Shown here piece after piece: positions 1 through 64,000 of a stretch of DNA of 64,000 nt. This DNA comes from Candidatus Falkowbacteria bacterium (lineage in GTDB: Bacteria; Patescibacteriota; Patescibacteriia; Patescibacteriales; UBA12465): positions 773,062 through 837,061 of the forward strand of contig CP066698.1 in assembly GCA_016432645.1 (NCBI GenBank), written 5' to 3'. The position numbers and the translations under genes are program-made. Each line of letters begins with the position of its first letter. Positions within the stretch are counted from its first letter, which is position 1. Below the pieces are notes generated by a model. That model did no database searches. It was not told the origin of the DNA and saw nothing but the letters and a program-made list of their open reading frames with translations.

Positions 1-74
1 CTCAGGCCCTAAACTGATTTTATTATAAGTTAATTTATTGATTTTTGAAAGTTATTCCGTTAAGATGGTTTTAT

Positions 75-644
75 ATGATAATATCCTTAAGCGGAGCCCA
101 TGGTTCCGGAAAAAGCACTATCGCCCAAAGATTGGCCGAAACTCTCGCTTGGCCTCGTTATTATATGGGAGGCTTAAGGCGTGAGGCTGCTAAAAAGCGG
201 GGCATGACTTTAGCTGAATATAATAAATTAGGCGAAACTGATCCAATTACTGACCAAGAAGTCGATAATTACCAAAAAAAACTGGGCGAGACTGAAGATA
301 ACTTTATTGTTGAGGGCCGGACTTCCTGGTATTTTATCCCGCATTCTCTAAAAATCTATCTCGATGTCTCCGAAGATGAGGGTAATAGGCGAGTTTTTGG
401 CCATTTACAGCAAAAAAATGACCGCAACGAGGATAGGAATATTGAAAGCGTGGAAGACGTTAAAGAGAGCATGAAACGGCGGCTAGCTAGCGATCGGCTA
501 AGATATCAGAAGTATTATGGGATTGATGTCAACGATGTAAAGAATTATGACTTCTATCTCGATACCACTAATTTGACACCTGATGAGGTTTTTCAGTCCG
601 TCTACGATTACGTTCAGAAAAATCTTGACATATCCAAAAATTAA
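75..644 (+). CDS. cytidylate kinase family / P-loop nucleoside monophosphate kinase
   Basis: ORF 45..644. Walker A ISLSGAHGSGKST lies directly after the ATG at 75, so the TTG at 45 is less likely. Short CMP-kinase-like layout. Confidence 0.6.
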   Translation: MIISLSGAHGSGKSTIAQRLAETLAWPRYYMGGLRREAAKKRGMTLAEYNKLGETDPITDQEVDNYQKKLGETEDNFIVEGRTSWYFIPHSLKIYLDVSEDEGNRRVFGHLQQKNDRNEDRNIESVEDVKESMKRRLASDRLRYQKYYGIDVNDVKNYDFYLDTTNLTPDEVFQSVYDYVQKNLDISKN

Positions 645-711
645 TTATAATATTAGACAAGATTTATAAAATTAAAAAAAGCAAAATAACGAGATTTCAG
701 GTCTCGTTTAT

Positions 712-1053
712 ATGTTAATCAACTATATGGTTGAAACTAAAATGGAATTAAAACCGGGACAGACGGTCAGGGTTTATCAAAAAATTAAAGAACTTAATTC
801 TAAGGGTGAAGAAAAAGAAAGAGTTCAATATTTTGAAGGCATGATTATTGCGCGCAAGCACAATAAAGAGGTCGGTGCGACAATTACTGTCCGCAAAGTT
901 TCCGATGGCGTTGGCGTAGAAAAAATATTTCCGCTTAATCTGCCGACGATTACTAAAATTGAAATTAAAAAAGAGGCTCAGGTTAGACAGGCCAAACTTT
1001 ATTATTTGCGTTCCGGCTACAAGAAAAAGTTAAAAGAAAAAGTCGTCAAATAA
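712..1053 (+). CDS. rplS: 50S ribosomal protein L19
   Basis: Conserved L19 core VRVYQKI...RVQYFEGMIIARKH...ITVRKVSDGVGVEKIFPLNLP. Confidence 0.9.
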   Translation: MLINYMVETKMELKPGQTVRVYQKIKELNSKGEEKERVQYFEGMIIARKHNKEVGATITVRKVSDGVGVEKIFPLNLPTITKIEIKKEAQVRQAKLYYLRSGYKKKLKEKVVK

Positions 1054-1085
1054 AATTTTACTGTTCCGATTTTGGAATAGTTTTT

Positions 1086-1169
1086 GGGCGAATGGTGAAA
1101 TTGGTAGACACGCAAGCTTGAGGGGCTTGTGGCCGCAAGGCTGTGGAGGTTCGAGTCCTCTTTCGCCCA
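1086..1169 (+). tRNA. tRNA-Leu (anticodon GAG)
   Basis: Acceptor GGGCGAA/TTCGCCC, anticodon arm CAAGC-TTGAGGG-GCTTG, long variable arm, T-loop GGTTCGAGTCC. No encoded CCA. Confidence 0.9.
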
Positions 1170-1206
1170 CTCGTTTGCTAGTATCTTGGCGGCTTAGCCG
1201 CTTATA

Positions 1207-1280
1207 GGGCGCATAGCTCAGCTGGTTAGAGCACTTCGTTTACACCGAAGGGGTCCAGGGTTCGAATCCTTGTGCGCCCA
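1207..1280 (+). tRNA. tRNA-Val (anticodon TAC)
   Basis: Acceptor GGGCGCA/TGCGCCC, D-arm GCTCAGCTGGTTAGAGC, anticodon arm CTTCG-TTTACAC-CGAAG, T-loop GGTTCGAATCC. No encoded CCA. Confidence 0.9.
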
Positions 1281-1285
1281 CTAAA

Positions 1286-1310
1286 CAATCCTCAAGAGGA
1301 TTGTTTTTTG
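1286..1310 (+). terminator. rho-independent terminator after the tRNA pair
   Basis: Stem CAATCCT/AGGATTG, 4-nt loop, then TTTTTT. Confidence 0.7.
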
Positions 1311-1345
1311 TTTATTTTTTTGCCAGAATCGTTTAAGATTATAAT

Positions 1346-1783
1346 ATGGAGAAAATAATTACTAAAAGCGCATCTGAGACTAAAGATTTCGGACGAGCCT
1401 GCGGACAAGCTTGCCGTGGTGGTGAGATTTTTTATTTGTCAGGCGATTTAGGTGCTGGTAAAACAACTTTTTTGCAGGGACTAGCCAAGGGTCTGGGAGT
1501 TTCTGGTCCGGTTAATAGTCCAACCTTTAATATTTTAAAAATTTATAAAACTAAAAAAGGCTCGGTGGTAAAAAATTTTTGTCATATAGACGCCTATCGT
1601 CTATCCGGCGCTAAAGATTTAGAAGCTCTGGGGATAAAAGAAATTATCGCCGCTCAAGATACGGTAACGGCCGTGGAATGGGCGGAAAAAGTTAAATCAG
1701 TTTTTCCAAAAAGTGCCGTTAAAATAAAAGCTAAACATATTTCTGATGCTGAGCGAGAGTTTGTGGTTTTAGATAAGAAATAG
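1346..1783 (+). CDS. tsaE: tRNA threonylcarbamoyladenosine (t6A) biosynthesis ATPase TsaE
   Basis: YjeE/TsaE signature [21 protein letters not shown]...SPTFNI, about 145 aa. Confidence 0.85.
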
Positions 1784-1815
1784 TACCTAATTACTGTTAA
1801 ATAAATAAAAAAAGA

Positions 1816-1842
1816 AGAGCCCGTTGATTTGGACTCTTTTTT
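1816..1842. terminator. bidirectional hairpin terminator between convergent genes
   Basis: Stem AGAGCCC/GGACTCT (one mismatch), flanked by an A-run upstream and a T-run downstream. Confidence 0.5.
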
Positions 1843-1860
1843 GTTGAGTTTTAGAAGTTT

Positions 1861-2196
1861 TTAAGCCTCAATTTTGAAGGCTTCAATTTTTTCTAGGTTT
1901 TTTTTGTTGCAACAGATGATGCAAGCATCAACCACGAAGTAATAAGAAGAGAAAGTTTCCGGCACAATAACCAGAGGTTGTTTGAGTTCTTCGGCGGTCT
2001 TAAGGAGACCCTCCAAATAACCTTTAGAAGATTCTCCGTAGGTTCCGCAATGTCGGCAGAAGCAATAAGCGACCGCGTGTTTCCAGGTAAATTTTTGGGT
2101 AATCCGATTTTTAACCAGATTATCAAATTTTTCCTGGCTTATTCTTCCTGGTACGCTAGTTTCGCCAATCAGGGCAATCTTTTCTTGTTGTTCCAC
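1861..2196 (-). CDS. hypothetical Cys-rich protein
   Basis: 111-aa ORF with cysteine clusters CFCRHC and CIICC. No family recognised. Confidence 0.4.
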   Translation of the reverse strand: MEQQEKIALIGETSVPGRISQEKFDNLVKNRITQKFTWKHAVAYCFCRHCGTYGESSKGYLEGLLKTAEELKQPLVIVPETFSSYYFVVDACIICCNKKNLEKIEAFKIEA

Positions 2197-2226
2197 GATT
2201 TTTAGTTTTTGATTTGTACTATATAT

Positions 2227-2916
2227 TTATTTTTTATTTCTTTGAAAGTTTTCAACCATGGCATCAGTAATTTTTTCAGTTTCTTCGGCAATTACCTTTT
2301 TTAAAAATTCCGGATCAAAACGGTCATTATTTTTGCTGCCATCTAGCTTTTCATAGTCATCATCGCTGATATAAATTAAAACGTCAGCCCGGGTTCTATC
2401 CTTCTTTGAGTTCTGGGTTAAGTCAATAGTAGCTCTAGTTAACTCTTTGCCGCTTTCTTTATCGTAAAGTTTAAAATAACAATCAATACCGTGGGAGACA
2501 TCTAAGTGAGTGCCGCCGGTAGCGGAAAAGAATTTTAAAATATATTTATCACTTACAAATCTATCTTTGACCGCTTGGTATAATTCATGAGCAAAAAAAC
2601 GGGAAGGATTTTCAGGGTTTCCCACTTGGCATTTTTCCACTAAGGCCATAGCTTTATCTAGGGGAACAAATTTTTTATTAAAACTCTGAATATCTTGAAA
2701 TTCGGCTTGAGCGTCTTCTCTGATTTTTAATATTTTTTCAAAACGCTCATCGGTTCCTAAATTATCAAGCCCACATCTTTCGGGATATAAAGTTGCGTAA
2801 GCAGCTTCTTTATAATTTTTACTATTAGCCGTTCCAATCATGTCTGCCTCTAAAATAGAGCCGGATTTAGAAGCCTTATTTTGAGCGCTCTCCCATTTTT
2901 CTAAATTACTCAACAT
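2227..2916 (-). CDS. hypothetical protein
   Basis: 229-aa ORF that overlaps the lspA stop by 11 nt, which implies co-transcription. No family recognised. Confidence 0.5.
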   Translation of the reverse strand: MLSNLEKWESAQNKASKSGSILEADMIGTANSKNYKEAAYATLYPERCGLDNLGTDERFEKILKIREDAQAEFQDIQSFNKKFVPLDKAMALVEKCQVGNPENPSRFFAHELYQAVKDRFVSDKYILKFFSATGGTHLDVSHGIDCYFKLYDKESGKELTRATIDLTQNSKKDRTRADVLIYISDDDYEKLDGSKNNDRFDPEFLKKVIAEETEKITDAMVENFQRNKK

Positions 2917-3382
2917 ATCTTTTGTCTTTCACTAGATTAAAAATTAGGGATATTACTCCGAAACTAATCATGGCATCAGCCAGGTTAAAAACCGTAAAAT
3001 ATTTTAATTCCAAATAGTCAATAACATAGCCGTACAGTAGCCGGTCTGCCATATTACTTATAGCACCAAATAAAATAAATGTCAATAGTAATGATTTTGA
3101 ACTTAGACATTTTTCTTTTAATATTAGCTTATATATTATATATATCAAGCCTAGTATAATAGCCGCTATTATGATGTTAAGAATTGGGCCACTAAGCGGT
3201 AAAGAAAAGGAAATATTAAAATTTTTTGTAAAATTAAATAAAAAAAGCTCACCAAATAATGATTTTGCCTCAAATTGCTGGAGAGCTAGAGCTTTTAAAA
3301 TTCGGTCGCCTATAAAAAACATAGCTATTATTAAGATAATAGCTATGTTCCGGTGTTTATTTTTACAAATAAGTTTATTCAT
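2906..3382 (-). CDS. lspA: lipoprotein signal peptidase (signal peptidase II)
   Basis: Four-TM profile and the C-terminal LspA motif FNLADAMISFGVI. Confidence 0.8.
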   Translation of the reverse strand: MNKLICKNKHRNIAIILIIAMFFIGDRILKALALQQFEAKSLFGELFLFNFTKNFNISFSLPLSGPILNIIIAAIILGLIYIIYKLILKEKCLSSKSLLLTFILFGAISNMADRLLYGYVIDYLELKYFTVFNLADAMISFGVISLIFNLVKDKRYVE

Positions 3383-3764
3383 TTTCTTGAAGTTCAGTTT
3401 TGCAGGTTATACAAGCGCCGGCTGTCGGTCTGGCCTGGAGTCGCTTAGCATTAATTGGTTTGTGGCAATATTTGCAAATACCGTAAGTTCCTTTTTCGAT
3501 TCTGTTTAAAGCTTTATCAATATCTTCCAGACTTTTTTCTAATACTTTTTGAGCCATGACGGTTGTTGAAAAATCGCTTATTTCTTGGGCATTTTCATCA
3601 GGTTTATCGCCATATTCAGGAAATTGAGCGCTGCGGCTATCAGCCTCATGAGCATCTTTATGTGAAACATCATTCAAATCGGTTATAATTTGTTTTTTTT
3701 GCGCCAAAAGAGTCGCTTTTATTTCATCGATAACCTTTTTATCAATGGAATTTTCTGTGTTCAT
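3375..3764 (-). CDS. DksA/TraR family C4-type zinc-finger protein
   Basis: Coiled-coil N-terminal part and CKYC...(17)...CITC zinc ribbon at the C-terminus. Confidence 0.8.
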   Translation of the reverse strand: MNTENSIDKKVIDEIKATLLAQKKQIITDLNDVSHKDAHEADSRSAQFPEYGDKPDENAQEISDFSTTVMAQKVLEKSLEDIDKALNRIEKGTYGICKYCHKPINAKRLQARPTAGACITCKTELQENE

Positions 3765-3878
3765 ATGGTTTATACCTGCGTAAATTATGGTTAAACAAAA
3801 GAACTATCAGTTTGTAGTTCTGTTTAAATTATAGCCGATATGTTACATTTTCGCAAGTTTTTTGGGATTTGAAATATT

Positions 3879-3907
3879 TTGACAAAGAATAATCTTTTTG
3901 CTATGCT
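3879..3907 (+). promoter_or_regulatory. sigma70-like promoter upstream of tRNA-Asp
   Basis: TTGACA (3879..3884), 17-nt spacer, TATGCT (3902..3907). Confidence 0.4.
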
Positions 3908-3957
3908 CTTTTTGTGGCTCGCTAAGTAGCATAGCCATTTTTTGAAGGATAAAAAGA

Positions 3958-4031
3958 GGAGCGGTAGCTCAGCTGGTTAGAGCGCCTGCCTGTCACGCAG
4001 GAGGTCGCGGGTTCGATCCCCGTCCGTTCCG
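3958..4031 (+). tRNA. tRNA-Asp (anticodon GTC)
   Basis: Acceptor GGAGCGG/CCGTTCC, anticodon arm CCTGC-CTGTCAC-GCAGG, T-loop GGTTCGATCCC. No encoded CCA. Confidence 0.9.
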
Positions 4032-4043
4032 CATTGTTTAAAA

Positions 4044-4066
4044 ACAAGGTTTAAACCTTGTTTTTT
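4044..4066 (+). terminator. terminator after tRNA-Asp
   Basis: Palindrome ACAAGGTTTAAACCTTGT followed by TTTTTT. Confidence 0.7.
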
Positions 4067-4070
4067 AATT

Positions 4071-4104
4071 AAAAAAAGGGCCCTGGAATTTCTTCTCAGG
4101 ACCC
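4071..4104 (-). terminator. terminator of the 4133..4588 gene
   Basis: Minus strand reads GGGTCCTG...CAGGGCCC (one mismatch) followed by TTTTTTT. Confidence 0.6.
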
Positions 4105-4132
4105 CCCGCAGCAGCCGCGCTACGTCTTAATA

Positions 4133-4588
4133 TTATTTGATGGCCGCTATTCGGTCATCGTAAGGTTCGCTTAGATAAGTTCTGGTCATATCCCAGTGAT
4201 TATCCCACCAGCACAAGGTTGGAAAAAATTTATTTCCGCCGGCATCAGCAAAAATGCTGCCAGCGAAGATAATATTTTTAGTTTTCCAGGTTTCGGGAAT
4301 AGCTTCTGGATGAGCCAGTAAATAGTCCAGCACACAAGCATTTAGAGCGGTATCGCCCAGCTTAGCTAACATTTTGGCACCAGTTGTCGGCGCTGTTTTG
4401 TTTTCGAAAGAAACAGTTTTGATGTTTCCTGGTGTTAGCTGATATGTTCCGCCGGGGTTCCCGGGGATAAGAGTATAACCTTCAGGGACTGAAGGCTTGT
4501 CGTTGCAATCTATATTTTTTGTCTGCGCAAAAGTCAGGCCGGGTAAATATAGCAACCCCATGATTAGTAAAAATACGATTTTTTTCAT
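4133..4588 (-). CDS. secreted hypothetical protein
   Basis: Signal peptide MKKIVFLLIMGLLYLPGLTFAQ. Monocistronic, with its own terminator. Confidence 0.55.
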   Translation of the reverse strand: MKKIVFLLIMGLLYLPGLTFAQTKNIDCNDKPSVPEGYTLIPGNPGGTYQLTPGNIKTVSFENKTAPTTGAKMLAKLGDTALNACVLDYLLAHPEAIPETWKTKNIIFAGSIFADAGGNKFFPTLCWWDNHWDMTRTYLSEPYDDRIAAIK

Positions 4589-4713
4589 GGTGTCTAATTT
4601 TTGGTTTAAGAACGAATTGTTAATGTTAGTGTTTCATAGAATCTTAAGACTTTATTTAAGTTTTGTCTAGATACTTTAAATTATGTATATGTCTGAGTAG
4701 AGGCGATTTGGTA

Positions 4714-4742
4714 TTGACAGATAGCTTTAAAAAATGTAAGAT
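4714..4742 (+). promoter_or_regulatory. sigma70-like promoter for 4819..5358
   Basis: TTGACA (4714..4719), 17-nt spacer, TAAGAT (4737..4742). Confidence 0.4.
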
Positions 4743-4818
4743 AGAATTTGTGCTAAACATCTTTTTTAGCGCAAATAGTTATTAGTTCTTTATAAACAAA
4801 GCAAAAAAAACAAAGCAA

Positions 4819-5358
4819 ATGCAAAATGAGAGACATTTACCGGCTTTATTAACGCCGGAAGTGATGGTTTTAGAGCGCCCCATTGTGCGCCCCAAGATGT
4901 TTAAGACGATTTGGTCAAAGGTAGTAATGGTTCGTTATCAGAAAACAGCCAATGCTCTACTATCAGTCAGGGAATTGGTGGATAATAGAGATTTAGCTTT
5001 GGTAAAATCTTCGAAAGAAGGTATTTCTGAGATTAGCCTATCGTTGATTGATCTCTGGAGTGGTAAAGGGCCATTCCCGAGTATTTCCGAGATTAATCGG
5101 ATAATTGCTCAAATTGGCAAAGAGCCAGTTGGTATTTCAGAAATGGTTCTATTCGCTAAAGCGATTAATCATCAGCCGATTGTTGTCCCCTCTGACTATT
5201 GTTTAGCTATTGCTACTAGGGATTATCTGGAGCGAGAAGGCATCAGTCAATTTCCTAGTGTCAGTCAAGACGAAGAACACGGTGTCATGCTCGGTTTAAC
5301 CTATGATTGGATAATCGAAAAACATCATGTTTATGTCTTGGTTATGGAGACTCTCTAA
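4819..5358 (+). CDS. hypothetical protein
   Basis: 179-aa ORF bracketed by a promoter-like element and a strong terminator. No family recognised. Confidence 0.5.
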   Translation: MQNERHLPALLTPEVMVLERPIVRPKMFKTIWSKVVMVRYQKTANALLSVRELVDNRDLALVKSSKEGISEISLSLIDLWSGKGPFPSISEINRIIAQIGKEPVGISEMVLFAKAINHQPIVVPSDYCLAIATRDYLEREGISQFPSVSQDEEHGVMLGLTYDWIIEKHHVYVLVMETL

Positions 5359-5371
5359 ACTACCTGTTGTT

Positions 5372-5417
5372 AAGCTTCGATTTCAACGCTCAATGTTGAG
5401 ATCGAAGCTTTTTTTAT
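5372..5417 (+). terminator. rho-independent terminator
   Basis: 10-bp stem AAGCTTCGAT/ATCGAAGCTT with inner TCAAC/GTTGA pairing, then TTTTTTT. Confidence 0.75.
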
Positions 5418-5461
5418 TTCAAAAAATCTGGCAACTAACCAGATTTTTTATTTTTGTTCTG

Positions 5462-5533
5462 TGCCCCCAAAGGGAATCGAACCCCTATTTTAAGCTCCGG
5501 AAGCTCACGTCCTATCCGTTGAACGATGGAGGC
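5462..5533 (-). tRNA. tRNA-Arg (anticodon CCG)
   Basis: Reverse complement gives acceptor GCCTCCA/TGGGGGC, anticodon arm TGAGC-TTCCGGA-GCTTA and T-loop GGTTCGATTCC. No encoded CCA. Confidence 0.85.
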
Positions 5534-5541
5534 AATGCACT

Positions 5542-5976
5542 TTATTTATTTTTACTCTTTACAGTCGCCTTGGTCAAGAAATGATGATTGTCGGCAAAAG
5601 AAGAGTAATCAACGCTTAGCTCTTCACCGGCTTTGATTTTTTTAGTTGACACATAATCGCAATTGCGATTGCATCTGACATTAGGATTTTTAGAATTATG
5701 ATTTAGAAACCAGCCGATAGAAATATTATTAAAATTATCGGGCGCGCCGTATTTATCGCCTTCTAGTATGCAGAAGTCTTCATATAATTTACGCAAAGCT
5801 GGTTCTAATTTATCGACTTTTTTCTTGCTAAACCAAATTAACTTGCTAGTTTCGCCCTCAAATATTTTTTTATTATTAGGAATATCACGAATTGCAAAGA
5901 CGCCGATTCCTTGAATCTTAGAAATTCCCAGGCGAGTGTAGGCATCGGCGTGAGGCGTCTTTTTTGTTTTTTTCAT
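5542..5976 (-). CDS. SET domain-containing protein (putative lysine methyltransferase)
   Basis: GIGVFAIRDIP N-terminal SET strand, FLNHNSKNPNV (NH-x-x-x-PN motif) and GEELSVDYS (ELxxDY motif). 144 aa. Confidence 0.65.
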   Translation of the reverse strand: MKKTKKTPHADAYTRLGISKIQGIGVFAIRDIPNNKKIFEGETSKLIWFSKKKVDKLEPALRKLYEDFCILEGDKYGAPDNFNNISIGWFLNHNSKNPNVRCNRNCDYVSTKKIKAGEELSVDYSSFADNHHFLTKATVKSKNK

Positions 5977-5978
5977 AC

Positions 5979-6476
5979 TTACAAAACTTTAGCATAGATA
6001 AAGGCGTCGTGCAGCCGGCCTTCTCGATCCTTGATAACTTTTTTTAAACGCCCTTCTTTTTTATAACCATTTTTAATAGCTACTTTTTCACTGGCTTTAT
6101 TTTCCGGGCGCATTAAAATTTCTATTCTGCTTAGTCCTAATTTATTAAAACCTTCTTGTTCCATCAATTTAACAAAGGCGGTTGTCAGTCCGCGCCCCCA
6201 ATATTTTTCATCCAGAAAATAGCCCAACTCTCCGATATAGGGGCGGGTACGATTAATACGGACGCCACCACCACCAACCACTTTGTCGTTATATAAAAAA
6301 GTGTAGTTCCAGGATTCATTGTTTTTTCGACGTTCGCTGTTTTTTTTCAGGGCTGCTTTTTCATCCGCCAGCGTGTCCACATTAACAAAAAAATAGATGA
6401 AGTTTGGGTTTTTTAGGATGCGCAAAAAGTCAGCCGCATCCTTAACCATTTGATATCTGATTTTAAGATTTTTCAT
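5979..6476 (-). CDS. GNAT family N-acetyltransferase (RimJ/RimL-like)
   Basis: Acetyl-CoA binding region YWGRGLTTAFVKLM and typical RimJ-like length and C-terminus. Confidence 0.75.
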   Translation of the reverse strand: MKNLKIRYQMVKDAADFLRILKNPNFIYFFVNVDTLADEKAALKKNSERRKNNESWNYTFLYNDKVVGGGGVRINRTRPYIGELGYFLDEKYWGRGLTTAFVKLMEQEGFNKLGLSRIEILMRPENKASEKVAIKNGYKKEGRLKKVIKDREGRLHDAFIYAKVL

Positions 6477-6480
6477 ATAT

Positions 6481-7155
6481 TTATTTTAAGCCAATATAAG
6501 CTATCATCGCTTTTATTATTTTATCGCGTTCTCGCCGAAAAGAAAAATAAGTATCTTTCAGGCAGAATGTGCAGTCAGCACTGACAGAGATATTTGCCGG
6601 CGAGACCCCAGTTTCTATTAATTTGTCTTTGACGGCGTCTGCTAGATTGATATATTTTTTGTCGCCAGTTTCTATTAGATATTTAGAAGCAAATTGGTTG
6701 GCCACATCGTCTTTAACTTCAAAATGGCATTTTTGGATATGCGGGCCGATAAAAATTTTTATATCAGTAGAATTACAATCAAAATTATTTATTAATAATT
6801 GAACCGTTTTTTTAGCAATGCCGTTTATAATTCCTTTCCAGCCGGCGTGAGCCAAAGCGACTACTTGTTTTTGGCGGTCATAAAAATAAATCGGTAGGCA
6901 ATCGGCGACGGTTATGGTTAATAAACAATTTTTATCATTTGTAATTAGGGCATCGCAGTCGGGAATCATTCGTTCTGGCGTTTTACTATCAATCATAACA
7001 ACCTTATCGCCGTGGACCAAGTCTGCGCCGATTATTTTTTTGTCTTCCAAATTTATTTTTTCAAAAAAATTTTGCTGATTGGTAAAATCATATTTCATCG
7101 GGCCGTCTTTAATATCCGACAGCCCCCAGATAATTTTATTGCTACTAAAAGCCAT
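6481..7155 (-). CDS. pgeF: peptidoglycan editing factor PgeF / YfiH (DUF152) family
   Basis: Motifs VADCLPIYFYD and ALAHAGWKG, with C-terminal CTFC...FSFRRE. Confidence 0.8.
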   Translation of the reverse strand: MAFSSNKIIWGLSDIKDGPMKYDFTNQQNFFEKINLEDKKIIGADLVHGDKVVMIDSKTPERMIPDCDALITNDKNCLLTITVADCLPIYFYDRQKQVVALAHAGWKGIINGIAKKTVQLLINNFDCNSTDIKIFIGPHIQKCHFEVKDDVANQFASKYLIETGDKKYINLADAVKDKLIETGVSPANISVSADCTFCLKDTYFSFRRERDKIIKAMIAYIGLK

Positions 7156-7158
7156 ATA

Positions 7159-7731
7159 TTAAATTCGGCGGCAATCAATAATTTTGAAGTTTTTCCCGTC
7201 TCCCTCAATCTCCACCCAGGCTAAATCTCCAATTTTACCAATCTCGCCTATTTTTAAAATATCTCTAAATAAGACGCGCATCGGACCACCATGCCAAATA
7301 ATTGCGCGGCAGATATCCTGTTCTTTATCGGCCAGATTATTAACAGCGGATACAATTCGATTTCTGAAATCTTGATATGATTCCGCGCCTTCAATAGTGT
7401 TTAAATAATCCCTTAAGGCTTCGGCTAGTTCCGGAGTTTCCATGGCCACTTCTTCTTTGATTCTGCCGGTCACAATTCCGTATTGGTTTCGTTCTTTAAA
7501 ATTTGGCTCAACAATAACGGGACAGCGTCCGGCGGCTAATATTTCCGCGGTCTCGCGTGCGCGCAACAGAGGACTGGAGATTATCAGTCTGATATTTTTT
7601 GTTTTTAATTCCTCTAAAGCTTCTTGAGCTTGCGTCCGGCCTTTGTCTGTTAAATGATCGTCATAATCGCCGCCGTAACGATCTTCCACATCACCAGTTG
7701 TTTTGCCGTGGCGGATAAAGATTAGTTTCAT
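7159..7731 (-). CDS. histidine phosphatase family protein (phosphoglycerate mutase-like)
   Basis: MKLIFIRHGKT catalytic RHG motif. Start placed at the internal ATG (7731) to avoid overlapping the upstream paralogue. Confidence 0.75.
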   Translation of the reverse strand: MKLIFIRHGKTTGDVEDRYGGDYDDHLTDKGRTQAQEALEELKTKNIRLIISSPLLRARETAEILAAGRCPVIVEPNFKERNQYGIVTGRIKEEVAMETPELAEALRDYLNTIEGAESYQDFRNRIVSAVNNLADKEQDICRAIIWHGGPMRVLFRDILKIGEIGKIGDLAWVEIEGDGKNFKIIDCRRI

Positions 7732-7735
7732 AGAA

Positions 7736-8353
7736 TTAGTGATTAAATTTTTCTGTCTTGAAAACGTGGGCATTTTCTGCTGGCGAATCATTAGCTAACA
7801 ATAACAGCTCCGAGTTTCCAAAATGAAACATAGTTAAAACCTCTTTCCAATACAAATTATAGTAACTAGCATAAATCATTTTGCCAATATCACCGCTGGT
7901 TACTAATAAAATATTACCATCTTGGTGATTAGTCTTTATTTTTTCAAGTATTTGATGTGCTCTAACCATTAATTGCGGGAAGGTTTCCGCACCTTCGGGC
8001 GATAAAATATAAGTTATGGTATCGGTTTTTAAAATATTCGGAGCACATAGAGATTCAAGCTCGGCGGTTGGCTTGCCCGTCATAATACCAAAATCACGTT
8101 CTATTAATAATGGCATTGGTTCCGGCTTATCCATTGATAAAGCGTCGGCGACAATTTCGGCCGTCCTTGTCGTTCTAATTAGCGGGGAACTATATATCTT
8201 ATCAAATTTAATATTGGCGGTTTTTATTTTTTGCGCCAGTTCTTGCGCCTGGTTTTCACCGAGCGCCGTCAAAGGCTCGTCCCGATGGCCATTTAAAATT
8301 CCCCTGACATTATCTTGGTCTTGCCCATGGCGGGCGAGATAGATTTTAAGCAT
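7736..8353 (-). CDS. histidine phosphatase family protein (phosphoglycerate mutase-like)
   Basis: MLKIYLARHGQ RHG motif. Tandem paralogue of 7159..7731. Confidence 0.75.
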   Translation of the reverse strand: MLKIYLARHGQDQDNVRGILNGHRDEPLTALGENQAQELAQKIKTANIKFDKIYSSPLIRTTRTAEIVADALSMDKPEPMPLLIERDFGIMTGKPTAELESLCAPNILKTDTITYILSPEGAETFPQLMVRAHQILEKIKTNHQDGNILLVTSGDIGKMIYASYYNLYWKEVLTMFHFGNSELLLLANDSPAENAHVFKTEKFNH

Positions 8354-8356
8354 ATA

Positions 8357-9124
8357 CTATTTGGTATTTGTTTTTAATATTTCCACTACTTCTTGGTGAA
8401 TAACTCCGTTAGTTGCCAGAATCGTTTTGGAATTAATATCCCAGGGTGCACCGTTTTCTTCGGTTACTATTCCGCCCGCTTCTCTTATTAAACAAACTCC
8501 AGCGGCGACATCGTGAGGCACATTGGTAAGATGGTATATTTCCGCATCACCCATGGAAATTTGCGCTAGCTCATAACTACTGGCGTCTATTATTTTAATC
8601 AGCCCGCAGGATTGCGCCAGGTTTAGATTCATTTGTGTTTGATTGCGAAATTTACCGCCCGCATAATACAAGCTCTCGGCTAGCGAGCGCTTAGAAACTT
8701 GAACTTTTTTACTATTAGCCCAGCAGCCCTGGCCCTCTTCGGCGCTCAGTAAAAGATTTATGGTTGGGAAGTATAAGATACCAACGATTGGCTGCCCCTG
8801 GTAAACTAAGCCAATGGAAATGCCAAAAAAAGGAATATTGCGAGAAAAATTATTAGTGCCATCAAGCGGGTCAACATACCAAACATAATCAGCTTCCATA
8901 TTTTGGCCGCCGCTTTCTTCGCCGTAGATACCGAATTCCGGAAATTCTGCTTTGAGAATAGAAATAATTTTGGCTTCACTTTTTATATCAGCGTCCGTCA
9001 CGATAGAAACAGCGCCATGCTCAACTTCTTTCCAGCGGATCTCTGTTAGTTGGCCATAATGCGCCATCAAAATCTTACCGGCTTCTTGGGCGGCCTTAAT
9101 CGCGATGTCTTGAAATTTACTCAT
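8357..9124 (-). CDS. inositol monophosphatase family protein
   Basis: Metal-binding motifs GEE...WYVDPLDGTNNF and downstream AAG region. Confidence 0.85.
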   Translation of the reverse strand: MSKFQDIAIKAAQEAGKILMAHYGQLTEIRWKEVEHGAVSIVTDADIKSEAKIISILKAEFPEFGIYGEESGGQNMEADYVWYVDPLDGTNNFSRNIPFFGISIGLVYQGQPIVGILYFPTINLLLSAEEGQGCWANSKKVQVSKRSLAESLYYAGGKFRNQTQMNLNLAQSCGLIKIIDASSYELAQISMGDAEIYHLTNVPHDVAAGVCLIREAGGIVTEENGAPWDINSKTILATNGVIHQEVVEILKTNTK

Positions 9125-9149
9125 AAGATGAAGATGTTATTTGTTTTTG

Positions 9150-9236
9150 CGGAGACGAGAGGATTTGAACCCCTGATACCATTACTGGTATACCGCATTT
9201 CGAGTGCGGCGCTTTCAACCACTCAGCCACGTCTCC
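9150..9236 (-). tRNA. tRNA-Ser (anticodon CGA)
   Basis: Reverse complement gives acceptor GGAGACG/CGTCTCC, anticodon arm CCGCA-CTCGAAA-TGCGG, long variable arm and T-loop GGTTCAAATCC. No encoded CCA. Confidence 0.85.
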
Positions 9237-9276
9237 AATTGGCCGGAATTTCCGGCCTTATTATCTAAAAACTAGT

Positions 9277-9591
9277 CTAAACAAATAGCAATATCCCTAA
9301 AAATATCAATAAAATAATAAACAAGCAAGCACCAGTTAAAAACAATAATTTTATCCCTTCTTTTTTATCGCCATCTAAATAAAGCATAACCGGACGCCCA
9401 AGTACTAACGAGCCGGTAGTTAGGGCTGACAAGATGAATATTAATAAAAACACTGCCGGACTGATAAATTCATTATCAACTTCGCCGAATATGTGGCTGG
9501 CATTGTTCATGAAAGTCCCAACCAGGAGAATGTACAGCGCAGTTCCTAAAGCATCAAGGGCTGCCCACTGATAAATTTTTTTGGTTTTCAT
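9277..9591 (-). CDS. small integral membrane protein
   Basis: 104-aa ORF with three predicted hydrophobic helices. Confidence 0.5.
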   Translation of the reverse strand: MKTKKIYQWAALDALGTALYILLVGTFMNNASHIFGEVDNEFISPAVFLLIFILSALTTGSLVLGRPVMLYLDGDKKEGIKLLFLTGACLFIILLIFLGILLFV

Positions 9592-9601
9592 ACTTTTATT
9601 A

Positions 9602-10324
9602 TTAATTTTTAATTTTAGTAATTTCTTGCGGGCTTAATTTTCGCCACTCGCCCTCCTTGATGCCCCCTAAGCCGATGCCAGCGAAGTTTGTTCTTTGTAA
9701 ATCAGCCACTTTAAATCCGAGCACGCTAAACATTCTTCTGAGTTGTCTTTTTTTACCTTCATTTAAGGTTATTACAAATAGATTATCTTGTAAATATTCG
9801 GTTTTTTTGGCTCGAGCAACACCATCGCCTTCCCCAATATCCATTCCTTTAATAAGCTCAGTACATATTTTTCGGCCTTCATTATTTTCCAGATTTTCTC
9901 CGCGGCGTGGGAATAGCCTAACGCTATAAGTTTTGTCTTTTTTTAATCTTGGATGGGATAGTTTTTGCGCGAGTTCGCCATCGTTGGTCAGTAAAATTAT
10001 ACCGCGGCTATCTTTATCCAGACGTCCGATAGAAAACATTCTTTCTTTCAAAGAAATTAATTGAAAAATATTTTGCTCCCCCGGAAAAGAACGGTTAGTA
10101 CAGGTGTATCCCATTGGCTTGTTTAATTTGATATAAATTTTTTCGGCTTTTTGGGGTAGTGGCTGACCGCGGAATGTGATTTTATCTTTTTCGGGGTCTA
10201 CTTTATCGCCTAAAATCGCTAGTTTGCCATTGATTTTAATCGAACCCATTCTAATCATTTTTTCTGCTTCGCGCCGAGAAGCTAAACCGCTTTCAGCAAT
10301 TGCTTTTTGTAAAACCATTATCAT
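9602..10324 (-). CDS. pseudouridine synthase, RsuA/RluB family
   Basis: N-terminal S4 domain (GLASRREAEKMI) and catalytic motif GRLDKDSRGIILLTNDG. ATGA overlap with the upstream gene. Confidence 0.85.
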   Translation of the reverse strand: MIMVLQKAIAESGLASRREAEKMIRMGSIKINGKLAILGDKVDPEKDKITFRGQPLPQKAEKIYIKLNKPMGYTCTNRSFPGEQNIFQLISLKERMFSIGRLDKDSRGIILLTNDGELAQKLSHPRLKKDKTYSVRLFPRRGENLENNEGRKICTELIKGMDIGEGDGVARAKKTEYLQDNLFVITLNEGKKRQLRRMFSVLGFKVADLQRTNFAGIGLGGIKEGEWRKLSPQEITKIKN

Positions 10325-11691
10325 ATTTTTTTAATTTTTGCCTCTATTGTAAGCGAACCTAACAGCGCCAAGAAGACAAAAAACATCGCCGACAGGTCAT
10401 TTTTAAAATAAGGAACATCCACTAAGCCATGAACAACAATTACCGCCATCGCTCCGAATAATCCCAAGATTAAATAATTCTTTTTCTGAAAAAACAAGTT
10501 TAAGGAGATAAATAAATATTTTCCGATCAACCAAGTGAAGGCGAGCGCTCCCAAAATTCCGAGCTCGCTCCAAAAATTAAGAAAAATATTATGCGGGTAC
10601 ATATAGATTTCTACCGGCTGCCAATATTTGGCGCGGAGTTCGGCGCTGGCTCGTAACTTGGCATCAAAATTTTCTATCTTGTCGCGGTTAAAAAAGATGC
10701 CTTCTTGATGATACGGAGCAACAGCTGTTTGATAAGCGCTCAAGCCATTGCCGGTTATAACTTTCCAGTCTTTAAGGCTCATCATTGTTTCTGTCCATTG
10801 GCGACGTCTAATTTCGCCTGATAAATCATGCAGTAATATTTTGTCGCTGGCGTAAGTTTTTAAAGTCGGAATTATAAAAATTGCGATGATAACTATCGCT
10901 GCTAAACCAATGGAGGCGATTCGTGTTTTGCGATTAGCAAAAAATAAACACAAGAAAGCGCCAGCCAAAATGCCGATAATCGCGCCCTCGGATTTGGCAA
11001 AGTAAATTGTTAAGAGGGAGATTAAGATTACTAACCCAATTATTAATTTACTAATCGTTTCTTTAGATTCCCAGCCTTTAATACTTAACAGCCAGCCGCT
11101 AAAAATTAAAACTAGCGGAGCGAGATATAAGCCTACGGCATTGGGGTATCCGAAGAAAGACACAACACGACGGGTGCTAGCGTCCGCCCAAAAAGGATTA
11201 AAAATGAAAAACCCAGTTGCTTGTTGAAATAGACCCCAGAGGGAAACCGCCGCCGCTCCTAAAAGTAAAGCTAATAATATTTTCTGTCGCCCTTTATCAC
11301 CCGGTAAAACATTCATCACTAAAATAAATAGCAAAATCGGTTCAAAAAAATAGGCTTTCCAAATACCGAGAGCGCTGGCATTGAATCCGGCAACTGCTAT
11401 GGCTACGAAAGAAATGATAATGATGGCGATTATTTCCCAACCAAAAGGATAGGGCGTCCGTTCTTGGCGGTTTTTAAGCCAAGTTTTTAGATTCGGTGCC
11501 ACATTTTTCAAAAACCAGACCGCAAAACTAATTAAAATCATCGCTTCCAGAAAGGTTAGGGGGACTCCAAGAACATTAAAGCGCAGAAGATAGGCGGGCA
11601 AGAGAGCAGTAATTAAAAAGACGGCTAAATCTAAGCGCAGAATAGCGATTGTGAGAAAAAAAAATAAGCTGGCAATTAATAAGCTGTCCAT
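10321..11691 (-). CDS. O-antigen ligase-like polytopic membrane protein
   Basis: 456 aa, more than 10 TM helices, central Wzy_C-like loop (FAKSEGAIIGILAG). Confidence 0.55.
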   Translation of the reverse strand: MDSLLIASLFFFLTIAILRLDLAVFLITALLPAYLLRFNVLGVPLTFLEAMILISFAVWFLKNVAPNLKTWLKNRQERTPYPFGWEIIAIIIISFVAIAVAGFNASALGIWKAYFFEPILLFILVMNVLPGDKGRQKILLALLLGAAAVSLWGLFQQATGFFIFNPFWADASTRRVVSFFGYPNAVGLYLAPLVLIFSGWLLSIKGWESKETISKLIIGLVILISLLTIYFAKSEGAIIGILAGAFLCLFFANRKTRIASIGLAAIVIIAIFIIPTLKTYASDKILLHDLSGEIRRRQWTETMMSLKDWKVITGNGLSAYQTAVAPYHQEGIFFNRDKIENFDAKLRASAELRAKYWQPVEIYMYPHNIFLNFWSELGILGALAFTWLIGKYLFISLNLFFQKKNYLILGLFGAMAVIVVHGLVDVPYFKNDLSAMFFVFLALLGSLTIEAKIKKI

Positions 11692-11790
11692 AGATTAATT
11701 ATAGCACTAATCAAAGGTAAAAATGATATTGACGACTCATATTTAAAATGGTTAAATTGATAAGGCCGTTCTTTCTTAAACTAATTTCAA

Positions 11791-12099
11791 GTGAATAAAA
11801 ACAACAATTCTCGGTTAACTCTGGGGGCGCATGTTCGCCGGACCAGAGCCAGGATCAATAGGTTGGAAAAAGCCATCGGTCCGATAGCTACCGCTTTACT
11901 CGTGGTGGGCGTGGTAACAATTTTCAATGGCTACATAATTGTTGCCATCAGTGTATTTTCTATCTGCTTATTGTTATGCCTCTTAAAAATTAATTTTTTA
12001 CGTAAGCGGCGGCAGAGCAGTTTTGTCTGGGCTTTTAATTTAGTAATTACCATTTTTTTCTTGGCAATTACTTTTATTGATTGGAAATTAAAAATCTAG
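11791..12099 (+). CDS. small membrane protein (uncertain)
   Basis: GTG-initiated 102-aa ORF with a basic N-terminus and two or three TM helices. Possible promoter TTGACG-17-TGgTTAAAT at 11729..11757. No clear SD. Confidence 0.35.
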   Translation: MNKNNNSRLTLGAHVRRTRARINRLEKAIGPIATALLVVGVVTIFNGYIIVAISVFSICLLLCLLKINFLRKRRQSSFVWAFNLVITIFFLAITFIDWKLKI

Positions 12100-12119
12100 A
12101 TTCGTTGCAGTTCTTTTAA

Positions 12120-12151
12120 AAACCGCCCCCTTTACAGGAGGCGGTTTTTTA
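12120..12151. terminator. bidirectional terminator (efp operon and 11791 ORF)
   Basis: ACCGCC...GGCGGT stem flanked by an A-run and TTTTTT. Confidence 0.7.
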
Positions 12152-12161
12152 TTGCAAGAAT

Positions 12162-12722
12162 TTAATTTACTCTTTCAACATATTCGCCGGTATCCGTATT
12201 TAGTCTAATCATGTCGCCTTCTTCAATAAACATCGGCACGTTGATTAAGGCCCCGGTCTCAATTTCTACCTGCTTATTAACATTGCCGGCAGAGTTGCCT
12301 TTAACTCCCGGAGGCGCGCTGACAACCTTAAATTCCATTTTAATCGGCAAGCTGATAGTTACCGGCTTGTCTTCAAAATATAAAACATCCACATCGGTTC
12401 CGTCTTTTAAGAATTTAGCTGGTTCGCCGATTTCCTCAACAGGTAAATCAAACTGTTCATAGCTTTCATTGTCCATGAAATAGGCCTGGTCTTTATCCTT
12501 ATACATGAAATTGGCTTTTTTGGTCTTGGTTTCAGCCTCCTCCGCTTTTTCCGCGCCCTGGTAAGTTCTTTCCAAAACATTGCCATTTATTAAGTTGCGG
12601 CATTTAATCTTCAAAACAGCCCCACCTCGTCCCATTTTGTGATGGTCTGTTTTAATAATAACGTAGGGCTCGCTGTTCACTTTGATGACCTTGCCGGTTT
12701 TTATTTCATTAAAATTTAGCAT
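12162..12722 (-). CDS. efp: elongation factor P
   Basis: Full-length EF-P, with the GRGGAVLKIKCRNL loop region and three OB/KOW-like domains. Confidence 0.95.
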   Translation of the reverse strand: MLNFNEIKTGKVIKVNSEPYVIIKTDHHKMGRGGAVLKIKCRNLINGNVLERTYQGAEKAEEAETKTKKANFMYKDKDQAYFMDNESYEQFDLPVEEIGEPAKFLKDGTDVDVLYFEDKPVTISLPIKMEFKVVSAPPGVKGNSAGNVNKQVEIETGALINVPMFIEEGDMIRLNTDTGEYVERVN

Positions 12723-12742
12723 AGGTTTTTGAGTTTTTAATT

Positions 12743-12955
12743 TTATTTATGAGTAGCGGATAAAAGAGCCATGACGCGGGAGCGTTTAATAGCGGTGGCT
12801 AATTTTCTTTGGTGCCAAGCGCAAACGCCGGTTCTTTTGCCAGGTAAAATTTTCATGTAGAAATTGATAAAGCGGCGCAAAGTCCGAGTATCTTTATAAT
12901 CAACTTCTAAGTTATTAACGCAAAAATAGCATTCTTTAGTTTTTTGTTTGTTCAT
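12743..12955 (-). CDS. rpsR: 30S ribosomal protein S18
   Basis: CYFC...VDYKD...LRRFI...GKRTGVCAWHQRKLATAIKRSR. Confidence 0.9.
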   Translation of the reverse strand: MNKQKTKECYFCVNNLEVDYKDTRTLRRFINFYMKILPGKRTGVCAWHQRKLATAIKRSRVMALLSATHK

Positions 12956-12964
12956 ATTTATTTA

Positions 12965-13405
12965 TTAAAAAGGAATATTTTCAACGCGAATTTCTTCTTC
13001 CATTGGATCTTCAGGGATCTCAATGATTTCTTCGCGTGCCCCGCCGCTGGCTGGAGCGCCGAAATTAGCACTGCCGCCTTTGGAGTCTAGCATAATCATA
13101 TTTTCGGCGACGATTTCGGTGCGATAGCGCTTAACGCCATCATTACCGGTCCAGTCGGTTGTTTGCAAACGGCCTTCGACGTAAACCTTGGAGCCTTTCT
13201 TTAAATATTTGGCACAGACTTCAGCTAATTTTCTCCAAGCAATTATATTGTGAAATTCCGTTTTCTTTTGTTGTTGGCCGCTTTGATCGGTCCAGACTAA
13301 ATTAGTCGCTACGCCAAAAGAAACAACGCTTTGTCCAGAGGGGGTATTTTTTAATTCCGGATCACGGGTCACATTGCCGATGATCATGGCTTTGTTTAAA
13401 TTCAT
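12965..13405 (-). CDS. ssb: single-stranded DNA-binding protein
   Basis: OB-fold N-terminus MNLNKAMIIGNVTRDPEL...TEFHNIIAWRKLAE and acidic tail EEEIRVENIPF. ATG at 13405 preferred over TTG at 13417. Confidence 0.9.
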   Translation of the reverse strand: MNLNKAMIIGNVTRDPELKNTPSGQSVVSFGVATNLVWTDQSGQQQKKTEFHNIIAWRKLAEVCAKYLKKGSKVYVEGRLQTTDWTGNDGVKRYRTEIVAENMIMLDSKGGSANFGAPASGGAREEIIEIPEDPMEEEIRVENIPF

Positions 13406-13459
13406 ATTTTTGGACAAATTTTAGATTCAGTCGCTATTTACGACAGAAAATAAAATTAT

Positions 13460-13984
13460 TTAAATTAAATCTTTAGCACTTAAAATGCCTTCCAATTTTT
13501 CGTCCAAATCTTTCATGTCGGTTGGTCTTTCTTTTTTGATAGTCGCCTTCTTCGGAGCTTCGCCCGCTTCAGTTGATTTTTTAGACTTATCTTTAGCCTC
13601 TTTTTCTTCAACCGCCTTTTTAGCTTCTATTTTGGCGTTGATTTTTTTGTCTTTAGCTAAGGCCGCTTCACTCTTGGCATTTTTGATTATGATTTGGTGG
13701 CGTAAGACATCGGTTGACAATCTTAAATTTTGATCAATGGCTGCCAGAGCGCTTTTTTCTAAATCAAATTCGCATAGGCTGTAATAACCGTAGGCGTTGT
13801 GTTTGATTTCGTAAGCCAATTTTTTCTTTCCCCAGTATTCGCGGTAGCTGATTTGGCCGCCGTTATCGGTGATAACTTTTTCCACGTTACCGATAATGGT
13901 TTTAGCTTCATCTTCGGTAAACTTATTCGGCATAATGAATAAAATTTCATAATGTCCGATAGTCGATTTTTTTGTCTTTGACAT
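13460..13984 (-). CDS. rpsF: 30S ribosomal protein S6 with Lys/Glu-rich C-terminal extension
   Basis: YEILFIMPN...REYWGKKKLAYEI core, in the conserved rpsF-ssb-rpsR order. Confidence 0.85.
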   Translation of the reverse strand: MSKTKKSTIGHYEILFIMPNKFTEDEAKTIIGNVEKVITDNGGQISYREYWGKKKLAYEIKHNAYGYYSLCEFDLEKSALAAIDQNLRLSTDVLRHQIIIKNAKSEAALAKDKKINAKIEAKKAVEEKEAKDKSKKSTEAGEAPKKATIKKERPTDMKDLDEKLEGILSAKDLI

Positions 13985-14062
13985 AGTTATTATAATCCTT
14001 AGGGGATAAAGCCCGTTTAAATTAAAGTTAAAAAGCCTCTAAACCCCATTTTTAAATAAAAT

Positions 14063-14099
14063 CCCCAAGTATTCCAAGAACCTTTGGGGCTTAGAATAC
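14063..14099 (-). promoter_or_regulatory. rpsF 5' leader with two mutually exclusive hairpins
   Basis: On the minus strand, GUAUUC (14099..14094) pairs with GAAUAC (14074..14069). CCCCAA (14089..14084) pairs with UUGGGG (14068..14063), which is followed by AUUUUAUUU. Confidence 0.3.
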
Positions 14100-14250
14100 C
14101 TTTAATTCTGCGCTAGTATTGGCAGAATTATTTTAGCAACAAGGCTAAAACATGGGAAAGATATCATTATTATTTATTTGTAAATTGACTTTAACACGGA
14201 TTTTTAGATAAATCAAGGGGCGGCGTTTGCCAGCAAGCGTGGATTAGGAT

Positions 14251-15456
14251 ATGATAATTTATATGAAATATTTCTTTATTCTCGGAACAAATACCGCCTT
14301 GTCACTGGCCGAACTATCGGCGGTAATTAATATTAGTGACGCCCAGCTTATTGGCGGTGATTTTTTAGTAGTAAATAGTCAGGTAGAGCTTAATCCGGAA
14401 AATTTAATTAAAGAATTGGGCGGGATTATTAAAATTGGAATCATCCGACAAGAAATTAGACTAGGTTCCGAAAAAGGAGCATTGTTAAACGCAGTTTTAG
14501 AATTAGCAAGCGCCAAGAAAAAGGCGAGCAAAGATGGTAAGTTTAATTTTGGCTTTTCCGATTATGGTCCGCGCAGTTTTGATAAAAAAGATTTGGGAGC
14601 CAAATTAAAAAAGCATTTTAGTGAGCAAGAAATTTCTTCCCGCTTTGTCGTCAGTCGTGAGAAAACTTTATCAAGTGTCGTAATTACCCAAAACAAATTA
14701 TTAACTCGGGGAATTGAAATTGTTTTGTCAGAGTTAGAGGGAACTATTTATATCGGCGAAACTTTAGCGGTGCAATTTTTTAAAGACTTGAGCTTGCGTG
14801 ACTATGGCCGACCAGCGCGCGATGATTTGTCCGGGATGTTGCCGCCGAAGTTGGCGCAAATTATGATTAATTTAGCACAAGTTAGCAATGAAGAAGAGTT
14901 AATCGTTGATCCATTTTGCGGTTCAGGAACAATTTTAAGTGAAGCGATGCTCATGGGCTATAAAAATATCTTGGGTTCAGACTTGTCTTTAAAAGCGGTA
15001 GATGATACTAAGAAAAATATTAGCTGGGTTAAAGAAATATATAAGTTGAAAGATATTAAAATGAAATTTGCGGTTAAGAATGTTTTGGGTTTGTCACAGT
15101 TTGTTAAAACTGAGAGTGCGGCGGCCGTTATTACCGAGCCTTATCTTGGCCCGCAAAGAGGTCGGATTGAATTTGAAGAGATTATTAGTGAATTAGAGAC
15201 TTTGTATTCCGGAGCAATAAGAGAATTTAATAAGGTTTTAGTTCCTGGAGGTCGGGTAGTAATGATTTGGCCGGTATTTTATGGGAATAAGCCGATTAGT
15301 CCAAATATTTCCGGATTCAGTATATTAAATTTTATTCCTGAAAGATTTCGTAGCAATCCTTTAGTTAAGAACACGACTACTAACCGCGGTACAATTATTT
15401 ATGGACGCGCGGGACAGAAAGTTTTCCGGGAAATTGTGGTTTTGGAGAAAGAATAA
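14251..15456 (+). CDS. class I SAM-dependent methyltransferase (UPF0020/Trm11-like putative RNA methylase)
   Basis: Motif I VDPFCGSGTILSEA and motif IV-like ITEPYLG. N-terminal non-catalytic domain of about 190 aa. Confidence 0.6.
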   Translation: MIIYMKYFFILGTNTALSLAELSAVINISDAQLIGGDFLVVNSQVELNPENLIKELGGIIKIGIIRQEIRLGSEKGALLNAVLELASAKKKASKDGKFNFGFSDYGPRSFDKKDLGAKLKKHFSEQEISSRFVVSREKTLSSVVITQNKLLTRGIEIVLSELEGTIYIGETLAVQFFKDLSLRDYGRPARDDLSGMLPPKLAQIMINLAQVSNEEELIVDPFCGSGTILSEAMLMGYKNILGSDLSLKAVDDTKKNISWVKEIYKLKDIKMKFAVKNVLGLSQFVKTESAAAVITEPYLGPQRGRIEFEEIISELETLYSGAIREFNKVLVPGGRVVMIWPVFYGNKPISPNISGFSILNFIPERFRSNPLVKNTTTNRGTIIYGRAGQKVFREIVVLEKE

Positions 15457-15477
15457 ATTAAATTTTGCTAATAAAAA

Positions 15478-15504
15478 ATCACCTCAAGAAAAAGGTGGTT
15501 TTTG
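15478..15504. terminator. hairpin terminator between convergent genes
   Basis: ATCACCT/AGGTGGT stem (one G-T pair), A-run before and T-run after. Confidence 0.5.
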
Positions 15505-15515
15505 TTTTGTAACTT

Positions 15516-16580
15516 CTATTTATTAATCAAAAAATTACAGACATCGCCGTCTTGGACAACATAGTCTTTACCTTCAATGCGCATCAAGCCTGCTTCTTTA
15601 GCTTTGGCATCAGAACCACATTCAATAAACTTTTCCCAATTGATAACTTCAGCCCGAACAAAGCCTTTAATAAAGTCGGTATGGATTTCGCCGGCCGCTT
15701 GCGGAGCTTTAGAGCCGTGCTTAATCGTCCAGGCCCGAGTTTCATCCGGCCCGGTGGTGAAAAAAGTATCAAGACCTAATAATTTATAAGCACTTTGGAT
15801 TAATCTGTCTAAGCCGCTTTGGGAGAGTCCTAGTTCTTTTATGTATTCGGCTTGTTCCTCTTCGGGTAAATTAACGATTTCTTCTTCCAACTTAACATTG
15901 ATGCGGATTATTTCTTCGCTTGTTCCTTCGAGAACATTGTCTGTCGTCGCCTCGTCAATATTTAATAAGTATAGAATTGGCTTAATGGTTAAGAGATTAA
16001 GGCTTTTAACAAAAGGAAGCTCCTCTTCTTCAAAAGACATTTCCCGGACTGCTCGTCCGGCGCTTAAATGGGGATATATTTTTTCTAAAATTACTAAATT
16101 AGCCTTAAGTTCTTTATCGCCGCTCTTGGCGTCGCGTCTTAAACGGTCCAACCTTTTCTCCACGGTCGCTAAATCAGCAAAAATTAGCTCCATGTTAATA
16201 GTCTCTTTATCGCCAGACGGATCAATTTTGCCGTTAACATGGATAATGTTACTATCTTTAAAATCCCTAATAACTTCGCAAATAGCATCGCACTCTCTAA
16301 TATGAGCTAGAAATTGGTTTCCTAAGCCTTCGCCTTTACTTGCTCCGGCGACTAAGCCCGCAATGTCAACGAATTCGATAGTTGTGGTGATGATTTTTTT
16401 AGGTTTGGAGACTTCGGCCAGCTTTTCTAGGCGGATGTCAGGAACTTTAACGACACCAACATTCGGATCAATAGTGCAAAAAGGATAATTAGCCGCTTCC
16501 ACGCCCTTTTTGGTTAATAGGTTGAATAAAGTTGATTTGCCGACGTTTGGGAGACCGACGATTCCAATAGATAATGACAT
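15516..16580 (-). CDS. ychF: redox-regulated ATPase YchF
   Basis: GIVGLPNVGKSTLFN G1 motif, coiled-coil insert and C-terminal TGS-like domain. Confidence 0.95.
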   Translation of the reverse strand: MSLSIGIVGLPNVGKSTLFNLLTKKGVEAANYPFCTIDPNVGVVKVPDIRLEKLAEVSKPKKIITTTIEFVDIAGLVAGASKGEGLGNQFLAHIRECDAICEVIRDFKDSNIIHVNGKIDPSGDKETINMELIFADLATVEKRLDRLRRDAKSGDKELKANLVILEKIYPHLSAGRAVREMSFEEEELPFVKSLNLLTIKPILYLLNIDEATTDNVLEGTSEEIIRINVKLEEEIVNLPEEEQAEYIKELGLSQSGLDRLIQSAYKLLGLDTFFTTGPDETRAWTIKHGSKAPQAAGEIHTDFIKGFVRAEVINWEKFIECGSDAKAKEAGLMRIEGKDYVVQDGDVCNFLINK

Positions 16581-16620
16581 AGTTTTTTGTTTATGTTTCC
16601 AATATACAGGGTTTCCATGA

Positions 16621-16647
16621 AAATAAAAAGAGGCCCAGATGGGCCGC
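16621..16647 (-). terminator. GC-rich hairpin terminator upstream of ychF
   Basis: Minus strand reads GCGGCCC-AUCU-GGGCCUC followed by UUUUUAUUU. An A-run on the other side makes it bidirectional. Confidence 0.6.
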
Positions 16648-16973
16648 TTTTTATTATATAATAAAAGTTAATAAATACTAGGCCGTATCTGAGCCTCATA
16701 CCTGATAATCACAGATTCTTTCTGTATTATTAGGCATTGAAGCTACTTACTGACTTAAGAGCATATCTTGTACCAACTCCTAGCAAATGAAAACATATTG
16801 TTTTAATTATTTGTGCTAATTTTCAATGAGATTTAGTAAAAATTTCTTTTTGACTTTTATTAAATCTTATTTCTTTTTGATTAGCTCGCTAGTTTTTTTG
16901 CTTTCTTTTTCTCTACCACGTCAGTATTGGTAGAAAACCGTTATATCTGGAGTTAGTTAAAGAACCTACTATA

Positions 16974-17002
16974 ATCATAGCACTTTGTTTATAAGGGGTC
17001 AA
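16974..17002 (-). promoter_or_regulatory. strong sigma70-like promoter inside the gene-free region
   Basis: Minus strand reads TTGACC (17002..16997), 17-nt spacer, TGcTATGAT extended -10 (16979..16974). Confidence 0.5.
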
Positions 17003-17007
17003 GTATT

Positions 17008-17100
17008 GTGGACTAAAGTCAGTAAATTAAATATATTTAGCTAATTTTAAATAAATTATTAAAAATTTAAGACTTTAAGTCCAAACTATCGTGGACTAAA
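17008..17100 (+). repeat. direct repeat GTGGACTAAA x2
   Basis: Identical decamers at 17008..17017 and 17091..17100. Each overlaps a degenerate DnaA-box-like TGTGGA/CGTGGA core. Confidence 0.6.
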
Positions 17101-17109
17101 AATTGTAGT

Positions 17110-17138
17110 TTATACACAAAAAACACAGGTTATCCACA
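17110..17138 (+). promoter_or_regulatory. pair of DnaA boxes
   Basis: TTATACACA (17110..17118, one mismatch) and perfect consensus TTATCCACA (17130..17138). Same orientation, 20 bp apart. Confidence 0.5.
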
Positions 17139-17160
17139 GGTTAATAAGAGTTCTTAGGGG

Positions 17161-17190
17161 ATAAAAAGAAAACCCCCAGTAAATGGAGGT
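17161..17190 (-). terminator. terminator after tRNA-Cys
   Basis: Minus strand reads ACCUCCA-UUUAC-UGGGGGU (one mismatch) followed by UUUCUUUUU. Confidence 0.6.
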
Positions 17191-17199
17191 TTTACTATG

Positions 17200-17273
17200 A
17201 GGCTTGAGTGGGAGTCGAACCCACGAATGGCAGTTTTGCAAACTGCAGCGTTAGACCACTTCGCCATCAAGCC
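17200..17273 (-). tRNA. tRNA-Cys (anticodon GCA)
   Basis: Reverse complement gives acceptor GGCTTGA/TCAAGCC, anticodon arm GCAGT-TTGCAAA-ACTGC and T-loop GGTTCGACTCC. No encoded CCA. Confidence 0.85.
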
Positions 17274-17295
17274 ATTAATTGGATTTTAGCCTATC

Positions 17296-18339
17296 TTATT
17301 TAAGTTGTAAACTGGGATCAACTCGTAATTTAGAGAAATCAGTAGGTTTGCTGGATAAATATTTAAAAAATCCCGCCGCCGCAATCATGGCAGCGTTATC
17401 AGTGGTGTATTCTAAAGCAGGGACAAGAAAATTAACCTTTTTTAATCCTGTTTCTACTTGTATTTTTAATTGTATCCTTAATTCTTTATTAGCACTGACG
17501 CCGCCTGAGAGCATAATTGTCTTAGCCCCAGTTTTTTTGGCGGCTTTTATGGTTTTGCCAGCCAAAACATCAATAATTGCTTGTTGGTAGGCAAAACAGT
17601 ATTCCGGAATTCGTTTTTTCCAAGTTTTATCTTTTTTTAATTGGTACAGAAGGGCGGTTTTAAGGCCGGAAAAGGAAAAATCTGGCTTGGCAGAATTTAG
17701 CATCGGCCGCGGAAGTTCAATATTAGTTTGGAGTTCAGGGTTATTTTGAGCATATTCGGCAGCATATTTAGAGATTATCGGCCCGCCAGGGTAGCCCAAG
17801 CCCATCATTTTTGCGCCTTTATCATAGGCTTCACCGGCCGCATCGTCCAAAGTTTCCCCGATTATTTTAATTTTATGGTTTTTATCCATTAAAACGAGAT
17901 TGGTATGACCGCCAGAAACAGTTAAAATTAGGGCCGGGTAATTAATTTTGGTTTCGGGGTTGATGAAGTTGGAAAAAATATGCCCGCTAATATGATTAAC
18001 CTCTATAACTGGTTTGTTCCAGGCAAAAGCTAAGGCGCGCACCGTTTCTAGACCGGTAATGAGGGAGGTAATCAGTCCTGGGCCCTTAGTGACAGCGATT
18101 AAATCTAATTTTTTAGCGCTGAGATTAGCGATTTGCAAAGCCTCTTCAATAACTGGTAGGATGTTTAAGACATGTTCGCGGGCAGCTACTTCTGGCACAA
18201 CCCCACCATATTTCTGATGAATAGCAATCTGAGAAGAAATAATATTAGATAAAACCAAAAGACGCCCGGTTTTAGGATTGGCTTTAATTATGGAAGCGGC
18301 GGTCTCATCGCAGCTGGTTTCAATGCCTAGAATATACAT
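17296..18339 (-). CDS. tsaD: tRNA N6-adenosine threonylcarbamoyltransferase TsaD
   Basis: MYILGIETSCDETAAS N-terminus, HISGH metal motif and Kae1/Gcp length. Confidence 0.95.
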   Translation of the reverse strand: MYILGIETSCDETAASIIKANPKTGRLLVLSNIISSQIAIHQKYGGVVPEVAAREHVLNILPVIEEALQIANLSAKKLDLIAVTKGPGLITSLITGLETVRALAFAWNKPVIEVNHISGHIFSNFINPETKINYPALILTVSGGHTNLVLMDKNHKIKIIGETLDDAAGEAYDKGAKMMGLGYPGGPIISKYAAEYAQNNPELQTNIELPRPMLNSAKPDFSFSGLKTALLYQLKKDKTWKKRIPEYCFAYQQAIIDVLAGKTIKAAKKTGAKTIMLSGGVSANKELRIQLKIQVETGLKKVNFLVPALEYTTDNAAMIAAAGFFKYLSSKPTDFSKLRVDPSLQLK

Positions 18340-18422
18340 ATATGTATTGTAGATTATTTTAGGAAAAAGACAAACAGTGCTATAATTTAAATATCAGAAC
18401 CTGATAATTATTCGTGATTTTT

Positions 18423-19121
18423 ATGAAAATAGACGCCAAAAAAGTAATCCTAGCTTTTATTTTATTGGTTATTGTCATTTTTGTTTTTGTCGTAGGAGTA
18501 ATTCTTTCAGGCCGTTATATTTTGACAACTAAAAATTTAGCTCAAAATAATAATGCCAGCTTACCTGAAAATTCAGCGGCTAATTTATTTCCGGAGAGCG
18601 GCTTGCCGGCGGAAGCTATTAGTAATGATGATTCAGAATTTTTAGCTTTTATTAATACTAGCGCTAAAGATGGAGATCTTGGATATTTTAAAAAAGTTGA
18701 CGAGACAGATTTAATTCTAACTAATATTAATAATTTAGTTTCTATCGCTGGCGATGGCAGCACTACGACAATTAATTTTTTTGATATTTCTGGCCAACCG
18801 TTATTTTTCAAATCCGACCCGGCATATTATGGCGAGGAAATTGAGTATAGCCCCAATCGAGATTACGCTTTAGAAATTTCTACCAGCGAGCCCGACTCTT
18901 CCGCTTCACTTTGGGATTTAACAAACCAGAAAGTTTATTACTTAGCTCAATGCGGCACAGCTTGCAATTTACGCGGCGGCTATTGGTTAAATAACGAACA
19001 ACTGCTAGTTTTTGGAATCGAAGAAAATTATAATGTTAATCTGGATAAGTTTCAAGAGGTGAGATTTATAAATATTTATGATTTAGTTAAGAAAATTAAA
19101 TCAGTCTATTCGGATGAGTAG
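18423..19121 (+). CDS. membrane-anchored hypothetical protein
   Basis: ORF 18414..19121. ATG at 18423 followed by a single N-terminal TM helix. No family recognised. Confidence 0.5.
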   Translation: MKIDAKKVILAFILLVIVIFVFVVGVILSGRYILTTKNLAQNNNASLPENSAANLFPESGLPAEAISNDDSEFLAFINTSAKDGDLGYFKKVDETDLILTNINNLVSIAGDGSTTTINFFDISGQPLFFKSDPAYYGEEIEYSPNRDYALEISTSEPDSSASLWDLTNQKVYYLAQCGTACNLRGGYWLNNEQLLVFGIEENYNVNLDKFQEVRFINIYDLVKKIKSVYSDE

Positions 19122-19130
19122 TTAACCTAT

Positions 19131-19982
19131 ATGTTGAATTTAAAAATCGGTTTTATCGGCCAGGGATTCATCGGCAAAAATTACGCCGATGATTTTGTAA
19201 ATCGTGGCTATGAAGTTATCCGCTATTCTTTGGAGCCGGAATATGCCGCCAATCGAGAAAAAATTTCTCAGTGTGATTTGGTTTTTATCGCCGTTCCCAC
19301 ACCGACTAAGCGCGCCGGTTTTGATGATAGTTATTTGCAAGCCGTCTTGCCGTTAATTGGCCAGGGAAAATCGGCGATTATTAAATCAACAATTATTCCA
19401 GGAACTTGTGAAAAATTACAAAGTTTATTCCCCGAGATTTTTGTTTTTCATTCTCCGGAATTTTTAACTGAAAAAACCGCGGCCTTTGATGCTGCCAACC
19501 CGACTCGTAATATTGTTGGCTATCCGATAGATAACGAAGAATATAAAATGCGCGCTCAGATCGTATTAGATGTTTTGCCTTCAGCACCAGTTAGTTTTAT
19601 TTGCTGCGCTAAAGAAGCAGAACTTATAAAATACGCAAGTAATTGTTTTTTAATGACTAAAGTTGTTTATGCTAATGTTTTATATGATTTAGCCGCCAGG
19701 GAAAATTTAGATTGGAGCAAGATTCAAGCAGGCATGGGCTCTGACCCGCGAATCGGAATGAGTCATCTAAATCCAATTCATCAATCTGGCGTCAACGGTA
19801 AAATTGGCCGGGGTGCCGGCGGTCACTGTTTTGTTAAAGACTTTGCGGCTTTACGGATGTACGCTGAAGGACGGGGCTTAGATAATGCTGGTTTGGAGTT
19901 TCTAAAAGCGATTGAAAATAAGAATTTGGAGCTTTTGCGAAATAGCGATAAAGATTTAGATATCTTAGCCGATATTTATTAG
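19131..19982 (+). CDS. UDP-glucose/GDP-mannose dehydrogenase family-like NAD-binding protein (short form)
   Basis: Rossmann N-terminus IGFIGQGFIGKN, SPEFLTEKTA...P.RNIVG and GGHCFVKD motifs resemble the UDP-glucose 6-dehydrogenase N-terminal and central domains. The C-terminal UDP-binding domain is absent. Confidence 0.55.
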   Translation: MLNLKIGFIGQGFIGKNYADDFVNRGYEVIRYSLEPEYAANREKISQCDLVFIAVPTPTKRAGFDDSYLQAVLPLIGQGKSAIIKSTIIPGTCEKLQSLFPEIFVFHSPEFLTEKTAAFDAANPTRNIVGYPIDNEEYKMRAQIVLDVLPSAPVSFICCAKEAELIKYASNCFLMTKVVYANVLYDLAARENLDWSKIQAGMGSDPRIGMSHLNPIHQSGVNGKIGRGAGGHCFVKDFAALRMYAEGRGLDNAGLEFLKAIENKNLELLRNSDKDLDILADIY

Positions 19983-20074
19983 ATTTTGGCTATTGACAGA
20001 ACGCCAGCTTTTATATAAAATGTATTTGAATCTAAGCACTTAGATTTTTATTTTATCTCAATTTGAGAAATTTT

Positions 20075-20146
20075 GGTCCCTTCGTCTAGTGGTTAGGACG
20101 TCAGGTTTTCATCCTGTTAACAGGGGTTCGATTCCCCTAGGGACTA
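20075..20146 (+). tRNA. tRNA-Glu (anticodon TTC)
   Basis: Acceptor GGTCCCT/AGGGACT (G-U closing pair), anticodon loop TTTTCAT, T-loop GGTTCGATTCC. No encoded CCA. Confidence 0.9.
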
Positions 20147-20155
20147 CGAAGTAAG

Positions 20156-20180
20156 AAATAGGTTAATAGCCTATTTTTTG
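20156..20180 (+). terminator. terminator after tRNA-Glu
   Basis: ATAGG-TTAATAG-CCTAT hairpin followed by TTTTTT. Confidence 0.5.
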
Positions 20181-20244
20181 TTGACTCTCGTTAGTTTTTG
20201 GGATGTGTTATAATAAAAAGGCCAATATTTTGAAGCGATAAATT

Positions 20245-21024
20245 ATGTATCCAAAATTAAGGAAAATTTTATTAGTAGTTTTTTTGCTTGTTTTGGTTAT
20301 CTCTTACTTTTTAAAAGACAACTATAAGACCGTTAAAAATATTCAGCCCGAAGTTTTAAAGGCTCCCCTGCAAGACGTCGTGGATAGTAACGAGCCTATC
20401 CAATTTTCTCAGGATGGCTTTGCTTATCACTTAACGCCGGTAGCTAAATATCAAATCCAAGGATTGGTTGTGAGCCAAATGGATTATCGTTTCTTTAGTA
20501 TTTATAATTCCGACAGCGTTTTTCCGGTTGACCTCTGTTTAACCTGGGGAGATAATCTAGCAAATAAAAGCTATCAGGAAAAACAACTCTCGTTTTCTCA
20601 AGATGCGCGTTTTTGTTTTTATAAGTGGCGCGGTGAAACAGCAATTAACCCCGATTTAATATCCAATAATCATTTAATTGCCAGCGATTCAAAAATTTTA
20701 TCAATAATTAATAAAATTAAAGCGGGTGATCAGGTATTAATTTCTGGTTATTTAGTGGATGTAAAAGCGGATAAAGCTGGTCAAGTTAGCGATTACGACC
20801 CTAGTTCATTCAGTCTTAAATCAAGTTTGACGAGAACAGACACTGGCGCCGGTGCTTGTGAAATTATCTACGTTGATGATATTAAGATAGTTCAAGTTGC
20901 TCATCCAATTTGGTCGTTCTTATTTGATTTTAGTTTTTATGCGCTCGCCGTATTAATATTTTTAGGTTTTGTTAACTTTATAATTTATTCTTATGTTCAT
21001 AAGCCAGGTCGGAAAACCGACTAA
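20245..21024 (+). CDS. hypothetical membrane protein
   Basis: 259-aa ORF with N-terminal and C-terminal TM helices. No family recognised. Confidence 0.5.
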   Translation: MYPKLRKILLVVFLLVLVISYFLKDNYKTVKNIQPEVLKAPLQDVVDSNEPIQFSQDGFAYHLTPVAKYQIQGLVVSQMDYRFFSIYNSDSVFPVDLCLTWGDNLANKSYQEKQLSFSQDARFCFYKWRGETAINPDLISNNHLIASDSKILSIINKIKAGDQVLISGYLVDVKADKAGQVSDYDPSSFSLKSSLTRTDTGAGACEIIYVDDIKIVQVAHPIWSFLFDFSFYALAVLIFLGFVNFIIYSYVHKPGRKTD

Positions 21025-21307
21025 AATTAAAAAAGCCATTTACCTTGTCGCCTTTATATTTTTTGGGCTTTTGTTGAGTTTTAATCTCCATAGCTTAATG
21101 GAAGTAGGCTATTTGGAATTGGCGGCGCGCCATAATCTGGCCGTTCATTTTTATGGTATTTGTGCTTTGCCACCATTTATCCAAATTTTATTGCCAATTT
21201 TGGGAATTATTTTCGGGCTCTATTTCGGTTTATATTGGTGGCGGAAGATTTATCTAGAAAGATGCCTGGATAAATTTTATGGGAAAGTTAAAAATAAAAA
21301 AGTTTAG
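20993..21307 (+). CDS. small membrane protein
   Basis: 104-aa ORF with three hydrophobic helices. Overlaps the upstream gene by 32 nt. Confidence 0.4.
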   Translation: MFISQVGKPTKIKKAIYLVAFIFFGLLLSFNLHSLMEVGYLELAARHNLAVHFYGICALPPFIQILLPILGIIFGLYFGLYWWRKIYLERCLDKFYGKVKNKKV

Positions 21308-21346
21308 ATGTATTTGACATAAATTCAACAGATGTTAAGATAATTC

Positions 21347-21368
21347 GACTGAAATAATCAGTCTTTTT
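21347..21368 (+). terminator. rho-independent terminator
   Basis: GACTGA-AATAA-TCAGTC followed by TTTTT, about 40 nt after the stop at 21307. Confidence 0.55.
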
Positions 21369-21409
21369 GTTATTTAAAAATTAATATTAACCAATAAAAA
21401 TAAATTGTC

Positions 21410-22468
21410 ATGGAAAGAGATGGTTTTGTTTTTGAAAGAGAAGAGTTGTTTAAGATTGCTGATTGTAAATATGGCGAAAATGCCTATCAATCGCCCGCCG
21501 CTTTGTTTTGTTTGTTTGACTCTATGAGCCGCGATCCTTTTAGTTTGGACAAATTCCGGTTAATTTCCGGTACACCGCTCAGTTACAATAATTATTGTGA
21601 TTTGGATCGCTTGCTGCAGACAATGACGCATATTGCGGCGACTTTTGATTTGAATTGCGGTTCAACCCCCTTCATCGCGGTCGGCGTTAAACACGGCAAC
21701 GCTTGCGGGGCTGGCGTTCATGATATTGATCGCCATGAAACAATTAAGCGGACAGTGACCGGTGACCCCCAAGCCTTGTTTGGTGGATTGGTAATGTTGA
21801 ATTTTGCGGTTGATGTTGAGGAGGCGGAATTGCTGCTGTCTTATAAAACAGAAGTCAGGCGACTGCTTGATGGCGTTATCGCTCCCTGGTTCAGTCCCGA
21901 AGCGATTGAACTCTTAAAGCGTAAAGGCGACAAATGTCGCTTTGTGGCTAATAGTGCCTTGGCCGAATTAGATCGCCATAGTCTGGATAAGGAGCCGATT
22001 GTTCGTTATGTGCGCGGCGGTTTTTTGGCTCAGCCGAATTATACTTACATTTTGGATATCAATGACCCTGATTTAAAAAAATACGGCGCGGTCAAAGAAA
22101 TTCAGGAGTATGATTTTATGCTCGCTAAAGCAATTTGCGATACCAGCAACTCCAACACCATCACTATCGTTAAAGACGGCCAGCTACTTGGTAACGGTGT
22201 CGGTCAACAATCGCGAATTGGCGGAGCGAAGTTAGCCATTAGGACGGCTAAAGATAGCTGTCATAATTATTCTGGCGCCGTAGCCGTAAGCGACAGCTTT
22301 TTCCCTTTCACCGACGGCGTCGAAACTTTAGTGGTCGCCGGTATCACTGCTATTCTCAGTACCAGCGGCTCGGTTAATGACCCAAAAGTTATTGATTATT
22401 GCAATCAATGTGAAGTCCCTCTTTGGCTTATCCCTGACACTAAAGGTCGGGGATTTTACAATCACTAA
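21410..22468 (+). CDS. purH: AICAR transformylase domain protein (PurH C-terminal domain only)
   Basis: Begins at the PurH motif KYGENAYQ and ends with VSDSFFPFTDG...GSVND. The roughly 200-aa MGS-like IMP cyclohydrolase domain of bifunctional PurH is absent. Confidence 0.75.
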   Translation: MERDGFVFEREELFKIADCKYGENAYQSPAALFCLFDSMSRDPFSLDKFRLISGTPLSYNNYCDLDRLLQTMTHIAATFDLNCGSTPFIAVGVKHGNACGAGVHDIDRHETIKRTVTGDPQALFGGLVMLNFAVDVEEAELLLSYKTEVRRLLDGVIAPWFSPEAIELLKRKGDKCRFVANSALAELDRHSLDKEPIVRYVRGGFLAQPNYTYILDINDPDLKKYGAVKEIQEYDFMLAKAICDTSNSNTITIVKDGQLLGNGVGQQSRIGGAKLAIRTAKDSCHNYSGAVAVSDSFFPFTDGVETLVVAGITAILSTSGSVNDPKVIDYCNQCEVPLWLIPDTKGRGFYNH

Positions 22469-22503
22469 AATTATTTTTAAACTTACTATGTAAAAAGCAA
22501 AAA

Positions 22504-22542
22504 CCCCATCGGATATCAATTCTGATGGGGTTTCTTTTTTTT
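22504..22542. terminator. bidirectional terminator shared by convergent purH-like and purO-like genes
   Basis: About 10-bp stem CCCCATCGGA/TTCTGATGGGG, A-run before and long T-run after. Confidence 0.7.
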
Positions 22543-22555
22543 GGTTTTTTGTTTT

Positions 22556-23296
22556 TTAAACTTCAACTTGAGAATATTGATTGACCACGTTGATTTTGCT
22601 GGTGCCGGTAGCAATATCGATGAATTTTACCGCGAGAGAGACGCGGTTATCTTCGTTGAGAGCTTTCCAGAAAGTATCCAGAATTTCATCAGCACTGCCG
22701 GATAAGGGCAATAAATATGGCTGCCCAGAGAACGACGGCAGGGGATTACCATCACCGGAATAGGTGGTAATGCAATAACCAAATCCCGGTTTCAGATTTA
22801 CCAGATGAGGAACCCTGAGGCAAGTTTCATTTTTACCGTCTTTTCTGAAGATGACCATTTCGGCCGTGTAATCTTCTGAATCGTGTCCCAAGAAAATTGA
22901 GGCAGTAATTCTTGGCGTAAAATTTGGCTCGTCCGGTTCGTAAGACCATTTTTTTAGTAATGGTAAAATTCCAGTGTTTGCCGGGCCGTTAATTACTGCC
23001 ATTGTTTGGTGACCGTTGCTTACTACAAACCGTAGGTTTTTTTCCGCCATCGCAGTATAAATAATCAGGCTTGGGTCTTTGACTAAGTCTGGATTGGCGG
23101 GAGCTGTCCGGACAAGGCCACCATCTTTATCAAAGATAAAAATACGGTTTCTGGAATTTTCGCTTCGACCCATAATCCAATAAACCTGGATTAAATACTG
23201 TCCGCTCTCATCCATACCGCAGATAATACCGCGTCCGGGATAAACATTTTGGCGCAAAAGTTCAAGATTCTTTTGAGCAATTTCTTTTCTGTTCAT
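22556..23296 (-). CDS. purO: IMP cyclohydrolase, archaeal PurO-like family
   Basis: N-terminal YPGRGIICG...YWIMGRSENSRNRIF and DPSLIIY...VSNGHQT motifs typical of PurO-type IMP cyclohydrolase. ATG at 23296 preferred over TTG at 23317. Confidence 0.7.
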   Translation of the reverse strand: MNRKEIAQKNLELLRQNVYPGRGIICGMDESGQYLIQVYWIMGRSENSRNRIFIFDKDGGLVRTAPANPDLVKDPSLIIYTAMAEKNLRFVVSNGHQTMAVINGPANTGILPLLKKWSYEPDEPNFTPRITASIFLGHDSEDYTAEMVIFRKDGKNETCLRVPHLVNLKPGFGYCITTYSGDGNPLPSFSGQPYLLPLSGSADEILDTFWKALNEDNRVSLAVKFIDIATGTSKINVVNQYSQVEV

Positions 23297-23422
23297 TACT
23301 ATGATTTTAATGTTCAATATATAGACCGTTCCGCATTTCCCAGCGGATTAGGTAGGCTTATTAGCTTCTAAAAATTAAAACATAGTTTTTATCGGCAGTC
23401 AACTAGTTGTTTGGCTAACATT

Positions 23423-23451
23423 TTGCGATTTTAGCTATTCATTGCTATATT
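23423..23451 (+). promoter_or_regulatory. sigma70-like promoter for 23477 gene
   Basis: TTGCGA, 17-nt spacer, TGcTATATT extended -10. Confidence 0.45.
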
Positions 23452-23476
23452 AAAGAAGTAAATATTTTCTAAATTT

Positions 23477-24013
23477 ATGCTCATCCCTATTTTAATTATC
23501 ATTCTCTCTTTTATTATTATCGCGACTTTTGTCGTCGTTTTTTTTGGGTTGAACATGGTTTATATTAATTTAAAAACTCTCGTTCCCTGGGTGAAGACGC
23601 CGCTTAAAAATATACCAATTATTTTAGACACAATTAATCTGCCGGCCGGTTCTCTGGTTTATGATTTAGGCTGCGGCGATGGCCGTTTTTTGTTTATGGC
23701 TGAAAAACGAGGATTAAAAGCTGTCGGCTATGAACTCGCCCTTTATCCCTACTTAAAGGCGCAGTTTAATAAATTTTTACAAACTAGCCGCGTTAAAATT
23801 AAACGCCAAGATTTTCTCAAGCAAAATTTGAATGGCGCTGATGCAATTTTTATTTTTTTAAATGCTTTGGTGATGGAAAAAATTGGCCTGAAACTTAGAA
23901 AAAATTTAAAGCCGGGAATAACCGTTGTTTCTTACGGCATCCCTATCCCTGGGTGGGAGCCGTTAAAAACTTTAGAAACAAAACCGAGTCTTACCTATAT
24001 TTATAGAAGCTAA
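23477..24013 (+). CDS. membrane-anchored class I SAM-dependent methyltransferase
   Basis: N-terminal TM helix, then motif I VYDLGCGDGRF. Confidence 0.6.
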   Translation: MLIPILIIILSFIIIATFVVVFFGLNMVYINLKTLVPWVKTPLKNIPIILDTINLPAGSLVYDLGCGDGRFLFMAEKRGLKAVGYELALYPYLKAQFNKFLQTSRVKIKRQDFLKQNLNGADAIFIFLNALVMEKIGLKLRKNLKPGITVVSYGIPIPGWEPLKTLETKPSLTYIYRS

Positions 24014-24016
24014 AGT

Positions 24017-25021
24017 TTATTTAGCTAGCGATTTTAAAACTTGGAGATATAATTTTTCCACGATTTTTTGTTGTTTAGCCCCCATTTTAATATAGTGGTC
24101 TAAGCCGGGAGCGGAGTTAATTTCAATGACCCAGTATTTTTTAGTGTCTTGGCTTATGTCGCCGGCAATCATCAAGTCTACGCCGCATAAACGCAGGCCC
24201 ATATCTTGGGTTAATTTTATGGCTAACTTTTTAAATTTAGGATGAATTTTTTCGGTGACCTCAATTGATTCGCCGCCTGTAGAAAGATTGGCATTATCTA
24301 GGAGAACAACTTTTTTACCAGCTTTGATTACCGAATTTAATTTTAGTTTTTGCAGCTTTAAATTATTAAGCAGGCGTTTGTCTTCTAATTTTAAGCGGGC
24401 GGGGCGTTTTATTTTAATAAAATAATCTAGTTTGGCCTTTATCAAATCTTTAACGCGTGTGCGCCCATCGCCGGTAACGCTAAACGGCAGGCGCTCGTAA
24501 GCAGAAATTATTTTACCGTCTAAAACGACAAGACGATAATCGTGGCCGCTGACAATTTTTTGCACTAGGGCGATATTATCATGGGCGAAGATTTTGCTTA
24601 GAGCTTTCTTTAATTCTGCTAAATTATTTACTTTAATTACGTTCATTCCTTGGCTGCCGCTGTTGGGCTTGGCAATTAAAGGAAAGCCGATTTTTTTGGC
24701 ATATTTTTCGGCGGCCTTAATATTTTTATGAGACCCAATTACTTCGCACCAGTAATCTGAGAAAAAAGTATCGCCGATAATAGTCGGATAACCCATTTTT
24801 TTCATAAAAAAATTAGCGTAGTCTTTATCCTTAGCAATTTCGGAAGCACCGAGAGTATTTAAGTCTAAGCTGGAATAACGGAAATATCTTTTTTTGCCGT
24901 TCTTAAAAATTATTTGTCCGGCAATACCCCACTCGGGTTCAATAATTACTCGGGCGCCGATGCGCGGCGCTAATTTTTTAAACAGCGGGGCGACAATGGA
25001 GCTTAATTTAGAGGATTTCAT
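24017..25021 (-). CDS. ATP-grasp domain protein (cyanophycin synthetase N-terminal / RimK-like)
   Basis: FPLIAKPNSGSQG, ALVQKIVSGHDYRLVVLDGK and WVIEINSAPGLDHY ATP-grasp motifs. ATG at 25021 preferred over TTG at 25048. Confidence 0.65.
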   Translation of the reverse strand: MKSSKLSSIVAPLFKKLAPRIGARVIIEPEWGIAGQIIFKNGKKRYFRYSSLDLNTLGASEIAKDKDYANFFMKKMGYPTIIGDTFFSDYWCEVIGSHKNIKAAEKYAKKIGFPLIAKPNSGSQGMNVIKVNNLAELKKALSKIFAHDNIALVQKIVSGHDYRLVVLDGKIISAYERLPFSVTGDGRTRVKDLIKAKLDYFIKIKRPARLKLEDKRLLNNLKLQKLKLNSVIKAGKKVVLLDNANLSTGGESIEVTEKIHPKFKKLAIKLTQDMGLRLCGVDLMIAGDISQDTKKYWVIEINSAPGLDHYIKMGAKQQKIVEKLYLQVLKSLAK

Positions 25022-25125
25022 ATTAGTGTTAGTTTTTGGAGCTAGCAAGTTTTATCATAGCAAATACTGGTTTTTTATTCTAGATTTCATCGCTTTTCTG
25101 TGATTTTTCTGCTATAATCAAACAC

Positions 25126-26163
25126 ATGAAATATCGGCTTTATACAACTTCCAATAAAGCCTGGGACGGAATGTTCCGGGCGATGGCGAAAGCAGTGCAT
25201 TCAATTTATTTGGAGATGTATATTTTAGTTGATGACACTAATAAAACACATAATTTTTTTCAGCTCTTAAAAGATAAAGCCCGGAGCGGAGTGGAGGTCG
25301 TTATTATTGCTGATGCTTATGGCAGCTCTTCGCTAAAGGCGTCTAACATCAAAGAATTAAGGGAGGCGGGCGCGGAATTTATTTTTTTCAGCCATTGGCT
25401 GAAGAGGACTCATCGCAAGATTTTAATAATTGATAATCGAGTAGCTTTTTTGGGCGGCGTTAATATTGAGGAAAAGATTAGAGATTGGCGCGATTTGCAG
25501 ATAAAGATGGAAGGCGGAGCTGTTAAATTTATTCTAAAATCATTTGCTAATTCTTATCGCAAATGCGGCGGCAAGCGTGAGTCAATTTTACATTTTTCTT
25601 TTACGCCCTTATCTCATAAATTAAAATATTGGGTAATGGATAATTGGCGCGGTACTGGTAAGAAATATTATTTAAATGATTATTACCGCGAGAAAATTGC
25701 CGGCGCTAAATTTTTAATTCAAATTGTCACGCCTTATTTATTACCGCCGCGCTGGTTGATTGCTGCTTTGGATGATGCCTGTCGCCGCGGCGTTAAGGTG
25801 GAAATAATAATCCCGGCGCATACTGATATTCCCGCTTTAGATAAAATTAACTATCTTAATTGCTGCCGCTTAGCTCATATCGGCGTTTCCTTCTGGCTGA
25901 CTAAAAGCATGAATCATGCCAAGCTGATGTTAATTGATAACTCTGAAGGGCTGGTTGGTTCTCAGAATATGGATATTCTGTCTTTCGGCTGGAATTTTGA
26001 GGTTGGTATATTTTCCCAGCAAAAAAACCTCGTGGCTGACTTAAAAAATATTATTGAAACTTGGAAATCGGAAGCCCGGCCATTTAGTAATGAATACCGA
26101 AAAATCAGCCGGGGAGACAAATTGTTAATCGGTTTTTTGCGGTTTTTTTACCCCATCTTTTAA
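25126..26163 (+). CDS. phospholipase D / cardiolipin synthase-like protein (two HKD motifs, no TM segment)
   Basis: HRKILIIDNRVAFLGGVN and HAKLMLIDNSEGLVGSQN. Confidence 0.75.
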   Translation: MKYRLYTTSNKAWDGMFRAMAKAVHSIYLEMYILVDDTNKTHNFFQLLKDKARSGVEVVIIADAYGSSSLKASNIKELREAGAEFIFFSHWLKRTHRKILIIDNRVAFLGGVNIEEKIRDWRDLQIKMEGGAVKFILKSFANSYRKCGGKRESILHFSFTPLSHKLKYWVMDNWRGTGKKYYLNDYYREKIAGAKFLIQIVTPYLLPPRWLIAALDDACRRGVKVEIIIPAHTDIPALDKINYLNCCRLAHIGVSFWLTKSMNHAKLMLIDNSEGLVGSQNMDILSFGWNFEVGIFSQQKNLVADLKNIIETWKSEARPFSNEYRKISRGDKLLIGFLRFFYPIF

Positions 26164-26196
26164 AATAACTATATTTTTTAGCCAACCAGAGAAATT

Positions 26197-26228
26197 CAAG
26201 GCGCTGATTGCCCAGGCCTTGTTTTTTT
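26197..26228 (+). terminator. rho-independent terminator
   Basis: CAAGGC...GCCTTG stem followed by TTTTTTT. Confidence 0.6.
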
Positions 26229-26247
26229 GTTAATTTTCATTTATAAT
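26219..26247 (+). promoter_or_regulatory. candidate uvrA promoter
   Basis: TTGTTT, 17-nt spacer, TATAAT (26242..26247). Supports the ATG at 26278 as the start. Confidence 0.4.
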
Positions 26248-26277
26248 ATCTGCAATATTAATTTAAATTTATTTGTT

Positions 26278-28767
26278 ATGGCGACTGACTTTATTAAGAT
26301 TCGCGGCGCTCGGACTAATAACTTAAAGAATGTCGATTTAGATATTCCCAGAAACCAGTTGGTGGTCATCACCGGCCTATCCGGTTCTGGAAAATCGTCA
26401 TTAGCTTTTGATACTATTTATGCTGAAGGCCAGAGGCGTTATGTAGAATCCTTATCCTCCTATGCGCGGCAATTTGTCGGTTTGATGGACAAGCCGGACG
26501 TAGATATGATTGAAGGTTTGTCGCCGGCCATTTCCATTGACCAGCGCACTGTCGGTTCTAATCCGCGTTCTACCGTCGGTACTATCACGGAAATTTATGA
26601 TTATCTCCGTTTGTTATACGCTAAATGCGGCCAACCTGCTTGTCCGATTTGCGGCCAGGCTCTGACAAAACAATCCGTTGAAAAGAAAATTTCTAAAATT
26701 ATTGCCGGCAAAACCGTTAAGTCCTCTAAAGTAGAAAGATTTTTTTCTTGCAGCGATTGCGGTTATAGCCGCGCTGATCTGGAGCCGCGGGATTTTTCTT
26801 TTAATTCCGGCCACGGGGCCTGCGCAGCTTGCGGCGGCTTGGGGACTAAAATGGAAATAGATACCAGTTTGGTTTTTAACAACAATCTCAGTATTTTAGA
26901 GGGGGCGATTAAACCGCTTTCCCATGCCAATTTAAATGGCAATGGCTTGATGGCGGAACTGGAAGGATTAGCTAAGCGCTATAATTTTAATTTACGCAGC
27001 GCGGTAAAAGATTTGAGTCCGGAAATTATAAAAATTTTATTGGCTGGCGATTCGGAATTCGGCGGCATTATAAAATATTTAGATAATAAGTATCAAGAAA
27101 CTAAATCTAATTTTGTAAAACAGGAAATCGAAAAGATTATGCGGGTTTCCTTGTGTCCAACTTGCCACGGCGCGCGCTTAAAGGCCGAATCCCTGGCAGT
27201 TAAGGTTCAGGGAATGTCTATTTTAGAAATTTCGCAATTGAGCATTGATAAGCTTAGCGGTTTATTTGTTGATTGGCTGAAAGATCCTAAAAAATTACAA
27301 GGTAATACCCAAATAATGCTGCCGATTATTAAAGAGATTTCTAAAAATTTAGGATTTTTGGCGGATGTCGGCTTGGGTTATTTAACTCTTTTGCGTTCAG
27401 CATCAACTTTATCTGGCGGTGAAGCCCAAAGAATCAGATTAGCATCTCAAGTCGGTTCGGCTTTGTCCGGGGTATTATATGTTTTAGATGAGCCTTCAAT
27501 CGGATTGCATCAGAAAGATAACGATAAATTAATTCATACTTTAAAAAATTTGCGAGACAATGGCAATACGGTAATTGTAGTTGAACATGATGCCACGACG
27601 ATGATGGCTGCCGATTATTTGGTTGATGTCGGTCCCGGAGCCGGTGACAATGGCGGTCAGATTTTATTTGTAGGGAAGCCTGAAGATATTAAAAATTGTG
27701 GACAATCGCTCACCGGTGCTTATTTATCAGGCAAAAAACAAATTAAAATTCCTAAAAAATTCCGCCCTGGAAATGGCAAAGCTTTGGAAATTATTGGCGC
27801 CCGCGAACATAATTTGAAAAATATTAATGTTAAATTTCCTTTAGGGAAATTAATCGCTATTACCGGTGTTTCTGGTTCTGGTAAATCAACTTTGATGAAC
27901 GATATTTTAGCTGCGGCTCTGACTAAGAAGTTTTATCGCGCTAAAACTGAACCCGGAGCTCATGATGGAATTAAGGGATTAGAATTTATTGATAAAATTA
28001 TTGATATTGATCAATCGCCAATTGGCCGGACGCCGCGTTCCAATCCGGCGACCTATACTGGCTTGTTTACCAATATCCGCGATTTGTTTGCAGAATTGCC
28101 GGAGGCGCGCGTTAAGGGTTTGGGCGCCGGACATTTTTCTTTTAATGTCCCAGGCGGCCGCTGTGAAAATTGCGCCGGCGATGGCGTCATTAAAGTGGAG
28201 ATGCAATTTTTAGCCGACGTCTATTTAACTTGCGATGTGTGTGGCGGCCAAAAATTTAAACCGAAAGTTCTGGAAGTAACCTATCAAGGCAAAAATATTT
28301 ATGAAGTTCTAGAAATGACGGTTCATGAAGCTTTAGATTTTTTTAAGGGTATTCCCGCGATTACCCAAAAATTAAATACGCTTAATGAAGTCGGTCTGGG
28401 TTATATCAAGCTGGGCCAGAGCGCGACTACCTTTTCTGGCGGGGAAGCACAGCGCATTAAACTCGCCACCGAACTTTCACGGCGTTCTACTGGCAAGACC
28501 CTTTATATTTTAGATGAACCAACTACTGGCTTGCATTTTGATGATATTGATCGCTTGCTAAAAGTATTGAATATGCTAGTTGACCAAGGAAATACCGTTT
28601 TAGTGATTGAACATAATTTGGATGTTATTAAATCCGTTGACTGGGTGATAGACTTGGGTCCGAGCGGCGGCGAAAAAGGTGGCTATTTAGTGGCCGCCGG
28701 TACGCCTCCGGAAATAGCGAAGGTGAAAGAAAGTTTTACTGGGCAGTATTTGAAAGATTTAGTTTAA
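26278..28767 (+). CDS. uvrA: excinuclease ABC subunit A, short form lacking the UvrB-binding domain
   Basis: Two ABC ATPase modules (GLSGSGKSS and GVSGSGKST; LSGGEAQR twice) and zinc modules. Only about 30 aa lie between CPICG and CSDCG, where canonical UvrA has about 135 aa. Confidence 0.9.
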
Positions 28768-28802
28768 ATGGAAATTGTTTAGCAACGCTTAGCCTATTAA
28801 AT

Positions 28803-28836
28803 AAAAAAAATCCCCGTATTTTGCGGGGATTTTTTG
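28803..28836. terminator. bidirectional terminator
   Basis: A8 - ATCCCCG-TATTTTG-CGGGGAT - T5, between convergent uvrA and the 28848 operon. Confidence 0.8.
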
Positions 28837-28847
28837 TCAGTTATTAT

Positions 28848-29345
28848 TTATAGATGTGCCAGTATTTTTAAATCCAGTTTCTTATAATCTGTTTCTAGGA
28901 CGGCAAAGGTAGCCTGGAAAAAGGTGCCGGAAATGTTTCCGGGATTAGCCAGGAAAGTCGGTCCTTGTTTTTCTAGCCAGGGTTTATGACTATGGCCGAA
29001 AAAAATAAAATCTAAAGCTTGCGAACCAATATTTGTTATTTTTTTGATATCTTTGTGTTGATGGCAAAATCCTAAATTTAGTCCACCTATTTTTTTGTTG
29101 CCGGCTAGGCCGTAATATTTAATATTTTTTAAGGTTTTTAAATCTGTTTCTGAAAAAGTTTCGCCGTTACCTTCAACCAAATAAATTTTTCCTGCAAAAT
29201 TATTGGCTAAAAATTTTAAAGTGTCGGCATCGCAGACATCGCCGCAACAAATCATTTCCTTTATTTTATGGTCTTTGCACCAGTCCAGGCATTTGGTCAA
29301 ATTTAAAAGATTGTCATGGATATCGGAAATAATCGCCACTAACAT
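28848..29345 (-). CDS. metallophosphoesterase (YfcE/MJ0936-like)
   Basis: MLVAIISDIHDN, CCGDV, GNGE and FGHSHKP motifs. ATG at 29345, 4 nt after the upstream stop. Confidence 0.75.
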   Translation of the reverse strand: MLVAIISDIHDNLLNLTKCLDWCKDHKIKEMICCGDVCDADTLKFLANNFAGKIYLVEGNGETFSETDLKTLKNIKYYGLAGNKKIGGLNLGFCHQHKDIKKITNIGSQALDFIFFGHSHKPWLEKQGPTFLANPGNISGTFFQATFAVLETDYKKLDLKILAHL

Positions 29346-29349
29346 ATTT

Positions 29350-29925
29350 TTATTTGCCAATTCGCATTTTAATTTCGTAGGCCATTTGCTCCAGTTTTCT
29401 TAAATGCCCGCGCGCTTGGTCGTATTTAGTTCTCAGATATCCGGTCATATCGAAATCAATCAGCTGTGCCATAATATCTTCGGCTGCTTTTTTAATTTTT
29501 GCGACTTCAGTAAACTTGCCTTTGGCGGCTTGATTAGTGGCATAACGCACCAGTTCGCCGATTAAATCGCAGATACCGCCCAAGTATGATTCATAATCAA
29601 GATTCAGGCCAGTGCTAGACTTAATTTCTTTCTTTTTAATTATCAAATAAAAAGTCTTGCCCTCTAAATATTCTTCCGCCGCCGCTTTATAAGCGCCCTC
29701 TTTTTTCAATCTTTCGGCGCCAAAGCGCTTTTCTAAATTAGCCAGCGCCTTTTCCATCTCAGTTATTTTAGCTTCGGCAGTTTTAAAATCCTGTCGCTGC
29801 AAAGAAAAAATAGTTTTTTTAGCTTCAAATAAAATACCGTTAGAGGCACTAATAATTTGTCGGCGCTCGCTTTCGTTGGCTTGGTAGTCTTTCTTCAAAT
29901 CATCTAAGAATTTTTTGTTTATCAT
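29350..29925 (-). CDS. translin family protein
   Basis: YLGGICDLIGELVRY and LRTKYDQARGHLRKLEQMAYEI match the C-terminal translin/TRAX helices. All-helical, 191 aa. Confidence 0.65.
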   Translation of the reverse strand: MINKKFLDDLKKDYQANESERRQIISASNGILFEAKKTIFSLQRQDFKTAEAKITEMEKALANLEKRFGAERLKKEGAYKAAAEEYLEGKTFYLIIKKKEIKSSTGLNLDYESYLGGICDLIGELVRYATNQAAKGKFTEVAKIKKAAEDIMAQLIDFDMTGYLRTKYDQARGHLRKLEQMAYEIKMRIGK

Positions 29926-29929
29926 ATGT

Positions 29930-32900
29930 TTAGATTACTCGGAATACTTCTTCTAAAGTTGTTTCCCCGTTTAATACTTTTAAGATGCCGTCTTGGAGCA
30001 TAGTGACCATACCGTTTTTAATAGCTTCTTGCTCAATTTCGAAGTCGGTAACTCTTTCGTTTTGAATTATAGTTTGGATGCTGGGCGACATGGTTATCGC
30101 TTCGTAAAGGCCGATTCTTCCTTTATATCCAATTTGGCCGCATTTTTCACAGCCGGCACCTTTATAAAAAGTTAATTTTTCCGGAATGGTAACCGCCGGG
30201 TTATTAATGCTGGCTAAAATATTTTTTACTTTTTCTAAATCTTCGGGACTGGCTGAAACCTCCTGCCTGCAATCAGGGCAGATGCGTCGGGCTAAGCGTT
30301 GGCCGATAGTATATTCTATGGAGTTAGCCAGCGCTTGGCGTTCAACGCCGAGGCCGACAAAGCGGGAAATTGCGCCAGCGGCGCTGTTAGCATGGATAGT
30401 GGATAAGACTAAATGGCCGGTCATCGCCGCTTCAATAGATATTTTAGCGGTTTCCGCATCTCTAATTTCACCAATCATCATGATGTTTGGATTTTGGCGC
30501 AGTAAGGATTTCATCGCGGAAACAAAAGTATAGCCGCTTGCTTCGTCAATTTGCGTCTGCATTACGCCTGGCAGCTGGTATTCAATCGGATCTTCGACGG
30601 TAATAATTTTAACATCTGGTTTGTTAAGTTGATTAAGAGCGCTGTAGAGCGTGGTAGTTTTACCGCTACCAGTCGGTCCGGTGGTGATAATAATGCCTTT
30701 GTTTTTTTTCAACGCGACTTCTAAAGAAGATAAAGTGGTGCCGGTAATTCCCAATTTTACCATATCTAAATTAGCGGCCTCGGTTGTTAATAAGCGGATA
30801 ACGATGGTTTCACCATAGCCCCCGGAAATAATTGATAAACGGCAGTCAATTTTATGGTCCGGCAGATAAACACTGAAACGGCCGTCAAAGGTGGCGCGCT
30901 TAATGTTGGTTGGAGTGCCAGCTAAAATCTTTACTTCCGATAACAACGGTAAATAACTGGTTTTTGGTAAGGAAAAAATATCATGTAGGATGCCGTCAAT
31001 GCGAAAACGAATCTTGACTTCATCAGCTGTCGGCTCAATATGAACATCACCCGCTTCTCGCAAGACAGCGAGCGTCATGGTTAACCTAATTAAATCAGAG
31101 GTAGGTACTTCTTTGGCTTTTTCTCTGATATCTAAAATATTTTTACTTAATCCTTGAGCCTCTTCCACTTGCTGCGCGCTTATCTTAACACCGCGGCCGA
31201 TGGTCTGCGAGATAACGATATCGTAGAGCTCATTAACATAATCAAAATTACCAATGACGCGATAAACCTCTTCCAGACTAGTTTCGCCGTCCAAAGCTTT
31301 TAAGACGCCATCCTGAAGCATGGTAATCATGCCATTTTCAATCGCTTGCTGGAGAATCTTGAAAGAAGGCGCTTGCTCTACCGTTAATTGGCGAATTTTG
31401 TCGTCTAGGGTAAAAATTTCAAAAATACCGGAGCGCCCCTTATAGCCGGTAAAGTTGCACTGTTCACAGCCGGCGCCCGCTTGAAAAACATTTGGTAATT
31501 TAGCGGGGATGCTGATTCCGGTTTTTGGCGAGATGACCGCCAATATTTTATTTACCAACTCTCCTTCGTCGGCGCTTAAAGTTTTTTCTTGGCGGCAATG
31601 GATACATAAGCGCCTGACTAGACGCTGTCCGATAACTGCATTGATTGAGGGCGCTAAAAAATAGGGCTTTACTCCAATATCGATTAAGCGCGGGATTACT
31701 CCGGCGGCGTCATTAGTATGTAGAGTTGATAACACAATATGGCCGGTAAGCGAGGCCTGCACAGAAATTTCTGCGGTTTCTAAGTCTCTAATTTCACCAA
31801 CCATGACTACGTTAGGATCTTGGCGCAAGATTGATCTTAAGCCTTCAGAAAAACTGAAGCCGTGTTTGCTATCCACCTGGCTTTGATTGATGCCTGATAA
31901 TTGATATTCAATCGGATCTTCCAGAGTAATTATTTTAGTGCCTGATTGGTTAAGTTGATTAATGACAGCATATAAAGTTGTGGTTTTCCCGCTGCCGGTT
32001 GGCCCGGTTGTCAAAATTAAACCGTTCGGTTTAGCAATTTCTCTTTTTAAAATCGGCAAGACTTCCGGCCGGACGCCTAAATTTTCAATATCCAAAGAGG
32101 TCATGGCGGAATCTAAAAGGCGCATCACCACGCTCTCGCCAAAAGCTGTCGGTAGAAAAGAACAGCGGACGTCAACACGACGCTTCTCTAAATAAATAGT
32201 ATAGCGTCCGTCTTGCGGTTTATTTTCAATATTAATTTTAACGCGCGCCAATATCTTTAAGCGGGAAATAATTTTATGCCATTTTTCACGGCTGATAACG
32301 GCCGCTTCTTGCAAAACGCCATCCAATCTCATTCTGATAACTACGCCGTTATCTTCAGCTTCAATATGAACATCACTGGCGCCGACTTTAATAGCGGTTG
32401 CTAAAATTAAGGTGATGACATCAGTGATATTTACGTCATTTATTTTATCATTGAGATTTTTATAACTAGAAATGTCATTTTTAAATTTTTCTAATTGTTC
32501 GGGGCTGATTTCTACGCCGCTTTCATATTTTTTAACTTTTGGCAGCGAACGGTAAGCCTCTAAGGCCGCCTTTAAGCTATTAGGAGAAATAAGGTATAAT
32601 CTGGTGTCGGCAAAATATTGTTCGCTTAAACGCTTTGTTTCTTCCAGGACTTCAGCGCTTGGATTTAAGCAGCCGACTCTAATATTCTTGCCATCATAAA
32701 AAAAACAAATCGCGTTCAATTCTTTGGCGCGATCTTCCTGCATTAAGACCAAGGCCTCGGGGCTAATCGGAAAGCCATAAAGATTAACGTAATCAAGGCC
32801 GAGCTCCTCGGCGTCTCTTTGAGTTTTATGTTCCAGTTCTTTAAGTTTTATTTCCTCTTGCTTCCTCGCAAAAAGACCGGCGACGCTTTCTTCGTCGCCT

Positions 32901-32941
32901 GTCGGATTTAATAAATTTTCGATTGATTCCACCTTTCCCAT
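29930..32941 (-). CDS. tandem double GspE/PilB-type secretion/pilus assembly ATPase
   Basis: N-terminal T2SSE_N-like domain, then two full ATPase modules. Each has Walker A TGPTGSGKTTT, GEIRD, a His box and CxxC...CxxC. Confidence 0.85.
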   Translation of the reverse strand: MGKVESIENLLNPTGDEESVAGLFARKQEEIKLKELEHKTQRDAEELGLDYVNLYGFPISPEALVLMQEDRAKELNAICFFYDGKNIRVGCLNPSAEVLEETKRLSEQYFADTRLYLISPNSLKAALEAYRSLPKVKKYESGVEISPEQLEKFKNDISSYKNLNDKINDVNITDVITLILATAIKVGASDVHIEAEDNGVVIRMRLDGVLQEAAVISREKWHKIISRLKILARVKINIENKPQDGRYTIYLEKRRVDVRCSFLPTAFGESVVMRLLDSAMTSLDIENLGVRPEVLPILKREIAKPNGLILTTGPTGSGKTTTLYAVINQLNQSGTKIITLEDPIEYQLSGINQSQVDSKHGFSFSEGLRSILRQDPNVVMVGEIRDLETAEISVQASLTGHIVLSTLHTNDAAGVIPRLIDIGVKPYFLAPSINAVIGQRLVRRLCIHCRQEKTLSADEGELVNKILAVISPKTGISIPAKLPNVFQAGAGCEQCNFTGYKGRSGIFEIFTLDDKIRQLTVEQAPSFKILQQAIENGMITMLQDGVLKALDGETSLEEVYRVIGNFDYVNELYDIVISQTIGRGVKISAQQVEEAQGLSKNILDIREKAKEVPTSDLIRLTMTLAVLREAGDVHIEPTADEVKIRFRIDGILHDIFSLPKTSYLPLLSEVKILAGTPTNIKRATFDGRFSVYLPDHKIDCRLSIISGGYGETIVIRLLTTEAANLDMVKLGITGTTLSSLEVALKKNKGIIITTGPTGSGKTTTLYSALNQLNKPDVKIITVEDPIEYQLPGVMQTQIDEASGYTFVSAMKSLLRQNPNIMMIGEIRDAETAKISIEAAMTGHLVLSTIHANSAAGAISRFVGLGVERQALANSIEYTIGQRLARRICPDCRQEVSASPEDLEKVKNILASINNPAVTIPEKLTFYKGAGCEKCGQIGYKGRIGLYEAITMSPSIQTIIQNERVTDFEIEQEAIKNGMVTMLQDGILKVLNGETTLEEVFRVI

Positions 32942-32944
32942 AGT

Positions 32945-33925
32945 TTAAGCTTTTTTCTTGAACATTCTTTCCAATTTAGCTTCGCCTCGGCCCTCTTCTA
33001 ATTCTAAGAATAAATCAGTCCAGGCAGACACTTGGAAAGTTGTTAGAATCGCTCCAGTAAATAAAATTAGAGCGAGGACAATAAACATCAATAAAACTAA
33101 CAGCCAGGCTAAGCCGTAATTGGCGGCAAAAACGAGGTATGGGAAAATAAAAATTGAAATAATCACTAGCAACAGGAAGCCAGCCAAGAAGCTGATAATA
33201 AAGAGAATAATCCCCATTTCAACGCTCATCAGCCAGTTGTTGCCAAATAATTTGATAGCTTTTTTCAAAGAAGCGCAGAACGGCTCCTCATTCAAAACAT
33301 TGTAGGCAATGGCGTATTTAATAATTAAGGACAAGGAAACGGCGATTGGAGTAAAGATTATGAAAGACAATACATAAACCCCAGCTAGGTATACAGAGCC
33401 GTTGACGGCTAAAAATAGTAGAGGAACAGACATTATAAATAAAGCCAGCCCCACTAACAGTTTGATTAAAATATTCAGTCCGAGTACTGGCCAGAAATGG
33501 AGGTGACCTTTAGCTAGATTTTCTCTAATATTTAGAATCGGTGTTTTTTTCTTGGCAACTATTAATTTTTTAGTGCTAACTACTAGCGCTGCCTGTGAGG
33601 ATATGGATAACCAGACAAAAGTCACGATTAAAGTCAGGGTTATAATTAAAACAGTTAAAGTATTGATGATTGTAAAAATATCATAGGAAAATAAATTCCA
33701 AAAACCGGCACAAAAAGAGCCAAAGGCACTTAGGACAACAATTAAGCCGTTAATATGGGAATAGGAATTTTCTAGAGCGCTTGATTGTAGACCATTAGCC
33801 AAGACTTGATATTCAAAAGAGCCGCTGGCGGCCGCGATTGAAGCAAATAACCCAAATAACCAAAGATATTTGTTCTTCCAGGCGATGTTCCAAGATTGTT
33901 TTAAGATTGAGCGATAAGAAAACAT
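32945..33925 (-). CDS. polytopic membrane protein, first gene of the double-ATPase operon
   Basis: 326 aa with about 7-8 TM helices. Its stop lies 3 nt before the ATPase start. No family recognised (not PilC-like). Confidence 0.55.
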   Translation of the reverse strand: MFSYRSILKQSWNIAWKNKYLWLFGLFASIAAASGSFEYQVLANGLQSSALENSYSHINGLIVVLSAFGSFCAGFWNLFSYDIFTIINTLTVLIITLTLIVTFVWLSISSQAALVVSTKKLIVAKKKTPILNIRENLAKGHLHFWPVLGLNILIKLLVGLALFIMSVPLLFLAVNGSVYLAGVYVLSFIIFTPIAVSLSLIIKYAIAYNVLNEEPFCASLKKAIKLFGNNWLMSVEMGIILFIISFLAGFLLLVIISIFIFPYLVFAANYGLAWLLVLLMFIVLALILFTGAILTTFQVSAWTDLFLELEEGRGEAKLERMFKKKA

Positions 33926-34000
33926 AAAATTAAAAGCTAGCTTTGTAGTCCAAACCAGGCGATAAGCGCCGGATTGAAAAACTTAATAAAGTCTGTTAGT

Positions 34001-34030
34001 ATTATAACATAATTCTAAGATTATTACCAA
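34001..34030 (-). promoter_or_regulatory. candidate promoter of the 33925..28848 operon
   Basis: Minus strand reads TTGGTA, 18-nt spacer, TGtTATAAT extended -10. Confidence 0.5.
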
Positions 34031-34064
34031 GTATTTATGGCCTTAAAAAAGGCTAAATAAAATT

Positions 34065-35762
34065 ATGACTTTTCTAGAAAGTCTGAAAAATAAAATAATT
34101 TCTCAACTTGGCGCTTCTGCGCTTATTTTTTCTTATCCGCCCAGTTCTGATTTGGGAGATTTGAGTCTAGCTTGTTTTGAACCGGCTAAAAAAGAAAATA
34201 TTAGTCCGGCAGAATTGGCTAAAAAATGGGCCGAAACAATTAAGCAAAATCCGGAATTAGCCGCTTATTTTTTAGAAATCAAGCCAATTGGCCCTTATCT
34301 TAATTTTTTTATTTCCCCTAAATTATTAGCGGCTGAAATAATCGCGCAAATTAAGAAAGAAAAAGATGACTATGGTCGCAATAATAATGGACGCCAGCAG
34401 CAGATTATGATCGAATATTCTAATGGGAATACTCATAAAGAGTATCATGTCGGGCATTTGCGCAATATTGCTTACGGCGATGCTATTAATCGCTTGCTAA
34501 GCGCTAATGGCTTTAAATCAATACCCGTTTCTTATATTAATGATTTCGGCATTCATGTTGCTAAAACTATTTGGAATTTAAAAAAGAACCCAGAATACAC
34601 TAATCAAAATGAGGCCAAAGGCTGGTTGTTAGGAAAATGTTATGCTGAAGCTAGCCAAAAATTGACGGATAGGCCGGAATATAAATTAGAGGTAACAAAA
34701 ATAATGCAGGAAATTGAAAGCCGGAGCGGCGATAATTATACTCTTTGGAAAGAGACGAGAAATTGGAGCATTGATTACTTCGCTTCCATATATAAGGAAC
34801 TAGATGTTAAATTTGAAAAAACTTTTTATGAGAGTGAGGTGATTGCTGAAGGCCTGGAAATGGTGCAGACCATGTTGGCTAAAAATATTTTAGTTAAAAG
34901 CGAGGGGGCGATTATCGCTAATTTAGAAAAATATGATTTAGGCGTATTACCAATCATTAGATCCGATGGTACGGCTCTTTATCCGGTGGCCGATTTGGCG
35001 CTGGCTGTCAATAAATTTAGTTTATACAATCTGGTAGAGTCTATCTACGTCGTTGATGTTCGTCAAAGTCTCCATTTTAAACAATTATTTAAAGTATTGG
35101 AGCTTTTGGGCTATCAGCAACGCTTAACCCATTTGCCTTATGATTTTGTCACTTTGCCGGGAGGAATGATGTCTTCGCGGACCGGGAATGTTATTACTTA
35201 TGAAGAATTAAAAACTAAGATTAGAACGCGGTTGCTGGCGGAAACCAGAAGCAAGCATGAAGATTGGACTGACGAACAAGTCGCTAAAGTCGCTGATGTT
35301 TTAACAATCGGTATTATTAAATTTGAGATGCTTAAAGTTAGCGCCGATAAAATCATTACTTTCAATATTGAAGAGTCCTTAAAGTTTGATGGCTATACAG
35401 CTTGTTATTTGGAGTATAGTTATGCGCGTTTGCAGAGCATTTTGCGTAAAGAGTCAGGTGTTTCTTTGCTTGGTAAGATTGATTTTGTTTTGTTAGCTGA
35501 AAAAAAAGAAGCAGAGCTATTAATAAAAATTGCCAAATATCCGGAGATGATAATTTTAGCCAGCACTAAACGCAACCCGAGCGAATTAACTAAATATCTT
35601 TTTGAGCTTGCTCAATTATCAAATGATTATTATCATGCCGTTAATATTTTAAAAGCTGATAAAAAGATAAAAAAAGTGCGCTTGGCGCTGATTAGGGCCG
35701 TGTCGCAAGTTTTGAAAAACGGTTTAGGCATCATTGGCCTGGACACCTTAGATGAAATGTAA
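34065..35762 (+). CDS. argS: arginine--tRNA ligase
   Basis: Class I HIGH-type motif HVGHLRN, ArgRS N-terminal domain and DALR anticodon-binding C-terminus ending in M. Confidence 0.95.
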   Translation: MTFLESLKNKIISQLGASALIFSYPPSSDLGDLSLACFEPAKKENISPAELAKKWAETIKQNPELAAYFLEIKPIGPYLNFFISPKLLAAEIIAQIKKEKDDYGRNNNGRQQQIMIEYSNGNTHKEYHVGHLRNIAYGDAINRLLSANGFKSIPVSYINDFGIHVAKTIWNLKKNPEYTNQNEAKGWLLGKCYAEASQKLTDRPEYKLEVTKIMQEIESRSGDNYTLWKETRNWSIDYFASIYKELDVKFEKTFYESEVIAEGLEMVQTMLAKNILVKSEGAIIANLEKYDLGVLPIIRSDGTALYPVADLALAVNKFSLYNLVESIYVVDVRQSLHFKQLFKVLELLGYQQRLTHLPYDFVTLPGGMMSSRTGNVITYEELKTKIRTRLLAETRSKHEDWTDEQVAKVADVLTIGIIKFEMLKVSADKIITFNIEESLKFDGYTACYLEYSYARLQSILRKESGVSLLGKIDFVLLAEKKEAELLIKIAKYPEMIILASTKRNPSELTKYLFELAQLSNDYYHAVNILKADKKIKKVRLALIRAVSQVLKNGLGIIGLDTLDEM

Positions 35763-35773
35763 AAAATAAATAT

Positions 35774-37162
35774 ATGAAGAAAAGTGAAGCCCAGAATAAT
35801 TTAGAAAAAATTGTATCGTTAGCTAAACGACGCGGATTTGTTTTTCCGTCTTCGGAAATTTATGGCGGCTTTCCGGCCGTTTATGATTTTGGGCCTTATG
35901 GTGTGGAGCTGGCTAATAATATTAAGAAGGAATGGTGGAAGGCGATGACACAATTGCGCGATGATGTCGTTGGTTTGGACTCCGCTATTTTTATGAATCC
36001 GAAAATCTGGGAAGCTTCCGGCCATGTAAAAGGATTTTCTGATCCGCTGACGGAATGCCGGAAATGCCATAGCCGTTTGCGCTTGGACGCCTTATTGGAG
36101 GAAGCGGGGATTTTTGCGGATGAAAAAATGACCGAAGAAGAAATTAATCAAATTTTTGAAGATAATAAGCAAAAAATAAAATGTCCGACTTGCGGGGCGC
36201 AAGACTTTACTCCGGGGAAGAAATTTAATTTATTAGTGCAATCAAATTTAGGCAATTTTACGGGTGACTGGTCCAAGGAACCGACTTATTTGCGCGGTGA
36301 AACCTGCCAGGGCATATATGTTAATTTTAAAAACGTGGTTGATACCGCCAGAGTTAAAATTCCTTTTGGGATTGCGCAAATTGGCAAGGCTTTCCGCAAT
36401 GAGATTACGGCCCGCCAATTTGTTTTTCGGACGCGGGAGTTTGAACAGATGGAGATGCAGTATTTCGTGAAGCCGGGAGACGATATGGCTTATTTTGAAA
36501 AATGGCGGGAAACTCGTTTTAATTTTTATCTTGATTTAGGTATCGCTTCGGAAAATTTAAAGTGGCATAAGCATGAAAATTTAGTTTTTTATGCCCAGGA
36601 AGCTTATGACATTGAATATAATTTCCCCTTCGGCTTTAAAGAATTAGAGGGCGTTCATGCGCGCGGCGATTATGATTTGACCCAGCATAGTAAATTTTCC
36701 GGACAAGATTTGAACTATTTAGATCCAATGACTAATGAAAAATTTATTCCTCATGTCGTGGAGACTTCAGCTGGCGTCGGCCGGACTTTCTTGGCGGTAT
36801 TTTGCGAAGCTTACCAAGAAGAAACAGTGGGCGAAGAAACCAGAACGGTTCTGCGCTTAGCTCCGAAATTAGCGCCGGTTAAAATTGCGGTTTTCCCGCT
36901 CTTGAAAAATAAACCTGAATTAGTGGCTAAAGCCAGAGAAATTTTTGATGATTTAAAAAAGGATTGGCGCTCGGAATTTGATGATAATGGCAATATCGGC
37001 AAACGTTATCGCCGCCAAGATGAAATCGGCACCCCTTATTGCTTAACGGTTGACTTTGATACTTTGGAAAATGGAGAAGTAACCGTGCGCGATCGTGATA
37101 GCATGAAGCAAGAAAGAATAAAAATAAATGAGTTGAGAAAATTTTTTCAAGAAAAAATTTAG
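35774..37162 (+). CDS. glyQS: glycine--tRNA ligase (alpha2 type)
   Basis: RRGFVFPSSEIYGG N-terminus, class II motifs and anticodon-binding C-terminal domain. Confidence 0.95.
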   Translation: MKKSEAQNNLEKIVSLAKRRGFVFPSSEIYGGFPAVYDFGPYGVELANNIKKEWWKAMTQLRDDVVGLDSAIFMNPKIWEASGHVKGFSDPLTECRKCHSRLRLDALLEEAGIFADEKMTEEEINQIFEDNKQKIKCPTCGAQDFTPGKKFNLLVQSNLGNFTGDWSKEPTYLRGETCQGIYVNFKNVVDTARVKIPFGIAQIGKAFRNEITARQFVFRTREFEQMEMQYFVKPGDDMAYFEKWRETRFNFYLDLGIASENLKWHKHENLVFYAQEAYDIEYNFPFGFKELEGVHARGDYDLTQHSKFSGQDLNYLDPMTNEKFIPHVVETSAGVGRTFLAVFCEAYQEETVGEETRTVLRLAPKLAPVKIAVFPLLKNKPELVAKAREIFDDLKKDWRSEFDDNGNIGKRYRRQDEIGTPYCLTVDFDTLENGEVTVRDRDSMKQERIKINELRKFFQEKI

Positions 37163-37212
37163 ACACTCGGTTTAAAAAAATATTTTAAAAAATAATTTGG
37201 TAACTAAAAATT

Positions 37213-37245
37213 TCTCCACTGCTGACCGCGGTGGAGATTTTTTTT
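37213..37245 (+). terminator. rho-independent terminator after glyQS
   Basis: TCTCCAC...GTGGAGA followed by T8. Confidence 0.75.
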
Positions 37246-37264
37246 GGAAAAAGACAAAAAACTA

Positions 37265-37293
37265 TTGCTAGTTATTTTTATTAGTTGTATAAT
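37265..37293 (+). promoter_or_regulatory. promoter of the small basic protein gene
   Basis: TTGCTA, 17-nt spacer, TGtTATAAT extended -10 (37286..37293). Confidence 0.5.
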
Positions 37294-37313
37294 TTAAGTA
37301 TAAATAAAAAAAT

Positions 37314-37359
37314 AAAAAATTTTTTTTGATCAAAAGAAAAAAACAAAAAATTTTTTTGA
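37314..37359 (+). repeat. two A6-T7/8-GA tracts 31 bp apart in the leader
   Basis: AAAAAATTTTTTTTGA at 37314..37329 and AAAAAATTTTTTTGA at 37345..37359. Confidence 0.6.
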
Positions 37360-37378
37360 GAAAGGAGGTGACATCAAT

Positions 37379-37519
37379 ATGAAAAAGAAAGCAAAAAAGG
37401 TGGTAAAGAAGGTTGCTAAGAAGCCAGCTAAAAAAGTTGCTAAGAAACCGGCTAAGAAAGTTGTAAAGAAAGCCGTTAAGAAAGCTGCTCCTAAGAAGAA
37501 AGCTGCCAAGAAAAAATAA
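37379..37519 (+). CDS. 46-aa lysine/alanine-rich histone H1-like basic protein (absent from ORF track)
   Basis: Translates to MKKKAKKVVKKVAKKPAKKVAKKPAKKVVKKAVKKAAPKKKAAKKK. SD GAAAGGAGGTG lies 7 nt upstream. Has its own promoter and terminator. Confidence 0.7.
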   Translation: MKKKAKKVVKKVAKKPAKKVAKKPAKKVVKKAVKKAAPKKKAAKKK

Positions 37520-37575
37520 TTTTTAAAATTTATTATTTTTTAATAGATTTTATCAATTTAAAAATTATACAAAGG

Positions 37576-37602
37576 CCGTCCTGCGGAATCAGGATGGTTT
37601 TT
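37576..37602 (+). terminator. rho-independent terminator
   Basis: CCGTCCTG-CGGAAT-CAGGATGG followed by TTTTT. Confidence 0.7.
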
Positions 37603-37645
37603 GTGTTTATCGGGGTTTTAGGCGCTGCCATCTATAATAGAATAT

Positions 37646-38497
37646 ATGTTTAAAAGAGATAAAGCCGCCGCGCGCTGCCGAAAAAATAAATATTTTTTAA
37701 TTATTATCGGGCTTATTTTGTTGTCCGGTATTTTTTTATTTATTTTTTTAGCAACCAGAAATTGCTTGCGTGTTTCTTTTATGGATGTCGGCCAAGGCGA
37801 CGCTTCTCTAATTCAAACGCCAACTGGCAAAAACATTTTAATTGATGGTGGACCAGATAATTTAGTATTACATCGTTTGGGAGAAGCTCTGCCTTTTTAC
37901 ATTCGTCGCTTGGATTATATTATCATCAGCCATTTTCATGATGATCATATAATAGGATTGGTAGAAATTTTAAAACGTTATCGGGTCGATAAAATTATTT
38001 TTGTTTCTCCGGATATTTCTTCGCCGGCAGTTGATGCCTTGCAAAGAGAAATTAAAAAATTAAATTTATCGGTTATCAATATCATCGCTAGTGCTAATTT
38101 GCGGCTGGATAATTATTGTTCCTTATTTTTTATCAATCCTGCCAGCTTAAACATAAAAGATAATGCCAATAATTCTTTAGTTGCCAAATTGGATTGCGGG
38201 AATAATAAATTTTTATTTGCCGGTGATAACGAGTCGGGGGCGGAGGCTGCTCTAGTAAAAAGCGATTTTGATTTACGCGCCGATATTTTTAAAGCTTCGC
38301 ATCACGGCTCTAAAACTTCCAATATGGAAAATTTTTTAGAGGCTGTTTCGCCGCAAAAGATAATAATTTCAGTCGGAAAAACTAATCGCTTCGGTCATCC
38401 TAGCCCGGAAGTGTTAGATAGAGTACTTGGCCGAGGGATAGATATTTGGCGGACTGATATCCAAGGAACTAGTCTTATTTTAGCGGAAATTAGGTAG
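37646..38497 (+). CDS. ComEC/Rec2-type metallo-beta-lactamase domain protein (MBL domain only, one TM anchor)
   Basis: VSFMDVGQGDASLIQTP...ILIDGG, HFHDDH, and SHHGS...RFGHP, as in the C-terminal domain of ComEC. Confidence 0.7.
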   Translation: MFKRDKAAARCRKNKYFLIIIGLILLSGIFLFIFLATRNCLRVSFMDVGQGDASLIQTPTGKNILIDGGPDNLVLHRLGEALPFYIRRLDYIIISHFHDDHIIGLVEILKRYRVDKIIFVSPDISSPAVDALQREIKKLNLSVINIIASANLRLDNYCSLFFINPASLNIKDNANNSLVAKLDCGNNKFLFAGDNESGAEAALVKSDFDLRADIFKASHHGSKTSNMENFLEAVSPQKIIISVGKTNRFGHPSPEVLDRVLGRGIDIWRTDIQGTSLILAEIR

Positions 38498-38510
38498 TAT
38501 TTATAAAATA

Positions 38511-38539
38511 TTGACAAAAATAGATAAGAATGATATAGT
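38511..38539 (+). promoter_or_regulatory. near-consensus promoter
   Basis: TTGACA, 17-nt spacer, TGaTATAGT extended -10. Confidence 0.55.
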
Positions 38540-38618
38540 TAGAGGTCAAAATGTTTTTATTTTGGCGCAAATTTTAGTAGTTCATTAAAAATTTTTTAAC
38601 CTTAAAATAGTAGAAATC

Positions 38619-39614
38619 ATGAAAAAAAGTATCTTGTTTTTTTTGTTGTTAGGGATTTTAATTCCTCTGAGCTCGTGGGCTCAAAAACAAAATGTGTTGC
38701 TCGCCAACGCGACTGCAAAAAAAGTATTAATCGATGACCAAATCATCAATCCTCGTGCTTCTAAGGAGTTATCGCTCACCGTTAAGGGTGGTGTCGCTCA
38801 GTTCTCTCTGGCCTATTACGATGGGCTGGTTTTGAAAGAGTCAGTTAATCTGGCTCGCAAAGTTAACAAGGGCAGAATCATCCTAAAGGATTTTGACCCA
38901 ACTAATAACGATGTGCCCGACGCCTCTGTCATGGATGAAGAAGTAACCTCTAAAGGGGCAACTGCCGACTTTGGCGGAACCGCTGTTAACTCTGGTAATC
39001 AGGTCCAAAATCCTGATGATTGGTGGAGCTATGCCACCGTTAAGCCCAAAAATGGTTTAAAAGGACAAAGCCTTTTTGTGCCTTCCGAACCTTTTAAAGG
39101 TTTAGCCCTGGCTTCTGGCCAACAATCTAGCCGCAGCGCGACTCTTAAAACGGGGGAAATAATGTTCCCGGCCCTATTAATGGAAGAAAAAGAAGAAGCT
39201 TCCACTAAAAATGGTATAAATTATACCTGGGCCATTGTTGATAAGATTATTGTCGAAGGGCAGGATGTTTTGGAAATCAAACCGGAAAACATTATGAAGG
39301 CTAATGATGGTGATTTAACCAAAAAAACCATTGTTTCCAAATTAGGATTTCCGTTTATCATCGCCGAAGGTGCTTCTTCTGGTAAAGTTGTCTCGGATAA
39401 TATCCCGACTCGTCTGGATTTGTATATTGGTTGGAATATTCTTCCTATCCAATACAAAGGTCCGGACGGTTTACCGGTTCAAGCTATTCTGATTCTTCTG
39501 GTTGACGATTCTAAAAAGCCGCTCATGACCGGTAGTAAGTCCAAGGAGCAAAATATCTCCATCGGTCGCAACGACATTACAATCATGGATTTTAAGCGTC
39601 CAACCTCCAGGTAA
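38619..39614 (+). CDS. secreted hypothetical protein
   Basis: Signal peptide MKKSILFFLLLGILIPLSSWAQ. Monocistronic. No family recognised. Confidence 0.55.
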   Translation: MKKSILFFLLLGILIPLSSWAQKQNVLLANATAKKVLIDDQIINPRASKELSLTVKGGVAQFSLAYYDGLVLKESVNLARKVNKGRIILKDFDPTNNDVPDASVMDEEVTSKGATADFGGTAVNSGNQVQNPDDWWSYATVKPKNGLKGQSLFVPSEPFKGLALASGQQSSRSATLKTGEIMFPALLMEEKEEASTKNGINYTWAIVDKIIVEGQDVLEIKPENIMKANDGDLTKKTIVSKLGFPFIIAEGASSGKVVSDNIPTRLDLYIGWNILPIQYKGPDGLPVQAILILLVDDSKKPLMTGSKSKEQNISIGRNDITIMDFKRPTSR

Positions 39615-39643
39615 ATCTACTCTAAGTAGATAAAAATTTCGAG

Positions 39644-39677
39644 GCCTCATTTTGAAAAAGATGAGGCTTCTTTTTTT
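39644..39677 (+). terminator. rho-independent terminator
   Basis: GCCTCAT...ATGAGGC followed by TTCTTTTTTT. Confidence 0.75.
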
Positions 39678-39733
39678 GACGAAATTAGGCAATAATTAGC
39701 CCATATTTATTGTTGGCCTGCCCCTATCCGCGG

Positions 39734-39762
39734 TTGACCGCGAGTGTTTCGTTTGCTATAAT
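39734..39762 (+). promoter_or_regulatory. near-consensus promoter of the MBL-ndk-gyrA-mscL cluster
   Basis: TTGACC, 17-nt spacer, TGcTATAAT. The -35 element sits inside the GC-rich palindrome CGCGGT-TG-ACCGCG (39729..39742). Confidence 0.55.
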
Positions 39763-39803
39763 AATTTTAGGGTTCTACGGCCCGTTTTTATTGTAATACC
39801 TAT

Positions 39804-40448
39804 ATGATTATCACTTGGCAAGGACATTCCTGCTTTAAAATTCAAGACAAAATCGGCCCCGAAGGCGTCACAGTTGTGACTGACCCTTTTGGGAAAAGCA
39901 CCGGTTTAAAAGTTCCTAATTTTGAAGCCGATATTATAACAATTTCTCATGATCACGATGATCATAATAATGCCGGCGCTTTGCGCGGCAATCCGTTTAT
40001 TATCGATTGCGCCGGGGAATATGATTTCAAAGGCGTTTTAGTGGAAGGAATTGACTCTTTTCATGATGATAAAAAGGGGTCTGAGCGTGGAAGTAATATT
40101 ATATATAGAATGGAAGTCGATGACGTCTCCATTGCTCATTTGGGAGATTTGGGCGGTCCGCTCGATAGCACCCAGTTAGAAAAATTAGTTGGAACCGATA
40201 TTTTATTAATTCCGGTGGGCGGTAAATATACGCTTGACGCCAAAGCGGCCGTGGAAGTAATCTCGCAAATTGAGCCCCGGATTGTAATCCCGATGCATTA
40301 TAAAACGCCGGATTTAAAAATGGATATTGACCCGGTTGATAAGTTTATCAAAGAGTTGGGCCTGAAGCCGACTTATGAAGAAAAATTAAAAATTTCCAAG
40401 AAAGATCTTCCGCAAGAAGATATGGAACTAGTAATATTAAGTATTTAA
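39804..40448 (+). CDS. MBL-fold metallo-hydrolase (UPF0173-like)
   Basis: MIITWQGHSCFKIQ N-terminus and SHDHDDH metal motif. Confidence 0.75.
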   Translation: MIITWQGHSCFKIQDKIGPEGVTVVTDPFGKSTGLKVPNFEADIITISHDHDDHNNAGALRGNPFIIDCAGEYDFKGVLVEGIDSFHDDKKGSERGSNIIYRMEVDDVSIAHLGDLGGPLDSTQLEKLVGTDILLIPVGGKYTLDAKAAVEVISQIEPRIVIPMHYKTPDLKMDIDPVDKFIKELGLKPTYEEKLKISKKDLPQEDMELVILSI

Positions 40449-40452
40449 AATT

Positions 40453-41055
40453 ATGATTAATCCTAAAAAAGAAAGAACATTTGTGATTCTAAAACCAGAT
40501 GCTGTTCAGCGCGGATTGGTTGGCGAAACAATTAAGAGAATCGAAAATACCGGCTTAAAATTGGTAGCTATGAAAATGATCATGGCCACTGAAGATCAAC
40601 TGTGGAAGCACTATGCTAAGGATGATGCTTGGTTTTTAAAGAAAGGCGAAAGAACGGTTGAAGAAAGAAAAGCGGCCGGAATGCCGATTGAAAAGGAAGC
40701 GATTGAATATGGCAAAGACATTATTCGCGCTCTGGTTAAATTTATGAGCTGTGGTCCAATTGTCCCGATGATTTGGGAAGGAAATCAAGCTGTCGGTATT
40801 GTTAAAAAAATTGTGGGCGCCACTGAGCCTCTATCTTCTGATGGCGGGACTATTCGCGGCGACTATACCCTGGATTCCTATGAGCTTGCCAGTTTGGATG
40901 AAAGAGCAGTTCGTAATTTAGTCCACTGTTCTGACCCAGTTGAAGATGCGGCGCGAGAAATCCCGCTTTGGTTTAGCGAAGAAGAAATTTTGAAATATAG
41001 CTTGATTGCCGAGAAAATTCTATATGACGTCAATTTAGACGGCATTAAAGAATAG
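40453..41055 (+). CDS. ndk: nucleoside-diphosphate kinase (long form)
   Basis: ERTFVILKPDAVQRGL, GTIRGDY and NLVHCSD (catalytic His). Confidence 0.9.
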   Translation: MINPKKERTFVILKPDAVQRGLVGETIKRIENTGLKLVAMKMIMATEDQLWKHYAKDDAWFLKKGERTVEERKAAGMPIEKEAIEYGKDIIRALVKFMSCGPIVPMIWEGNQAVGIVKKIVGATEPLSSDGGTIRGDYTLDSYELASLDERAVRNLVHCSDPVEDAAREIPLWFSEEEILKYSLIAEKILYDVNLDGIKE

Positions 41056-41064
41056 CTTAATAAT

Positions 41065-41568
41065 ATGACCGAGGAAGAGCGTCGCAAAAAAATAATACTA
41101 GTAAAAATTTTAGTGGGCTCGTTGGCGGTTGTGATTTTTTTGTTTTGGTTTTTGAATTTGAAGAATGTTTTTGAGATGAATAAATTGCGTTCTACCAAAA
41201 GCCCCGAAGCCGCTAAATTAAACGAACTTAAAAAAGAAATCGGCGAATCTTTAAATGAAGCGACGGAAAAAATTAAAGATCAGGAGCAGCAAGCGAAACT
41301 AAAAGAAGATGTTAACGGGCTTTTAAATGGAGTAATTGCCGAAGTTAATAAAAATGCTTCCTCTAGCGCCGTTACCTCTACTGAAATAATTAATAATGCC
41401 TCCACCACGGCAGCCACTAGTTCGTTGCCGGAAATAGCTACCTCGACCTCGCCAAACAAAATCAATAATAATTGTCCGTCTTATATAGACTGTATGCCGT
41501 CTATCGGCGAATCAAAACCCTGCCAAATACCGGTAGGTTGCGAAGGAATTACACAAATAGCTTATTAG
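41065..41568 (+). CDS. membrane-anchored hypothetical protein with Cys-rich C-terminus
   Basis: One TM helix, Ser/Thr-rich linker and a CPSYIDC...C...C tail. Confidence 0.5.
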
Positions 41569-41578
41569 TTTTATCTTT

Positions 41579-44110
41579 ATGCCTAAAAAAGAGCTTGAAC
41601 CACAAGACAAAGAGCGCTTGGAAAACAATTCAGATCCGGAAAATACCAATGTCCGTAAAAAAACCGAATATGGCTTAGTGGAAGAACAGCCGATTGTTGA
41701 TGAAATGAGCAAGTCTTATTTGGACTATGCCATGAGCGTTATTGTTTCTCGCGCTTTGCCTGATGTTCGCGACGGTTTAAAACCGGTACATCGCCGTATT
41801 TTGTATGCCATGTGGAATATCGGTTTGCGAGCCGGCGGTAAATTTCGTAAATCAGCGACGGTTGTCGGTGAGGTTTTAGGTAAATACCATCCTCACGGCG
41901 ATTCGGCAGTTTATGATTCAATGGTGAGAATGGCGCAAGATTTTGCGATGCGTTACCCGCTCGTTCGCGGCCAAGGAAACTTCGGCTCTATGGATGGCGA
42001 TAATGCGGCCGCCATGCGTTATACTGAAGCTAAATTGTCGGCCATTTCCGAGGAGATGATGTTTGATATTGAGAAAGAAACCGTTAACTTTTTGCCTAAT
42101 TTTGATGGCAGCCATAAAGAACCACAAGTTTTACCGGCTAAACTTCCTAACCTATTATTAAATGGAACCATGGGAATCGCGGTTGGCATGGCCACCAATA
42201 TTCCTCCTCATAATTTGCGAGAACTGGCAGCGGCGATTGAACACTTAATTGCTAATCCTGATGCCAGCATTGAAGAGTTAGCCCAGTTTGTTAAAGGTCC
42301 TGATTTCCCAACCGGCGGCATTATTTATAATAAACAAGATATTTTAAATGCTTACGCGACCGGAAAGGGCGGCGTGGTTTTGCGTGGTAAGGCTGAGATT
42401 GAAGAAATGAAAAGCGGCGGCTTCCAAATTATTATTACCGAAGTTCCTTATCAAGTTAATAAGGCTGATTTGGTGGAAAAAATTGCCGACCTGGTTAGAG
42501 ATAAAAAAATTGAAGGCATTAAGGCTTTGCGTGATGAATCCGATAAAGACGGTGTCCGAGTAGTAATTGAACTTAAGAAAGATTCTTATCCTAAGAAGAT
42601 TTTAAACACCTTGTACAAGCATACTAGTTTGCAGACTACTTTCCACTTCAACATGCTGGCTCTGGTTGACGGTATCCAGCCTAAGGTTTTAACTTTGAAA
42701 ATGATTCTGGAAGAATATATTAAGCACCGTGAAGAAGTCGTGCGCCGTCGCACCCAATTTGATTTAAACAAAGCTTTAGACAGGGCCCATATTTTAGAAG
42801 GCTTAATGATTGCTTTAAAAAATATTGATGAAGTTATTAAAACGATTAAAGCTTCTAAAGATAAAGAAGTTGCCAAACTTAGTTTGATTAAGAAATTTAA
42901 ATTATCCGAAAGACAAGCGGTCGCCATTTTGGAAATGCGTTTGCAGAGCTTAGCTAATCTGGAGCAACAACGGATTGAAAACGAACTCAAAGAAAAATTA
43001 AAACTGATTAAAGAATTAGAAAGTATTTTGAAATCAGTCGCCAAAATCAGGGGAATCGTTAATAGCGAACTTAAAGAGTTGACGGAAAAATATGGCGATG
43101 AACGAAAAACCGCGGTCGTCCCTCATGCCGTTGGAGAATTCAGTATGGAAGATTTAGTTCCTAATGAAGAGACGGTTGTGATGATGACTCGCGATGGTTA
43201 CATCAAGCGCTTAGAACCAGATACTTTTAAAGTTCAGGCTCGTGGCGGCAAAGGTGTTATGGGACTCACAACTAAAGAAGAAGATACCGTTGAGTTCATG
43301 TTTACCAGCTTAACCCATAATGATGTTTTATTCTTTACAACTAAGGGCCGCGCTTTCCAATTGAAAGTTTACGAGATTCCGCAAGCTTCCCGAATTGCTA
43401 AAGGAACGCCGGTGGTTAATTTTTTGCAGCTTATCGGCGGTGAGCAGATATCCTCAATTTTACCTCTAGATAAAGCAGTCTTTAGCAAATATTTATTTTT
43501 TGCTACTCAAAAAGGCCTGGTCAAAAAAGTAGAACTAGAGGCTTTTAAGAACGTTAGACGTTCGGGCTTGATTGCTATTAAAATTAAAGATGATGATAAA
43601 TTAATCTGGGTTAAGCCTACTTCCGGCTCCGATCATATTCAACTGGTAACTTCCCAGGGGCAAGCCATTAGATTTAAAGAAAGCGATGTCCGCGATATGG
43701 GACGAGGAGCAGCCGGAGTGCTTGGTATTAGATTGCATAAAAATGATACTTTAATTGGCATGGGAGTTGCCAAGACTGATAAAGAAAGAAAACGAAATTA
43801 TCAAATTCTCACCATCATGGCTAATGGTTTTGGCAAGCGGACCGAATTTGGCGCTTATAAAATCCAGGGCCGCGGCGGCAGCGGAATTAAGACTGCTAAA
43901 GTTACTTCCAAAACCGGGGCAATTACCAACGCCTTCTTGGTCAATGCTGATTCTATGGAAGACAAGGATTTAATTATCATTTCCGATCACGGCCAAGTAA
44001 TCAGAACACCGTTTAAATCAGTAAATGTTTTAGGCCGCGATACTCAGGGCGTTAGAATTATGCGCTTTAAGGAGGATAGCGACCATGTCGCGGGTGTGAC
44101 CTGGGTCTAA
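41579..44110 (+). CDS. gyrA: DNA gyrase subunit A
   Basis: Catalytic region AAMRYTE, QRDR-like [11 protein letters not shown], and C-terminal beta-pinwheel repeats. Confidence 0.95.
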
Positions 44111-44138
44111 TTATTTGCTGGCGGTTTAACTTAAAAAT

Positions 44139-44585
44139 ATGAAAAAGTATTTTCAAGAATTCAAAGCCTTTGCCGTTAAAGGCAACGTTGTTGATTTAGC
44201 GGTTGCCGTTATTATTGGTGGCGCCTTTGGAAAAATCGTTTCCTCTCTCGTATCTGACGTCGTGATGCCGCTTATTGGCGTAATTGCCGGCGGTTTAGAT
44301 TTTACTAGTTGGAAAATTATTTTAAAGCAAGCAGTAATTGGTTCTGATGGCGTTTTAGCTTCTCCGGCCGTAACTATGAATATCGGGGTCTTTGTGCAAA
44401 ATATTTTTGACTTTTTAATCATCGCTCTTTCCATATTTTTTATGGTTAAGGTTTTAGGCAGGATTAAGAAGCGTTTAATAAACGAAGAAGAAGATAAAAA
44501 GAAAGAAGAAAAATCGGCGCCATTAACGAAAGATCAGGAATTATTAGTGGAAATTAGAGATTTATTGAAGAATAAACCAGAATAA
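44139..44585 (+). CDS. mscL: large-conductance mechanosensitive channel
   Basis: EFKAFAVKGNVVDLAVAVIIGGAFGKIVSSLVSDVVMP signature. Confidence 0.9.
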   Translation: MKKYFQEFKAFAVKGNVVDLAVAVIIGGAFGKIVSSLVSDVVMPLIGVIAGGLDFTSWKIILKQAVIGSDGVLASPAVTMNIGVFVQNIFDFLIIALSIFFMVKVLGRIKKRLINEEEDKKKEEKSAPLTKDQELLVEIRDLLKNKPE

Positions 44586-44609
44586 GTATTAGAGAAACTT
44601 TAAATAAAA

Positions 44610-44634
44610 ATCGGATTGGTAGTCCGATTTTTTG
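44610..44634 (+). terminator. rho-independent terminator
   Basis: ATCGGA-TTGGTAG-TCCGAT followed by TTTTTT. Confidence 0.7.
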
Positions 44635-44750
44635 TTATCCAATTTTTAGAGCTATTCGTTGGTAAGGTTGCAATATTGACAATTTTGTTAATAATTTGTA
44701 TTGTAGCTAGAAGTAATTTAACAAATTATATAACCAAAAAATAGTTAGCC

Positions 44751-45287
44751 ATGTGTATATTACCAGGAATGTCCGATGAATTAGGGAGGCGAGTTGTCTC
44801 CAACCCGAAAATGAAATTAATCCGCAAAAGAAACCGATTGGTGATGCTTACTCAGAATATATCTGGGGGATTTAGCACCTTTCGGGTTGTGCCATTTAAA
44901 AGTAAACAAGCAGAAGAACTTTTTGTTTTGGAGAAGGCCGCAGAAAACGCCCAGCAGGCAGATCGTACCTTTCTCTATATGTATTTAACATTCTGCACTC
45001 GAACCGTCACTTACTGCCTGTATGGCGGCAAGAAGATTCAACTTGAAGACAAGCTGGAATATGAAGCGCCTTATATTTTTGATGAACAATCGAAACCGGG
45101 CAATGAATTATTTATTATTCCGGCCAAAGAACTGGCTCAGTTAACAGAGTTGTCTAATTGGGGAAAATCAGTGATGGTCAAAGTACAGAAAAATCCAGAA
45201 AAAATGTGCTTATTGTGCTATGGCAAAAGCAAATTGCTCTGGCTTGATAAAGGTTATACGCTTGTTAGCAGTTTGCGAAAAAATTGA
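44751..45287 (+). CDS. hypothetical protein (orphan, monocistronic)
   Basis: 178-aa ORF between two terminators. Possible promoter TTGACA-17-TATTGT at 44676..44704. Start uncertain. Confidence 0.45.
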   Translation: MCILPGMSDELGRRVVSNPKMKLIRKRNRLVMLTQNISGGFSTFRVVPFKSKQAEELFVLEKAAENAQQADRTFLYMYLTFCTRTVTYCLYGGKKIQLEDKLEYEAPYIFDEQSKPGNELFIIPAKELAQLTELSNWGKSVMVKVQKNPEKMCLLCYGKSKLLWLDKGYTLVSSLRKN

Positions 45288-45307
45288 AAATTTTTGTTTT
45301 AAAAAAG

Positions 45308-45336
45308 GCCCCCAGTCAAAATGGGGGCTTTTATTT
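45308..45336 (+). terminator. rho-independent terminator
   Basis: GCCCCCA-GTCAAAA-TGGGGGC followed by TTTT. Confidence 0.75.
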
Positions 45337-45421
45337 AACCTATTTTTAGGATAATTCGTCAAGATGCAAAAATATCGCTAAAAGTTATATAATAGAAAGA
45401 GAAAATATTAATTTTATATTT

Positions 45422-46537
45422 ATGGATAATTGGCCAATTTTTTTAATAGTTTTAGGCGGTTTAGGGATTATTATATATCTTTTGCTAAAAAGAAAAGATG
45501 AGGGGTCGGATAAAATGTTGCCTTTAATGGAGCGGATGGCTCAGCAGTCAGAGAAATTAACTCAGCTTTCAGAGCAGAATAGCGAGCTCCGCCAAGAACT
45601 GGACCGAAAGTTATCAGAAACTCATCGTTCCAATCAGGAACAGTTTGGGCAGACGACTAAGATTGTTCAAAATATTACTAATCAGTCAGCCAAGTTAATC
45701 GCCGATGTTACCGAGAAGCTGGCCAAACTGGATGAAACCAATAAGCAAGTCGTAAATTTTTCTTCCCAATTGCAGAATTTGCAAGATATTTTAAAAAATC
45801 CGAAACAGCGCGGTGTTTTAGGGGAATATTTTTTAGAAGAAACTTTGAAAAATGTTTTGCCGCCAGGCTCGTATCAAATGCAGTATAAAATGGGCAAGGA
45901 TGATAAGACGGGTAAAGACTTAATTGTGGATGCTGTGGTTATAGTTAAAGATAAAATTATTCCGGTAGATGCCAAGTTTTCTTTGGAAAACTATGAGCGC
46001 ATTTTAAATGCCACTGATAAAGAATCGCGCGAGAAATTGGAACAGCAATTCAAGCAGGATTTGAAAAATCGTATCGACGAAACCGCTAAATATGTTTTGC
46101 CGGATAGAGGAACCATGGAATTCGCGTTTATGTTTATTCCTTCGGAAGCAATTTATTATGATTTATTGGTTAATAAAGTCGGTGCGGTTAAGGTTAATAC
46201 AAGAGATTTAATTGAATATGCTTTCCGCGACAAGAAAGTAATTATTGTTTCGCCGACTTCTTTTCTTGCTTATTTACAGACAGTTCTTCAGGGACTAAAA
46301 GCGATGCAGATTGAGGAAAAGGCTAAAGAGATTAAGAGCAATATTGAAAAATTGGCCAAGCACATGCTCGCTTATGATGAATTCTTAAAGAAGCTCGGTT
46401 CCAGTTTATCTACCACGGTCAATCATTATAATAATGCTTCTTTGGAATTTAAAAAAATGGATAAAGACGTTATGAAAATTACCGGTGGCGATAGCTCCAT
46501 TGAACCCTTAAAAATAGAAAGACCAAAAAATGCTTAG
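45422..46537 (+). CDS. rmuC: DNA recombination protein RmuC
   Basis: N-terminal TM helix, long coiled coil and C-terminal RmuC nuclease-like region (VDAKF...FMFIPSEA...VSPTS). Confidence 0.85.
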   Translation: MDNWPIFLIVLGGLGIIIYLLLKRKDEGSDKMLPLMERMAQQSEKLTQLSEQNSELRQELDRKLSETHRSNQEQFGQTTKIVQNITNQSAKLIADVTEKLAKLDETNKQVVNFSSQLQNLQDILKNPKQRGVLGEYFLEETLKNVLPPGSYQMQYKMGKDDKTGKDLIVDAVVIVKDKIIPVDAKFSLENYERILNATDKESREKLEQQFKQDLKNRIDETAKYVLPDRGTMEFAFMFIPSEAIYYDLLVNKVGAVKVNTRDLIEYAFRDKKVIIVSPTSFLAYLQTVLQGLKAMQIEEKAKEIKSNIEKLAKHMLAYDEFLKKLGSSLSTTVNHYNNASLEFKKMDKDVMKITGGDSSIEPLKIERPKNA

Positions 46538-47408
46538 TGATAACTACAATCAGAAAATATCAACTCGGGACATCTTAGACCCACTGGTTTTTTTTGATTT
46601 ATTTGATTTTCCCCTAACTGCTTATGAAATTTGGCATTATTTAGATTGTCGCGGTTCTTTGGCGGCGCTGACATCGTCTTTAGAAATGATAGATTCAAAA
46701 ATTTTAGGCCAAAAAAATGGTTTTTATTTTTTAAGCGGCCGTGAGAATATCGTCGAAACCAGAAAAATAAGATATAATTATTCTTGTCATAAAATAAAAA
46801 TTGCTAAGCGGTTTGCCCGCGCCTTTGCCTTCTCGCCGTTTGTAAAAACTATCGCCATTGCTAATTTTATCGGTGATCATAATTTACGCCAAGAAGGCGA
46901 TATTGATTTCTTTATTATCACTAGTGCCAGGCGGATTTGGTTAAGTCGTTTATTTTGTGCAGGGCTAGCTAAGTTGCTGAACAGCCGCCCGACTGCTAAG
47001 AAAAAACAAGATAAAATTTGTTTGAGTTTTTATATCTCTGAAGAACATCTGGATATTCGTGATTTAGCTTTAGGCGATAACGACCCCTATTTTTATTATT
47101 GGTTGCGTGGGTTGTTGCCAATTTATGATTCTAATAATTTTTATCAGCAGTTTTTAGCCGCCAACAATCTAAGCACTGATAAATTTACCGCGGTTTCTAT
47201 TCAGATATCTTGGCTGGACGCTCTGGAAAAAATAGCTAAAAAGTGGCAGTTAAAAATTATGTCTCCGGGCTTAAAGAAGGCCATGAATAATTCGGACGGA
47301 GTTGTTATTTCGGATAGCGTTCTAAAATTATATCTTAGCGATAGACGGCGTCTATTTGCTGAAAAGTTTAAGTCTAAATATGATGAACTTCTTAAAAAGA
47401 TTAACTGA
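46530..47408 (+). CDS. hypothetical protein (possible nucleotidyltransferase-like GDIDFF motif)
   Basis: 292-aa ORF that overlaps the rmuC stop by 8 nt. No family confidently recognised. Confidence 0.5.
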   Translation: MLSDNYNQKISTRDILDPLVFFDLFDFPLTAYEIWHYLDCRGSLAALTSSLEMIDSKILGQKNGFYFLSGRENIVETRKIRYNYSCHKIKIAKRFARAFAFSPFVKTIAIANFIGDHNLRQEGDIDFFIITSARRIWLSRLFCAGLAKLLNSRPTAKKKQDKICLSFYISEEHLDIRDLALGDNDPYFYYWLRGLLPIYDSNNFYQQFLAANNLSTDKFTAVSIQISWLDALEKIAKKWQLKIMSPGLKKAMNNSDGVVISDSVLKLYLSDRRRLFAEKFKSKYDELLKKIN

Positions 47409-48666
47409 GTTTTTTTTATTAGTTTTTGTTTTTATTCTGCCCTGGCAAACAAAGCTGATTCTTCGGCCGGCACTTAATAATTTTAATGATATCAGTTTGT
47501 ATGCCAGCCATTTGGTTTTATTGCTGGCCCTGATTTGTTTTTTTGTTTATAAGATTTGGACCAGGGATTCCGGCCGTAAAACTCCACCGCTGTGGTATTT
47601 TTTGGGAGTTCTAGAAATTGTAATGGTAGTTTCTTTTTTCTATGCGCCTGATAGGCTCTTAGCCGCTTTCCATTACTTATTATTTTTGGGCGGCCTGGGG
47701 CTGTTTTATTTAGTTAGAGAGGGAATTAATCGCGCCGCTTATGAAGACAGCTGTTTGAATCGGACGAGGATTATCTATGTTTTTTTGGCGAGCGCTTTCT
47801 TGCAAGCTTCTTTGGGAATTTATCAATTTCTCAGTCAAAAATCTTTTGCTTTTAAATATTTAGGCTTGGCCGCTCATGATCCGGAAGTAATGGGAACGGC
47901 GGTCATTGAAACGGCTTCCGGGCGCTGGTTGCGGGCTTATGGCGGCCTCGACCATCCTAATATTTTGGGCGGAGTGCTGGCTATTTCTTTAATTCTGTCA
48001 GCCTATCTATTGGCTCGAAAAAAAATAATTAATTCCAATATTCAAATTTGGGGCTTGATTATGCTGTTTTTCAGTTATTTTTTTGCGTTGATTGCCATGT
48101 TTTTTTCTTTTTCGCGCGCCGCTTGGCTGGCCTATGCAATCGGTATGCTGATTTTAGCCGCGGTTATTTATAAACGGGAAGATCGCTGGGTAGCGAAAAG
48201 ATTTTTAGCGTTAATCTTTTTTTCCGGCGCATTATTGATGATTGCGGCTCTGCCTTATCGCGAGTTAGCGTTAACCCGTTTTGCGGCGACTTCGCGCTTA
48301 GAACAGATTTCTATTTCAGAACGTGAAGATTACCTTTCCCAGTCTGGAGAAATAATAAAAAACCACCCCTGGTTTGGAGTGGGCAATGCTAATTATGTAA
48401 AATATCTGGAAAAAAATTCAGCTATCAGTAATTTTAATTATTATCAACCGGTTCATAATGCTTTTCTCTTGGTTTTTGCTGAAAATGGCGTCTTTGCTTT
48501 TTTGGCCGTGATTTTATTTTTAATTTTCTTGGCGTTTAGCCCGCGCCGGCAAAATTTTGCCTTCTCAATTATTGCCGCTCTGGTGATTATGATGATGTTT
48601 GATCACTGGCTCCTCTCTCTGCCTTTTGGAATTTTATTCTTCTTCTTGATTCTCGGCTTGATTTGA
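47380..48666 (+). CDS. O-antigen ligase family membrane protein
   Basis: More than 10 TM helices and Wzy_C-type loop FSFSRAAWLAYAIG. ATG at 47380 preferred over TTG at 47356. Confidence 0.65.
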   Translation: MMNFLKRLTEFFLLVFVFILPWQTKLILRPALNNFNDISLYASHLVLLLALICFFVYKIWTRDSGRKTPPLWYFLGVLEIVMVVSFFYAPDRLLAAFHYLLFLGGLGLFYLVREGINRAAYEDSCLNRTRIIYVFLASAFLQASLGIYQFLSQKSFAFKYLGLAAHDPEVMGTAVIETASGRWLRAYGGLDHPNILGGVLAISLILSAYLLARKKIINSNIQIWGLIMLFFSYFFALIAMFFSFSRAAWLAYAIGMLILAAVIYKREDRWVAKRFLALIFFSGALLMIAALPYRELALTRFAATSRLEQISISEREDYLSQSGEIIKNHPWFGVGNANYVKYLEKNSAISNFNYYQPVHNAFLLVFAENGVFAFLAVILFLIFLAFSPRRQNFAFSIIAALVIMMMFDHWLLSLPFGILFFFLILGLI

Positions 48667-48884
48667 TAGTTTTGTTGCAGCCAGATTAAATCTTTTTCCA
48701 CTTCATTTAGAGTCTGATAAAAATCCGGATTAATCAGGTCCGGATTTTTTTCAATATTTTGGCGCCAAAGGCTTAGAATTGTGGCGATAGTACCGAAGTA
48801 ATCATCTTGAGAAAGATGAAACTTGGTGCCGGCCTCATCTTTCAGCAGCCAGACCCCAGGCTTTATTAGATATTTGGCAGGCAT
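48603..48884 (-). CDS. hypothetical small protein downstream of radC
   Basis: 93-aa ORF starting 1 nt after the radC stop. Its 3' end overlaps the convergent gene by 64 nt. Confidence 0.4.
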   Translation of the reverse strand: MPAKYLIKPGVWLLKDEAGTKFHLSQDDYFGTIATILSLWRQNIEKNPDLINPDFYQTLNEVEKDLIWLQQNYQIKPRIKKKNKIPKGRERSQ

Positions 48885-48885
48885 G

Positions 48886-49602
48886 TTAAATAATACTGTT
48901 AAATTTGTTTTTACCGATTATTAGATGGTCTAAAATTTCAATATCTAAAATTTTTCCGGCGGCGATTAGTTTGTCGGTGATTTCCGCATCCGCTTTTGTG
49001 GCTTTTAAAACGCCGGATGGGTGGTTATGAGCGATAATCATCGCGGCGGCCGAATATTCTAAAGCCGGGCGAAATACTTCCCGTGGTTGGACAATTGCGG
49101 CATCAAGCGTCCCGATTGATATCACCTCATCATGGATAAGTTGGTAATGGGTATTTAAATATAAGCCTCTAAATTGTTCTTTGTTTAAACTGCCCATATC
49201 CTTTAGATATTCAAAGGCTTGTTTGGCGGTTCTGATGGTAATTGAGCCGCCTGGTTTTTTTTGGTAAAAACGGCGTCCTAGTTCAAAACAGGCGACAATT
49301 TGGCAGGCTTTTACCAGCGGAATGCCTAAATCTTTTTCAATGACCGCCGGATTTTTTTGATAAGCGATGCCTTTTTCACCATATTCACGCAATAGGCGCG
49401 AAGACATAGAGAAGACCTCTTCTTTTTTAGTGTCGGTACCGAGAACGACTGCCAATAATTCAGCGGCGCTTAGGGCGCCGGGGCCGTTCTCTAACATTTT
49501 TTCGCGCGGTTTTTCTTCATCCGGTAAGTCTTTGACTCGGGTTATTTTATATTGGCGGCCGCTATTTAAAATAGTGTTGCGGTCATTAATTTTGTAGCTC
49601 AT
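48886..49602 (-). CDS. radC: RadC-like JAB domain protein (UPF0758)
   Basis: HhH N-terminal part and JAMM motif IIAHNHPSG. Confidence 0.85.
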   Translation of the reverse strand: MSYKINDRNTILNSGRQYKITRVKDLPDEEKPREKMLENGPGALSAAELLAVVLGTDTKKEEVFSMSSRLLREYGEKGIAYQKNPAVIEKDLGIPLVKACQIVACFELGRRFYQKKPGGSITIRTAKQAFEYLKDMGSLNKEQFRGLYLNTHYQLIHDEVISIGTLDAAIVQPREVFRPALEYSAAAMIIAHNHPSGVLKATKADAEITDKLIAAGKILDIEILDHLIIGKNKFNSII

Positions 49603-49705
49603 AAAAGGAGGATTTTAATTGAAATTAGAACTTAGACTTCGCTTTAAATTATAGCAAATATGTGCTAAATTTAAAATAAGATTTAACGAATTAACTTTAA
49701 ATAGT

Positions 49706-50971
49706 ATGGATAAATATAAAAAGATAATATTGTCAAATAAGGCGCCAATTATTCAAATTGCCCTGCCGGGAGCAAAGACTGCCACTGCTCTCCTTATTTT
49801 TAAGACTGGTTCCCGTTACGAAAATAAGAGCAATAATGGTATTTCCCATTTTTTAGAGCATCTATTTTTTAAAGGGACGGCTAAATATCCTAACACCTTA
49901 GCCTTGGCGAGTGAATTGGATTCCTTGGGCTGCGAATTTAATGCCTTTACTTCCAAGGAATTTACTGGCTATTGGATTAAAGCGGCGGAAAGCAAGCTAG
50001 GACAAGCTTTAGAAATTTTAGGAGAGATGATTTTGCATTCTAAAATGGAAGAAGCAGAAATTCAGAGGGAAAAAGGAGTTATTATTGAAGAGCTTAATAT
50101 GTATGAAGAAAACCCCATGATGCATATTGAAGATGTGCTTGAGGCTTGTATTTATGGCGATACCCCGGCCGGTTGGGAAACTGTCGGCACTAAGAAAAAT
50201 ATCCAAAGCTTCACGCGCCAAGATTTTATTTCTTATCTTGAAACCCAATATGGAGCTAACAGTGCCTGCTTTATTTTAGCCGGCGGCGTTAAAGATAAGG
50301 ATATTAATAAAGCTAAGGTGATTATTGGCGCTCTTAAACCCAATAAATGGCGGGCACAACTTAAAAATAAAGTTCAGCAAATAAAGCCGCGAGTTAAAGT
50401 TTCTTTTAAGGACATTGATCAAGCTAATCTCTCATTAGCGGTCAGAACTTTCCCGCTTAATCATGCTGAAGAGCTTAATGTAAAGCTTTTATCCATTATT
50501 TTAGGCGGGGCGATGAGTTCCCGTTTGTTCATTAATCTGCGTGAACGCAATGGTTTAGCTTATTATGTTAAAACCGATTCCGAATTTTATTCTGATTCCG
50601 GATATTTGACTACTCAAGCCGGCGTACCGACCGAAAAAACGCAGCAGGCCGTAGAAATTATTTTGAAAGAATATCGGCGTTTAATAAGCGAGTTGATTCC
50701 GCTTCCAGAATTGAATCGCGCCAAAGATTTATTGCGCGGACGCTTGCTTTTACAGATGGAAGCCACGGATAATGTCGCCAATTGGTACGCGCGCCAAGCA
50801 ATTTTGCGCCGGCAAATCATGACCCCGGCTGAGTTTATGAAAAAAATTGCCACGATTACTCCGGCCAGCTTGCAAAAAACCGCCAAAAAAATATTTATTG
50901 ATTCCGGTTTAAACTTAGCGGTTATCGGCCGGGTAAAAACTAGTGATTTTACCAAGGTTTTGAAATTTTAA
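49706..50971 (+). CDS. M16 family (pitrilysin/insulinase-like) peptidase
   Basis: Inverted zinc motif HFLEHLFFKGT and a two-domain length of about 420 aa. Confidence 0.85.
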   Translation: MDKYKKIILSNKAPIIQIALPGAKTATALLIFKTGSRYENKSNNGISHFLEHLFFKGTAKYPNTLALASELDSLGCEFNAFTSKEFTGYWIKAAESKLGQALEILGEMILHSKMEEAEIQREKGVIIEELNMYEENPMMHIEDVLEACIYGDTPAGWETVGTKKNIQSFTRQDFISYLETQYGANSACFILAGGVKDKDINKAKVIIGALKPNKWRAQLKNKVQQIKPRVKVSFKDIDQANLSLAVRTFPLNHAEELNVKLLSIILGGAMSSRLFINLRERNGLAYYVKTDSEFYSDSGYLTTQAGVPTEKTQQAVEIILKEYRRLISELIPLPELNRAKDLLRGRLLLQMEATDNVANWYARQAILRRQIMTPAEFMKKIATITPASLQKTAKKIFIDSGLNLAVIGRVKTSDFTKVLKF

Positions 50972-50988
50972 TTTATTGCTAAGCGCTT

Positions 50989-52116
50989 ATGTGGAAAATA
51001 AAGTTCCAAAAAGCGGAAATATTAATTATCGTCTTTATTGTCTTGGGCAGTTTTTTTATAATCAGCCGTTATCGGAATTTAGCCGATGATTTTCAGCAAT
51101 ATGGTTCCGAGGTTATAGCTAATCATCAAGCTATCCTGAGATCTCAAACGCAATGGCGATTGCCGGAAAATGGGGAGGTTAATAACAGCTTGCGCTTTTA
51201 TTTTTTTGGAGATTTGATGCTAGACAGGCACGTCGGCGAGCGTTTGGCCGGAAAACCGTTGTCTACTTTATTTTCTAGCTTTGAAGGGGGTAATAAATTT
51301 TGGTCGGGGGCGGATATTGTCGGGGCTAATCTAGAAGGGGCGGTGACTGATAACGGCGCGCATTATGCCCCGCAAAACGCTTATGACTTCGCCTTTGCAC
51401 CGGAGAGAATCGCTGAACTTCAAGCCTACGGTTTTAACTATTTCAGTTCGGCCAATAATCATTTTAGCGACCAGGGGCAAAATGGAGTTGAAGAGACTAG
51501 AAAAAATTTAAGCGAGCTTGGGTTTTATTATAGCGGCTCAACTGACGCTAAAGTTGATGAATATTCCCGAAAAGATATTATTGTATCCGGCCAAAAAATA
51601 GCAATGATTGGGTTATCGATGGTTTATAATAATTTTGATTTGGAGGCAGCCGAAAAATTAATTGGAACTGCCAGCTTGGAAACAAATTTAGTAATTGTTA
51701 ATATTCATTGGGGTACGGAATATGAGCATCAGTTCAATAAACATCAGCAAGCAATTGGACATGCGCTGATTGATACCGGCGCGGATGCGATTATCGGTCA
51801 TCATCCCCATGTCGTTCAGGGAGTGGAAATTTATCAAGGCAAGCCGATTTTTTATTCGCTAGGGAACTTCATTTTTGATCAGTATTTTTCCGCCGATACC
51901 CAAGAAGGACTGAGCGTCGGTTTAGATTTTAGCCAGGCCAGCACTACGATTTCCTTTTATCCGCTTAAATCAGCTAAGGCGGCGCCGCGGCTCATGGATG
52001 AAAATGAAAAAGTTAAATTTTGGGAGAAGTTTATTGCCTGGTCACAGCTTGATGCTAACCAGAAAGCAGCGATTGAATCTGGGCGCCTGGTTTTAGAACG
52101 GAAAAATAATCAGTAA
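50989..52116 (+). CDS. CapA family (PGA_cap metallophosphatase-like) protein
   Basis: TM anchor, FGDLMLDRHV, ANNHFSDQG, HWGTEY and GHHPHVVQG motifs. Confidence 0.75.
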   Translation: MWKIKFQKAEILIIVFIVLGSFFIISRYRNLADDFQQYGSEVIANHQAILRSQTQWRLPENGEVNNSLRFYFFGDLMLDRHVGERLAGKPLSTLFSSFEGGNKFWSGADIVGANLEGAVTDNGAHYAPQNAYDFAFAPERIAELQAYGFNYFSSANNHFSDQGQNGVEETRKNLSELGFYYSGSTDAKVDEYSRKDIIVSGQKIAMIGLSMVYNNFDLEAAEKLIGTASLETNLVIVNIHWGTEYEHQFNKHQQAIGHALIDTGADAIIGHHPHVVQGVEIYQGKPIFYSLGNFIFDQYFSADTQEGLSVGLDFSQASTTISFYPLKSAKAAPRLMDENEKVKFWEKFIAWSQLDANQKAAIESGRLVLERKNNQ

Positions 52117-52120
52117 ATAT

Positions 52121-55100
52121 ATGTTGGAAGATTTTAAAAAATTAAATAAAGCACAGCAAGCGGCTGTTTTACACAAAGATGGTCCGCTGCTGATTGTGGC
52201 AGGGGCCGGAACGGGGAAAACCACGGTTTTAATTAATCGTTTGGCGCATTTAATTCTTAATCAGAAAATCTCTACCGATGAAATTTTATTATTAACTTTT
52301 ACCGAAAAAGCGGCTGGCGAAATGGAAGAACGGGCCGATAAAATTATGCCTTACGGTTATGTTGATTTATGGATTAGCACTTTTCATGGTTTTTGTGAAA
52401 GAATTTTACGCGATCATGCTTTGGAAATCGGCCTTAATCCCAGCTTCAAGCTTTTAAACGAAACTGATCAATGGGTTTTAATAAAGAAAAATTTATCCCG
52501 CTTCCAGTTAGACTATTATCGCCCTCTCGGCAACCCGACTAAATTTATTTCCGAGCTTCTGAAACATTTTTCCCGGTTGAAGGATGAGAATATTAGCCCG
52601 GAGGAGTATTTGAGATACGTGGAAGATTTGGAGTCAAACCAAGACGAGCGTTTAAGCGGAAAAAAAATAGCTAAAAAAACAAAAGTTAAAGCGGTTGAGG
52701 CTGACGGTGATGATGAAGATGGGGAAGAGTTGGAGATTACGCGCTTGAAAGAATTAGCTGATGCCTATCATATTTATAATCAACTTCTGCTGGAAAATAA
52801 TTATTTAGATTTTGGCGGCTTGATTTCGTATGCGATTAAATTGTTTGTTGAGCGCCCGAATATTTTGAAGTATTATCGCCAGAAATTTCAATATCTTATG
52901 GTTGATGAATTTCAGGATACCAATTTAGCACAGTATCAACTAGTAAAAATGCTGGCGGCGCCAAAGAATAATTTATTAGTTGTCGGCGACGATGACCAAG
53001 CGATTTATAAATTCCGCGGGGCTTCGATTTCTAATATCATGCAGTTTAAAGAAGATTATCCGCAGGCGCACGAAATAGTTTTGACTGAGAATTATCGTTC
53101 CCGCCAGGAAATATTAGATAAGGCTTATGAATTTATTAATTATAATAATCCCAATCGTTTAGAAGTTAAATTAAATATCAATAAAAAATTAGCGGCCAAA
53201 GGCGGGGTTAATAAAAATAAAAAGAATGAGCCGGCGGTGCAGTTTTTTAATTTTGATACTCAAGATGAAGAAGTTTCTTTTATCGGCAATCAAATTAAAA
53301 ATATTTATGAAAATAAAATTGCTCAGGGAGAGGAAATTAGCTGGCTGGATTTCGCAATTTTAGTGCGCGCTAATGATACGGCCGATGTTTATGTTAAAGA
53401 GCTAAATCGCTTAGGCATTCCTAATCAATTTATGTCTTGGCGCGGGCTCTATTATAAGCCGCTCGTGTTGGATATTCTCGCCTATTTTAGGCTGTTGGAT
53501 AATTATCATGAGTCGTCATCTCTTTTTAGAGTCTTAAATATGGAAGCCTTCAAGGTTTCTCATCTGGATTTAGTAGCGATTAATAAAATGGCAGCCCGTA
53601 AAGTTTGGTCGCTTTATGAAGCTTTGAAAAATATTAATTTAATCGCCGGTGTTAGCGCGGAGAGTGTTTTAAATATTAAAAAACTTTTGAATTTAATTGA
53701 AAAGCATTCGCTCCTGATCGCTAATAATAAGCCGACTAAAATTTTTTTGCATTTTGCTTACGATTCCGGCTTATTAGAAAAAATGGATAGAGATCGCGAT
53801 TTGGAATTATTCTCCTATCTTAACCAGCTATATCAAAAAATGAAGGCCCTAGAAGACGCTAACGCCGATTTAAAGCTTAAGGACTTTTTAGAAATAATTA
53901 ATTTGGAGTTAGAAGCGGGTGAAACCGGTTCTTTAAAGTTAGATTTTGCCGACAATGAAACCGTAAAAATAATGACCGTCCATGGCGCCAAAGGCTTGGA
54001 ATTCAAATACGTTTTTATCGTTAATTTGGTTGATAAAAAATTTCCAACAATTTCGCGCAGTGAAAAAATTTCTATTCCTGACGCCTTAATCAAAGAAAAA
54101 GTCGTTCCGAGCGCCGAAGCGCATCTAGAAGAAGAACGCCGCTTGTTTTATGTGGCCGCCACTAGAGCTAAAGAAGAACTTTATCTGACCAGCGCCAAGG
54201 ATTATGGGTTAGTGAGAGAAAAAAAACCGTCACGCTTTATTTTAGAAATGGGGCTGGAGACAGAAACCCAGAATCAAGTTAAGCTAAGCAAACGCAACGA
54301 GTTTCTAAAAGACATTCATTTATTAAACGGCCAAGAGCCGACATTAATAAAGCCGAAAATTCCGGAAGTTCAATATCCGTTGCCAGAAAAATTTTCCTTT
54401 TCGCAGCTAGCGGCGTTTGCTACTTGCCCGCTGCAGTATAAGTTCGCCTTTATTCTAAAAATTCCTGCCGCCTCGGATAAAGCTTCATTAATTTTCGGTC
54501 GCGTGCTCCATAATACTTTGTATAATTTTTTGTTGCCAATTTTAAGTGAGACCAAGAAGATTCAAGCGAGCCTGTTTGCCGATGAAAAAATCAAGCCGAA
54601 AATAGAAGATTTGATAAATGCTAAAAGATTAAATGTGCTTTATCAAGAATTTTGGCAGCCGGATGGCTACCAAAATAAAGAAGAGCGGGAAGCTTATTTG
54701 CAGAAAGGGCGCTTAGCTTTAAATCGTTTTTTTGATGATTATCAAAAAAATCCGCCGGCCGAAATTATATTTTTAGAAAAAAAGTTTTCTTTTAAAATCG
54801 GTGCCGATGTTATTAAGGGAACGATGGACAGGGTTGATCGCTTAGCCGATGGTAGTTTGGAAATAATTGACTATAAAACAGGCAAGAGTAAAACCAAATT
54901 AGAATTTAAAGATAAGCGTCAGCTGATTTTATACAAAATATTTTTGGAAGAGTTCTTGGGAGAGAAAGTCAGCCAGTTAAGCTATTATTATCTGGAAAGC
55001 GGCGAGAAGTTTTCCTTTAACGCCACCGAGAAAGAAATAGAAAAATTGAAATCCGGGGTATTGGAAGAAATTGCGGCGATTAAAAATCGCAATTTTGCGC

Positions 55101-55165
55101 CCAAGCCGTCGCCGATGTGTGAATTTTGTGATTTTAGAACAATTTGCGAATTTAGACAGCTTTAG
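52121..55165 (+). CDS. UvrD/PcrA/AddA-type helicase fused to a C-terminal PD-(D/E)xK (Cas4-like, Cys-cluster) nuclease
   Basis: Helicase motifs AGAGTGKT, DEFQDT, TVHGAKGLEF and YVAATRA. Nuclease part has C(x)...DRVD...EIIDYKTG...CEFCDFRTIC. Confidence 0.85.
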   Translation: MLEDFKKLNKAQQAAVLHKDGPLLIVAGAGTGKTTVLINRLAHLILNQKISTDEILLLTFTEKAAGEMEERADKIMPYGYVDLWISTFHGFCERILRDHALEIGLNPSFKLLNETDQWVLIKKNLSRFQLDYYRPLGNPTKFISELLKHFSRLKDENISPEEYLRYVEDLESNQDERLSGKKIAKKTKVKAVEADGDDEDGEELEITRLKELADAYHIYNQLLLENNYLDFGGLISYAIKLFVERPNILKYYRQKFQYLMVDEFQDTNLAQYQLVKMLAAPKNNLLVVGDDDQAIYKFRGASISNIMQFKEDYPQAHEIVLTENYRSRQEILDKAYEFINYNNPNRLEVKLNINKKLAAKGGVNKNKKNEPAVQFFNFDTQDEEVSFIGNQIKNIYENKIAQGEEISWLDFAILVRANDTADVYVKELNRLGIPNQFMSWRGLYYKPLVLDILAYFRLLDNYHESSSLFRVLNMEAFKVSHLDLVAINKMAARKVWSLYEALKNINLIAGVSAESVLNIKKLLNLIEKHSLLIANNKPTKIFLHFAYDSGLLEKMDRDRDLELFSYLNQLYQKMKALEDANADLKLKDFLEIINLELEAGETGSLKLDFADNETVKIMTVHGAKGLEFKYVFIVNLVDKKFPTISRSEKISIPDALIKEKVVPSAEAHLEEERRLFYVAATRAKEELYLTSAKDYGLVREKKPSRFILEMGLETETQNQVKLSKRNEFLKDIHLLNGQEPTLIKPKIPEVQYPLPEKFSFSQLAAFATCPLQYKFAFILKIPAASDKASLIFGRVLHNTLYNFLLPILSETKKIQASLFADEKIKPKIEDLINAKRLNVLYQEFWQPDGYQNKEEREAYLQKGRLALNRFFDDYQKNPPAEIIFLEKKFSFKIGADVIKGTMDRVDRLADGSLEIIDYKTGKSKTKLEFKDKRQLILYKIFLEEFLGEKVSQLSYYYLESGEKFSFNATEKEIEKLKSGVLEEIAAIKNRNFAPKPSPMCEFCDFRTICEFRQL

Positions 55166-55180
55166 CTAGACTATAATTAT

Positions 55181-56200
55181 ATGGCTATAGAAGAACGCTT
55201 AATTAGTCCGATTGGAAAGAAGGGGGAGGACGCCTTAGATTTGTCTTTGCGTCCGAAATTTTTAGTGGAGTATATCGGTCAGGAAAAAGTAAAACAAAAT
55301 TTAGAGATTACTATTGCCGCCGCCAAAAAACGAACTGAGCCGATTGAGCATATTCTGCTTTATGGCGCCCCCGGTTTAGGCAAGACGACTTTAGCACATG
55401 TAATTGCTAATGAGACTGGTGCCAATATTCGCGTTACCTCTGGGCCGGTGATTGAAAAAACCGGTGACTTGGCCGCGATTTTAACTAATTTGGAAGAAGG
55501 CGATATTTTGTTTATTGATGAAATTCATCGTTTATCAAAAACCGTGGAGGAGATTTTATATCCGGCCATGGAAGATTATGCCTTAGATATTGTGATGGGT
55601 AAAGGTCCAAGCGCTCGGACTTTAAGATTGGATTTACCCAAGTTTACAATTATCGGGGCGACGACTTTAGCTAGTTTATTATCGGCGCCTTTGCGGGATC
55701 GTTTTGGAATTACGCATCATTTAAACTTTTATGAGTCTGGCGATATTGAACAAATTATTTCCCGCAGTGCCAGAATTCTTAACATTAAAATTGATGATGA
55801 GGCTAAAAAAGAAATTGCTAATCGCAGCCGTCGGACACCGCGTATCGCTAACCGTTTATTAAAGCGAGTACGTGATTATTGCGAAGTTAAAGGCGATGGG
55901 TATATTACCTTAGAGCACTGTTTGGAGGCGATGAAAATGCTGGAAGTTGATAGTCTTGGTTTAGATTTTGTTGACCGCCGCATTTTAGAAACAATTATTC
56001 ATAAATTTAAAGGCGGACCGGTCGGGCTTAATACTTTGGCGGCCGCAACCGGTGAGGAGGCGGATACGATTGAAAATATGTATGAACCATATCTAATGCA
56101 ACTTGGATTTTTAGACCGTTCCCCGCGCGGACGAATTGTAACTGCTCTTGGTTATGAACATTTAGGATTGAAGCCGGCTGGACAGGATAAATTGGTATGA
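55181..56200 (+). CDS. ruvB: Holliday junction branch migration helicase RuvB
   Basis: [20 protein letters not shown]-type Walker A (GAPGLGKTT), and DEIHRL. Confidence 0.95.
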
Positions 56201-56811
56201 TCATGTTTAATTTTATTGAGAATAATAAAATTCTTCTAGGTTTGATTTCTTCAGTTATTGCCGTCGGCGCTTATATCCCTTACTTTAGGGATATTTTTAA
56301 GGGAAAAACCAAGCCGCATATTTTTTCTTGGTTTATTTGGGGCTTATTAGGAGGCATTACTTATATCGCGCAGGTTGTTAAAGGAGCTGGTGCGGGTTCT
56401 TGGGCTAATGGACTGACAGCATTAATTTGTTTAGTTATTGCCGGCTTATCCATTACTCGTGGAGAAAAAAATATTACCCTGACTGATAAATTATCTTTTG
56501 GTGGCGCTATCCTCGCTTTAATCCTGTGGTTTTTAACCAAAAACCCATTATCAGCTGTTATTTTAGCTTGTGTTATTGATACCTTAGCTTACGTTCCTAC
56601 TTTTAGAAAAGCCTACAAAAAACCATTTGAAGAAACTTTACCGGCATTTATAACAACTACGATCGGTATTATTATTAGTTTGCTTGCGCTCGAAGCTTAT
56701 AGCGCGACTACTTGGCTTTATCCAACGGTTTTAGTCATCTCAAATAGCCTTTTTATTGTCATGCTTTTATTAAGAAGAAAATTGATAAAGAATAATTATG
56801 GAAAATTATAA
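56197..56811 (+). CDS. polytopic membrane protein
   Basis: 204-aa ORF with about 6 TM helices and an ATGA overlap with ruvB. No family recognised. Confidence 0.5.
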
Positions 56812-56828
56812 AGCTATTATAATTTATT

Positions 56829-57878
56829 ATGACTTATAAAACTTCGGATTTTTTTTATAATTTACCGCTGGAATTGATTGCCCAGAAACCGGTGCGACCG
56901 CGAGATCACTCGCGGCTTTTAGTTTTAGACAAGAAGACAGGATTTTTCCAACATCAGCATTTTTATGATATTGTTGACTATTTAAATCAGGGCGATTTGT
57001 TAGTGCTTAATAATTCCAAAGTTTTCCCGGCCCGTTTAATCGGCCGGAAAGAAGCTACCGGCGGACAGATAGAAATTTTTTTGCATAAAAAAGAAGCTGC
57101 CGATATTTGGGAATGTTTAATTGGCGGTCGAGTTAAAGTCGGTTTGATTATTATTTTATCATCTCGTTTAAAGGCGGAAATAATTAAAAATAATGGTGAC
57201 GGCACTTGGCTAGTCCAGTTTAATTTAAGTGATAATAAATTTTTTACGGAAATTAATAAAGTTGGACAAGTGCCTTTGCCGCCTTACATCAAGCGTTCCC
57301 GGCAACTGGCGAGTGATAAAAATAACTATCAGACAGTTTTTGCCGATAATCATCAAGTTGGCTCTGCTGCCGCACCGACCGCCGGCCTGCATTTCACTAA
57401 AAGTCTTTTGCAAAAAATCAAAGCGAAAGGCGTTCAGATAAAATATGTGACGCTTCATGTGGGACTCGGCACTTTTGCGCCAGTTAAAACGGAAAAAATA
57501 AGCGATCATAAAATGCATAGCGAATTTGCGCTAGTTAGTTCAAGTACGATAAATTCTATTTTAGAAACGAAGCGGCGCGGCGGGCGCGTGATTGCCGTTG
57601 GGACAACTAGCTGCCGTACCCTGGAATCTCTAAATTGGGATAAGATAAAGAAGACGACTTCCAAAGAACAATCTTTCTGGACCGATATTTTTATTTATCC
57701 CGGTTTTAAATTTAGAGCAGTTGATGCCTTAATTACTAATTTTCATTTACCATCTTCAACTTTAATGATGCTGGTCAGCGCTCTGGGCGGAAAGAAAAAT
57801 CTGGAGCGCGCGTATCAAGAAGCGGTGGTGAAAAAATACCGATTTTTCAGTTATGGCGATGCCATGTTTATAAATTAG
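56829..57878 (+). CDS. queA: S-adenosylmethionine:tRNA ribosyltransferase-isomerase
   Basis: DFFYNLPLELIAQ N-terminus, PLPPYIKR, and GTTSCRTLES. Confidence 0.95.
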   Translation: MTYKTSDFFYNLPLELIAQKPVRPRDHSRLLVLDKKTGFFQHQHFYDIVDYLNQGDLLVLNNSKVFPARLIGRKEATGGQIEIFLHKKEAADIWECLIGGRVKVGLIIILSSRLKAEIIKNNGDGTWLVQFNLSDNKFFTEINKVGQVPLPPYIKRSRQLASDKNNYQTVFADNHQVGSAAAPTAGLHFTKSLLQKIKAKGVQIKYVTLHVGLGTFAPVKTEKISDHKMHSEFALVSSSTINSILETKRRGGRVIAVGTTSCRTLESLNWDKIKKTTSKEQSFWTDIFIYPGFKFRAVDALITNFHLPSSTLMMLVSALGGKKNLERAYQEAVVKKYRFFSYGDAMFIN

Positions 57879-57949
57879 GGAGCTTTATTTAGATTTGATT
57901 TTTTTTTAATTTTTTGTTAATATAGAGCTTGATTATTAGACTTTTATTT

Positions 57950-58519
57950 ATGCGTAAATTTTTTTTATTTGTTTGGGAGATAGTTAAAGTCGCGAGTATT
58001 TCACTCGCGATAATTTTACCTGTCCGTTATTTTTTGATTCAACCCTTTTATGTTAAAGGCGCTTCTATGGAGCCGAATTTTCACGACCACGAATACTTAA
58101 TAATTGATGAAATTAGCTATCGTTTTGAAGCCCCGACTCGTGGGCAAGTAATTGTCTTCCGTTATCCGAAGGACCCTCAAGAATATTTTATCAAGAGAAT
58201 TATTGCTCTGCCTGGCGAAGAAATACAAATTAAAGATGGTAAAGTTATTATTTATAATGATGCCAATCCTTCGGGCTTTACTTTAAATGAATCCTATTTG
58301 TCTCCTGGTCTGGAAACCATGGACAATACTGGCGCAAAATTAAAGTTAAGCGAGAATGAATATTTTGTCTTAGGTGATAATCGTAACAACTCTAAGGATT
58401 CCCGCAGTTTTGGCGCCGTAGATAAAAGTTTTATTACCGGCAAAGTTCTTTTCCGTGGCTGGCCTTTAGATAAAATAGCTTTATTCAACGCCGCCTCTTG
58501 GCCGCAATATCAAAATTAA
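57950..58519 (+). CDS. lepB: signal peptidase I
   Basis: Catalytic GASMEPNF, KRIIALPGE and GDNRNNSKDSR. ATG at 57950 preferred over TTG at 57929. Confidence 0.85.
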   Translation: MRKFFLFVWEIVKVASISLAIILPVRYFLIQPFYVKGASMEPNFHDHEYLIIDEISYRFEAPTRGQVIVFRYPKDPQEYFIKRIIALPGEEIQIKDGKVIIYNDANPSGFTLNESYLSPGLETMDNTGAKLKLSENEYFVLGDNRNNSKDSRSFGAVDKSFITGKVLFRGWPLDKIALFNAASWPQYQN

Positions 58520-58530
58520 ATCAAAAATTT

Positions 58531-59904
58531 ATGCCTCGAAGAAAAAAGGGTTCGGCGGAAGCGGAAATGACCAAAGCCGAAAAGAAAAATGACAAAACCC
58601 CTAGTCGTTTATTGGGAATGAAAGATTTTACCGGTTTAGAACAGGCTTGTTTTGATTTAGCCTACGAAAAAGCCGCTTACTTGGCCAAGCTTTATAGTTT
58701 TTCTCCTATTAAAACGCCGATTTTAGAAAGTTTTGATTTATATAAAAAAACCACTCGCCATAATAATGATAAAGAAGTTTATTTCGTGGATGGTGAGAAG
58801 AGCGAAAAGATGACTTTAAGACCGGAAATAACTCAAGGCGTCCTGCGCTCTTATTTGGAAACCAGCGAAATCTCCGGTCAAAAATTAGCCCGCCTGTTTT
58901 CTTTTGGTCCAGTTTTTAGACGGGAAAAATTACAAAGCGGTCGTTATCGCGAATCAACGCAGCTTAATTTGGAGCTGATTGGCGAACGCAAGCCAATGGC
59001 CGAAGCCTTATTAATTACCGTCGCCAATAATTTTTTTGAAGAACTGGGAATAAAAGTCCAGGTTCAAGTTAATAGTCTTGGCGGCAGCGAGTGCCGTAAA
59101 GAATATTGCGCTAAACTGTTAAATTTTTATAAAGAAAGAGGCCGGAAATCCAAATTATGCAACACCTGCAAGAATGGTTTAAATAAAAATTGCTTGAGTC
59201 TTTTGGATTGTAAAGATGAATCTTGCATGAAGTTACGGGAAGAGGCTCCTCAATTGGCCGATTTTTTATCAGATGACAGTCGAGAATATTTAACCAAAAC
59301 TTTAGAATTTTTAGATGAATTAAATATTAGCTATAACTTCAACCCTTATCTTGTCCGCGGTTTAAATTATTATAATGATATTGTGTTTGAATTTTGGCCG
59401 GTTAATGATGACGGCACAGTCGGTAAATTAGCCTTGGGCGGCGGCGGACGTTATGATAGTTTAATTGAGTCTTTGGGGGGAGTATCTACTCCGGCAGCTG
59501 GTTTGGCAATTGGAATTGAACGAACAATCGCTAAAATTAAGGATAAAGCGGCTTTGACAAATAAAACAGAAGAGGATATAGTATTTATTGCGCAATTAGG
59601 CGATCAGGCCAAACTTAAAGCTTTGCAATTATTTGAAGATTTAAGAAAGGCCGGATTTAATGTTAGACAATCATTTGCCTCTGATAGTTTAAAGTTTCAG
59701 CTTGAAGAAGCAGTGGCGATTAAGGCCAAAACTAGCCTTATTTTAGGCAAAAAAGAAATAATGGACGGAACTATCCTGATGCGCGATATGGACTCAGGAA
59801 CGCAAGAGACTTTAGTTTTTAAGAAAGTGAGAGAGCGTTTAGAGCGTAAAGATAAATTAATAAAAAAAGTTAATAATAGAAAGGAAGGTGCATTTTATGG
59901 CTGA
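58531..59904 (+). CDS. hisS: histidine--tRNA ligase
   Basis: Class II motifs (LRPEITQG, FRREKLQSGRYRE, GGGGRYD) and anticodon-binding C-terminal domain. ATG at 58531. Confidence 0.9.
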   Translation: MPRRKKGSAEAEMTKAEKKNDKTPSRLLGMKDFTGLEQACFDLAYEKAAYLAKLYSFSPIKTPILESFDLYKKTTRHNNDKEVYFVDGEKSEKMTLRPEITQGVLRSYLETSEISGQKLARLFSFGPVFRREKLQSGRYRESTQLNLELIGERKPMAEALLITVANNFFEELGIKVQVQVNSLGGSECRKEYCAKLLNFYKERGRKSKLCNTCKNGLNKNCLSLLDCKDESCMKLREEAPQLADFLSDDSREYLTKTLEFLDELNISYNFNPYLVRGLNYYNDIVFEFWPVNDDGTVGKLALGGGGRYDSLIESLGGVSTPAAGLAIGIERTIAKIKDKAALTNKTEEDIVFIAQLGDQAKLKALQLFEDLRKAGFNVRQSFASDSLKFQLEEAVAIKAKTSLILGKKEIMDGTILMRDMDSGTQETLVFKKVRERLERKDKLIKKVNNRKEGAFYG

Positions 59905-60127
59905 TTTTAAAAGAAAACCAGGCGAAAGCTTTGAAAGTTTCTTAAGAAAATTTAAGAAAGGTTTAAAGAATAGCAAGCGTTTAGAAAAAGCTAGATCCAA
60001 GAAACATCTAGAACCAAAACAAACCAAACGTCTCTTTAAGAAAAGAGCTCTGTCTGGTTTAGCCTTGAGCAAAAAAAATGAATTTTTAAGAAAAACCGGA
60101 AAACTTGCGGAAACTACCAGAAGATAA
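59897..60127 (+). CDS. rpsU: 30S ribosomal protein S21
   Basis: Basic 76-aa protein with the ESFESFLRKFKK pattern. SD AAGGAAGG upstream. 8-nt overlap with the hisS stop. Confidence 0.75.
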   Translation: MADFKRKPGESFESFLRKFKKGLKNSKRLEKARSKKHLEPKQTKRLFKKRALSGLALSKKNEFLRKTGKLAETTRR

Positions 60128-60150
60128 TTTGTTTAAAAGGTATATAAAAA

Positions 60151-60177
60151 ACACCCTCTTGTGAGGGTGTTTTTTTT
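60151..60177. terminator. bidirectional terminator
   Basis: A5 - ACACCCTC-TTGT-GAGGGTGT - T7, between convergent rpsU and rel. Confidence 0.8.
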
Positions 60178-60194
60178 GTTAGTATTTTTAAAGG

Positions 60195-61661
60195 TTATTT
60201 ATTTATTCCCGGAATAAAGCGTTTCATTTTATCTAAAGTTGATTTCTTGGCATGAGCTTTTATTTGGTCGCGCGCGCGCTTGGTTTTTACAAATTTAAGC
60301 CAATCTTTATTGGGGTATTGTCGATTTTTTTCGACAATAACTTCTACCAAGTCGCCATTTTTTAACTCTTGGTCCAGTTTGCCGAGCTTATCATTGATAA
60401 TCACGCCGGCGGCCTTGTTGCCGACATTGCCATGAACGGCGTAAGCGAAATCAATCGGAGTAGCTTTTTCTGGAAGCTCAAAAACATCGCCGCGTGGAGA
60501 AAATACAAAAATCCGATCGCGGAAAATATCCATTTTGATATTTTTAACAAACTCGGAAGTCGTGGTAATTTCTTTTTGAATGTCAATAATTTCATTGACC
60601 CATTTCGGCTGCTGGTAGTTGCGCTCGCTTTTTGATTTATAATACCAATGGGCGGCGATACCGTAGATTGATTCTTCATGCATTTCCCGAGTGCGTATTT
60701 GAAATTCCGTCGGTTTGCCTTCCGGACCGAAAATCGTGGTGTGCAGGGAGCGATAGCCATTAGGTTTAGGCACGGCGATGTAATCTTTAAAGCGGTTGGT
60801 TTTAGGCCGCCAAATGGTATGGATTACTCCTAGAACCTTATAGCAATCATCAATAGTTGGGACAATTAAGCGCAAGGCGAAAACATCATAGATTTCGTTG
60901 AATTTCCGGTCTTTTTCCTGCATTTTTTTATAGATACTGTAGAGGTGTTTAAAGCGCGCTTCAATTTCGTAATTTTTAATATTGGCTTCCTCTAACTTGG
61001 GGACCAAAATGCTTTTTACTTTATGAAAAAAACGTTGGCGTTCAACTTTTTTTTCCACTTCATATTCATATTCCAGTTCATGAAATTTTTCTGGGTATAA
61101 ATATTTAAAACACAAGTCTTCCATTTGCCACTTTAAACGTCCAATCCCCAAAAGACCGGCAATCGGAGCATAGATTTCTAAAGTTTCTTCAGCAATACGC
61201 CGTTTTTTCTCTGGCGGCAAACTTTCTAGCGTTCGCAAGTTGTTAAGACGGTCGCAAAATTTAATAAAAATAACGCGCAAGTCGCTCGTCATCGCTAAAA
61301 ACATTTTTTTTAAATTTTCTCGATATCTTTCGATGCCACGGTATTTTATTTTACTGAGCTTGGTAACGCCACTAACTAACGAGGCAACCTCAGGGCCGAA
61401 TTCCTGTTCAATTTCTTCAATTGTTCTCTCAGTATCCTCAGGGACATCATGAAGAATTCCGGCTACGACGGTTGGCAAATCAGCTCGTATCTCGGCCAAG
61501 ATATAGGCGGTATGCAACGGGTGTTGAATATAGGGTTCACCATTTTTTCTGAGTTGTCCGGCATGGGCGGTGTCGGCAAAAATAAAAGCCTTTTCCAGGA
61601 TAGCGGTATCGGTCCCAGGGTTATTGTCAGAGAATTTTTTTATAATCCTTTCAATCGTCAT
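60195..61661 (-). CDS. short RelA/SpoT homologue: HD hydrolase + (p)ppGpp synthetase + TGS, no C-terminal regulatory domains
   Basis: HDVPEDT, YRSLHTTI...QIRTREMH...AAHWYYK, and a TGS segment IFVFSPRGDVFELP. The protein ends about 60 aa after TGS. Confidence 0.85.
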   Translation of the reverse strand: MTIERIIKKFSDNNPGTDTAILEKAFIFADTAHAGQLRKNGEPYIQHPLHTAYILAEIRADLPTVVAGILHDVPEDTERTIEEIEQEFGPEVASLVSGVTKLSKIKYRGIERYRENLKKMFLAMTSDLRVIFIKFCDRLNNLRTLESLPPEKKRRIAEETLEIYAPIAGLLGIGRLKWQMEDLCFKYLYPEKFHELEYEYEVEKKVERQRFFHKVKSILVPKLEEANIKNYEIEARFKHLYSIYKKMQEKDRKFNEIYDVFALRLIVPTIDDCYKVLGVIHTIWRPKTNRFKDYIAVPKPNGYRSLHTTIFGPEGKPTEFQIRTREMHEESIYGIAAHWYYKSKSERNYQQPKWVNEIIDIQKEITTTSEFVKNIKMDIFRDRIFVFSPRGDVFELPEKATPIDFAYAVHGNVGNKAAGVIINDKLGKLDQELKNGDLVEVIVEKNRQYPNKDWLKFVKTKRARDQIKAHAKKSTLDKMKRFIPGINK

Positions 61662-61667
61662 AAAAAG

Positions 61668-61696
61668 TTTTTCATTTATCTGATTTATGCTATAAT
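61668..61696 (+). promoter_or_regulatory. candidate promoter of the surface protein gene
   Basis: Extended -10 TGcTATAAT (61688..61696) with a weak T-rich -35. Confidence 0.4.
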
Positions 61697-61755
61697 AAGA
61701 CTAAGATTAATTATACCAACAAGCAGGACAATTTAAAAGTTTTTTTATTTTAAAA

Positions 61756-64000
61756 ATGCTTAAAAAAAATAAAATAATTTACGGTATTCTCGTAACTATC
61801 GCCGCTCTTTTGCCGGTGGCATTTGTATATGCTCAGGCGGATTTTGGTATTAACGCCGTTAATAATTCTATCAATCTAGCCGGCGGCGATCCGCGGGCGA
61901 TGGTTGGCCGCATTATTCAGATTATTCTTAGTTTTCTAGGGGTAATTATTTTAGGCTTGATAATCTACGCCGGATTTTTATGGATGACTTCTAATGGCGA
62001 AGAAGATAAAATTAGCCAGGCAAAAACAATTCTTAAAAATGCCACTATTGGTTTGGCGGTTACTTTATCGGCTTGGGCAATTACTACCTTTATTATTTCC
62101 AAGCTTTCAGGGGCAATTTCGGGAGTTGAAGGCAACCCTATTCAAAATTCTGGAAATAATTTAGCTAATTCAGGATTTGGAGCAATGGGAGCCTGCTCAG
62201 TTGATATGGTTTATCCGGAGAACAGCCAAAACAATGTAGCTCGCAATTCCTCAATCATTGTTAGCTTTAAAGAAGTTATTGGGCTTGATTCAGTTTGCGT
62301 AAACGCGAGCGGAACGACTTGCACCTGCGATAATGCCGCTTGTTCTTTAATTAATCCCCGAGCTATCAGAATTTTTAAAAGCGGTTTGGGCGATGCTTGT
62401 ACTAATTCTTGCCCGACTCCGAATACAAATGTTACCGATGTTTCAGTTTCGGTCTCGGCTGATAAATTAACTCTCGTTTTATCGCCTCTAAGTTATTTAG
62501 GTTCGGAGAGCGCTAATACAGAATATGATATTAAATTAACCAACGATTTTAAGAAGGCTGACGGAACTTCCATGTTTAGCACCTGCAGTAATGATGGTTT
62601 TCAGTGGGGGTTTGAAGTCAGTACTAATTTAGACTTAACTCCTCCCCAAGTAATGTTTAACTCTCTTTATCCGCGTCCCGATAATGAACGCGATTTGATT
62701 AATGTTGATACTCCGGCTAGAAATGCCAGCGCGGAAATTTCCGTAAATAGTTGTCCTCAAATTTATTCCCCGGCAGGCGTGTTAAACGTTTTGCCTAATG
62801 CTGAAGTGGTGCTTGATTATCATGGTTTAATAAATAAGTTCAAAGTAGTTGTGCCGGCAGCGACTCCTGACAAAGCCCAATTGTTTAACGGCAATACCAA
62901 TGCTTTATTGGGGGTAGCTGATTTTGACGGTCAAAATACAGTAGTTTTTGACGGCTATTTTAGCATTAAAACTACCGGTCATGCTGCCGGAGATTCCTGG
63001 GAAATAACGATTAGTCCTGAAAAATTAGCTGACACTTTAAGCGTTGGCAATTCAGTTTATATTTTTGCGGCCAGTAGCGGTAATAATAATATTGTCGTCC
63101 CGGGAACTTGTGATCTTGGTATCCAGGCGTCTAATATTCAAGCACAATTAAGCGGTAACCCGGCCGTGATTGTTAATCGATCCGGTAATCGAGTTTTATT
63201 GACCGCTAAAGTTGCCGGGGCTGCTGGGAATAATTTAAGTTTAGCTACTAGCAATATCAATGCTTTGGGTATTAATGCTTTTGCCGGCGGTGTTGACCGC
63301 CAGCTAAATAGCCAAGCTAAGGGCAGCCCTGATTCTCCGATGAACTCCATAATTAAGGTCAATTTTAATGAGGCCATGAACCCGTTGACTTTATCAGGAA
63401 CGGCCTCTGAAGTTGCTAACTATATTCAAGTTGTTAACGCTTCTTCAACCAGTAAAACTGATGGCGCAGTTTGCGCTAGTAATGCCGATTGCCGCTCTTA
63501 TCGATGCGATGCTTATGTTTGTCGTGGAAATTACGTTAGCGGTAGTTTTAGAGTTAGCGGCAACTATCGAACTGTAGAATTTGTTTCCGATAATGAGTGC
63601 GGAATTAATGGTTGCGGAGAAAAAATCTACTGCTTGCCAGCTAATAGTAATTTAGCAATTGAGGTTAAAGCCGCTAATATGAAGGTTTGTGCCAGCGATA
63701 CTGATTGCGCCGCTTATAGCCCCTTTAAAACTTGCGCCTTAAATCAATTAGGCTATCGTTCCTGTCAAGATGTTAATGGCCGTAATTATCCTGGCGCTAA
63801 TCCGCTTCAGTTAGACGGCATTATTGATGCGGCGCTTAATTCTCTGGACGGCAATCGGGACACGGTCGTGGAAGGTCCAATTAGTTTTTTCAGTGATAAT
63901 TTCCCCAGCAATAAAAATAATCGCGATAGTTATCGCAACTCCTTCTTTATTAACGATAAAATAGAGACTACACCACCAAAAATTACCAGTATCAATCCTG
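61756..64000 (+). CDS. large surface protein (5' partial): signal peptide + TrbC/VirB2-like pilin-type two-helix domain + Cys-rich/Ig-like extracellular region
   Basis: I translated the frame codon by codon from the ATG at 61756 to the window end and found no stop in 748 codons. It is absent from the ORF track because it has no stop inside the window. Confidence 0.75.
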   Translation, partial: MLKKNKIIYGILVTIAALLPVAFVYAQADFGINAVNNSINLAGGDPRAMVGRIIQIILSFLGVIILGLIIYAGFLWMTSNGEEDKISQAKTILKNATIGLAVTLSAWAITTFIISKLSGAISGVEGNPIQNSGNNLANSGFGAMGACSVDMVYPENSQNNVARNSSIIVSFKEVIGLDSVCVNASGTTCTCDNAACSLINPRAIRIFKSGLGDACTNSCPTPNTNVTDVSVSVSADKLTLVLSPLSYLGSESANTEYDIKLTNDFKKADGTSMFSTCSNDGFQWGFEVSTNLDLTPPQVMFNSLYPRPDNERDLINVDTPARNASAEISVNSCPQIYSPAGVLNVLPNAEVVLDYHGLINKFKVVVPAATPDKAQLFNGNTNALLGVADFDGQNTVVFDGYFSIKTTGHAAGDSWEITISPEKLADTLSVGNSVYIFAASSGNNNIVVPGTCDLGIQASNIQAQLSGNPAVIVNRSGNRVLLTAKVAGAAGNNLSLATSNINALGINAFAGGVDRQLNSQAKGSPDSPMNSIIKVNFNEAMNPLTLSGTASEVANYIQVVNASSTSKTDGAVCASNADCRSYRCDAYVCRGNYVSGSFRVSGNYRTVEFVSDNECGINGCGEKIYCLPANSNLAIEVKAANMKVCASDTDCAAYSPFKTCALNQLGYRSCQDVNGRNYPGANPLQLDGIIDAALNSLDGNRDTVVEGPISFFSDNFPSNKNNRDSYRNSFFINDKIETTPPKITSINP

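Follow-up and report, generated by a model that had tools for sequence, protein, structure and literature searches.

Four adjoining minus-strand genes of Candidatus Falkowbacteria, encoding a membrane protein (MEM), a tandem PilB/GspE ATPase, a TRAX-like protein, and a YfcE/MJ0936 phosphodiesterase (MPE), appear from the signals that bound them and from their conservation to form a real promoter-to-terminator operon, specific to the lineage of this bacterium and its relatives. We read the operon as a composite transcription unit and not as one machine, with a probability of about one half, because tight gaps are found genome-wide, TRAX occurs in unrelated contexts, unrelated genes can lie between TRAX and MPE, and many CPR genomes have canonical pilus clusters. 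The tandem motor is a new variant, and its linkage to TRAX is previously undescribed; we found neither an earlier description of a tandem PilB nor any association of translin with type IV pili in the literature. Here, we report the analysis of the operon within a 64-kb window (the whole stretch of DNA studied) and in related genomes.

Operon layout and boundaries

The four open reading frames encode 326, 1003, 191, and 165 aa in the order given above. The first-pass annotation had described gaps of 3, 4, and 4 nt on the minus strand, a promoter in front, and a strong bidirectional terminator behind, and all three hold: the gaps follow from the open reading frame coordinates (ATG start for the last gene), and both ends of the block carry recognizable signals.

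The promoter (34001..34030, minus strand; sigma-70-type, TTGGTA - 18 nt - TG-n-TATAAT) lies in the divergent spacer between MEM and ArgRS and matches the consensus at 10 of 12 positions, with an extended -10. Both hexamers are invariant in the orthologous spacers of 11 genomes, and the flanking spacer sequence has diverged. A promoter scan returned 14 promoter-like sites in the operon region and 14.1 in shuffled sequence, so the scan by itself is no proof. The 5′ leader (33926..34000, minus strand) has about 30 nucleotides that are invariant in those 11 genomes, ACTAACAGACTTTATTAAGTTTTTCAATC, followed by a hairpin of variable sequence with compensatory changes at four pairs and a weak consensus folding energy (−2.5 kcal/mol). 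At the other end, the bidirectional intrinsic terminator (28805..28835; AAAAAATCCCCG-CAAAATA-CGGGGATTTTTT) has a 12-bp stem with T-runs on either side and is common to the convergent uvrA gene. The base composition of the operon is unremarkable. A terminator-like hairpin at 32899..32879, within the ATPase coding region, was taken as a chance match.

Short gaps of this kind are the norm for the genome. Among 44 same-strand neighbor pairs in the window, 48% are separated by 10 nt or less (median gap, 11 nt), and unrelated genes are packed as tightly at 5979-9124 (GNAT, Cu-oxidase_4, His_Phos_1, and Inositol_P) and at 39804-44585 (MBL, NDK, a hypothetical gene, GyrA, and MscL). Spacing of 3 to 4 nt was accordingly rejected as a sign of functional coupling.

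Tandem PilB/GspE-type ATPase

The 1003-aa ATPase (29930..32941, minus strand) matched Pfam T2SSE in two stretches (757 bits; cut-off, 24.9). Module 1 (aa 1-565; 31247..32941, minus strand) consists of MshEN/N1 and then N2 and C-terminal domains of the PilB/GspE type, and module 2 (aa 566-1003; 29930..31246, minus strand) is a second N2 and C-terminal domain fused in frame. The two modules are 46% identical to each other, with the MshEN domain (residues 47-132; 26.9 bits; cut-off, 23.1) in module 1 only. Module 1 carries Walker A (313), Asp box (338), Walker B (378), His box (400), and two CxxC motifs; all motifs are likewise intact in module 2 (Walker A at 755), and the tetracysteine zinc motif is present in both, as checked in the window protein. 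The four nucleotide-binding motifs of both modules are conserved in 88 tandem orthologues. The best solved relatives were GspE (4pht), PilB (3jc8 and 5tsg), and PilF (E about 1e-100), with PilT much farther.

Judged by its domains and motifs, the protein is a predicted extension-type (PilB/GspE/PilF-like) motor in which duplication and fusion have doubled the N2 and C-terminal part. Both modules are apparently active, and the tandem fusion appears to have arisen once. The whole protein passes the PilB, GspE, and ComGA equivalog cut-offs because the two module scores sum; singly, modules 1 and 2 fall below those of TIGR02538 PilB (475 and 403 versus 676), TIGR02533 GspE (488 and 428 versus 630), and NF041000 ComGA (246 and 232 versus 300). 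T2SSE, an N-terminal MshEN/N1, Walker A, Asp box, Walker B, His box, and the tetracysteine motif are common to this ATPase and to PilB, GspE, PilF, and ComGA, from all of which it differs in having two full N2 and C-terminal modules in one chain. A further difference, from the ATPase loci of type IV pili and type II secretion systems, is the non-PilC membrane protein encoded upstream.

Membrane protein

MEM (32945..33925, minus strand) is a predicted all-helical polytopic membrane protein according to its open reading frame, orthologue profiles, and an AF2 model (pLDDT, 80.5; modeled from database homologue sequences). The initial calls of a polytopic membrane protein and a tandem PilB/GspE ATPase thus both stand. 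The window protein had no match above threshold in Pfam or NCBIfam, and DUF7544 was matched by 13 of 37 orthologues. A profile search returned 428 homologues, all from Patescibacteria or Falkowbacteria sources among the matches listed, which suggests a family restricted to this lineage.

The fold search placed CTL1/PNS1 as the best PDB folds, weakly (Foldseek probability, 0.97 to 0.99; TM-score, 0.34 to 0.42). Profile and model together relate MEM weakly and distantly to DUF7544, GPDPase_memb, and choline-transporter-like proteins (SLC44 and PNS1), with which it would share the all-helical polytopic fold; the DUF7544 and GPDPase_memb profile matches come from orthologues and are weak, the window protein itself lying below every Pfam threshold. 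The likeness to choline-transporter-like proteins is too weak for function to be transferred. A role as a PilC-like platform was considered and rejected, since neither the window protein nor 37 orthologues gave a T2SSF match and the fold search gave choline-transporter-like proteins and no PilC.

TRAX-like nuclease

The 191-aa TRAX-like protein (29350..29925, minus strand) is a predicted nuclease of the prokaryotic C3PO type and has no signal peptide. It matched Pfam Translin (PF01997) over residues 20-188 (73.8 bits; cut-off, 25.9), and its best solved relatives were Nanoarchaeum equitans C3PO (5jr9; E 1e-14) and AfTRAX. In the 5jr9 alignment, E85, E88, D120, and E124 align with N. equitans Glu82, Glu85, Asp117, and Glu121 (numbering of PMC5100593), and N. 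equitans Arg124 is conserved as Arg127. The tetrad is invariant in 28 orthologues, and a pattern search found both E-x-x-E and D-x-x-G-E in most of 150 distant TRAX representatives. By these alignments, the protein retains the full two-metal catalytic tetrad known from archaeal C3PO, and it is expected to work as a homo-octamer that cuts single-stranded nucleic acid in an Mg/Mn-dependent manner.

The prokaryotic C3POs of N. equitans (NEQ131/NeTrax) and Archaeoglobus fulgidus (AfTrax) are likewise single translin-superfamily proteins of about 190 aa with a Glu-Glu-Asp-Glu tetrad. The protein described here differs from them in being bacterial (Patescibacteria) and in its predicted place on one transcript with a pilus-type motor. 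Chloroflexi is the sole bacterial phylum named for prokaryotic C3PO in PMC5100593, where the N. equitans protein is reported to cut single-stranded DNA as well as RNA.

Phosphodiesterase

MPE is a predicted metallophosphodiesterase of the YfcE/MJ0936 family (28848..29345, minus strand; 165 aa from ATG). The longest version of the open reading frame, from TTG 29360, would share 11 nt with TRAX; the ATG is favored because orthologue tblastn matches start a few nucleotides past the TRAX stop. Matches were to Metallophos_2 (84 bits) and TIGR00040 YfcE (69.5 bits; cut-off, 56.25), and with these profile scores and that of TRAX both family calls, translin and phosphoesterase, are sustained. The best solved relative was MJ0936 (2ahd; E 4e-10), to which MPE aligns with conserved metal-ligand motif positions (D-x-H, GD, GN, H, and GH-x-H). 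Size (about 165 aa), a TIGR00040 score above cut-off, and the metal-ligand positions are common to MPE and MJ0936/YfcE; the third motif reads GNGE in MPE, GNND in MJ0936, and GNCD in Escherichia coli YfcE. Unlike MJ0936 and YfcE, MPE adjoins TRAX, tightly only in Falkowbacteria.

Pilus, competence, and defense genes

No PilC, PilM/N/O, PilT, PilD, or secretin family member was found among the open reading frames scanned in the window, which also has no prepilin motif, and none of them turned up in the adjoining ~10 kb on the right (~74 kb in all, of a 977-kb genome). The absence of nearby pilC, pilM, pilin, and secretin genes, noted at the outset, is therefore confirmed over this range.

To our knowledge, Gram-positive competence is the only well-known system in which a PilB-family motor is combined with the uptake and breakdown of nucleic acid. 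The operon resembles it (ComGA, ComEA/ComEC/ComFA, and a strand-degrading nuclease) in the theme of motor plus nuclease. It differs in encoding no ComEA, ComEC channel, or ComFA, in ATPase modules that score below the ComGA cut-off, and in a nuclease that is a predicted cytoplasmic TRAX. A stand-alone ComEC C-terminal-type MBL domain with a transmembrane anchor is encoded 3.7 kb away on the strand opposite the operon (37646..38497), and its synteny, like that of the tRNA synthetase genes, is confined to Falkowbacteria. Open reading frames for AICARFT and IMP cyclohydrolase-like proteins are also present in the window, which suggests that purine synthesis is encoded in at least its final steps. 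In many CPR genomes, PilB, PilT, PilC, and PilM/N/O lie together in a canonical cluster, and DNA scavenging by way of type IV pili and ComEC has been proposed for these bacteria (PMC6744442).

With its ATPase, nuclease, phosphoesterase, and membrane effector, the operon bears a superficial likeness to many defense systems, and an anti-phage island was considered on that ground. It is highly improbable and was rejected: among PADLOC models, only generic P-loop ones matched the ATPase and none matched the other three proteins, the block is inherited vertically and keeps its place on the chromosome (TRAX relatives in 268 species genomes, 80 checked), its base composition does not stand out, and its flanks are housekeeping genes.

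Conservation and synteny

The first-pass annotation had proposed searching for the gene neighborhood in relatives. Of the 268 species genomes with relatives of the operon TRAX gene, 80 were retrieved and examined for the block, and sister-group loci were collected by a metagenome scan with a sister-group translin alignment. Essentially every one of these 80 Falkowbacteria-type genomes contains the block, and for 77 related species the search found the four genes co-localized in about 75. The junctions are retained in 76/77 (ATPase-TRAX), 71/71 (MEM-ATPase), and 74/76 (TRAX-MPE) of the Falkowbacteria-type loci, fractions which, like those of the sister group below, overstate the number of evolutionary events because the loci share a phylogeny and are non-independent. 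Within these genomes, the flanking GlyRS, ArgRS, UvrA, and PLD genes, on the opposite strand, are as syntenic as the operon itself; Falkowbacteria synteny is therefore non-discriminating and was rejected as a sign of coupling.

In the sister group, the surviving junctions are ATPase-TRAX (50/56) and MEM-ATPase (28/36, with MEM undetected upstream of the ATPase in the other 8), and the decayed ones are ArgRS-MEM (0/20), UvrA-PLD (0/7), MPE-UvrA (2/37), and TRAX-MPE (11/62), again as fractions of non-independent loci. MPE there drifts 1 to 6 kb from TRAX, mostly on the same strand and within 6 kb downstream, with a permease and a PGA_cap-like gene separating the two; FtsH lies co-directionally upstream, and the ATPase is usually single, not tandem. 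The ATPase-TRAX junction outlasts all others in the window, persisting to about 55 to 60% TRAX identity and 27 to 40% MEM identity. Such persistence exceeds simple inertia and could reflect a functional link, and the survival of the MEM-ATPase-TRAX core at deeper divergence makes such a link possible.

TRAX is also widespread in Patescibacteria without a neighboring motor ATPase, its conserved neighbors being clade-specific. It follows YceG, stands between a P-type ATPase and GT2, lies within the mur/fts cell-wall cluster, or comes after rpsL/rpsG.

The step once taken from this operon to a dedicated nucleic-acid uptake or processing module is consequently unsupported: its gaps are ordinary for the genome, its flanks are equally syntenic in Falkowbacteria, TRAX and MPE are seldom adjacent in the sister group, TRAX has other neighbors and no ATPase in other Patescibacteria clades, and MEM is not of the PilC type.

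A looser association is possible, if doubtful. The motor would drive a type IV filament or competence-type uptake, and TRAX and MPE would degrade imported single strands to nucleotides in a symbiont with limited biosynthesis, the proteins being linked by regulation or metabolism and not by a physical complex. The retention of ATPase-TRAX in both groups while other junctions decay argues for it, as do the position of MPE, which in most loci of the sister group lies downstream on the same strand at no more than 6 kb, the cleavage of single-stranded DNA by N. equitans C3PO (PMC5100593), the DNA scavenging proposed for CPR bacteria (PMC6744442), and the membrane-anchored ComEC-type domain nearby. 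However, TRAX is common in Patescibacteria without an adjoining ATPase, MPE is loosely linked, the ComEC-like gene is no more widely syntenic than the tRNA synthetase genes, and AICARFT and IMP cyclohydrolase-like proteins are encoded in the window.

A stronger claim, which we consider unlikely, is that the tandem ATPase docks on MEM and moves nucleic acid across the membrane as a pilus-independent translocation and processing apparatus, with the C3PO-type nuclease and often the MJ0936-type enzyme as dedicated, physically coupled subunits. The lack of PilC, PilM, or pilin genes within ~74 kb is consistent with it, as are the confinement of MEM to the lineage of the linkage, its position beside the ATPase in 71/71 and 28/36 loci, and module scores under the PilB and GspE equivalog cut-offs. 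Against this, the ATPase architecture is canonical for PilB/GspE, including MshEN/N1 and the zinc motif; MEM has no large cytoplasmic domain, a weak transporter fold match, and sister-group loci in which it is undetected; and TRAX and MPE are separable. We know of no precedent for a pilus-independent machine of such composition.

Proposed function and significance

Under the preferred reading of a composite transcription unit, a polycistronic mRNA would be translated by stop-start coupling. Three tandem ATPase chains would form a pseudo-hexameric motor powering the assembly of a type IV filament, its PilC, PilM, and pilin parts presumably encoded elsewhere, and the lineage-specific MEM is a possible partner or anchor of that motor. 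TRAX would close into a homo-oligomeric barrel, a cytoplasmic nuclease for single-stranded RNA or DNA, and the MJ0936-type enzyme may trim its phosphodiester products. Selection would have kept chiefly the MEM-ATPase-TRAX order, most simply because the downstream genes rely on the lone upstream promoter. Joint expression of pilus function and nucleic-acid degradation is compatible with the salvage of imported DNA, though nothing observed calls for it.

If the genes share only a promoter, the operon is a clean example of streamlined genomes making stable operons from unrelated housekeeping genes, and it warns that in CPR genomes tight gene spacing is a poor guide to function. A pilus-independent apparatus, if true, would mean that CPR symbionts acquire nucleotides by a new route. 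The covalently doubled PilB is a natural "linked-dimer" of a hexameric secretion ATPase and could help to show how neighboring subunits alternate. CPR/Patescibacteria are believed to rely on type IV pili and on scavenged DNA, and the motor-TRAX linkage, conserved in hundreds of species, offers a testable lead to the fate of nucleic acid once internalized and to whether bacterial C3PO acts on imported DNA or RNA.

In this Candidatus Falkowbacteria (Patescibacteria/CPR) MAG, the operon lies on the minus strand and comprises, from its 5′ end, a 326-aa polytopic membrane protein (MEM; 32945..33925), a 1003-aa ATPase (29930..32941), a 191-aa translin-family protein (TRAX; 29350..29925), and a metallophosphodiesterase (MPE; 28848..29360; 170 aa from TTG or, with the ATG at 29345, 165 aa). 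The ATG start of MPE is supported because tblastn matches to orthologues begin a few nucleotides past the TRAX stop codon; with it, consecutive genes lie 3, 4, and 4 nt apart, in full agreement with the first-pass annotation. A bidirectional terminator hairpin (AAAAAATCCCCG-CAAAATA-CGGGGATTTTTT; 12-bp stem, T-runs on both strands) separates MPE from the convergent uvrA, and the strong terminator previously placed there is thus confirmed. A sequence scan found a promoter-like site (TTGGTA-18-TATAAT, extended −10 TG) in the 139-nt divergent spacer ahead of ArgRS. Such a match proves nothing by itself, since promoter-like sites were no more numerous than in shuffled sequence (14 versus 14.1 ± 3.3); however, both hexamers and ~30 nt of leader were invariant amid otherwise varying spacer in an alignment of 11 genomes, a phylogenetic footprint that bears out the promoter proposed in front of the operon. 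Within this promoter-leader stretch (33926..34030, minus strand), these 11 genomes also carry, 3′ of the invariant leader, a hairpin of varying sequence with some compensatory changes and weak consensus folding energy, which may be a regulatory or stabilizing 5′ leader element. Within its 5′ end, the ATPase reading frame contains a terminator-like hairpin (32879..32899, minus strand; 7-bp stem with 6 GC pairs, followed by a T-run) that is probably fortuitous. That the four genes form a single, conserved transcription unit is well supported.

TRAX passed Pfam Translin at 73.8 bits, and its best solved relatives were Nanoarchaeum equitans C3PO (NeC3PO; 5jr9, E 1e-14) and Archaeoglobus AfTRAX. 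Residues E85, E88, D120, and E124, invariant in 28 TRAX orthologues, align with the NeC3PO catalytic residues Glu82, Glu85, Asp117, and Glu121 (PMC5100593), and most of 150 distant cluster representatives contain both E-x-x-E and D-x-x-G-E by pattern search. The prediction that TRAX is a catalytically competent bacterial C3PO is well supported by these alignments. Chloroflexi was the sole bacterial phylum named with translin-superfamily genes in the NeC3PO paper (PMC5100593); Patescibacteria proteins already carry the JGI/IMG label “predicted translin family RNA/ssDNA-binding protein.” MPE passed TIGR00040 (YfcE family; 69.5 bits, cut-off 56.25) and aligns with MJ0936 with conservation of the metal-ligand motif positions, so that both the translin and the YfcE-type calls of the first-pass annotation hold on profile search and a predicted MJ0936-type phosphodiesterase is well supported. 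MEM had no match in the family profile search; among 37 orthologues, 13 weakly matched DUF7544, four Choline_transpo, and one GPDPase_memb. A confident structure model (pLDDT 80.5) is an all-helical bundle with weak likeness in the PDB to choline-transporter-like proteins only, and a PilC identity was ruled out, the fold search having given no PilC resemblance. The MEM family is small (428 matches), and all source names shown were Patescibacteria or Falkowbacteria.

The ATPase matched Pfam T2SSE in two stretches, as the earlier tandem PilB/GspE call implied, and residues 47-132 form an MshEN/N1 domain. Its halves are 46% identical, and each keeps Walker A, Asp box, Walker B, His box, and two CxxC pairs. 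In 88 tandem orthologues, both modules retain the four nucleotide-binding motifs. That the tandem motor has its two modules intact is a well-supported prediction. In seven Falkowbacteria tandem ATPases, GPTGAGKT replaces GPTGSGKT in the module 1 Walker A. The nearest solved structures were the extension motors GspE (4pht), PilB (3jc8 and 5tsg), and PilF, with PilT far more distant. Taken singly, neither module reached the NCBIfam equivalog cut-off of PilB, GspE, or ComGA; by these profiles, the protein belongs to the superfamily yet is the equivalog of no named member. In a sister group beyond Falkowbacteria-type genomes (retrieved loci L085-L168), 37 loci encode a single ATPase (~570 aa) and 11 a tandem one. 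In a neighbor-joining tree, all of the N-modules group together as sister to the single ATPases, and all of the C-modules fall in a separate clade, which argues that the fusion arose once.

Genes in this genome are generally closely packed: of 44 pairs of adjoining genes on the same strand, 48% are ≤10 nt apart (median gap, 11 nt). As an internal control, unrelated genes are packed at ≤10 nt, one pair overlapping by 56 nt, in two runs: GNAT, Cu-oxidase_4, His_Phos_1, and Inositol_P (5979..9124, minus strand) and MBL, NDK, hypothetical, and GyrA (39804..44585, plus strand), the latter followed by MscL after 28 nt. The 3- to 4-nt operon gaps that drew notice at first pass are therefore not evidence of functional coupling. 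The neighbors are housekeeping genes (UvrA, PLD, ArgRS, GlyRS, GyrA, NDK, and others). Pfam scans found no PilC, PilM/N/O, PilT, PilD, or secretin family in ORFs across the 64-kb window or a further ~10 kb to its right, in keeping with the reported absence of pilus genes nearby, and no prepilin cleavage motif was found in the window.

Other genes of the window were also noted. The 283-aa product of 37646..38497 (plus strand) bears a TM helix at its N terminus, matches solely the ComEC/Rec2 C-terminal MBL (nuclease) domain (TIGR00361 positions 417-663, 122 bits), and is, by that match, a stand-alone ComEC-type MBL domain; its gene adjoins GlyRS in 49 Falkowbacteria loci and is not syntenic in the sister group. 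CPR ComEC proteins have been reported without a fused MBL domain (PMC6744442). RelA/SpoT is directly followed (~61750..64000, plus strand, on into L169:1-9906) by surface-type proteins of very large size (887, 1903, and >1223 aa) that carry T4SS_pilin (PF18895), Big_5, and TIG domains; the PF18895 domain is type IV secretion pilin-like, not a type IV pilus pilin. There are two Wzy_C/O-antigen-ligase-like membrane proteins (10321..11691, minus strand; 47356..48666, plus strand), and such enzymes glycosylate pilins in some bacteria. An AICARFT/IMPCHase-like gene (21410..22468, plus strand) and an IMP cyclohydrolase-like gene (PF07826; 22556..23317, minus strand) temper the argument that this organism must scavenge nucleotides, since it appears to encode at least the final steps of purine synthesis.

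When one genome per species was scanned, 268 species genomes proved to have TRAX relatives. The best 80 of these (TRAX identity, 61 to 97%) were examined, and nearly all carry the full four-gene block: MEM|ATPase was kept in 71/71, ATPase|TRAX in 76/77 (ATPase always tandem), and TRAX|MPE in 74/76. Unrelated junctions were equally kept (GlyRS|ArgRS, 53/56; ArgRS|MEM, 58/61; UvrA|PLD, 63/66), so this set cannot split operon selection from general synteny. In the sister group (80 loci from metagenomes plus a few from MAGs; TRAX ~55 to 60% identical to that of the window), the flanks are altered (ArgRS|MEM, 0/20; UvrA|PLD, 0/7; MPE|UvrA, 2/37), often with FtsH upstream in the same direction, and the core is kept (ATPase|TRAX, 50/56; MEM|ATPase, 28/36), though the compared loci are not independent samples. 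That the MEM|ATPase|TRAX core outlasts all other junctions of the window’s arrangement is well supported. The rare ATPase|TRAX breaks involve inserted mobile/defense-type genes, namely, a Fic protein with an Lcl_C-domain protein (L118:5312-7816) and a Type ISP restriction-modification enzyme (L168:4885-7971). The operon itself was PADLOC negative, and a defense system is highly improbable. TRAX and MPE adjoin in just 11/62 sister-group loci, MPE usually lying 1 to 6 kb farther downstream, with a Trp_Tyr-type permease and/or PGA_cap-like gene in between; a recent, loose link of MPE to the other genes is well supported. With this loose link and tight gaps as the genome rule, the dedicated nucleic-acid uptake or processing machine proposed earlier is not supported.

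In more distant Patescibacteria, neither ATPase nor phosphodiesterase was found near TRAX, which has other conserved neighbors, each pairing confined to one clade: YceG|TRAX (L083, L172), P-type ATPase|TRAX|GT2 (L084, L171), M50|TRAX|NUDIX (L082), or rpsL and rpsG ahead of TRAX (L081), with L087 differing again. The L082 and L084 loci both lie inside the mur/fts cluster. Where TRAX does not adjoin the ATPase, single cases have another nucleic-acid or nucleotide enzyme beside it (staphylococcal-nuclease homologue, L162:602-1009; NUDIX hydrolase, L082:7582-8001). As neighbors differ clade by clade, TRAX, a widespread gene, embeds stably in whatever array it reaches.

All operon components belong to known families; the tandem PilB/GspE-type ATPase and the motor-translin linkage are undescribed as far as found. 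Our literature search returned no description of either and, in the library searched, no paper with both “translin” and “type IV pilus,” in keeping with the earlier remark that no described system of such composition was known.

We favor a composite operon rather than one machine (probability, about 0.5). A real regulatory or metabolic link in nucleic-acid salvage among the operon genes is a doubtful alternative, and a physical machine working independently of a pilus is improbable. For the composite operon, persistence of the core could stem from dependence of the downstream genes on a single promoter in a compact genome; such embedding does happen, as evidenced by the conserved, clade-specific pairings of TRAX with YceG or P-type ATPase. 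Equally possibly, the core may be kept by selection for coexpression, a plausible case being one in which pilus or competence activity would be coupled to the breakdown of imported single strands.

Follow-up and report, generated by a model that had tools for sequence, protein, structure and literature searches.

The window analysed here, i.e. the whole 64-kb stretch of DNA (64,000 nucleotides) from a Candidatus Falkowbacteria bacterium, contains one open reading frame in which two PilB/GspE-type ATPase modules follow one another, and the locus raises the question of whether this tandem gene is genuine, how it arose, whether both of its modules can work and what kind of ring its product would form. 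PilB/GspE-type ATPases are the motors of type IV pili, of type II secretion and of the uptake of DNA. The coordination of ATP use among six identical subunits of this type is debated, a C2 rotary cycle being set against C3 states that have also been seen (PMC5424180, PMC6858323). The episymbiotic way of life of Parcubacteria-group bacteria depends on pili and on taking up DNA (PMC6744442, PMC12206443).

Layout and authenticity of the tandem gene

The ORF (29930..32941, minus strand) starts with ATG and runs for 1003 codons plus a stop, with no N and no internal stop, and its product matches P0001, annotated as 'type II/IV secretion system protein [Candidatus Falkowbacteria bacterium]', at 100% identity; the host is a tiny candidate-phylum bacterium of Falkowbacteria type (Parcubacteria group, Patescibacteria). 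From the N-terminus, the protein comprises an N1D, a linker, a first module (M1; N2D+CTD), a second linker and a second module (M2; N2D+CTD). The Pfam T2SSE profile (PF00437) finds two stretches with a combined score of 757 bits, each covering about positions 6-370 of the 370 in the profile. M1 (31253..32434, minus strand) consists of an N2D at residues ~170-280 and a CTD at ~290-563, with its T2SSE stretch at 170-561, and M2 (29933..31108, minus strand), the second T2SSE stretch, of an N2D at ~612-722 and a CTD at ~732-1003. The N1D (MshEN/GSPII-like, residues 47-132, 32546..32803, minus strand) is present once per chain, i.e. once per two modules. Its single PF05157 match is weak and spans the generic GSPII fold (26.9 bits against a cutoff of 23.1), AlphaFold gives it an alpha/beta fold at pLDDT 81-89, and the tandem 24-residue motif of c-di-GMP-binding MshEN domain proteins (RLGxx(L/V/I)(L/V/I)xxG(L/V/I)(L/V/I)xxxxLxxxLxxQ) was not seen by eye in residues 1-140.

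The N1D-N2D linker (residues 133-169, 32435..32545, minus strand) contains, in the AlphaFold model, a strand (142-144) and helices (147-156 and 162-167) that are mirrored at 584-586, 589-599 and 602-611, and the duplicated unit starts within it (142-169). The 48-residue inter-module linker (residues 564-611, 31109..31252, minus strand) carries the conserved residues G564, Y568 and Y573 and is made up of a helix (568-580), a flexible hinge (577-583) and then the copy of the N1D-N2D linker; inspection of its sequence found no Met or other obvious internal start. By BLASTP, residues 1-570 and 571-1003 are identical at 196/423 positions (46%, E 1e-134), with 142-563 aligning to 584-1003 and the two N2D+CTD modules offset by exactly 442 residues. 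At DNA level the closest internal repeat of the ORF reaches 71% identity over 135 nt, its two copies lying 1326 nt (442 codons) apart, and no near-identical repeat is present that could collapse or chimerise in assembly.

A previous sequence-only reading had described an unbroken ORF with an N-terminal domain ahead of two full N2D+CTD modules, had judged the halves about half identical and not a collapsed repeat, and had proposed a domain-profile scan. The ORF check, Pfam and BLASTP bear this description out: the scan found two ATPase domains, the N-terminal domain corresponds to the single weak N1D match (26.9 bits), the estimate of identity agrees with the measured 46%, and the halves, whose DNA repeat reaches only 71%, are old paralogues. 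The inter-module junction (31109-31252) agrees with the range given earlier (about 31.15-31.30 kb), and the quoted motifs were all found, at nucleotide positions correct within a few bases.

The tandem ORF is a genuine, strongly conserved gene. A survey of the fused form, also proposed earlier, drew at least 120 clusters at 90% identity from four independent sources (NCBI, JGI, ENA and Logan), and these independently assembled clusters share the ~1003-aa architecture with conserved synteny; the best 120 are all 1003-1007 aa in length (one is 1027) and 72-96% identical to the window protein. An exhaustive, profile-free scan of 1.84 billion representatives turned up 15 with the tandem form, which are 978-1047 aa long and as little as 38% identical to the window protein, with single-module PilBs ranking after them. 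About 12 clusters at 50% identity carry the tandem layout to 38% identity across Parcubacteria-group lineages; the layout is common in Patescibacteria and widespread in the Parcubacteria group. Synteny is kept at 92% and at 72% identity. Strong purifying selection acts equally on M1 (pN 0.049) and M2 (pN 0.052), both against a pS of ~0.70, and purifying selection extends to the inter-module linker (pN 0.081 against pS 0.68). An artefact, in which an error of sequencing or assembly or a frameshift fused two neighbouring genes, or a repeat was put together wrongly, is practically out of the question: nothing in favour of it was found, and it is contradicted by the uniform length and architecture of at least 120 clusters from independent assemblies, by the conservation of G564, Y568 and Y573, by the selection on the linker, by an internal DNA repeat of at most 71% identity and by the synteny among relatives. 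Neither a paper nor a solved structure was found in which a tandem PilB is described.

The protein belongs to the T2SSE (PF00437) superfamily of PilT/VirB11-like 'secretion' ATPases (757 bits). Traits of the extension type (GspE/PilB) are a CxxC...CxxC in both modules and the N1D, present once and weak (26.9 bits), and the PilT-family model TIGR01420 scores 187 and 155 bits against a cutoff of 319. Neither module alone reaches the PilB, GspE or ComGA equivalog cutoff. For PilB (TIGR02538, cutoff 675.65), N1D+M1 scores 474.5 and M2 403.1, with 867 for the whole protein as a two-module sum; for GspE (TIGR02533, cutoff 630.25), the best NCBIfam model, residues 1-564 score 488.5 and M2 428.1; and for ComGA (NF041000, cutoff 300), residues 1-564 score 246.5 and M2 231.9, with 474 for the whole protein, again a sum. 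Whole-protein scores thus exceed equivalog cutoffs only through the addition of two sub-threshold modules, a trap for the automatic annotation of tandem proteins. The top PDB sequence match of the full-length protein is GspE (4pht_A, 346 bits), and the best PDB relatives of M2 are Geobacter PilB chains (~310 bits).

Chromosomal context and origin of the second module

The ATPase gene is the second of a putative four-gene operon on the minus strand. Upstream lies a gene for a 326-aa protein with ~7 hydrophobic segments and no Pfam family (32945..33925), whose stop is 3 nt before the ATPase start; it adjoins the ATPase in L001 (50% identity) and L092, is absent from the other family contexts, and is specific to the Falkowbacteria-type lineage. 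Downstream are a translin-family gene (191 aa, 29350..29925; PF01997, 73.8 bits), which starts 4 nt after the ATPase stop, and, as the last gene, a metallophosphoesterase gene (170 aa, 28848..29360; PF12850, 83.9 bits), which overlaps the translin gene by 11 nt; both are conserved in L001 and L092. The best sigma-70-like promoter match upstream of the unit (34001..34030, minus strand) agrees with the consensus at 10/12 positions with an extended -10 TG; it is a consensus match only, and the region has just as many promoter-like sites as chance would give. An intrinsic-terminator-like hairpin (28805..28835, minus strand; a 12-bp stem plus T run, likewise a consensus match) follows right after the metallophosphoesterase gene.

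Within the 64-kb window there are no genes for pilin, PilC, PilM/N/O or PilD and no prepilin motif, no pilC, pilM/N/O, pilD or pilin genes occur in ten further contexts (L001, L082-L086, L088, L090-L092), and T2SS genes are absent from the vicinity of the tandem ATPase. The link to a type IV filament consequently comes from homology. What lies beside the gene in most relatives is ruvB. A slot of the form PolA-TsaE-[ATPase]-RuvB holds the tandem gene in L082, L083, L086, L088 and L002, and a single-module gene in L090, L091 and 12 more Patescibacteria loci; the single-module gene at this slot encodes ~440-710 aa and the tandem gene ~1000 aa. In the tandem relatives L002, L083, L086 and L088 the ATPase is directly upstream of ruvB on the same strand, but in the window ruvB (55181-56200, plus strand) is 22 kb away on the opposite strand, from which we infer that the linkage was lost in the Falkowbacteria-type lineage. 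A neighbour-joining tree of modules places 14 M1, 14 M2 and 15/15 ruvB-linked single-module proteins in one clade (bootstrap 95/200), with the PilT-linked PilBs of Patescibacteria (L024, L030) outside it. Patescibacteria thus carry a conserved, unstudied, 'orphan' PilB-like gene beside ruvB, often with PolA-TsaE upstream and outside pilus clusters, and the tandem gene belongs to this Patescibacteria-wide group.

Because tandem and single-module forms share one locus, the tandem gene is best explained by internal duplication, in which a segment stretching from the N1D-N2D linker as far as the C-terminus would have been copied. In the window's lineage this event was probably old, judging by the 46% identity of the modules. 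More than one duplication may have occurred in the history of the family: quartet counts in two subclades (129:47:26 and 396:173:138) each favour one duplication within the subclade, those that set subclade A against subclade B are ambiguous, at 311 vs 353, and a single M2 clade has low bootstrap (22/200 and 29/200). The nucleotide identity between the modules of P0131 is a mosaic, ranging from 0.58 to 0.99 per 30 codons, which suggests later gene conversion between modules in that lineage.

The sequence-only reading had left the choice between an old fusion and a duplication; its age estimate stands, as does duplication, here placed inside a resident single-module ruvB-linked gene, and the fusion of two genes does not. 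Such a fusion, in which two neighbouring and already divergent paralogous PilB genes were joined end to end, has models in several phyla with two or three PilB-like genes in a row (e.g. Planctomycetota L047, L008 and L036), and M1 of the window protein shares more identity with some single-module proteins (52% with P0140) than with M2 of the same chain (46%), a difference explained by the faster evolution of M2. It is nevertheless very improbable, as a second N1D has left no trace, a copied N1D-N2D linker stands at the start of M2, many Patescibacteria have a lone one-module gene in the same chromosomal slot, and no split two-gene intermediate was seen in the ruvB-linked slot.

Catalytic motifs and unequal evolution of M1 and M2

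Both modules carry the full set of motifs (all coordinates on the minus strand). Those of M1 are Walker A (GPTGSGKT, residues 313-320, 31982..32005), whose Gly and Lys are invariant in a 55-sequence family alignment; Walker B with the catalytic Glu (GEIRD, 382-386, 31784..31798); the pore-loop acidic residues D386 and E388, within and just after GEIRD; the His box (TGHIVLSTLHTN, 399-410, 31712..31747), identified by motif census and family alignment; and a tetracysteine of the Zn-binding type (C446, C449, C492 and C495, 31457..31606), with 4/4 Cys invariant in the family. Their counterparts in M2 are Walker A (GPTGSGKT, 755-762, 30656..30679; sequence and motif census), whose pattern G-x4-GK[ST] is found in 12/12 main-family representatives with the variants GPTGAGKT, GPTSAGKT and GSTGAGKT; Walker B with the catalytic Glu (GEIRD, 824-828, 30458..30472; motif census and PDB alignment); the pore-loop residues D828 and E830; the His box (TGHLVLSTIHAN, 841-852, 30386..30421; motif census, family and PDB alignments); and the tetracysteine C888, C891, C931 and C934 (30140..30280), in which C888 and C934 are invariant and C891 and C931 at least 90% conserved. 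TGH..ST.H occurs at 399 and 841, and LEEV at 556 and 996. Walker A, the Asp box, the atypical Walker B with catalytic Glu and the His box are present (4/4) in both modules and conserved family-wide.

Residues were mapped to Geobacter metallireducens PilB by the 5tsg_B alignment and the residues named in PMC5424180. PilB R257, R271 and R286 correspond to R246, R259 and R274 in M1 and to R688, R701 and R716 in M2; T327 to T315 and T757; E357 to E345 and E787; the catalytic E395 to E383 and E825; D398 and E400 of the pore loop to D386 and E388, and to D828 and E830; T411, H413 and H420 to T399, H401 and H408, and to T841, H843 and H850; and R455 to R443 and R885. All of these mapped nucleotide-sensing, interface and pore residues are invariant or at least 90% conserved in the family. 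Both modules are complete and apparently active motors, keeping all the residues with known roles in binding and sensing nucleotide, hydrolysing ATP, contacting the neighbouring subunit and lining the pore; the earlier statement that all catalytic motifs are kept in both halves is confirmed by the motif census and the invariant columns.

M2 is the faster-evolving and M1 the slower module. M2 is less conserved in 65/66 pairwise comparisons, keeps 88.8% of the 84 columns conserved in canonical PilBs (M1, 95.6%), and has lineage-specific changes in its N2D (R645, Q685/D686 and P706) as well as D817N. These features, together with the loss of the Walker A lysine from one module of an unrelated tandem protein (P0135), could be read as signs that one module has become a pseudo-ATPase, whether degenerate, regulatory or of structural use only, with M2 serving as a spacer or stator while the three M1 motors do the work. 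We regard this as improbable: the Walker A Lys, the Asp box, the catalytic Glu, the His box, the three N2D arginines and the pore residues are all present in M2 of the window protein and of 12/12 main-family representatives, and short-range pN is equal in the two modules.

Possible assemblies and comparison with known systems

PilB-type rings are built from packing units of N2D(n) with CTD(n+1), with the N2Ds on one face and pore loops that act on PilC (PMC5424180). A Foldseek search matched the tandem protein to PilB 5tsh_E with a TM-score of 0.92 (target-normalised) at 43% identity, covering one module only. The AlphaFold model of the full-length chain (pLDDT 82.6, pTM 0.48) and that of a CTD1-linker-N2D2 construct (pTM 0.65), both run as single chains, do not fix the inter-module geometry. 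The sequence-only reading had taken a trimer-of-dimers ring to be implied by the covalent dimer; it is not a simple consequence of it, although it is the most plausible assembly of the tandem protein. Three chains would form a single ring of six modules, M1 and M2 alternating around it, with canonical N2D(n):CTD(n+1) packing units made alternately within and between chains. A ring of this kind would have at most C3 symmetry, only three N1D arms and two non-equivalent site types, the conservative M1 and the faster-evolving M2, and could still go through the rotary cycle of the PilB type, since opposite sites would always pair one M1 with one M2. The acidic pore-loop residues in both modules and the 48-residue linker, long and partly flexible in AlphaFold, point to a single ring.

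The strongest competitor is a stacked double ring of six chains, in which six M1 would form one homomeric ring and six M2 a second beneath it, giving twelve ATP sites per particle. The tandem ATPases KaiC, ClpB and p97/NSF form stacked double rings and not single pseudo-hexamers, and these type II AAA+ proteins and KaiC provide the precedent. Each module also has its own N2D and CTD, so homotypic packing units are possible, the 48-residue linker would permit stacking, and AlphaFold gives no confident M1-M2 packing (pTM 0.48 and 0.65). We nevertheless consider stacking unlikely, since PilB-type work is done by N2D-face pore loops on a platform protein (PMC5424180) and a rear ring would be out of the platform's reach, yet D828 and E830 are kept in M2, on which purifying selection is the same as on M1.

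The alternating single ring would most likely power a type IV filament (a pilus or a competence-type pseudopilus), the remaining components of which would be encoded at other places in the genome. Taken as a whole, the reading that combines a conserved two-motor gene, internal duplication, a three-chain alternating ring and a filament-powering job seems moderately probable. A bolder version is speculative, and on present evidence it is more probably wrong than right by a clear distance: an obligate alternating-site motor with roles split between M1 and M2, an architecture repeatedly made or re-homogenised at the ruvB/PolA locus, and service to a machine apart from the canonical pilus clusters, e.g. 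a recombination-coupled DNA-uptake filament. The stoichiometry and the order in the ring of two distinguishable modules would be set by a natural chain that carries both, and a mutation in one site type would knock out exactly every second position, for which homohexamers need engineered covalent rings. If the alternating-site motor is real, the PilT/VirB11-like family would gain its first natural ring that is heteromeric by design, one directly usable for deciding between C2 and C3 mechanisms.

The ruvB-linked single-module ATPases of Patescibacteria (e.g. P0178, 553 aa, and P0134, 565 aa) are unduplicated orthologues that occupy the same slot and the same clade of the module tree. At their loci (L006, L013, L014, L017, L026, L028, L031, L090 and L091) PolA-TsaE lies upstream and ruvB 200-650 nt downstream of the ATPase on the same strand; they have one module, some without an N1D (forms of 436-450 aa).

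PilB (Geobacter metallireducens 5TSG/5TSH/6OLJ; Thermus PilF core 5IT5/5OIU) resembles each module in its N2D+CTD fold, four ATPase motifs, tetracysteine, arginines, His-box and pore residues, and the tandem protein also shares its N-terminal N1D/MshEN-type domain. Unlike PilB, the tandem protein has two modules per chain instead of one and one N1D per two modules, would form a three-chain ring without the true C2 (CCOCCO) symmetry of all PilB structures (PMC6858323), and is encoded outside a pil cluster, with most relatives adjoining ruvB. GspE/EpsE (Vibrio, 1P9R, 4KSR/4KSS, 4PHT) is of the same superfamily and has the same motifs, but the per-module scores of the tandem protein are under the GspE cutoff of 630 and no T2SS genes are nearby; Patescibacteria are reported to be without an outer-membrane secretin (PMC6744442). 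GspE was crystallised as a hexamer by means of an artificial Hcp1 fusion (4KSR/4KSS), an engineered counterpart of covalent help to ring formation.

KaiC, ClpB/Hsp104 and p97/NSF likewise have two homologous P-loop modules per chain that arose by internal duplication and then diverged asymmetrically. Their folds and families differ from the PilB type, and they stack the two modules in separate rings; mechanistically, a single alternating ring would come more naturally to a PilB-type motor than stacking. Covalently linked ClpX rings have been engineered. The only other tandem T2SSE architecture in the exhaustive scan was P0135 (L087; 1047 aa, T2SSF + T2SSE + T2SSE), from outside Patescibacteria. 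It is of independent origin, its own modules being each other's closest relatives (178/200; quartets 235 vs 66), and it differs from the tandem family in having a T2SSF platform-protein domain at the N-terminus where the latter has the N1D, in the lost Walker A lysine of its M1 (GSGTT) and in its context (ECF sigma factor, sulfatase and BatA/MoxR).

Tandem gene, domain layout and family assignment

The minus strand of the window reads from 32941 to 29930 as one unbroken ORF with an ATG start, 1003 codons plus a stop and zero ambiguous bases, and the Pfam profile PF00437 (T2SSE) matches the product in two separate stretches (757 bits summed). The sequence-only reading of two complete PilB/GspE ATPase modules in one ORF was thereby borne out: the profile scan detected two ATPase stretches, not one, every motif quoted from either half was found in its place, and the tandem observation is regarded as confirmed with practically no remaining doubt. 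When residues 1-570 were compared with the remainder by BLASTP, 142-563 aligned with 584-1003 at 46% identity (196/423; E 1e-134), in line with halves judged by eye to be about half identical, and the Walker A boxes of the first and second modules (M1 and M2) are spaced by exactly 442 residues. The best internal DNA repeat within the ORF is 135 nt at 71% identity, which gives no cause for a collapsed or chimeric assembly and agrees with the earlier rejection of a collapsed repeat.

The chain carries one N-terminal MshEN-like domain (N1D; a single weak Pfam match at residues 47-132, 26.9 bits against a cutoff of 23.1), an N1D-N2D linker (133-169), M1 (170-563, with N2D at about 170-280 and CTD at about 290-563), an inter-module linker (564-611) and M2 (612-1003). 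An AlphaFold2 model computed with a 55-sequence family alignment (mean pLDDT 82.6) places a strand (142-144) and two helices (147-156 and 162-167) ahead of the N2D of M1 and repeats these elements before the N2D of M2 (584-586, 589-599 and 602-611), where they are preceded by a conserved helix (568-580, with conserved G564, Y568 and Y573) and a hinge of low confidence (577-583). Because the linker elements recur before M2, the duplicated unit probably ran from the N1D-N2D linker through the C-terminus; a second N1D was absent from the window protein by profile search, self-alignment and predicted fold. The sequence-only reading had left open an old fusion or an old duplication: the age stood (46% identity), and the event is read as an internal duplication, since M2 comes without a second N1D.

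The whole protein passes the NCBIfam equivalog cutoffs for GspE (TIGR02533; 906 vs 630), PilB (TIGR02538; 867 vs 676) and ComGA (NF041000; cutoff 300), only because two sub-threshold modules are summed. Scored separately, residues 1-564 (N1D and M1) and M2 (565-1003) reached 488 and 428 against GspE, 474 and 403 against PilB, 246 and 232 against ComGA, and 187 and 155 against the PilT family (TIGR01420; cutoff 319). Cutoff-based annotation can therefore give tandem proteins wrong names. From its profile matches, the window protein is classed as a GspE/PilB-type member of the PilT/VirB11-like superfamily, with an extended, tetracysteine-bearing CTD and an N1D, and as an equivalog of no named system. 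In Foldseek searches the model matched Geobacter metallireducens PilB (5tsh_E) with a target-normalised TM-score of 0.92 and 43% identity. Sequence and Foldseek searches of the PDB returned no two-module chain, every solved relative spanning one module.

Distribution and genomic context

In GenBank an entry named 'type II/IV secretion system protein [Candidatus Falkowbacteria bacterium]', from a contig of 977,025 bp, is 100% identical to the window protein. The best 120 clusters at 90% identity, drawn from NCBI, JGI, ENA and Logan assemblies, are all 1003-1007 aa long (one of 1027) and 72-96% identical to the window protein, and the gene surroundings are conserved at 92% and 72% protein identity; this constancy of length and synteny across independent assemblies rules out misassembly. 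Among 1.84 billion 50%-identity representatives, scanned exhaustively, 15 tandem proteins were recovered (978-1047 aa, lowest identity 38%), with single-module PilBs ranking below them. The summing of two modules lifts tandem proteins to the top of protein searches; given that they score about double the single ones, the list should be near complete for tandem PilB-like proteins. Named carriers are Falkowbacteria, 'Parcubacteria group bacterium GW2011_GWA2_47_8' (KKU82539.1), Paceibacterota and Moraniibacteriota. A genome-contig scan with the family alignment was dropped as a survey of the tandem form, its peptide patterns being universal to PilB and the matches listed being mostly single-module PilBs from many phyla; its loci were kept for synteny. 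Tandem sequences have been public under generic names since at least the GW2011 genomes, and neither the searchable open-access full texts nor a 2024 PilB review (PMC11656802) was found to mention a PilB that is tandem, duplicated or heteromeric. The tandem PilB architecture is real and conserved, and undescribed in the open-access literature searched.

Over its 64 kb the window carries housekeeping genes (UvrA, ArgRS, GlyRS, GyrA, RuvB, TsaD, EF-P and seven tRNAs); no gene for a pilin, PilC, PilM/N/O, PilD or PilT turned up in it, nor any prepilin motif. It also holds two adjacent His_Phos_1 histidine-phosphatase paralogues (7159-7791 and 7736-8353, both on the minus strand; the listed ORFs overlap by 56 nt), followed by an inositol-monophosphatase-family gene (8357-9124). 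Purine synthesis is expected to be lacking in this bacterial group; a 352-aa protein at 21410-22468 (+) aligns with the AICARFT/IMPCHase (PurH) profile over positions 75-310 only and appears to be encoded by a stand-alone partial PurH-like gene.

The ATPase gene is the second of a four-gene minus-strand unit, which lies between a promoter-like site (34030-34001, minus strand) and a strong terminator-like hairpin (28835-28805, minus strand). The first gene (32945-33925, minus strand) encodes a 326-aa multi-pass membrane protein (roughly seven hydrophobic segments) that was assigned to no Pfam family, and stops 3 nt from the ATPase start. A translin-family gene (29350-29925, minus strand; PF01997, 73.8 bits) starts 4 nt downstream of the ATPase and overlaps the metallophosphoesterase gene by 11 nt. 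Members of the translin family come mainly from eukaryotes and archaea; the translin and metallophosphoesterase pair is conserved in L001 and L092, the contexts of two close relatives. The unit as a whole is conserved only in these two. The 326-aa protein (50% identity in L001) is missing from more distant family contexts and was rejected as a dedicated platform partner because it is not family-wide.

Distant tandem members occupy a different slot, PolA-TsaE-(DHH)-[tandem ATPase]-RuvB with RuvC and YebC near (L082, L083, L084, L086, L088 and L002); in L002, L083, L086 and L088 ruvB directly follows on the same strand after about 200-650 nt. Single-module proteins were found in the equivalent slot, as PolA-TsaE-[553 aa]-RuvB (P0178, locus L090) and [565 aa]-RuvB-RuvC (P0134, locus L091), and the genome-contig scan added at least 12 further Patescibacteria loci with a single-module PilB-like gene there (L006, L010, L013, L014, L016-L018, L020, L023, L026, L028 and L031). 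In these single-module loci ruvB lies 200-650 nt downstream on the same strand; carriers include Giovannonibacteria, Staskawiczbacteria, Nealsonbacteria, Paceibacterota, Minisyncoccia and MAGs labelled Saccharibacteria. The pairing of a PilB-like gene with ruvB, in many cases preceded by PolA-TsaE, is deeply conserved in Patescibacteria, outside pilus clusters, and is broken in the Falkowbacteria-type lineage; no description of it was found in the literature searched.

A neighbour-joining tree of 117 N2D+CTD cores (support out of 200 bootstraps) united 14 M1, 14 M2, all 15 ruvB-linked single-module proteins and five other sequences in one clade (95/200). PilT-linked Patescibacteria PilBs (L024, Doudnabacteria, and L030) fell outside this clade and inside a larger one (179/200). 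The shared slot and the clade together place the window gene, as a tandem form, in an orphan group of PilB-like genes that extends across Patescibacteria outside pilus clusters. Single-module P0180, P0264 and P0266, placed inside the M1/M2 clades, lie on contigs of <2.7 kb and were taken as tandem-gene fragments.

Duplication history and conservation of the modules

Quartets were counted over parsimony-informative sites, comparing M1-with-M1 and M2-with-M2 pairing against the alternatives, in two subclades of the main tandem family: A (the window protein and P0121-P0123) and B (P0124-P0126, P0128-P0130, P0132 and P0133). The like-with-like pairing was favoured within both (129:47:26 in A, 396:173:138 in B). 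Between A and B the counts did not separate one duplication (311) from separate duplications or conversion (353), and bootstrap values for a single clade of all main-family M2 were low (22/200 and 29/200). In P0127 and P0131 the protein's own two modules are mutual closest relatives (55% and 74% identity) and the genes lie in the main-family slot. A reading of these pairings as independent duplications is weakened by that shared slot and by the mosaic inter-module nucleotide identity of P0131 (L088:3226-6213; 0.58-0.99 per 30 codons), which lies on a single 7-kb metagenomic contig; the mosaic is read as a mark of recent gene conversion within the gene, between its modules, or of chimeric assembly of this contig. 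We conclude from these sequences that internal duplication happened at least once, long ago (the modules in the window's lineage are 46% identical), and that there was either more than one duplication or repeated homogenisation.

One further tandem protein, the non-Patescibacteria P0135 (1047 aa, L087:8001-11144), has an N-terminal T2SSF (PilC/GspF platform) domain followed by two T2SSE domains, has lost the Walker A lysine of its first module (GSGTT), and is encoded next to an ECF sigma/anti-sigma pair; it is unrelated to the main family and of independent origin. Three Planctomycetota loci (L047:609-5979, L008:4789-9564 and L036:5791-10267) each carry three consecutive secretion-ATPase genes, in L047 three full-length PilB-type genes in series; these are multi-paralogue motors as separate genes, not fusions.

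For catalytic competence, M2 was mapped onto G. metallireducens PilB (PilB_Gm) by HMMER alignment to 5tsg_B, in which the chain index is native numbering + 20, and functional residues were taken from McCallum et al. 2017 (PMC5424180). Equivalents of all of them were found and are invariant or >=90% conserved in the 55-sequence alignment, in keeping with the claim that catalytic motifs are kept in both halves. In the order PilB_Gm, M2, M1, these are the nucleotide-sensing arginines (R257, R271, R286; R688, R701, R716; R246, R259, R274), the Walker A threonine (T327; T757; T315), the Mg-coordinating Asp-box Glu (E357; E787; E345), the Walker B Glu (E395; E825; E383), the pore-loop acidic residues (D398, E400; D828, E830; D386, E388), the His box (T411, H413, H420; T841, H843, H850; T399, H401, H408) and a named interface residue (R455; R885; R443). 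The M2 P-loop varies (GPTGAGKT, GPTSAGKT, GSTGAGKT) and retains G-x4-GK[ST] in 12/12 main-family representatives. Both modules carry the tetracysteine motif, with four of four Cys invariant in M1, and two invariant and two >=90% conserved in M2, over the same alignment.

Mean identity among family members is 0.489 for M1-M1 vs 0.425 for M2-M2, M1 being the more conserved in 65 of 66 pairs. Taking the 84 columns in which single-module PilBs are >=90% conserved, M1 retains 95.6% and M2 88.8%, the M2 departures lying mainly in N2D (R645, Q685/D686 and P706), plus D817N. By these measures the modules are unequal in evolutionary rate. Comparison of the window gene with its 92%-identical orthologue gave pN of 0.049 (M1), 0.052 (M2) and 0.081 (linker) against a saturated pS of about 0.70, from which dN/dS is at most about 0.03-0.05 everywhere in the tandem gene.

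Proposed function and ring assembly

By homology the tandem protein would be a motor that assembles type IV filaments. In CPR bacteria, components of type IV pili are reported as near-universal and often clustered (PMC6744442). Cultivated Saccharibacteria use two systems of pili, both with a clustered pilB of their own, and allelic exchange has been carried out in Saccharibacteria strain TM7x (PMC12206443). The ruvB-linked PilB-like group goes unmentioned in PMC12206443, where ruvB does not appear at all. The recurrent neighbours ruvB, ruvC, PolA and DHH phosphoesterase, and in the window translin and metallophosphoesterase, all encode proteins that target nucleic acids or phosphate esters; a role in DNA uptake would be compatible with them and is given low weight, as this may be mere conserved gene order. 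Two Wzy_C (O-antigen-ligase-like) membrane proteins are encoded in the window (10321-11691, minus strand, and 47356-48666, plus strand), and two more (L085:13833-16638) lie near the tandem ATPase of that locus, adjoining an M16 peptidase and a flippase. The Wzy_C Pfam family includes pilin O-glycosylases, and the window and L085 proteins could be pilin-modifying enzymes.

PilB-type rings consist of six packing units, each combining one chain's N2D with the CTD of the following chain, with nucleotide bound between units, all N2Ds on one face, and pore loops proposed to turn and lift PilC (PMC5424180, PMC6858323). Three tandem chains would supply six N2D and six CTD and could close such a ring with M1 and M2 alternating, three packing units being intra-chain and three inter-chain; M1:M2 stoichiometry would be fixed at 1:1 and their order fixed, and assembly would be promoted because half of the interfaces would be intramolecular. 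A single alternating six-module ring of three chains is the arrangement considered most likely. Bearing on it indirectly are the pore and interface residues kept in both modules, their equal constraint, and a long, partly flexible linker; the AlphaFold2 single-chain models, made to see whether CTD1 and N2D2 pair up as a packing unit, gave the domain arrangement at low confidence (pTM 0.48 for the full length, 0.65 for CTD1-linker-N2D2) and favoured neither this ring nor its rival.

KaiC, ClpB and p97 are stacked double-ring assemblies, and the main rival is that tandem chains form a stacked double hexamer of this kind; the M2 pore would then have no access to the membrane platform, and we think this arrangement unlikely. 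The alternating three-chain ring, combined with origin of an orphan-group gene by internal duplication and a role as type IV filament motor, makes up the best explanation as a whole, which we hold to be somewhat probable.

The alternating ring would have at most C3 symmetry. PilB structures are all C2 (CCOCCO), and C3 (OCOCOC) rings are known for PilT4, FlaI, DotB and archaeal GspE2 (PMC5424180, PMC6858323). Because opposite positions would pair one M1 with one M2, a PilB-like two-at-a-time cycle would be possible, only pseudo-symmetric. Just three N1D arms would be available to PilM/GspL-type partners, for which the comparison is the GspE-GspL structure 4PHT, a match in the PDB searches.

Follow-up and report, generated by a model that had tools for sequence, protein, structure and literature searches.

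Lysine- and alanine-rich segments resembling the C-terminal tails of histones H1 and H5 occur in several bacterial proteins, such as HupB, Ku, TopA, AlgP and PhaF, and H1-like tails of this type bind DNA non-specifically (PMC5676037, PMC9239181, PMC3553676). The HupB tail, with its PAKK and KAAK motifs, is needed for nucleoid binding in vivo (PMC5676037), and peptides made of the KPAA repeats of AlgP bind DNA, while AlgP itself, which has an H1-tail-like composition, localizes to polyphosphate granules and spaces them (PMC9239181). The chlamydial protein Hc2 (hctB) is a DNA-condensing protein (PMC2848022). An A/K-rich C-terminal tail has also been reported for the ribosomal protein uS19 of Parcubacteria (PMC9297842). 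A different set of studies concerns the Shine-Dalgarno (SD) sequences of Bacteroidota: in Flavobacterium johnsoniae rpsU is the only gene with a strong site and ribosomes lacking bS21 translate it preferentially, and in other Bacteroidota the residual strong sites concentrate in ribosomal-protein genes (PMC7797042, PMC9976891, PMC13000453), a strong site being defined there by a pairing energy below -13 kcal/mol (PMC9976891). The cells of Patescibacteria are tiny and their genomes reduced, and DNA packaging in them is little understood. Here we describe a micro-gene for a polylysine peptide from an uncultured groundwater member of this group, Candidatus Falkowbacteria, in a 64-kb stretch of DNA (hereafter the window) that we analyzed in its entirety.

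The micro-gene is a plus-strand ORF at 37379..37519, with an ATG start, a TAA stop and 46 codons, whose product is MKKKAKKVVKKVAKKPAKKVAKKPAKKVVKKAVKKAAPKKKAAKKK. This is exactly the translation given by the initial annotation, which had placed the start codon at 37379 and counted 25 lysines and no acidic or aromatic residues in a 46-residue product; the remaining residues are ten alanines, seven valines, three prolines and a single methionine. The peptide has a mass of about 5 kDa, a computed net charge of about +24.5 over its 46 residues and a computed pI of 11.4. Its repeat units are KKxx and KKxxx, x being alanine or valine and sometimes proline or threonine, and it has no other parts; PAKK occurs twice and KAAK once, and there is no S/TPKK motif. 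A peptide of such composition cannot adopt a globular fold. A single-sequence AlphaFold2 model renders it as one long helix with a pLDDT of 82, which is weak evidence.

All the elements of the complete expression cassette proposed in the initial annotation, i.e. the terminator of the preceding GlyRS gene, a promoter, an SD sequence and a dedicated terminator, could be located on the plus strand. The GlyRS gene (35774-37162) ends in an intrinsic terminator at 37213..37237, comprising a 10-bp stem with six GC pairs followed by a T8 run, which shields the micro-gene from read-through. The promoter region (37259..37293) includes a conserved AAACTATTGCTA block, with a -35 element TTGCTA at 37265-37270 and a -10 element TATAAT at 37288-37293; this TTGCTA-17-TATAAT arrangement matches at 10 of 12 positions, and the complete promoter motif is found at a single site in the window, namely upstream of the micro-gene. 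Among orthologous loci AAAACTATTGC and TATAxT are invariant in all 14 cases, and the 17-nt spacer and the 5' untranslated region vary. A promoter-like site is indeed present at 37265-37293 as had been claimed, but it is not of the canonical extended -10 type, as the TG directly abuts TATAAT and there is no TGnTATAAT; the promoter prediction accordingly lists no TG element. Transcription would start near 37300. The leader (37294..37359) is A/U-rich, unstructured and not conserved in sequence, with a fold z-score of -1.07 that is indistinguishable from that of shuffled sequences. It is followed by an extended SD sequence, GAAAGGAGGTGA (37360..37371), in which GGxGGTGA is invariant among the orthologs.

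Downstream of the coding region, which is itself delineated by its exact translation, its orthologs and its codon use, the AT-rich 3' untranslated region (37520..37566) is conserved in 12 orthologs and contains a predicted A/U-only hairpin at 37524-37552. The intrinsic terminator of the micro-gene spans 37567..37606 with its extended stem; its core lies at 37576-37597 with the loop CGGAAT, followed by a U-run at 37598-37602, and the stem is lengthened by pairing of an A-tract with a U-tract. The predicted folding energy of this hairpin is -30.6 kcal/mol (z = -5.7), none of 200 shuffles folded as well, and seven of its 28 pairs show compensatory changes in the ortholog comparison. The terminator is probably bidirectional, and several relatives have a convergent gene whose end coincides with it. 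A candidate minus-strand promoter within the terminator (TTTGTATAAT), which resembles the plus-strand -10 region, was rejected because of its poor -35 element (CTGATT); its promoter-like appearance stems from the A-tract/U-tract symmetry of the bidirectional terminator. We also rejected as a gene the minus-strand ORF at 37330..37509, which would encode a 59-residue F/L/A/T-rich product from a TTG start with no ribosome-binding site. It is a by-product of codon composition, since K/A/V/P codons yield no stop in the antisense register and the frame is thereby open by construction. An Rfam search of the 64-kb window recovered only seven tRNAs, with nothing at the micro-gene locus and no rRNA gene.

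Relatives were collected in part by a search for GlyRS homologs combined with contig look-ups, and the loci have GlyRS identities of 77-100%. In all 14 species-level relatives examined, which belong to the Candidatus Falkowbacteria clade, a lysine-rich ORF of 31-72 codons lies immediately 3' of GlyRS. These ORFs come in 12 distinct lengths, with the repeats expanded or contracted, and the reading frame is intact in every one of them; frame-breaking indels, which the initial annotation had named as the result that would speak against a gene, are thus absent. The K/A/V(P,T) composition is read from the conserved ATG in all 14 orthologs, and the 14 species show no variation in the SD sequence, the ATG or the stop codon. 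Over the 637 pooled residues lysine accounts for 53%, alanine for 19% and valine for 17%, with no D, E, aromatic residue, C, H, N or Q at all. The AKKP motif that had been singled out earlier is not a conserved feature, as five of the 14 orthologs are devoid of proline. The gene immediately downstream in the window encodes a metallo-beta-lactamase-fold protein on the same strand, with a -10 box of its own 7 nt ahead of the ATG, whereas in four relatives (L007, L008, L088 and L092) the next gene encodes a convergent hypothetical protein on the other strand, with the ORF and its terminator being retained. The gene is known from this one clade; a possible further case, L085, lies between murB and secA. 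In more distant relatives the synteny with GlyRS is lost, and for that reason absence from the position next to GlyRS is uninformative there.

A chance origin of the ORF is argued against by the fact that 2000 dinucleotide-preserving shuffles of the intergenic region produced no ATG-initiated ORF of at least 30 codons with at least 45% lysine, and that no comparable ORF occurs in about 650 kb of non-syntenic loci. A search of the other proteins of the window for A/K-rich tails found none. The description of the gene as unannotated applies to some records only: it is skipped in the NCBI assembly GCA_035408405.1 (L097) and in an ENA record (L098), but the exact peptide has been called by gene callers on four Logan contigs from independent assemblies, and orthologs are present as called genes in NCBI, ENA and JGI records. 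Taken together, these observations show that 37379..37519 is a genuine, conserved gene with conserved expression signals.

Signatures of selection are seen at both the peptide and the codon level. Two strains that were compared share 93-100% identity over the transcription unit, as against 74-92% over its flanks; the ORF differs at only two positions, both synonymous AAA/AAG exchanges, and there is no difference in the 87 nt of the 3' untranslated region and terminator, where the flanks are 74-84% identical. These data, taken with the pooled composition of the orthologs, show that the composition of the peptide is under selection. AAG makes up 52% of the lysine codons of the ORF, in contrast to 23% in the long genes and 25% in the ribosomal-protein genes of the window (p = 0.0017). 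We rejected the explanation of this enrichment as a codon bias of highly expressed genes, as the ribosomal-protein genes have background usage. Runs of A do not exceed 6-8 nt and are shorter than expected from background codon use in all seven genes tested (P = 0.003-0.17 each). The excess of AAG and the short A-runs are consistent with slippery poly(A) being selected against in an mRNA that is translated.

Being of low complexity, the peptide defeats the usual tools of homology detection. A Pfam scan with E-values up to 1 gave only a chance match to NNH2. The NCBIfam model for Hc2 (NF038052) had no match in the window peptide and reached 10.9 bits (E = 0.39) with the best ortholog, against a cut-off of 135, and that for the Burkholderiales/Bordetella H1-like proteins of the BpH1 type (NF038053) reached 9.9 bits (E = 0.83) with one ortholog, against a cut-off of 80. 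Searches of 5.8 billion proteins with the peptide (phmmer) and with a profile of seven orthologs (hmmsearch) returned nothing at E <= 0.001, and at E <= 10 only unrelated proteins with K/A/V stretches. A HMMER scan of 1.84 billion representatives returned just three unrelated large repeat proteins, and an exact look-up in a collection of 15 billion proteins found none of the seven peptides tried. Sequence matches in the PDB were chance ones only, and neither the ribosomal-protein models of Pfam and NCBIfam nor the chains of solved ribosomes matched the peptide. By Pfam scan it contains no winged-helix Linker_histone domain, for which a 46-residue repeat peptide is too short, no N-terminal dimerization domain of Hc1 (hctA) and no HU fold of the HupB/Hlp type, consisting as it does of repeats only; it likewise has neither the alpha-helical N-terminal domain nor the long KPAA tail of AlgP and PhaF. 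One hallmark of Hc2-type proteins, i.e. consecutive short lysine-rich repeats with in-frame variation in their number, is seen in the orthologs. Of the likeness to H1 tails, Hc1, AlgP and BpH1 that the initial annotation had drawn, a partial resemblance to H1 tails and one to Hc2-, BpH1- and AlgP-type proteins stand, in the K/A richness, the short-period repeats, the in-frame length polymorphism and the PAKK/KAAK motifs, and family membership does not: there is no detectable homology to any characterized DNA-binding protein, and the likeness is one of composition and repeat behavior only.

An exceptional feature of the locus is its SD sequence. GAAAGGAGGTGA can pair with a 12-nt stretch of the 3' tail of 16S rRNA, which we take to be as in Bacillus subtilis and many other bacteria. 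Pairing energies were accordingly computed against the canonical tail 5'-CACCUCCUUU-3', an assumed partner as the window is without an rRNA gene, and on this scale no start codon on either strand of the 64-kb window has a stronger site than the micro-gene (-16.2 kcal/mol). The 54-62 long genes of the window have a median pairing energy of -0.3 kcal/mol and a best value at a true start of -6.6, with a depletion of G between positions -10 and -1 of the gene starts. In the 14 orthologous loci the SD energy is invariably between -15.0 and -16.6 kcal/mol, the 77 genes flanking them having a median of -0.3. In both the window and the orthologs the site of the micro-gene thus lies below the -13 kcal/mol that defines strong sites in Bacteroidota, and otherwise the window and the 13 related loci are essentially free of SD sequences. 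The sole other gene start in the window with a genuine strong site is that of a probable rpsU (bS21, 76 residues) on the plus strand at 59879..60127, which is called from an ATG at 59897 and preceded by GAAAGGAAGGTG at 59879-59890 (-11.7 kcal/mol); its matches to S21 models are consistent with this identity and fall below the curated cut-offs. The region upstream of rpsU is identical in every assembly found and hence is uninformative. The earlier description of the site of the micro-gene as a near-perfect SD understates it, as it is an outlier in an otherwise SD-lacking genome, a status shared only with the probable rpsU. This outlier status is the new element here.

Based on these observations, we propose that the micro-gene encodes a non-specific nucleic-acid-binding polycation that probably acts on the chromosome, a reading to which, arguing from analogy, we assign a probability of roughly 45%. 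A sigma-70-type promoter would drive a short monocistronic mRNA ending at its own hairpin terminator, and the extended SD sequence would recruit the ribosome to the ATG; translation and abundance of the peptide are suggested by these signals. The peptide would then bind polyanions irrespective of sequence through lysine-phosphate contacts. Its most probable target would be chromosomal DNA, where neutralization of the charge of the backbone may favor compaction in a very small cell, in a mode paralleling that of the H1 C-terminal tail, chlamydial Hc2 and the HupB tail. Going by composition, the target could equally be DNA, rRNA, tRNA, mRNA or polyphosphate, and both nucleic-acid binding and the preference for DNA over RNA are suggested by analogy with these proteins. 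H1-like DNA binders typically favor lysine strongly, unlike RNA binders, which use arginine, and the K:R ratio of the peptides is 340:12, compared with 47:22 for three ribosomal proteins encoded in the window.

Several observations count against a nucleoid role and point to the ribosome. The strong SD sequence shared with rpsU points to it as readily as to the chromosome, three aminoacyl-tRNA synthetase genes (TyrRS, ArgRS and GlyRS) lie nearby, and Parcubacteria are reported to possess the A/K-rich uS19 tail mentioned above (PMC9297842). The peptide might on these grounds be a ribosome- or rRNA-associated factor, be it a small ribosomal protein restricted to this lineage, a chaperone of ribosome assembly or a factor of the hibernation type, the synthesis of which would be coupled, as is that of bS21 in Bacteroidia, to the availability of the 16S anti-SD sequence, such that ribosomes with a free tail, e.g. 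those lacking bS21, would translate the micro-gene preferentially. The confinement of strong sites to the micro-gene and the probable rpsU in an essentially SD-free window, the persistence of this contrast in all 14 orthologous loci and the rpsU precedent in F. johnsoniae all speak for such a role. On the other hand, the range of 31-72 residues and the shuffled repeats are unlike those of proteins fitted to a defined rRNA pocket, arginine, which contributes about one-third of the basic residues in the ribosomal proteins of the window, is almost absent, and there are no matches to ribosomal-protein families. Moreover, only 48% of the 16S genes of Parcubacteria were found to contain the anti-SD motif (PMC9297842), and a strong SD sequence may merely maximize output. 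We consider this alternative unlikely on balance, yet it is the one to be taken most seriously. A related proposal, which we hold to be slightly more doubtful, is that translation in these bacteria is SD-blind as in Bacteroidia, with the tail serving only a very small regulon that comprises, at a minimum, rpsU and the polylysine gene, and with free-tailed ribosomes being the preferred makers of the peptide. In that case the peptide would be either a new ribosome-linked factor or a nucleoid protein dosed by the completeness of the ribosome. Such SD-blind translation would perhaps extend to other Patescibacteria.

The other alternatives are weaker. That the peptide binds another polyanion, such as polyphosphate granules in the manner of AlgP, or replaces polyamines as a counter-ion, would accord with its extreme charge density (+24.5 per 46 residues), with the AlgP precedent (PMC9239181) and with the one to three KPAA units of the orthologs L006, L008 and L010; the window peptide has none. 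Since the AlgP N-terminal domain is missing, nothing specific points to such a target and no genes related to polyphosphate or polyamines turned up nearby, we regard it as improbable. Still less probable is an exported cationic antimicrobial or cell-penetrating agent by which an episymbiont acts on membranes or on its host cell. The best PDB match is the cationic spider-venom peptide cupiennin-1a, albeit non-significant (E = 0.13), and lysine-rich Ku tails have been made into cell-penetrating peptides (PMC10739243); against this, the peptide lacks a signal peptide or hydrophobic segment, its only hydrophobic residues being alanine and valine, and no transporter or immunity gene is adjacent. 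At 100 degrees per residue the hydrophobic moment amounts to about 0.03, the only peak being at 90 degrees, implying that a regular alpha-helix would have no amphipathic face. There is very little likelihood that the ORF is untranslated, the locus giving a purine-rich non-coding RNA or the ORF having arisen by chance in low-complexity DNA: the A-rich sequence does keep other frames open (the antisense frame, and the +1 frame in L006) and there are no Rfam or protein-family matches, but the invariant SD, ATG and stop codon in 14 species, the constant reading of K/A/V from the ATG, the purely synonymous strain differences, the codon choice that shortens A-runs relative to background and the lack of any K-rich ORF in the 2000 shuffles are at odds with it. 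Finally, a lysine-codon attenuator leader with a functionless peptide, as might be read from the dominance of one codon family in an ORF that precedes a terminator hairpin and the same-strand metallo-beta-lactamase-fold gene, is the least credible of all, given that this neighbor is inconstant and convergent in four relatives that keep the ORF and terminator, that it has its own -10 box, that the terminator folds independently with no alternative antiterminator pairing overlapping the ORF, and that the amino-acid composition is conserved beyond the lysine codons.

If the peptide acts as we propose on the chromosome, it would be a stand-alone H1-tail-like molecule, and thus a minimal chromatin or nucleic-acid-coating protein; being conserved and, judging from its expression signals, apparently strongly expressed, it offers a concrete candidate. 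Annotation pipelines treat the micro-gene inconsistently, calling it in some records and skipping it in others, and a lysine every two to three residues makes the peptide invisible to standard tryptic proteomics, in which it would be reduced to pieces of 1-4 residues, a caveat also voiced in the work on AlgP (PMC9239181); consequently, such proteins are probably under-counted. The SD-free context with its two exceptions further raises the question as to whether the specialized-ribosome mechanism of Bacteroidia extends beyond that phylum and beyond bS21. Were SD-blind translation to be confirmed, it would constitute a second, independent case of specialized-ribosome control, in a lineage with reduced ribosomes.

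Among known polycationic proteins, the peptide is close to Hc2 and to the Hc2-like BpH1 proteins of Bordetella and Burkholderiales, in which nearly the entire protein is likewise made of short lysine-rich repeats with A/V/T/P spacers and evenly spaced charges; as in Hc2, the repeats are free of acidic residues and their number shifts between strains or species with the frame being kept (PMC2848022). Hc2 differs in being 165-237 residues long, with pentamers containing two basic residues (about 40%), 36-residue super-repeats and conserved flanking regions, whereas the peptides have 31-72 residues and tetramers and pentamers with two lysines each, making them 50-62% basic, and lack any flanking domain. 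DNA condensation is demonstrated for Hc2, whereas the polylysine peptide is known here from its sequence. With the tails of H1/H5, HupB, Ku, TopA, AlgP and PhaF it shares, in part, the K/A-rich composition with some proline, the PAKK/KAAK motifs and an expected disorder, or helix formation on binding. It departs from them in that the tail is the entire molecule, with no winged-helix, HU, Ku or AlgP N-terminal domain, and, compared with H1 tails, in that valine is about as common as alanine and replaces much of the proline, which is optional, and S/TPKK is absent. H1 tails have about 40% lysine, as against 53% in the polylysine peptides. Small polybasic ribosomal proteins are of fixed length and defined sequence and use arginine freely. 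In small size and very high basic charge the peptide is like bS22, bL37 and the uS19 tail of Parcubacteria, yet it varies more than two-fold in length and nearly excludes arginine.

A last comparison is with rpsU of Bacteroidia. Sequestration of the 16S 3' tail is established for Bacteroidia only, the Falkowbacteria being compared through their gene starts. The product of the micro-gene is distinct from bS21 and has no match among ribosomal-protein families. At least two genes are exceptional in the Falkowbacteria window, as against rpsU alone in F. johnsoniae. Nevertheless, the two genes have a common architecture, as each is a short gene with a small, very basic product and an extended, strong SD sequence in a genome that otherwise lacks them.

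The 46-aa lysine-rich micro-ORF (37379..37519, plus strand, ATG to TAA) translates exactly to the peptide quoted in the initial annotation, comprising 25 K, 10 A, 7 V, 3 P and 1 M, with a computed net charge of about +24.5 and a pI of 11.4. It occupies a 483-nt gap between the gene for a single-chain class II glycyl-tRNA synthetase (GlyRS; 35774-37162, with Pfam tRNA-synt_2b and HGTP_anticodon domains), itself preceded by an arginyl-tRNA synthetase gene, and a downstream metallo-beta-lactamase-fold gene (37646-38497). None of 2000 dinucleotide-preserving shuffles of the intergenic region yielded an ORF that was both lysine-rich and 30 aa or longer. A 59-codon antisense ORF (37330-37509) was set aside: it is open by construction, since K/A/V/P codons cannot give antisense stops, and it has no ribosome-binding site. 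Elsewhere in the window, a 1003-aa protein (29930-32941, minus strand) combines two T2SSE (PilB-like secretion/pilus ATPase) regions and an MshEN domain in one chain, and is followed by a 326-aa protein lacking a family match.

Falkowbacteria belong to the Parcubacteria group of Patescibacteria. A scan for GlyRS across one genome per GTDB species recovered six further Patescibacteria loci with the gene order kept (GlyRS identity 77-87%), and contig look-ups of GlyRS homologues added seven more (81-85% identity). With the window counted, a small ORF lies about 200 nt downstream of GlyRS in all 14 genomes, with lengths of 46, 45, 46, 34, 64, 72, 56, 45, 39, 41, 40, 42, 36 and 31 aa, and from the conserved ATG every one consists of K, A and V with an occasional P, T or R. 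The 637 pooled residues are 53% K, 19% A, 17% V, 3.5% P and 1.9% R, with not a single D, E, C, H, N, Q or aromatic residue among them. The repeats have expanded, contracted and rearranged without the frame ever being lost; a frame broken in relatives had been named as what would count against the gene, and the frame is kept in 14 of 14. Where GlyRS identity falls to 73% or less, the genes around GlyRS stand in a wholly different order, and absence of the ORF from that position in these more distant relatives is therefore uninformative. At the closest range, four independent Logan assemblies, representing two strains, carry a gene call for the exact 46-aa peptide. Between these strains the ORF differs at two sites, both synonymous AAA/AAG exchanges, and the 87 nt of 3'UTR and terminator are identical; identity is 74-84% in the surrounding non-coding DNA, 92% at the GlyRS 3' end and 78% at the 5' end of the downstream gene. 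The description of the gene as unannotated holds for GCA_035408405.1 (NCBI) and an ENA record, which skip it, and not for some other NCBI, ENA and JGI records, which call it; on identical DNA (4078-4173 of L096, L097 and L098), a JGI record (L096) calls a 31-aa orthologue that GCA_035408405.1 (L097) and the ENA record (L098) skip.

The signals listed in the initial annotation are all present, on the plus strand: the GlyRS terminator (37213-37237), the promoter TTGCTA-17-TATAAT (37265-37293, 10 of 12 positions matching), the Shine-Dalgarno sequence GAAAGGAGGTGA (37360-37371) and a dedicated terminator formed by a G+C-rich hairpin and a U-run (37576-37602, within an extended stem at 37567-37606). 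Its reading of the promoter as an extended -10 had to be dropped, the element not being a canonical one. Alignment of the 14 upstream regions showed AAAACTATTGC (the -35 box and five bases 5' of it), the -10 element TATAxT, GGxGGTGA and the ATG to be invariant, with free variation in the 17-nt spacer and in the A/U-rich leader of about 80 nt, which folding predicts to be unstructured. The terminator (-30.6 kcal/mol, z = -5.7 on folding) keeps its position and displays compensatory changes in 7 of 28 pairs. Taken together, the micro-gene and its cassette are as solid as comparative sequence evidence allows.

Several relatives carry a convergent gene between this terminator and the beta-lactamase-fold gene, which accounts for the bidirectional form of the terminator, with its symmetric A- and U-tracts. 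This gene, on the minus strand in four relatives (L007 5949-6398, L008 5998-6705, L088 4363-4935 and L092 4374-4964), is variable (149-235 aa) and absent from the window; the two of the four products that were looked up have no Pfam match on record. The terminator loop CGGAAT (37584-37589) is the same in 8 of 12 aligned sequences (the window and seven relatives) although the stems covary, which is unusual for a plain intrinsic terminator, and the symmetric arms TATACAAAGG...CCTTTTTGTATA yield a minus-strand TTTGTATAAT resembling the micro-gene's own -10 region. The AT-rich 3'UTR (37520-37566), with an A/U-only hairpin at 37524-37552, has changed less between species than either the 5'UTR or the coding repeats and does not differ between the two strains, whose flanks there differ by 16-26%.

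As judged from 64 kb and 13 short loci, assuming a canonical 16S tail, the genome has essentially no Shine-Dalgarno sequences. Pairing of the 22 nt before the start with 5'-CACCUCCUUU-3' gave a median of -0.35 and a best value of -6.6 kcal/mol for 62 long genes, against -16.2 kcal/mol for the micro-ORF, and admitting any start within the first 80 codons did not close the gap for the other genes. Across the 14 loci the micro-ORF ranges from -15.0 to -16.6 kcal/mol, whereas none of 77 flanking genes goes below -6.6 and their median is -0.3. Start contexts are depleted in G from -10 to -1, with A at 56-61% from -6 to -4 and T at 82% at -1; they are also A-rich from -13 to -11. A -10-like hexamer lies 5-11 nt before the ATG in 13 of 61 genes, including the beta-lactamase-fold gene (TATAAT at 37633-37638, 7 nt before the ATG at 37646), which suggests that leaderless mRNAs may be frequent.

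When every start codon on both strands was scanned, the micro-ORF ranked first, and among genuine gene starts just one more, at 59897, had a strong site (GAAAGGAAGGTG, -11.7 kcal/mol). The 76-aa ORF beginning there matches bS21 in Pfam, TIGRFAM and the PDB, below curated cut-offs but with nothing else competing, and is probably rpsU (59879-60127 with its Shine-Dalgarno sequence, plus strand). It shares 8 nt with the end of the gene for histidyl-tRNA synthetase (58498-59904), whose coding sequence thus contains the Shine-Dalgarno sequence of the probable rpsU; on the other side of the latter is a convergent RelA/SpoT-family gene. In Bacteroidia, whose genes lack Shine-Dalgarno sequences, the 16S 3' tail is sequestered in a pocket formed by bS21, bS18 and bS6, and rpsU alone keeps an extended site (< -13 kcal/mol) that is favoured by ribosomes without bS21 (PMC7797042, PMC9976891, PMC13000453). 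The window shows this pattern at its gene starts, with the micro-ORF and the probable rpsU as its strong-site starts. The bS6 gene of the window (13460-13984, minus strand) encodes 174 aa; its Pfam S6 domain covers residues 11-99, and the roughly 75 residues after it form a C-terminal extension rich in K, E and A. Of Parcubacteria 16S genes, only 48% were found to have the anti-Shine-Dalgarno motif; many Parcubacteria lack bS21, and their uS19 has an A/K-rich tail (PMC9297842). Beyond these statements, the literature searched had nothing on Shine-Dalgarno usage in Patescibacteria.

A +25 polycation without a fold could, if made, hardly avoid binding polyanions. By analogy with H1-like proteins, the chromosome would be its main target, to which we assign a probability of about 45%; it is favoured because of the lysine-only, H1/Hc2-like repeat architecture combined with free length variation. 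A role linked to the ribosome or to rRNA is the chief rival, which we regard as rather unlikely. It draws on the Shine-Dalgarno exception common to the micro-ORF and the probable rpsU, on the finding that other SD-poor lineages keep their remaining strong sites mainly in ribosomal-protein genes, and on the neighbouring synthetase genes. The K:R ratio is 340:12 in the orthologues versus 47:22 in three ribosomal proteins of the window, and a lysine-only signature typically marks H1-type DNA binders, not arginine-using RNA binders. A polyphosphate or counter-ion role, drawing on the same charge, is a minor alternative, as is export. The basic residues recur with a period of 4-5, and the hydrophobic moment is 0.53 at 90 degrees per residue and about 0.03 at 100 degrees; folded as an alpha-helix, the peptide would thus have lysines on every side and no single lysine face, which speaks against an amphipathic peptide acting on membranes. 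AlphaFold2 run on the single sequence gives one long helix (pLDDT 82), weak evidence compatible with the helix propensity of A and K. Likewise minor is a leader peptide, ruled out for one fixed downstream gene by the convergent gene in several relatives.

A non-coding reading is also minor; Rfam has no match at the locus. AAG makes up 52% of the lysine codons of the micro-ORF versus 23% in 40 long window genes (p = 0.0017). We rejected expression-level codon bias as the cause because AAG takes only a 25% share in six genes connected with translation and replication (those for four ribosomal proteins, EF-P and SSB). A-runs are held to 6-8 nt, shorter than expected at background codon usage in all seven orthologues tested (P = 0.003-0.17 each), which fits selection against homopolymer slippage in a message needing in-frame reading.

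The proposed likeness to H1- and Hc-type proteins stands for composition and repeat behaviour and falls short of family membership. No such membership could be established from sequence: Pfam gave no match, NCBIfam only sub-threshold ones (Hc2, 10.9 bits against a cut-off of 135; a Burkholderiales H1-like model, 9.9 against 80), and a PDB sequence search only chance matches. Nothing related emerged when 5.8 billion proteins were searched in two ways and 1.84 billion representatives were scanned in full with HMMER, and exact look-up did not find the peptides in a 15-billion-protein collection. On groundwater contigs (L085 3961-4092; also L086 and L087), a micro-ORF between murB and secA encodes 43 aa (32 aa from an internal Met) of the same kind of K/A/V repeats, with its own terminator and no Shine-Dalgarno sequence; by this analogy, stand-alone K/A/V micro-ORFs may extend beyond the Falkowbacteria clade into other lineages and contexts. 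The closest functional analogues of the peptide would be low-complexity proteins of bacteria described as "histone H1-like". In chlamydial Hc2, which condenses DNA and also binds RNA, the repeats are pentamers that hold two basic residues spaced by A, V, T or P, and their number varies with the frame kept (PMC2848022). KPAA-repeat peptides of AlgP bind DNA, and AlgP is also located on polyphosphate granules (PMC9239181). In mycobacterial HupB the PAKK/KAAK tail is indispensable for nucleoid association in vivo (PMC5676037), and the window peptide contains two PAKK motifs and one KAAK.
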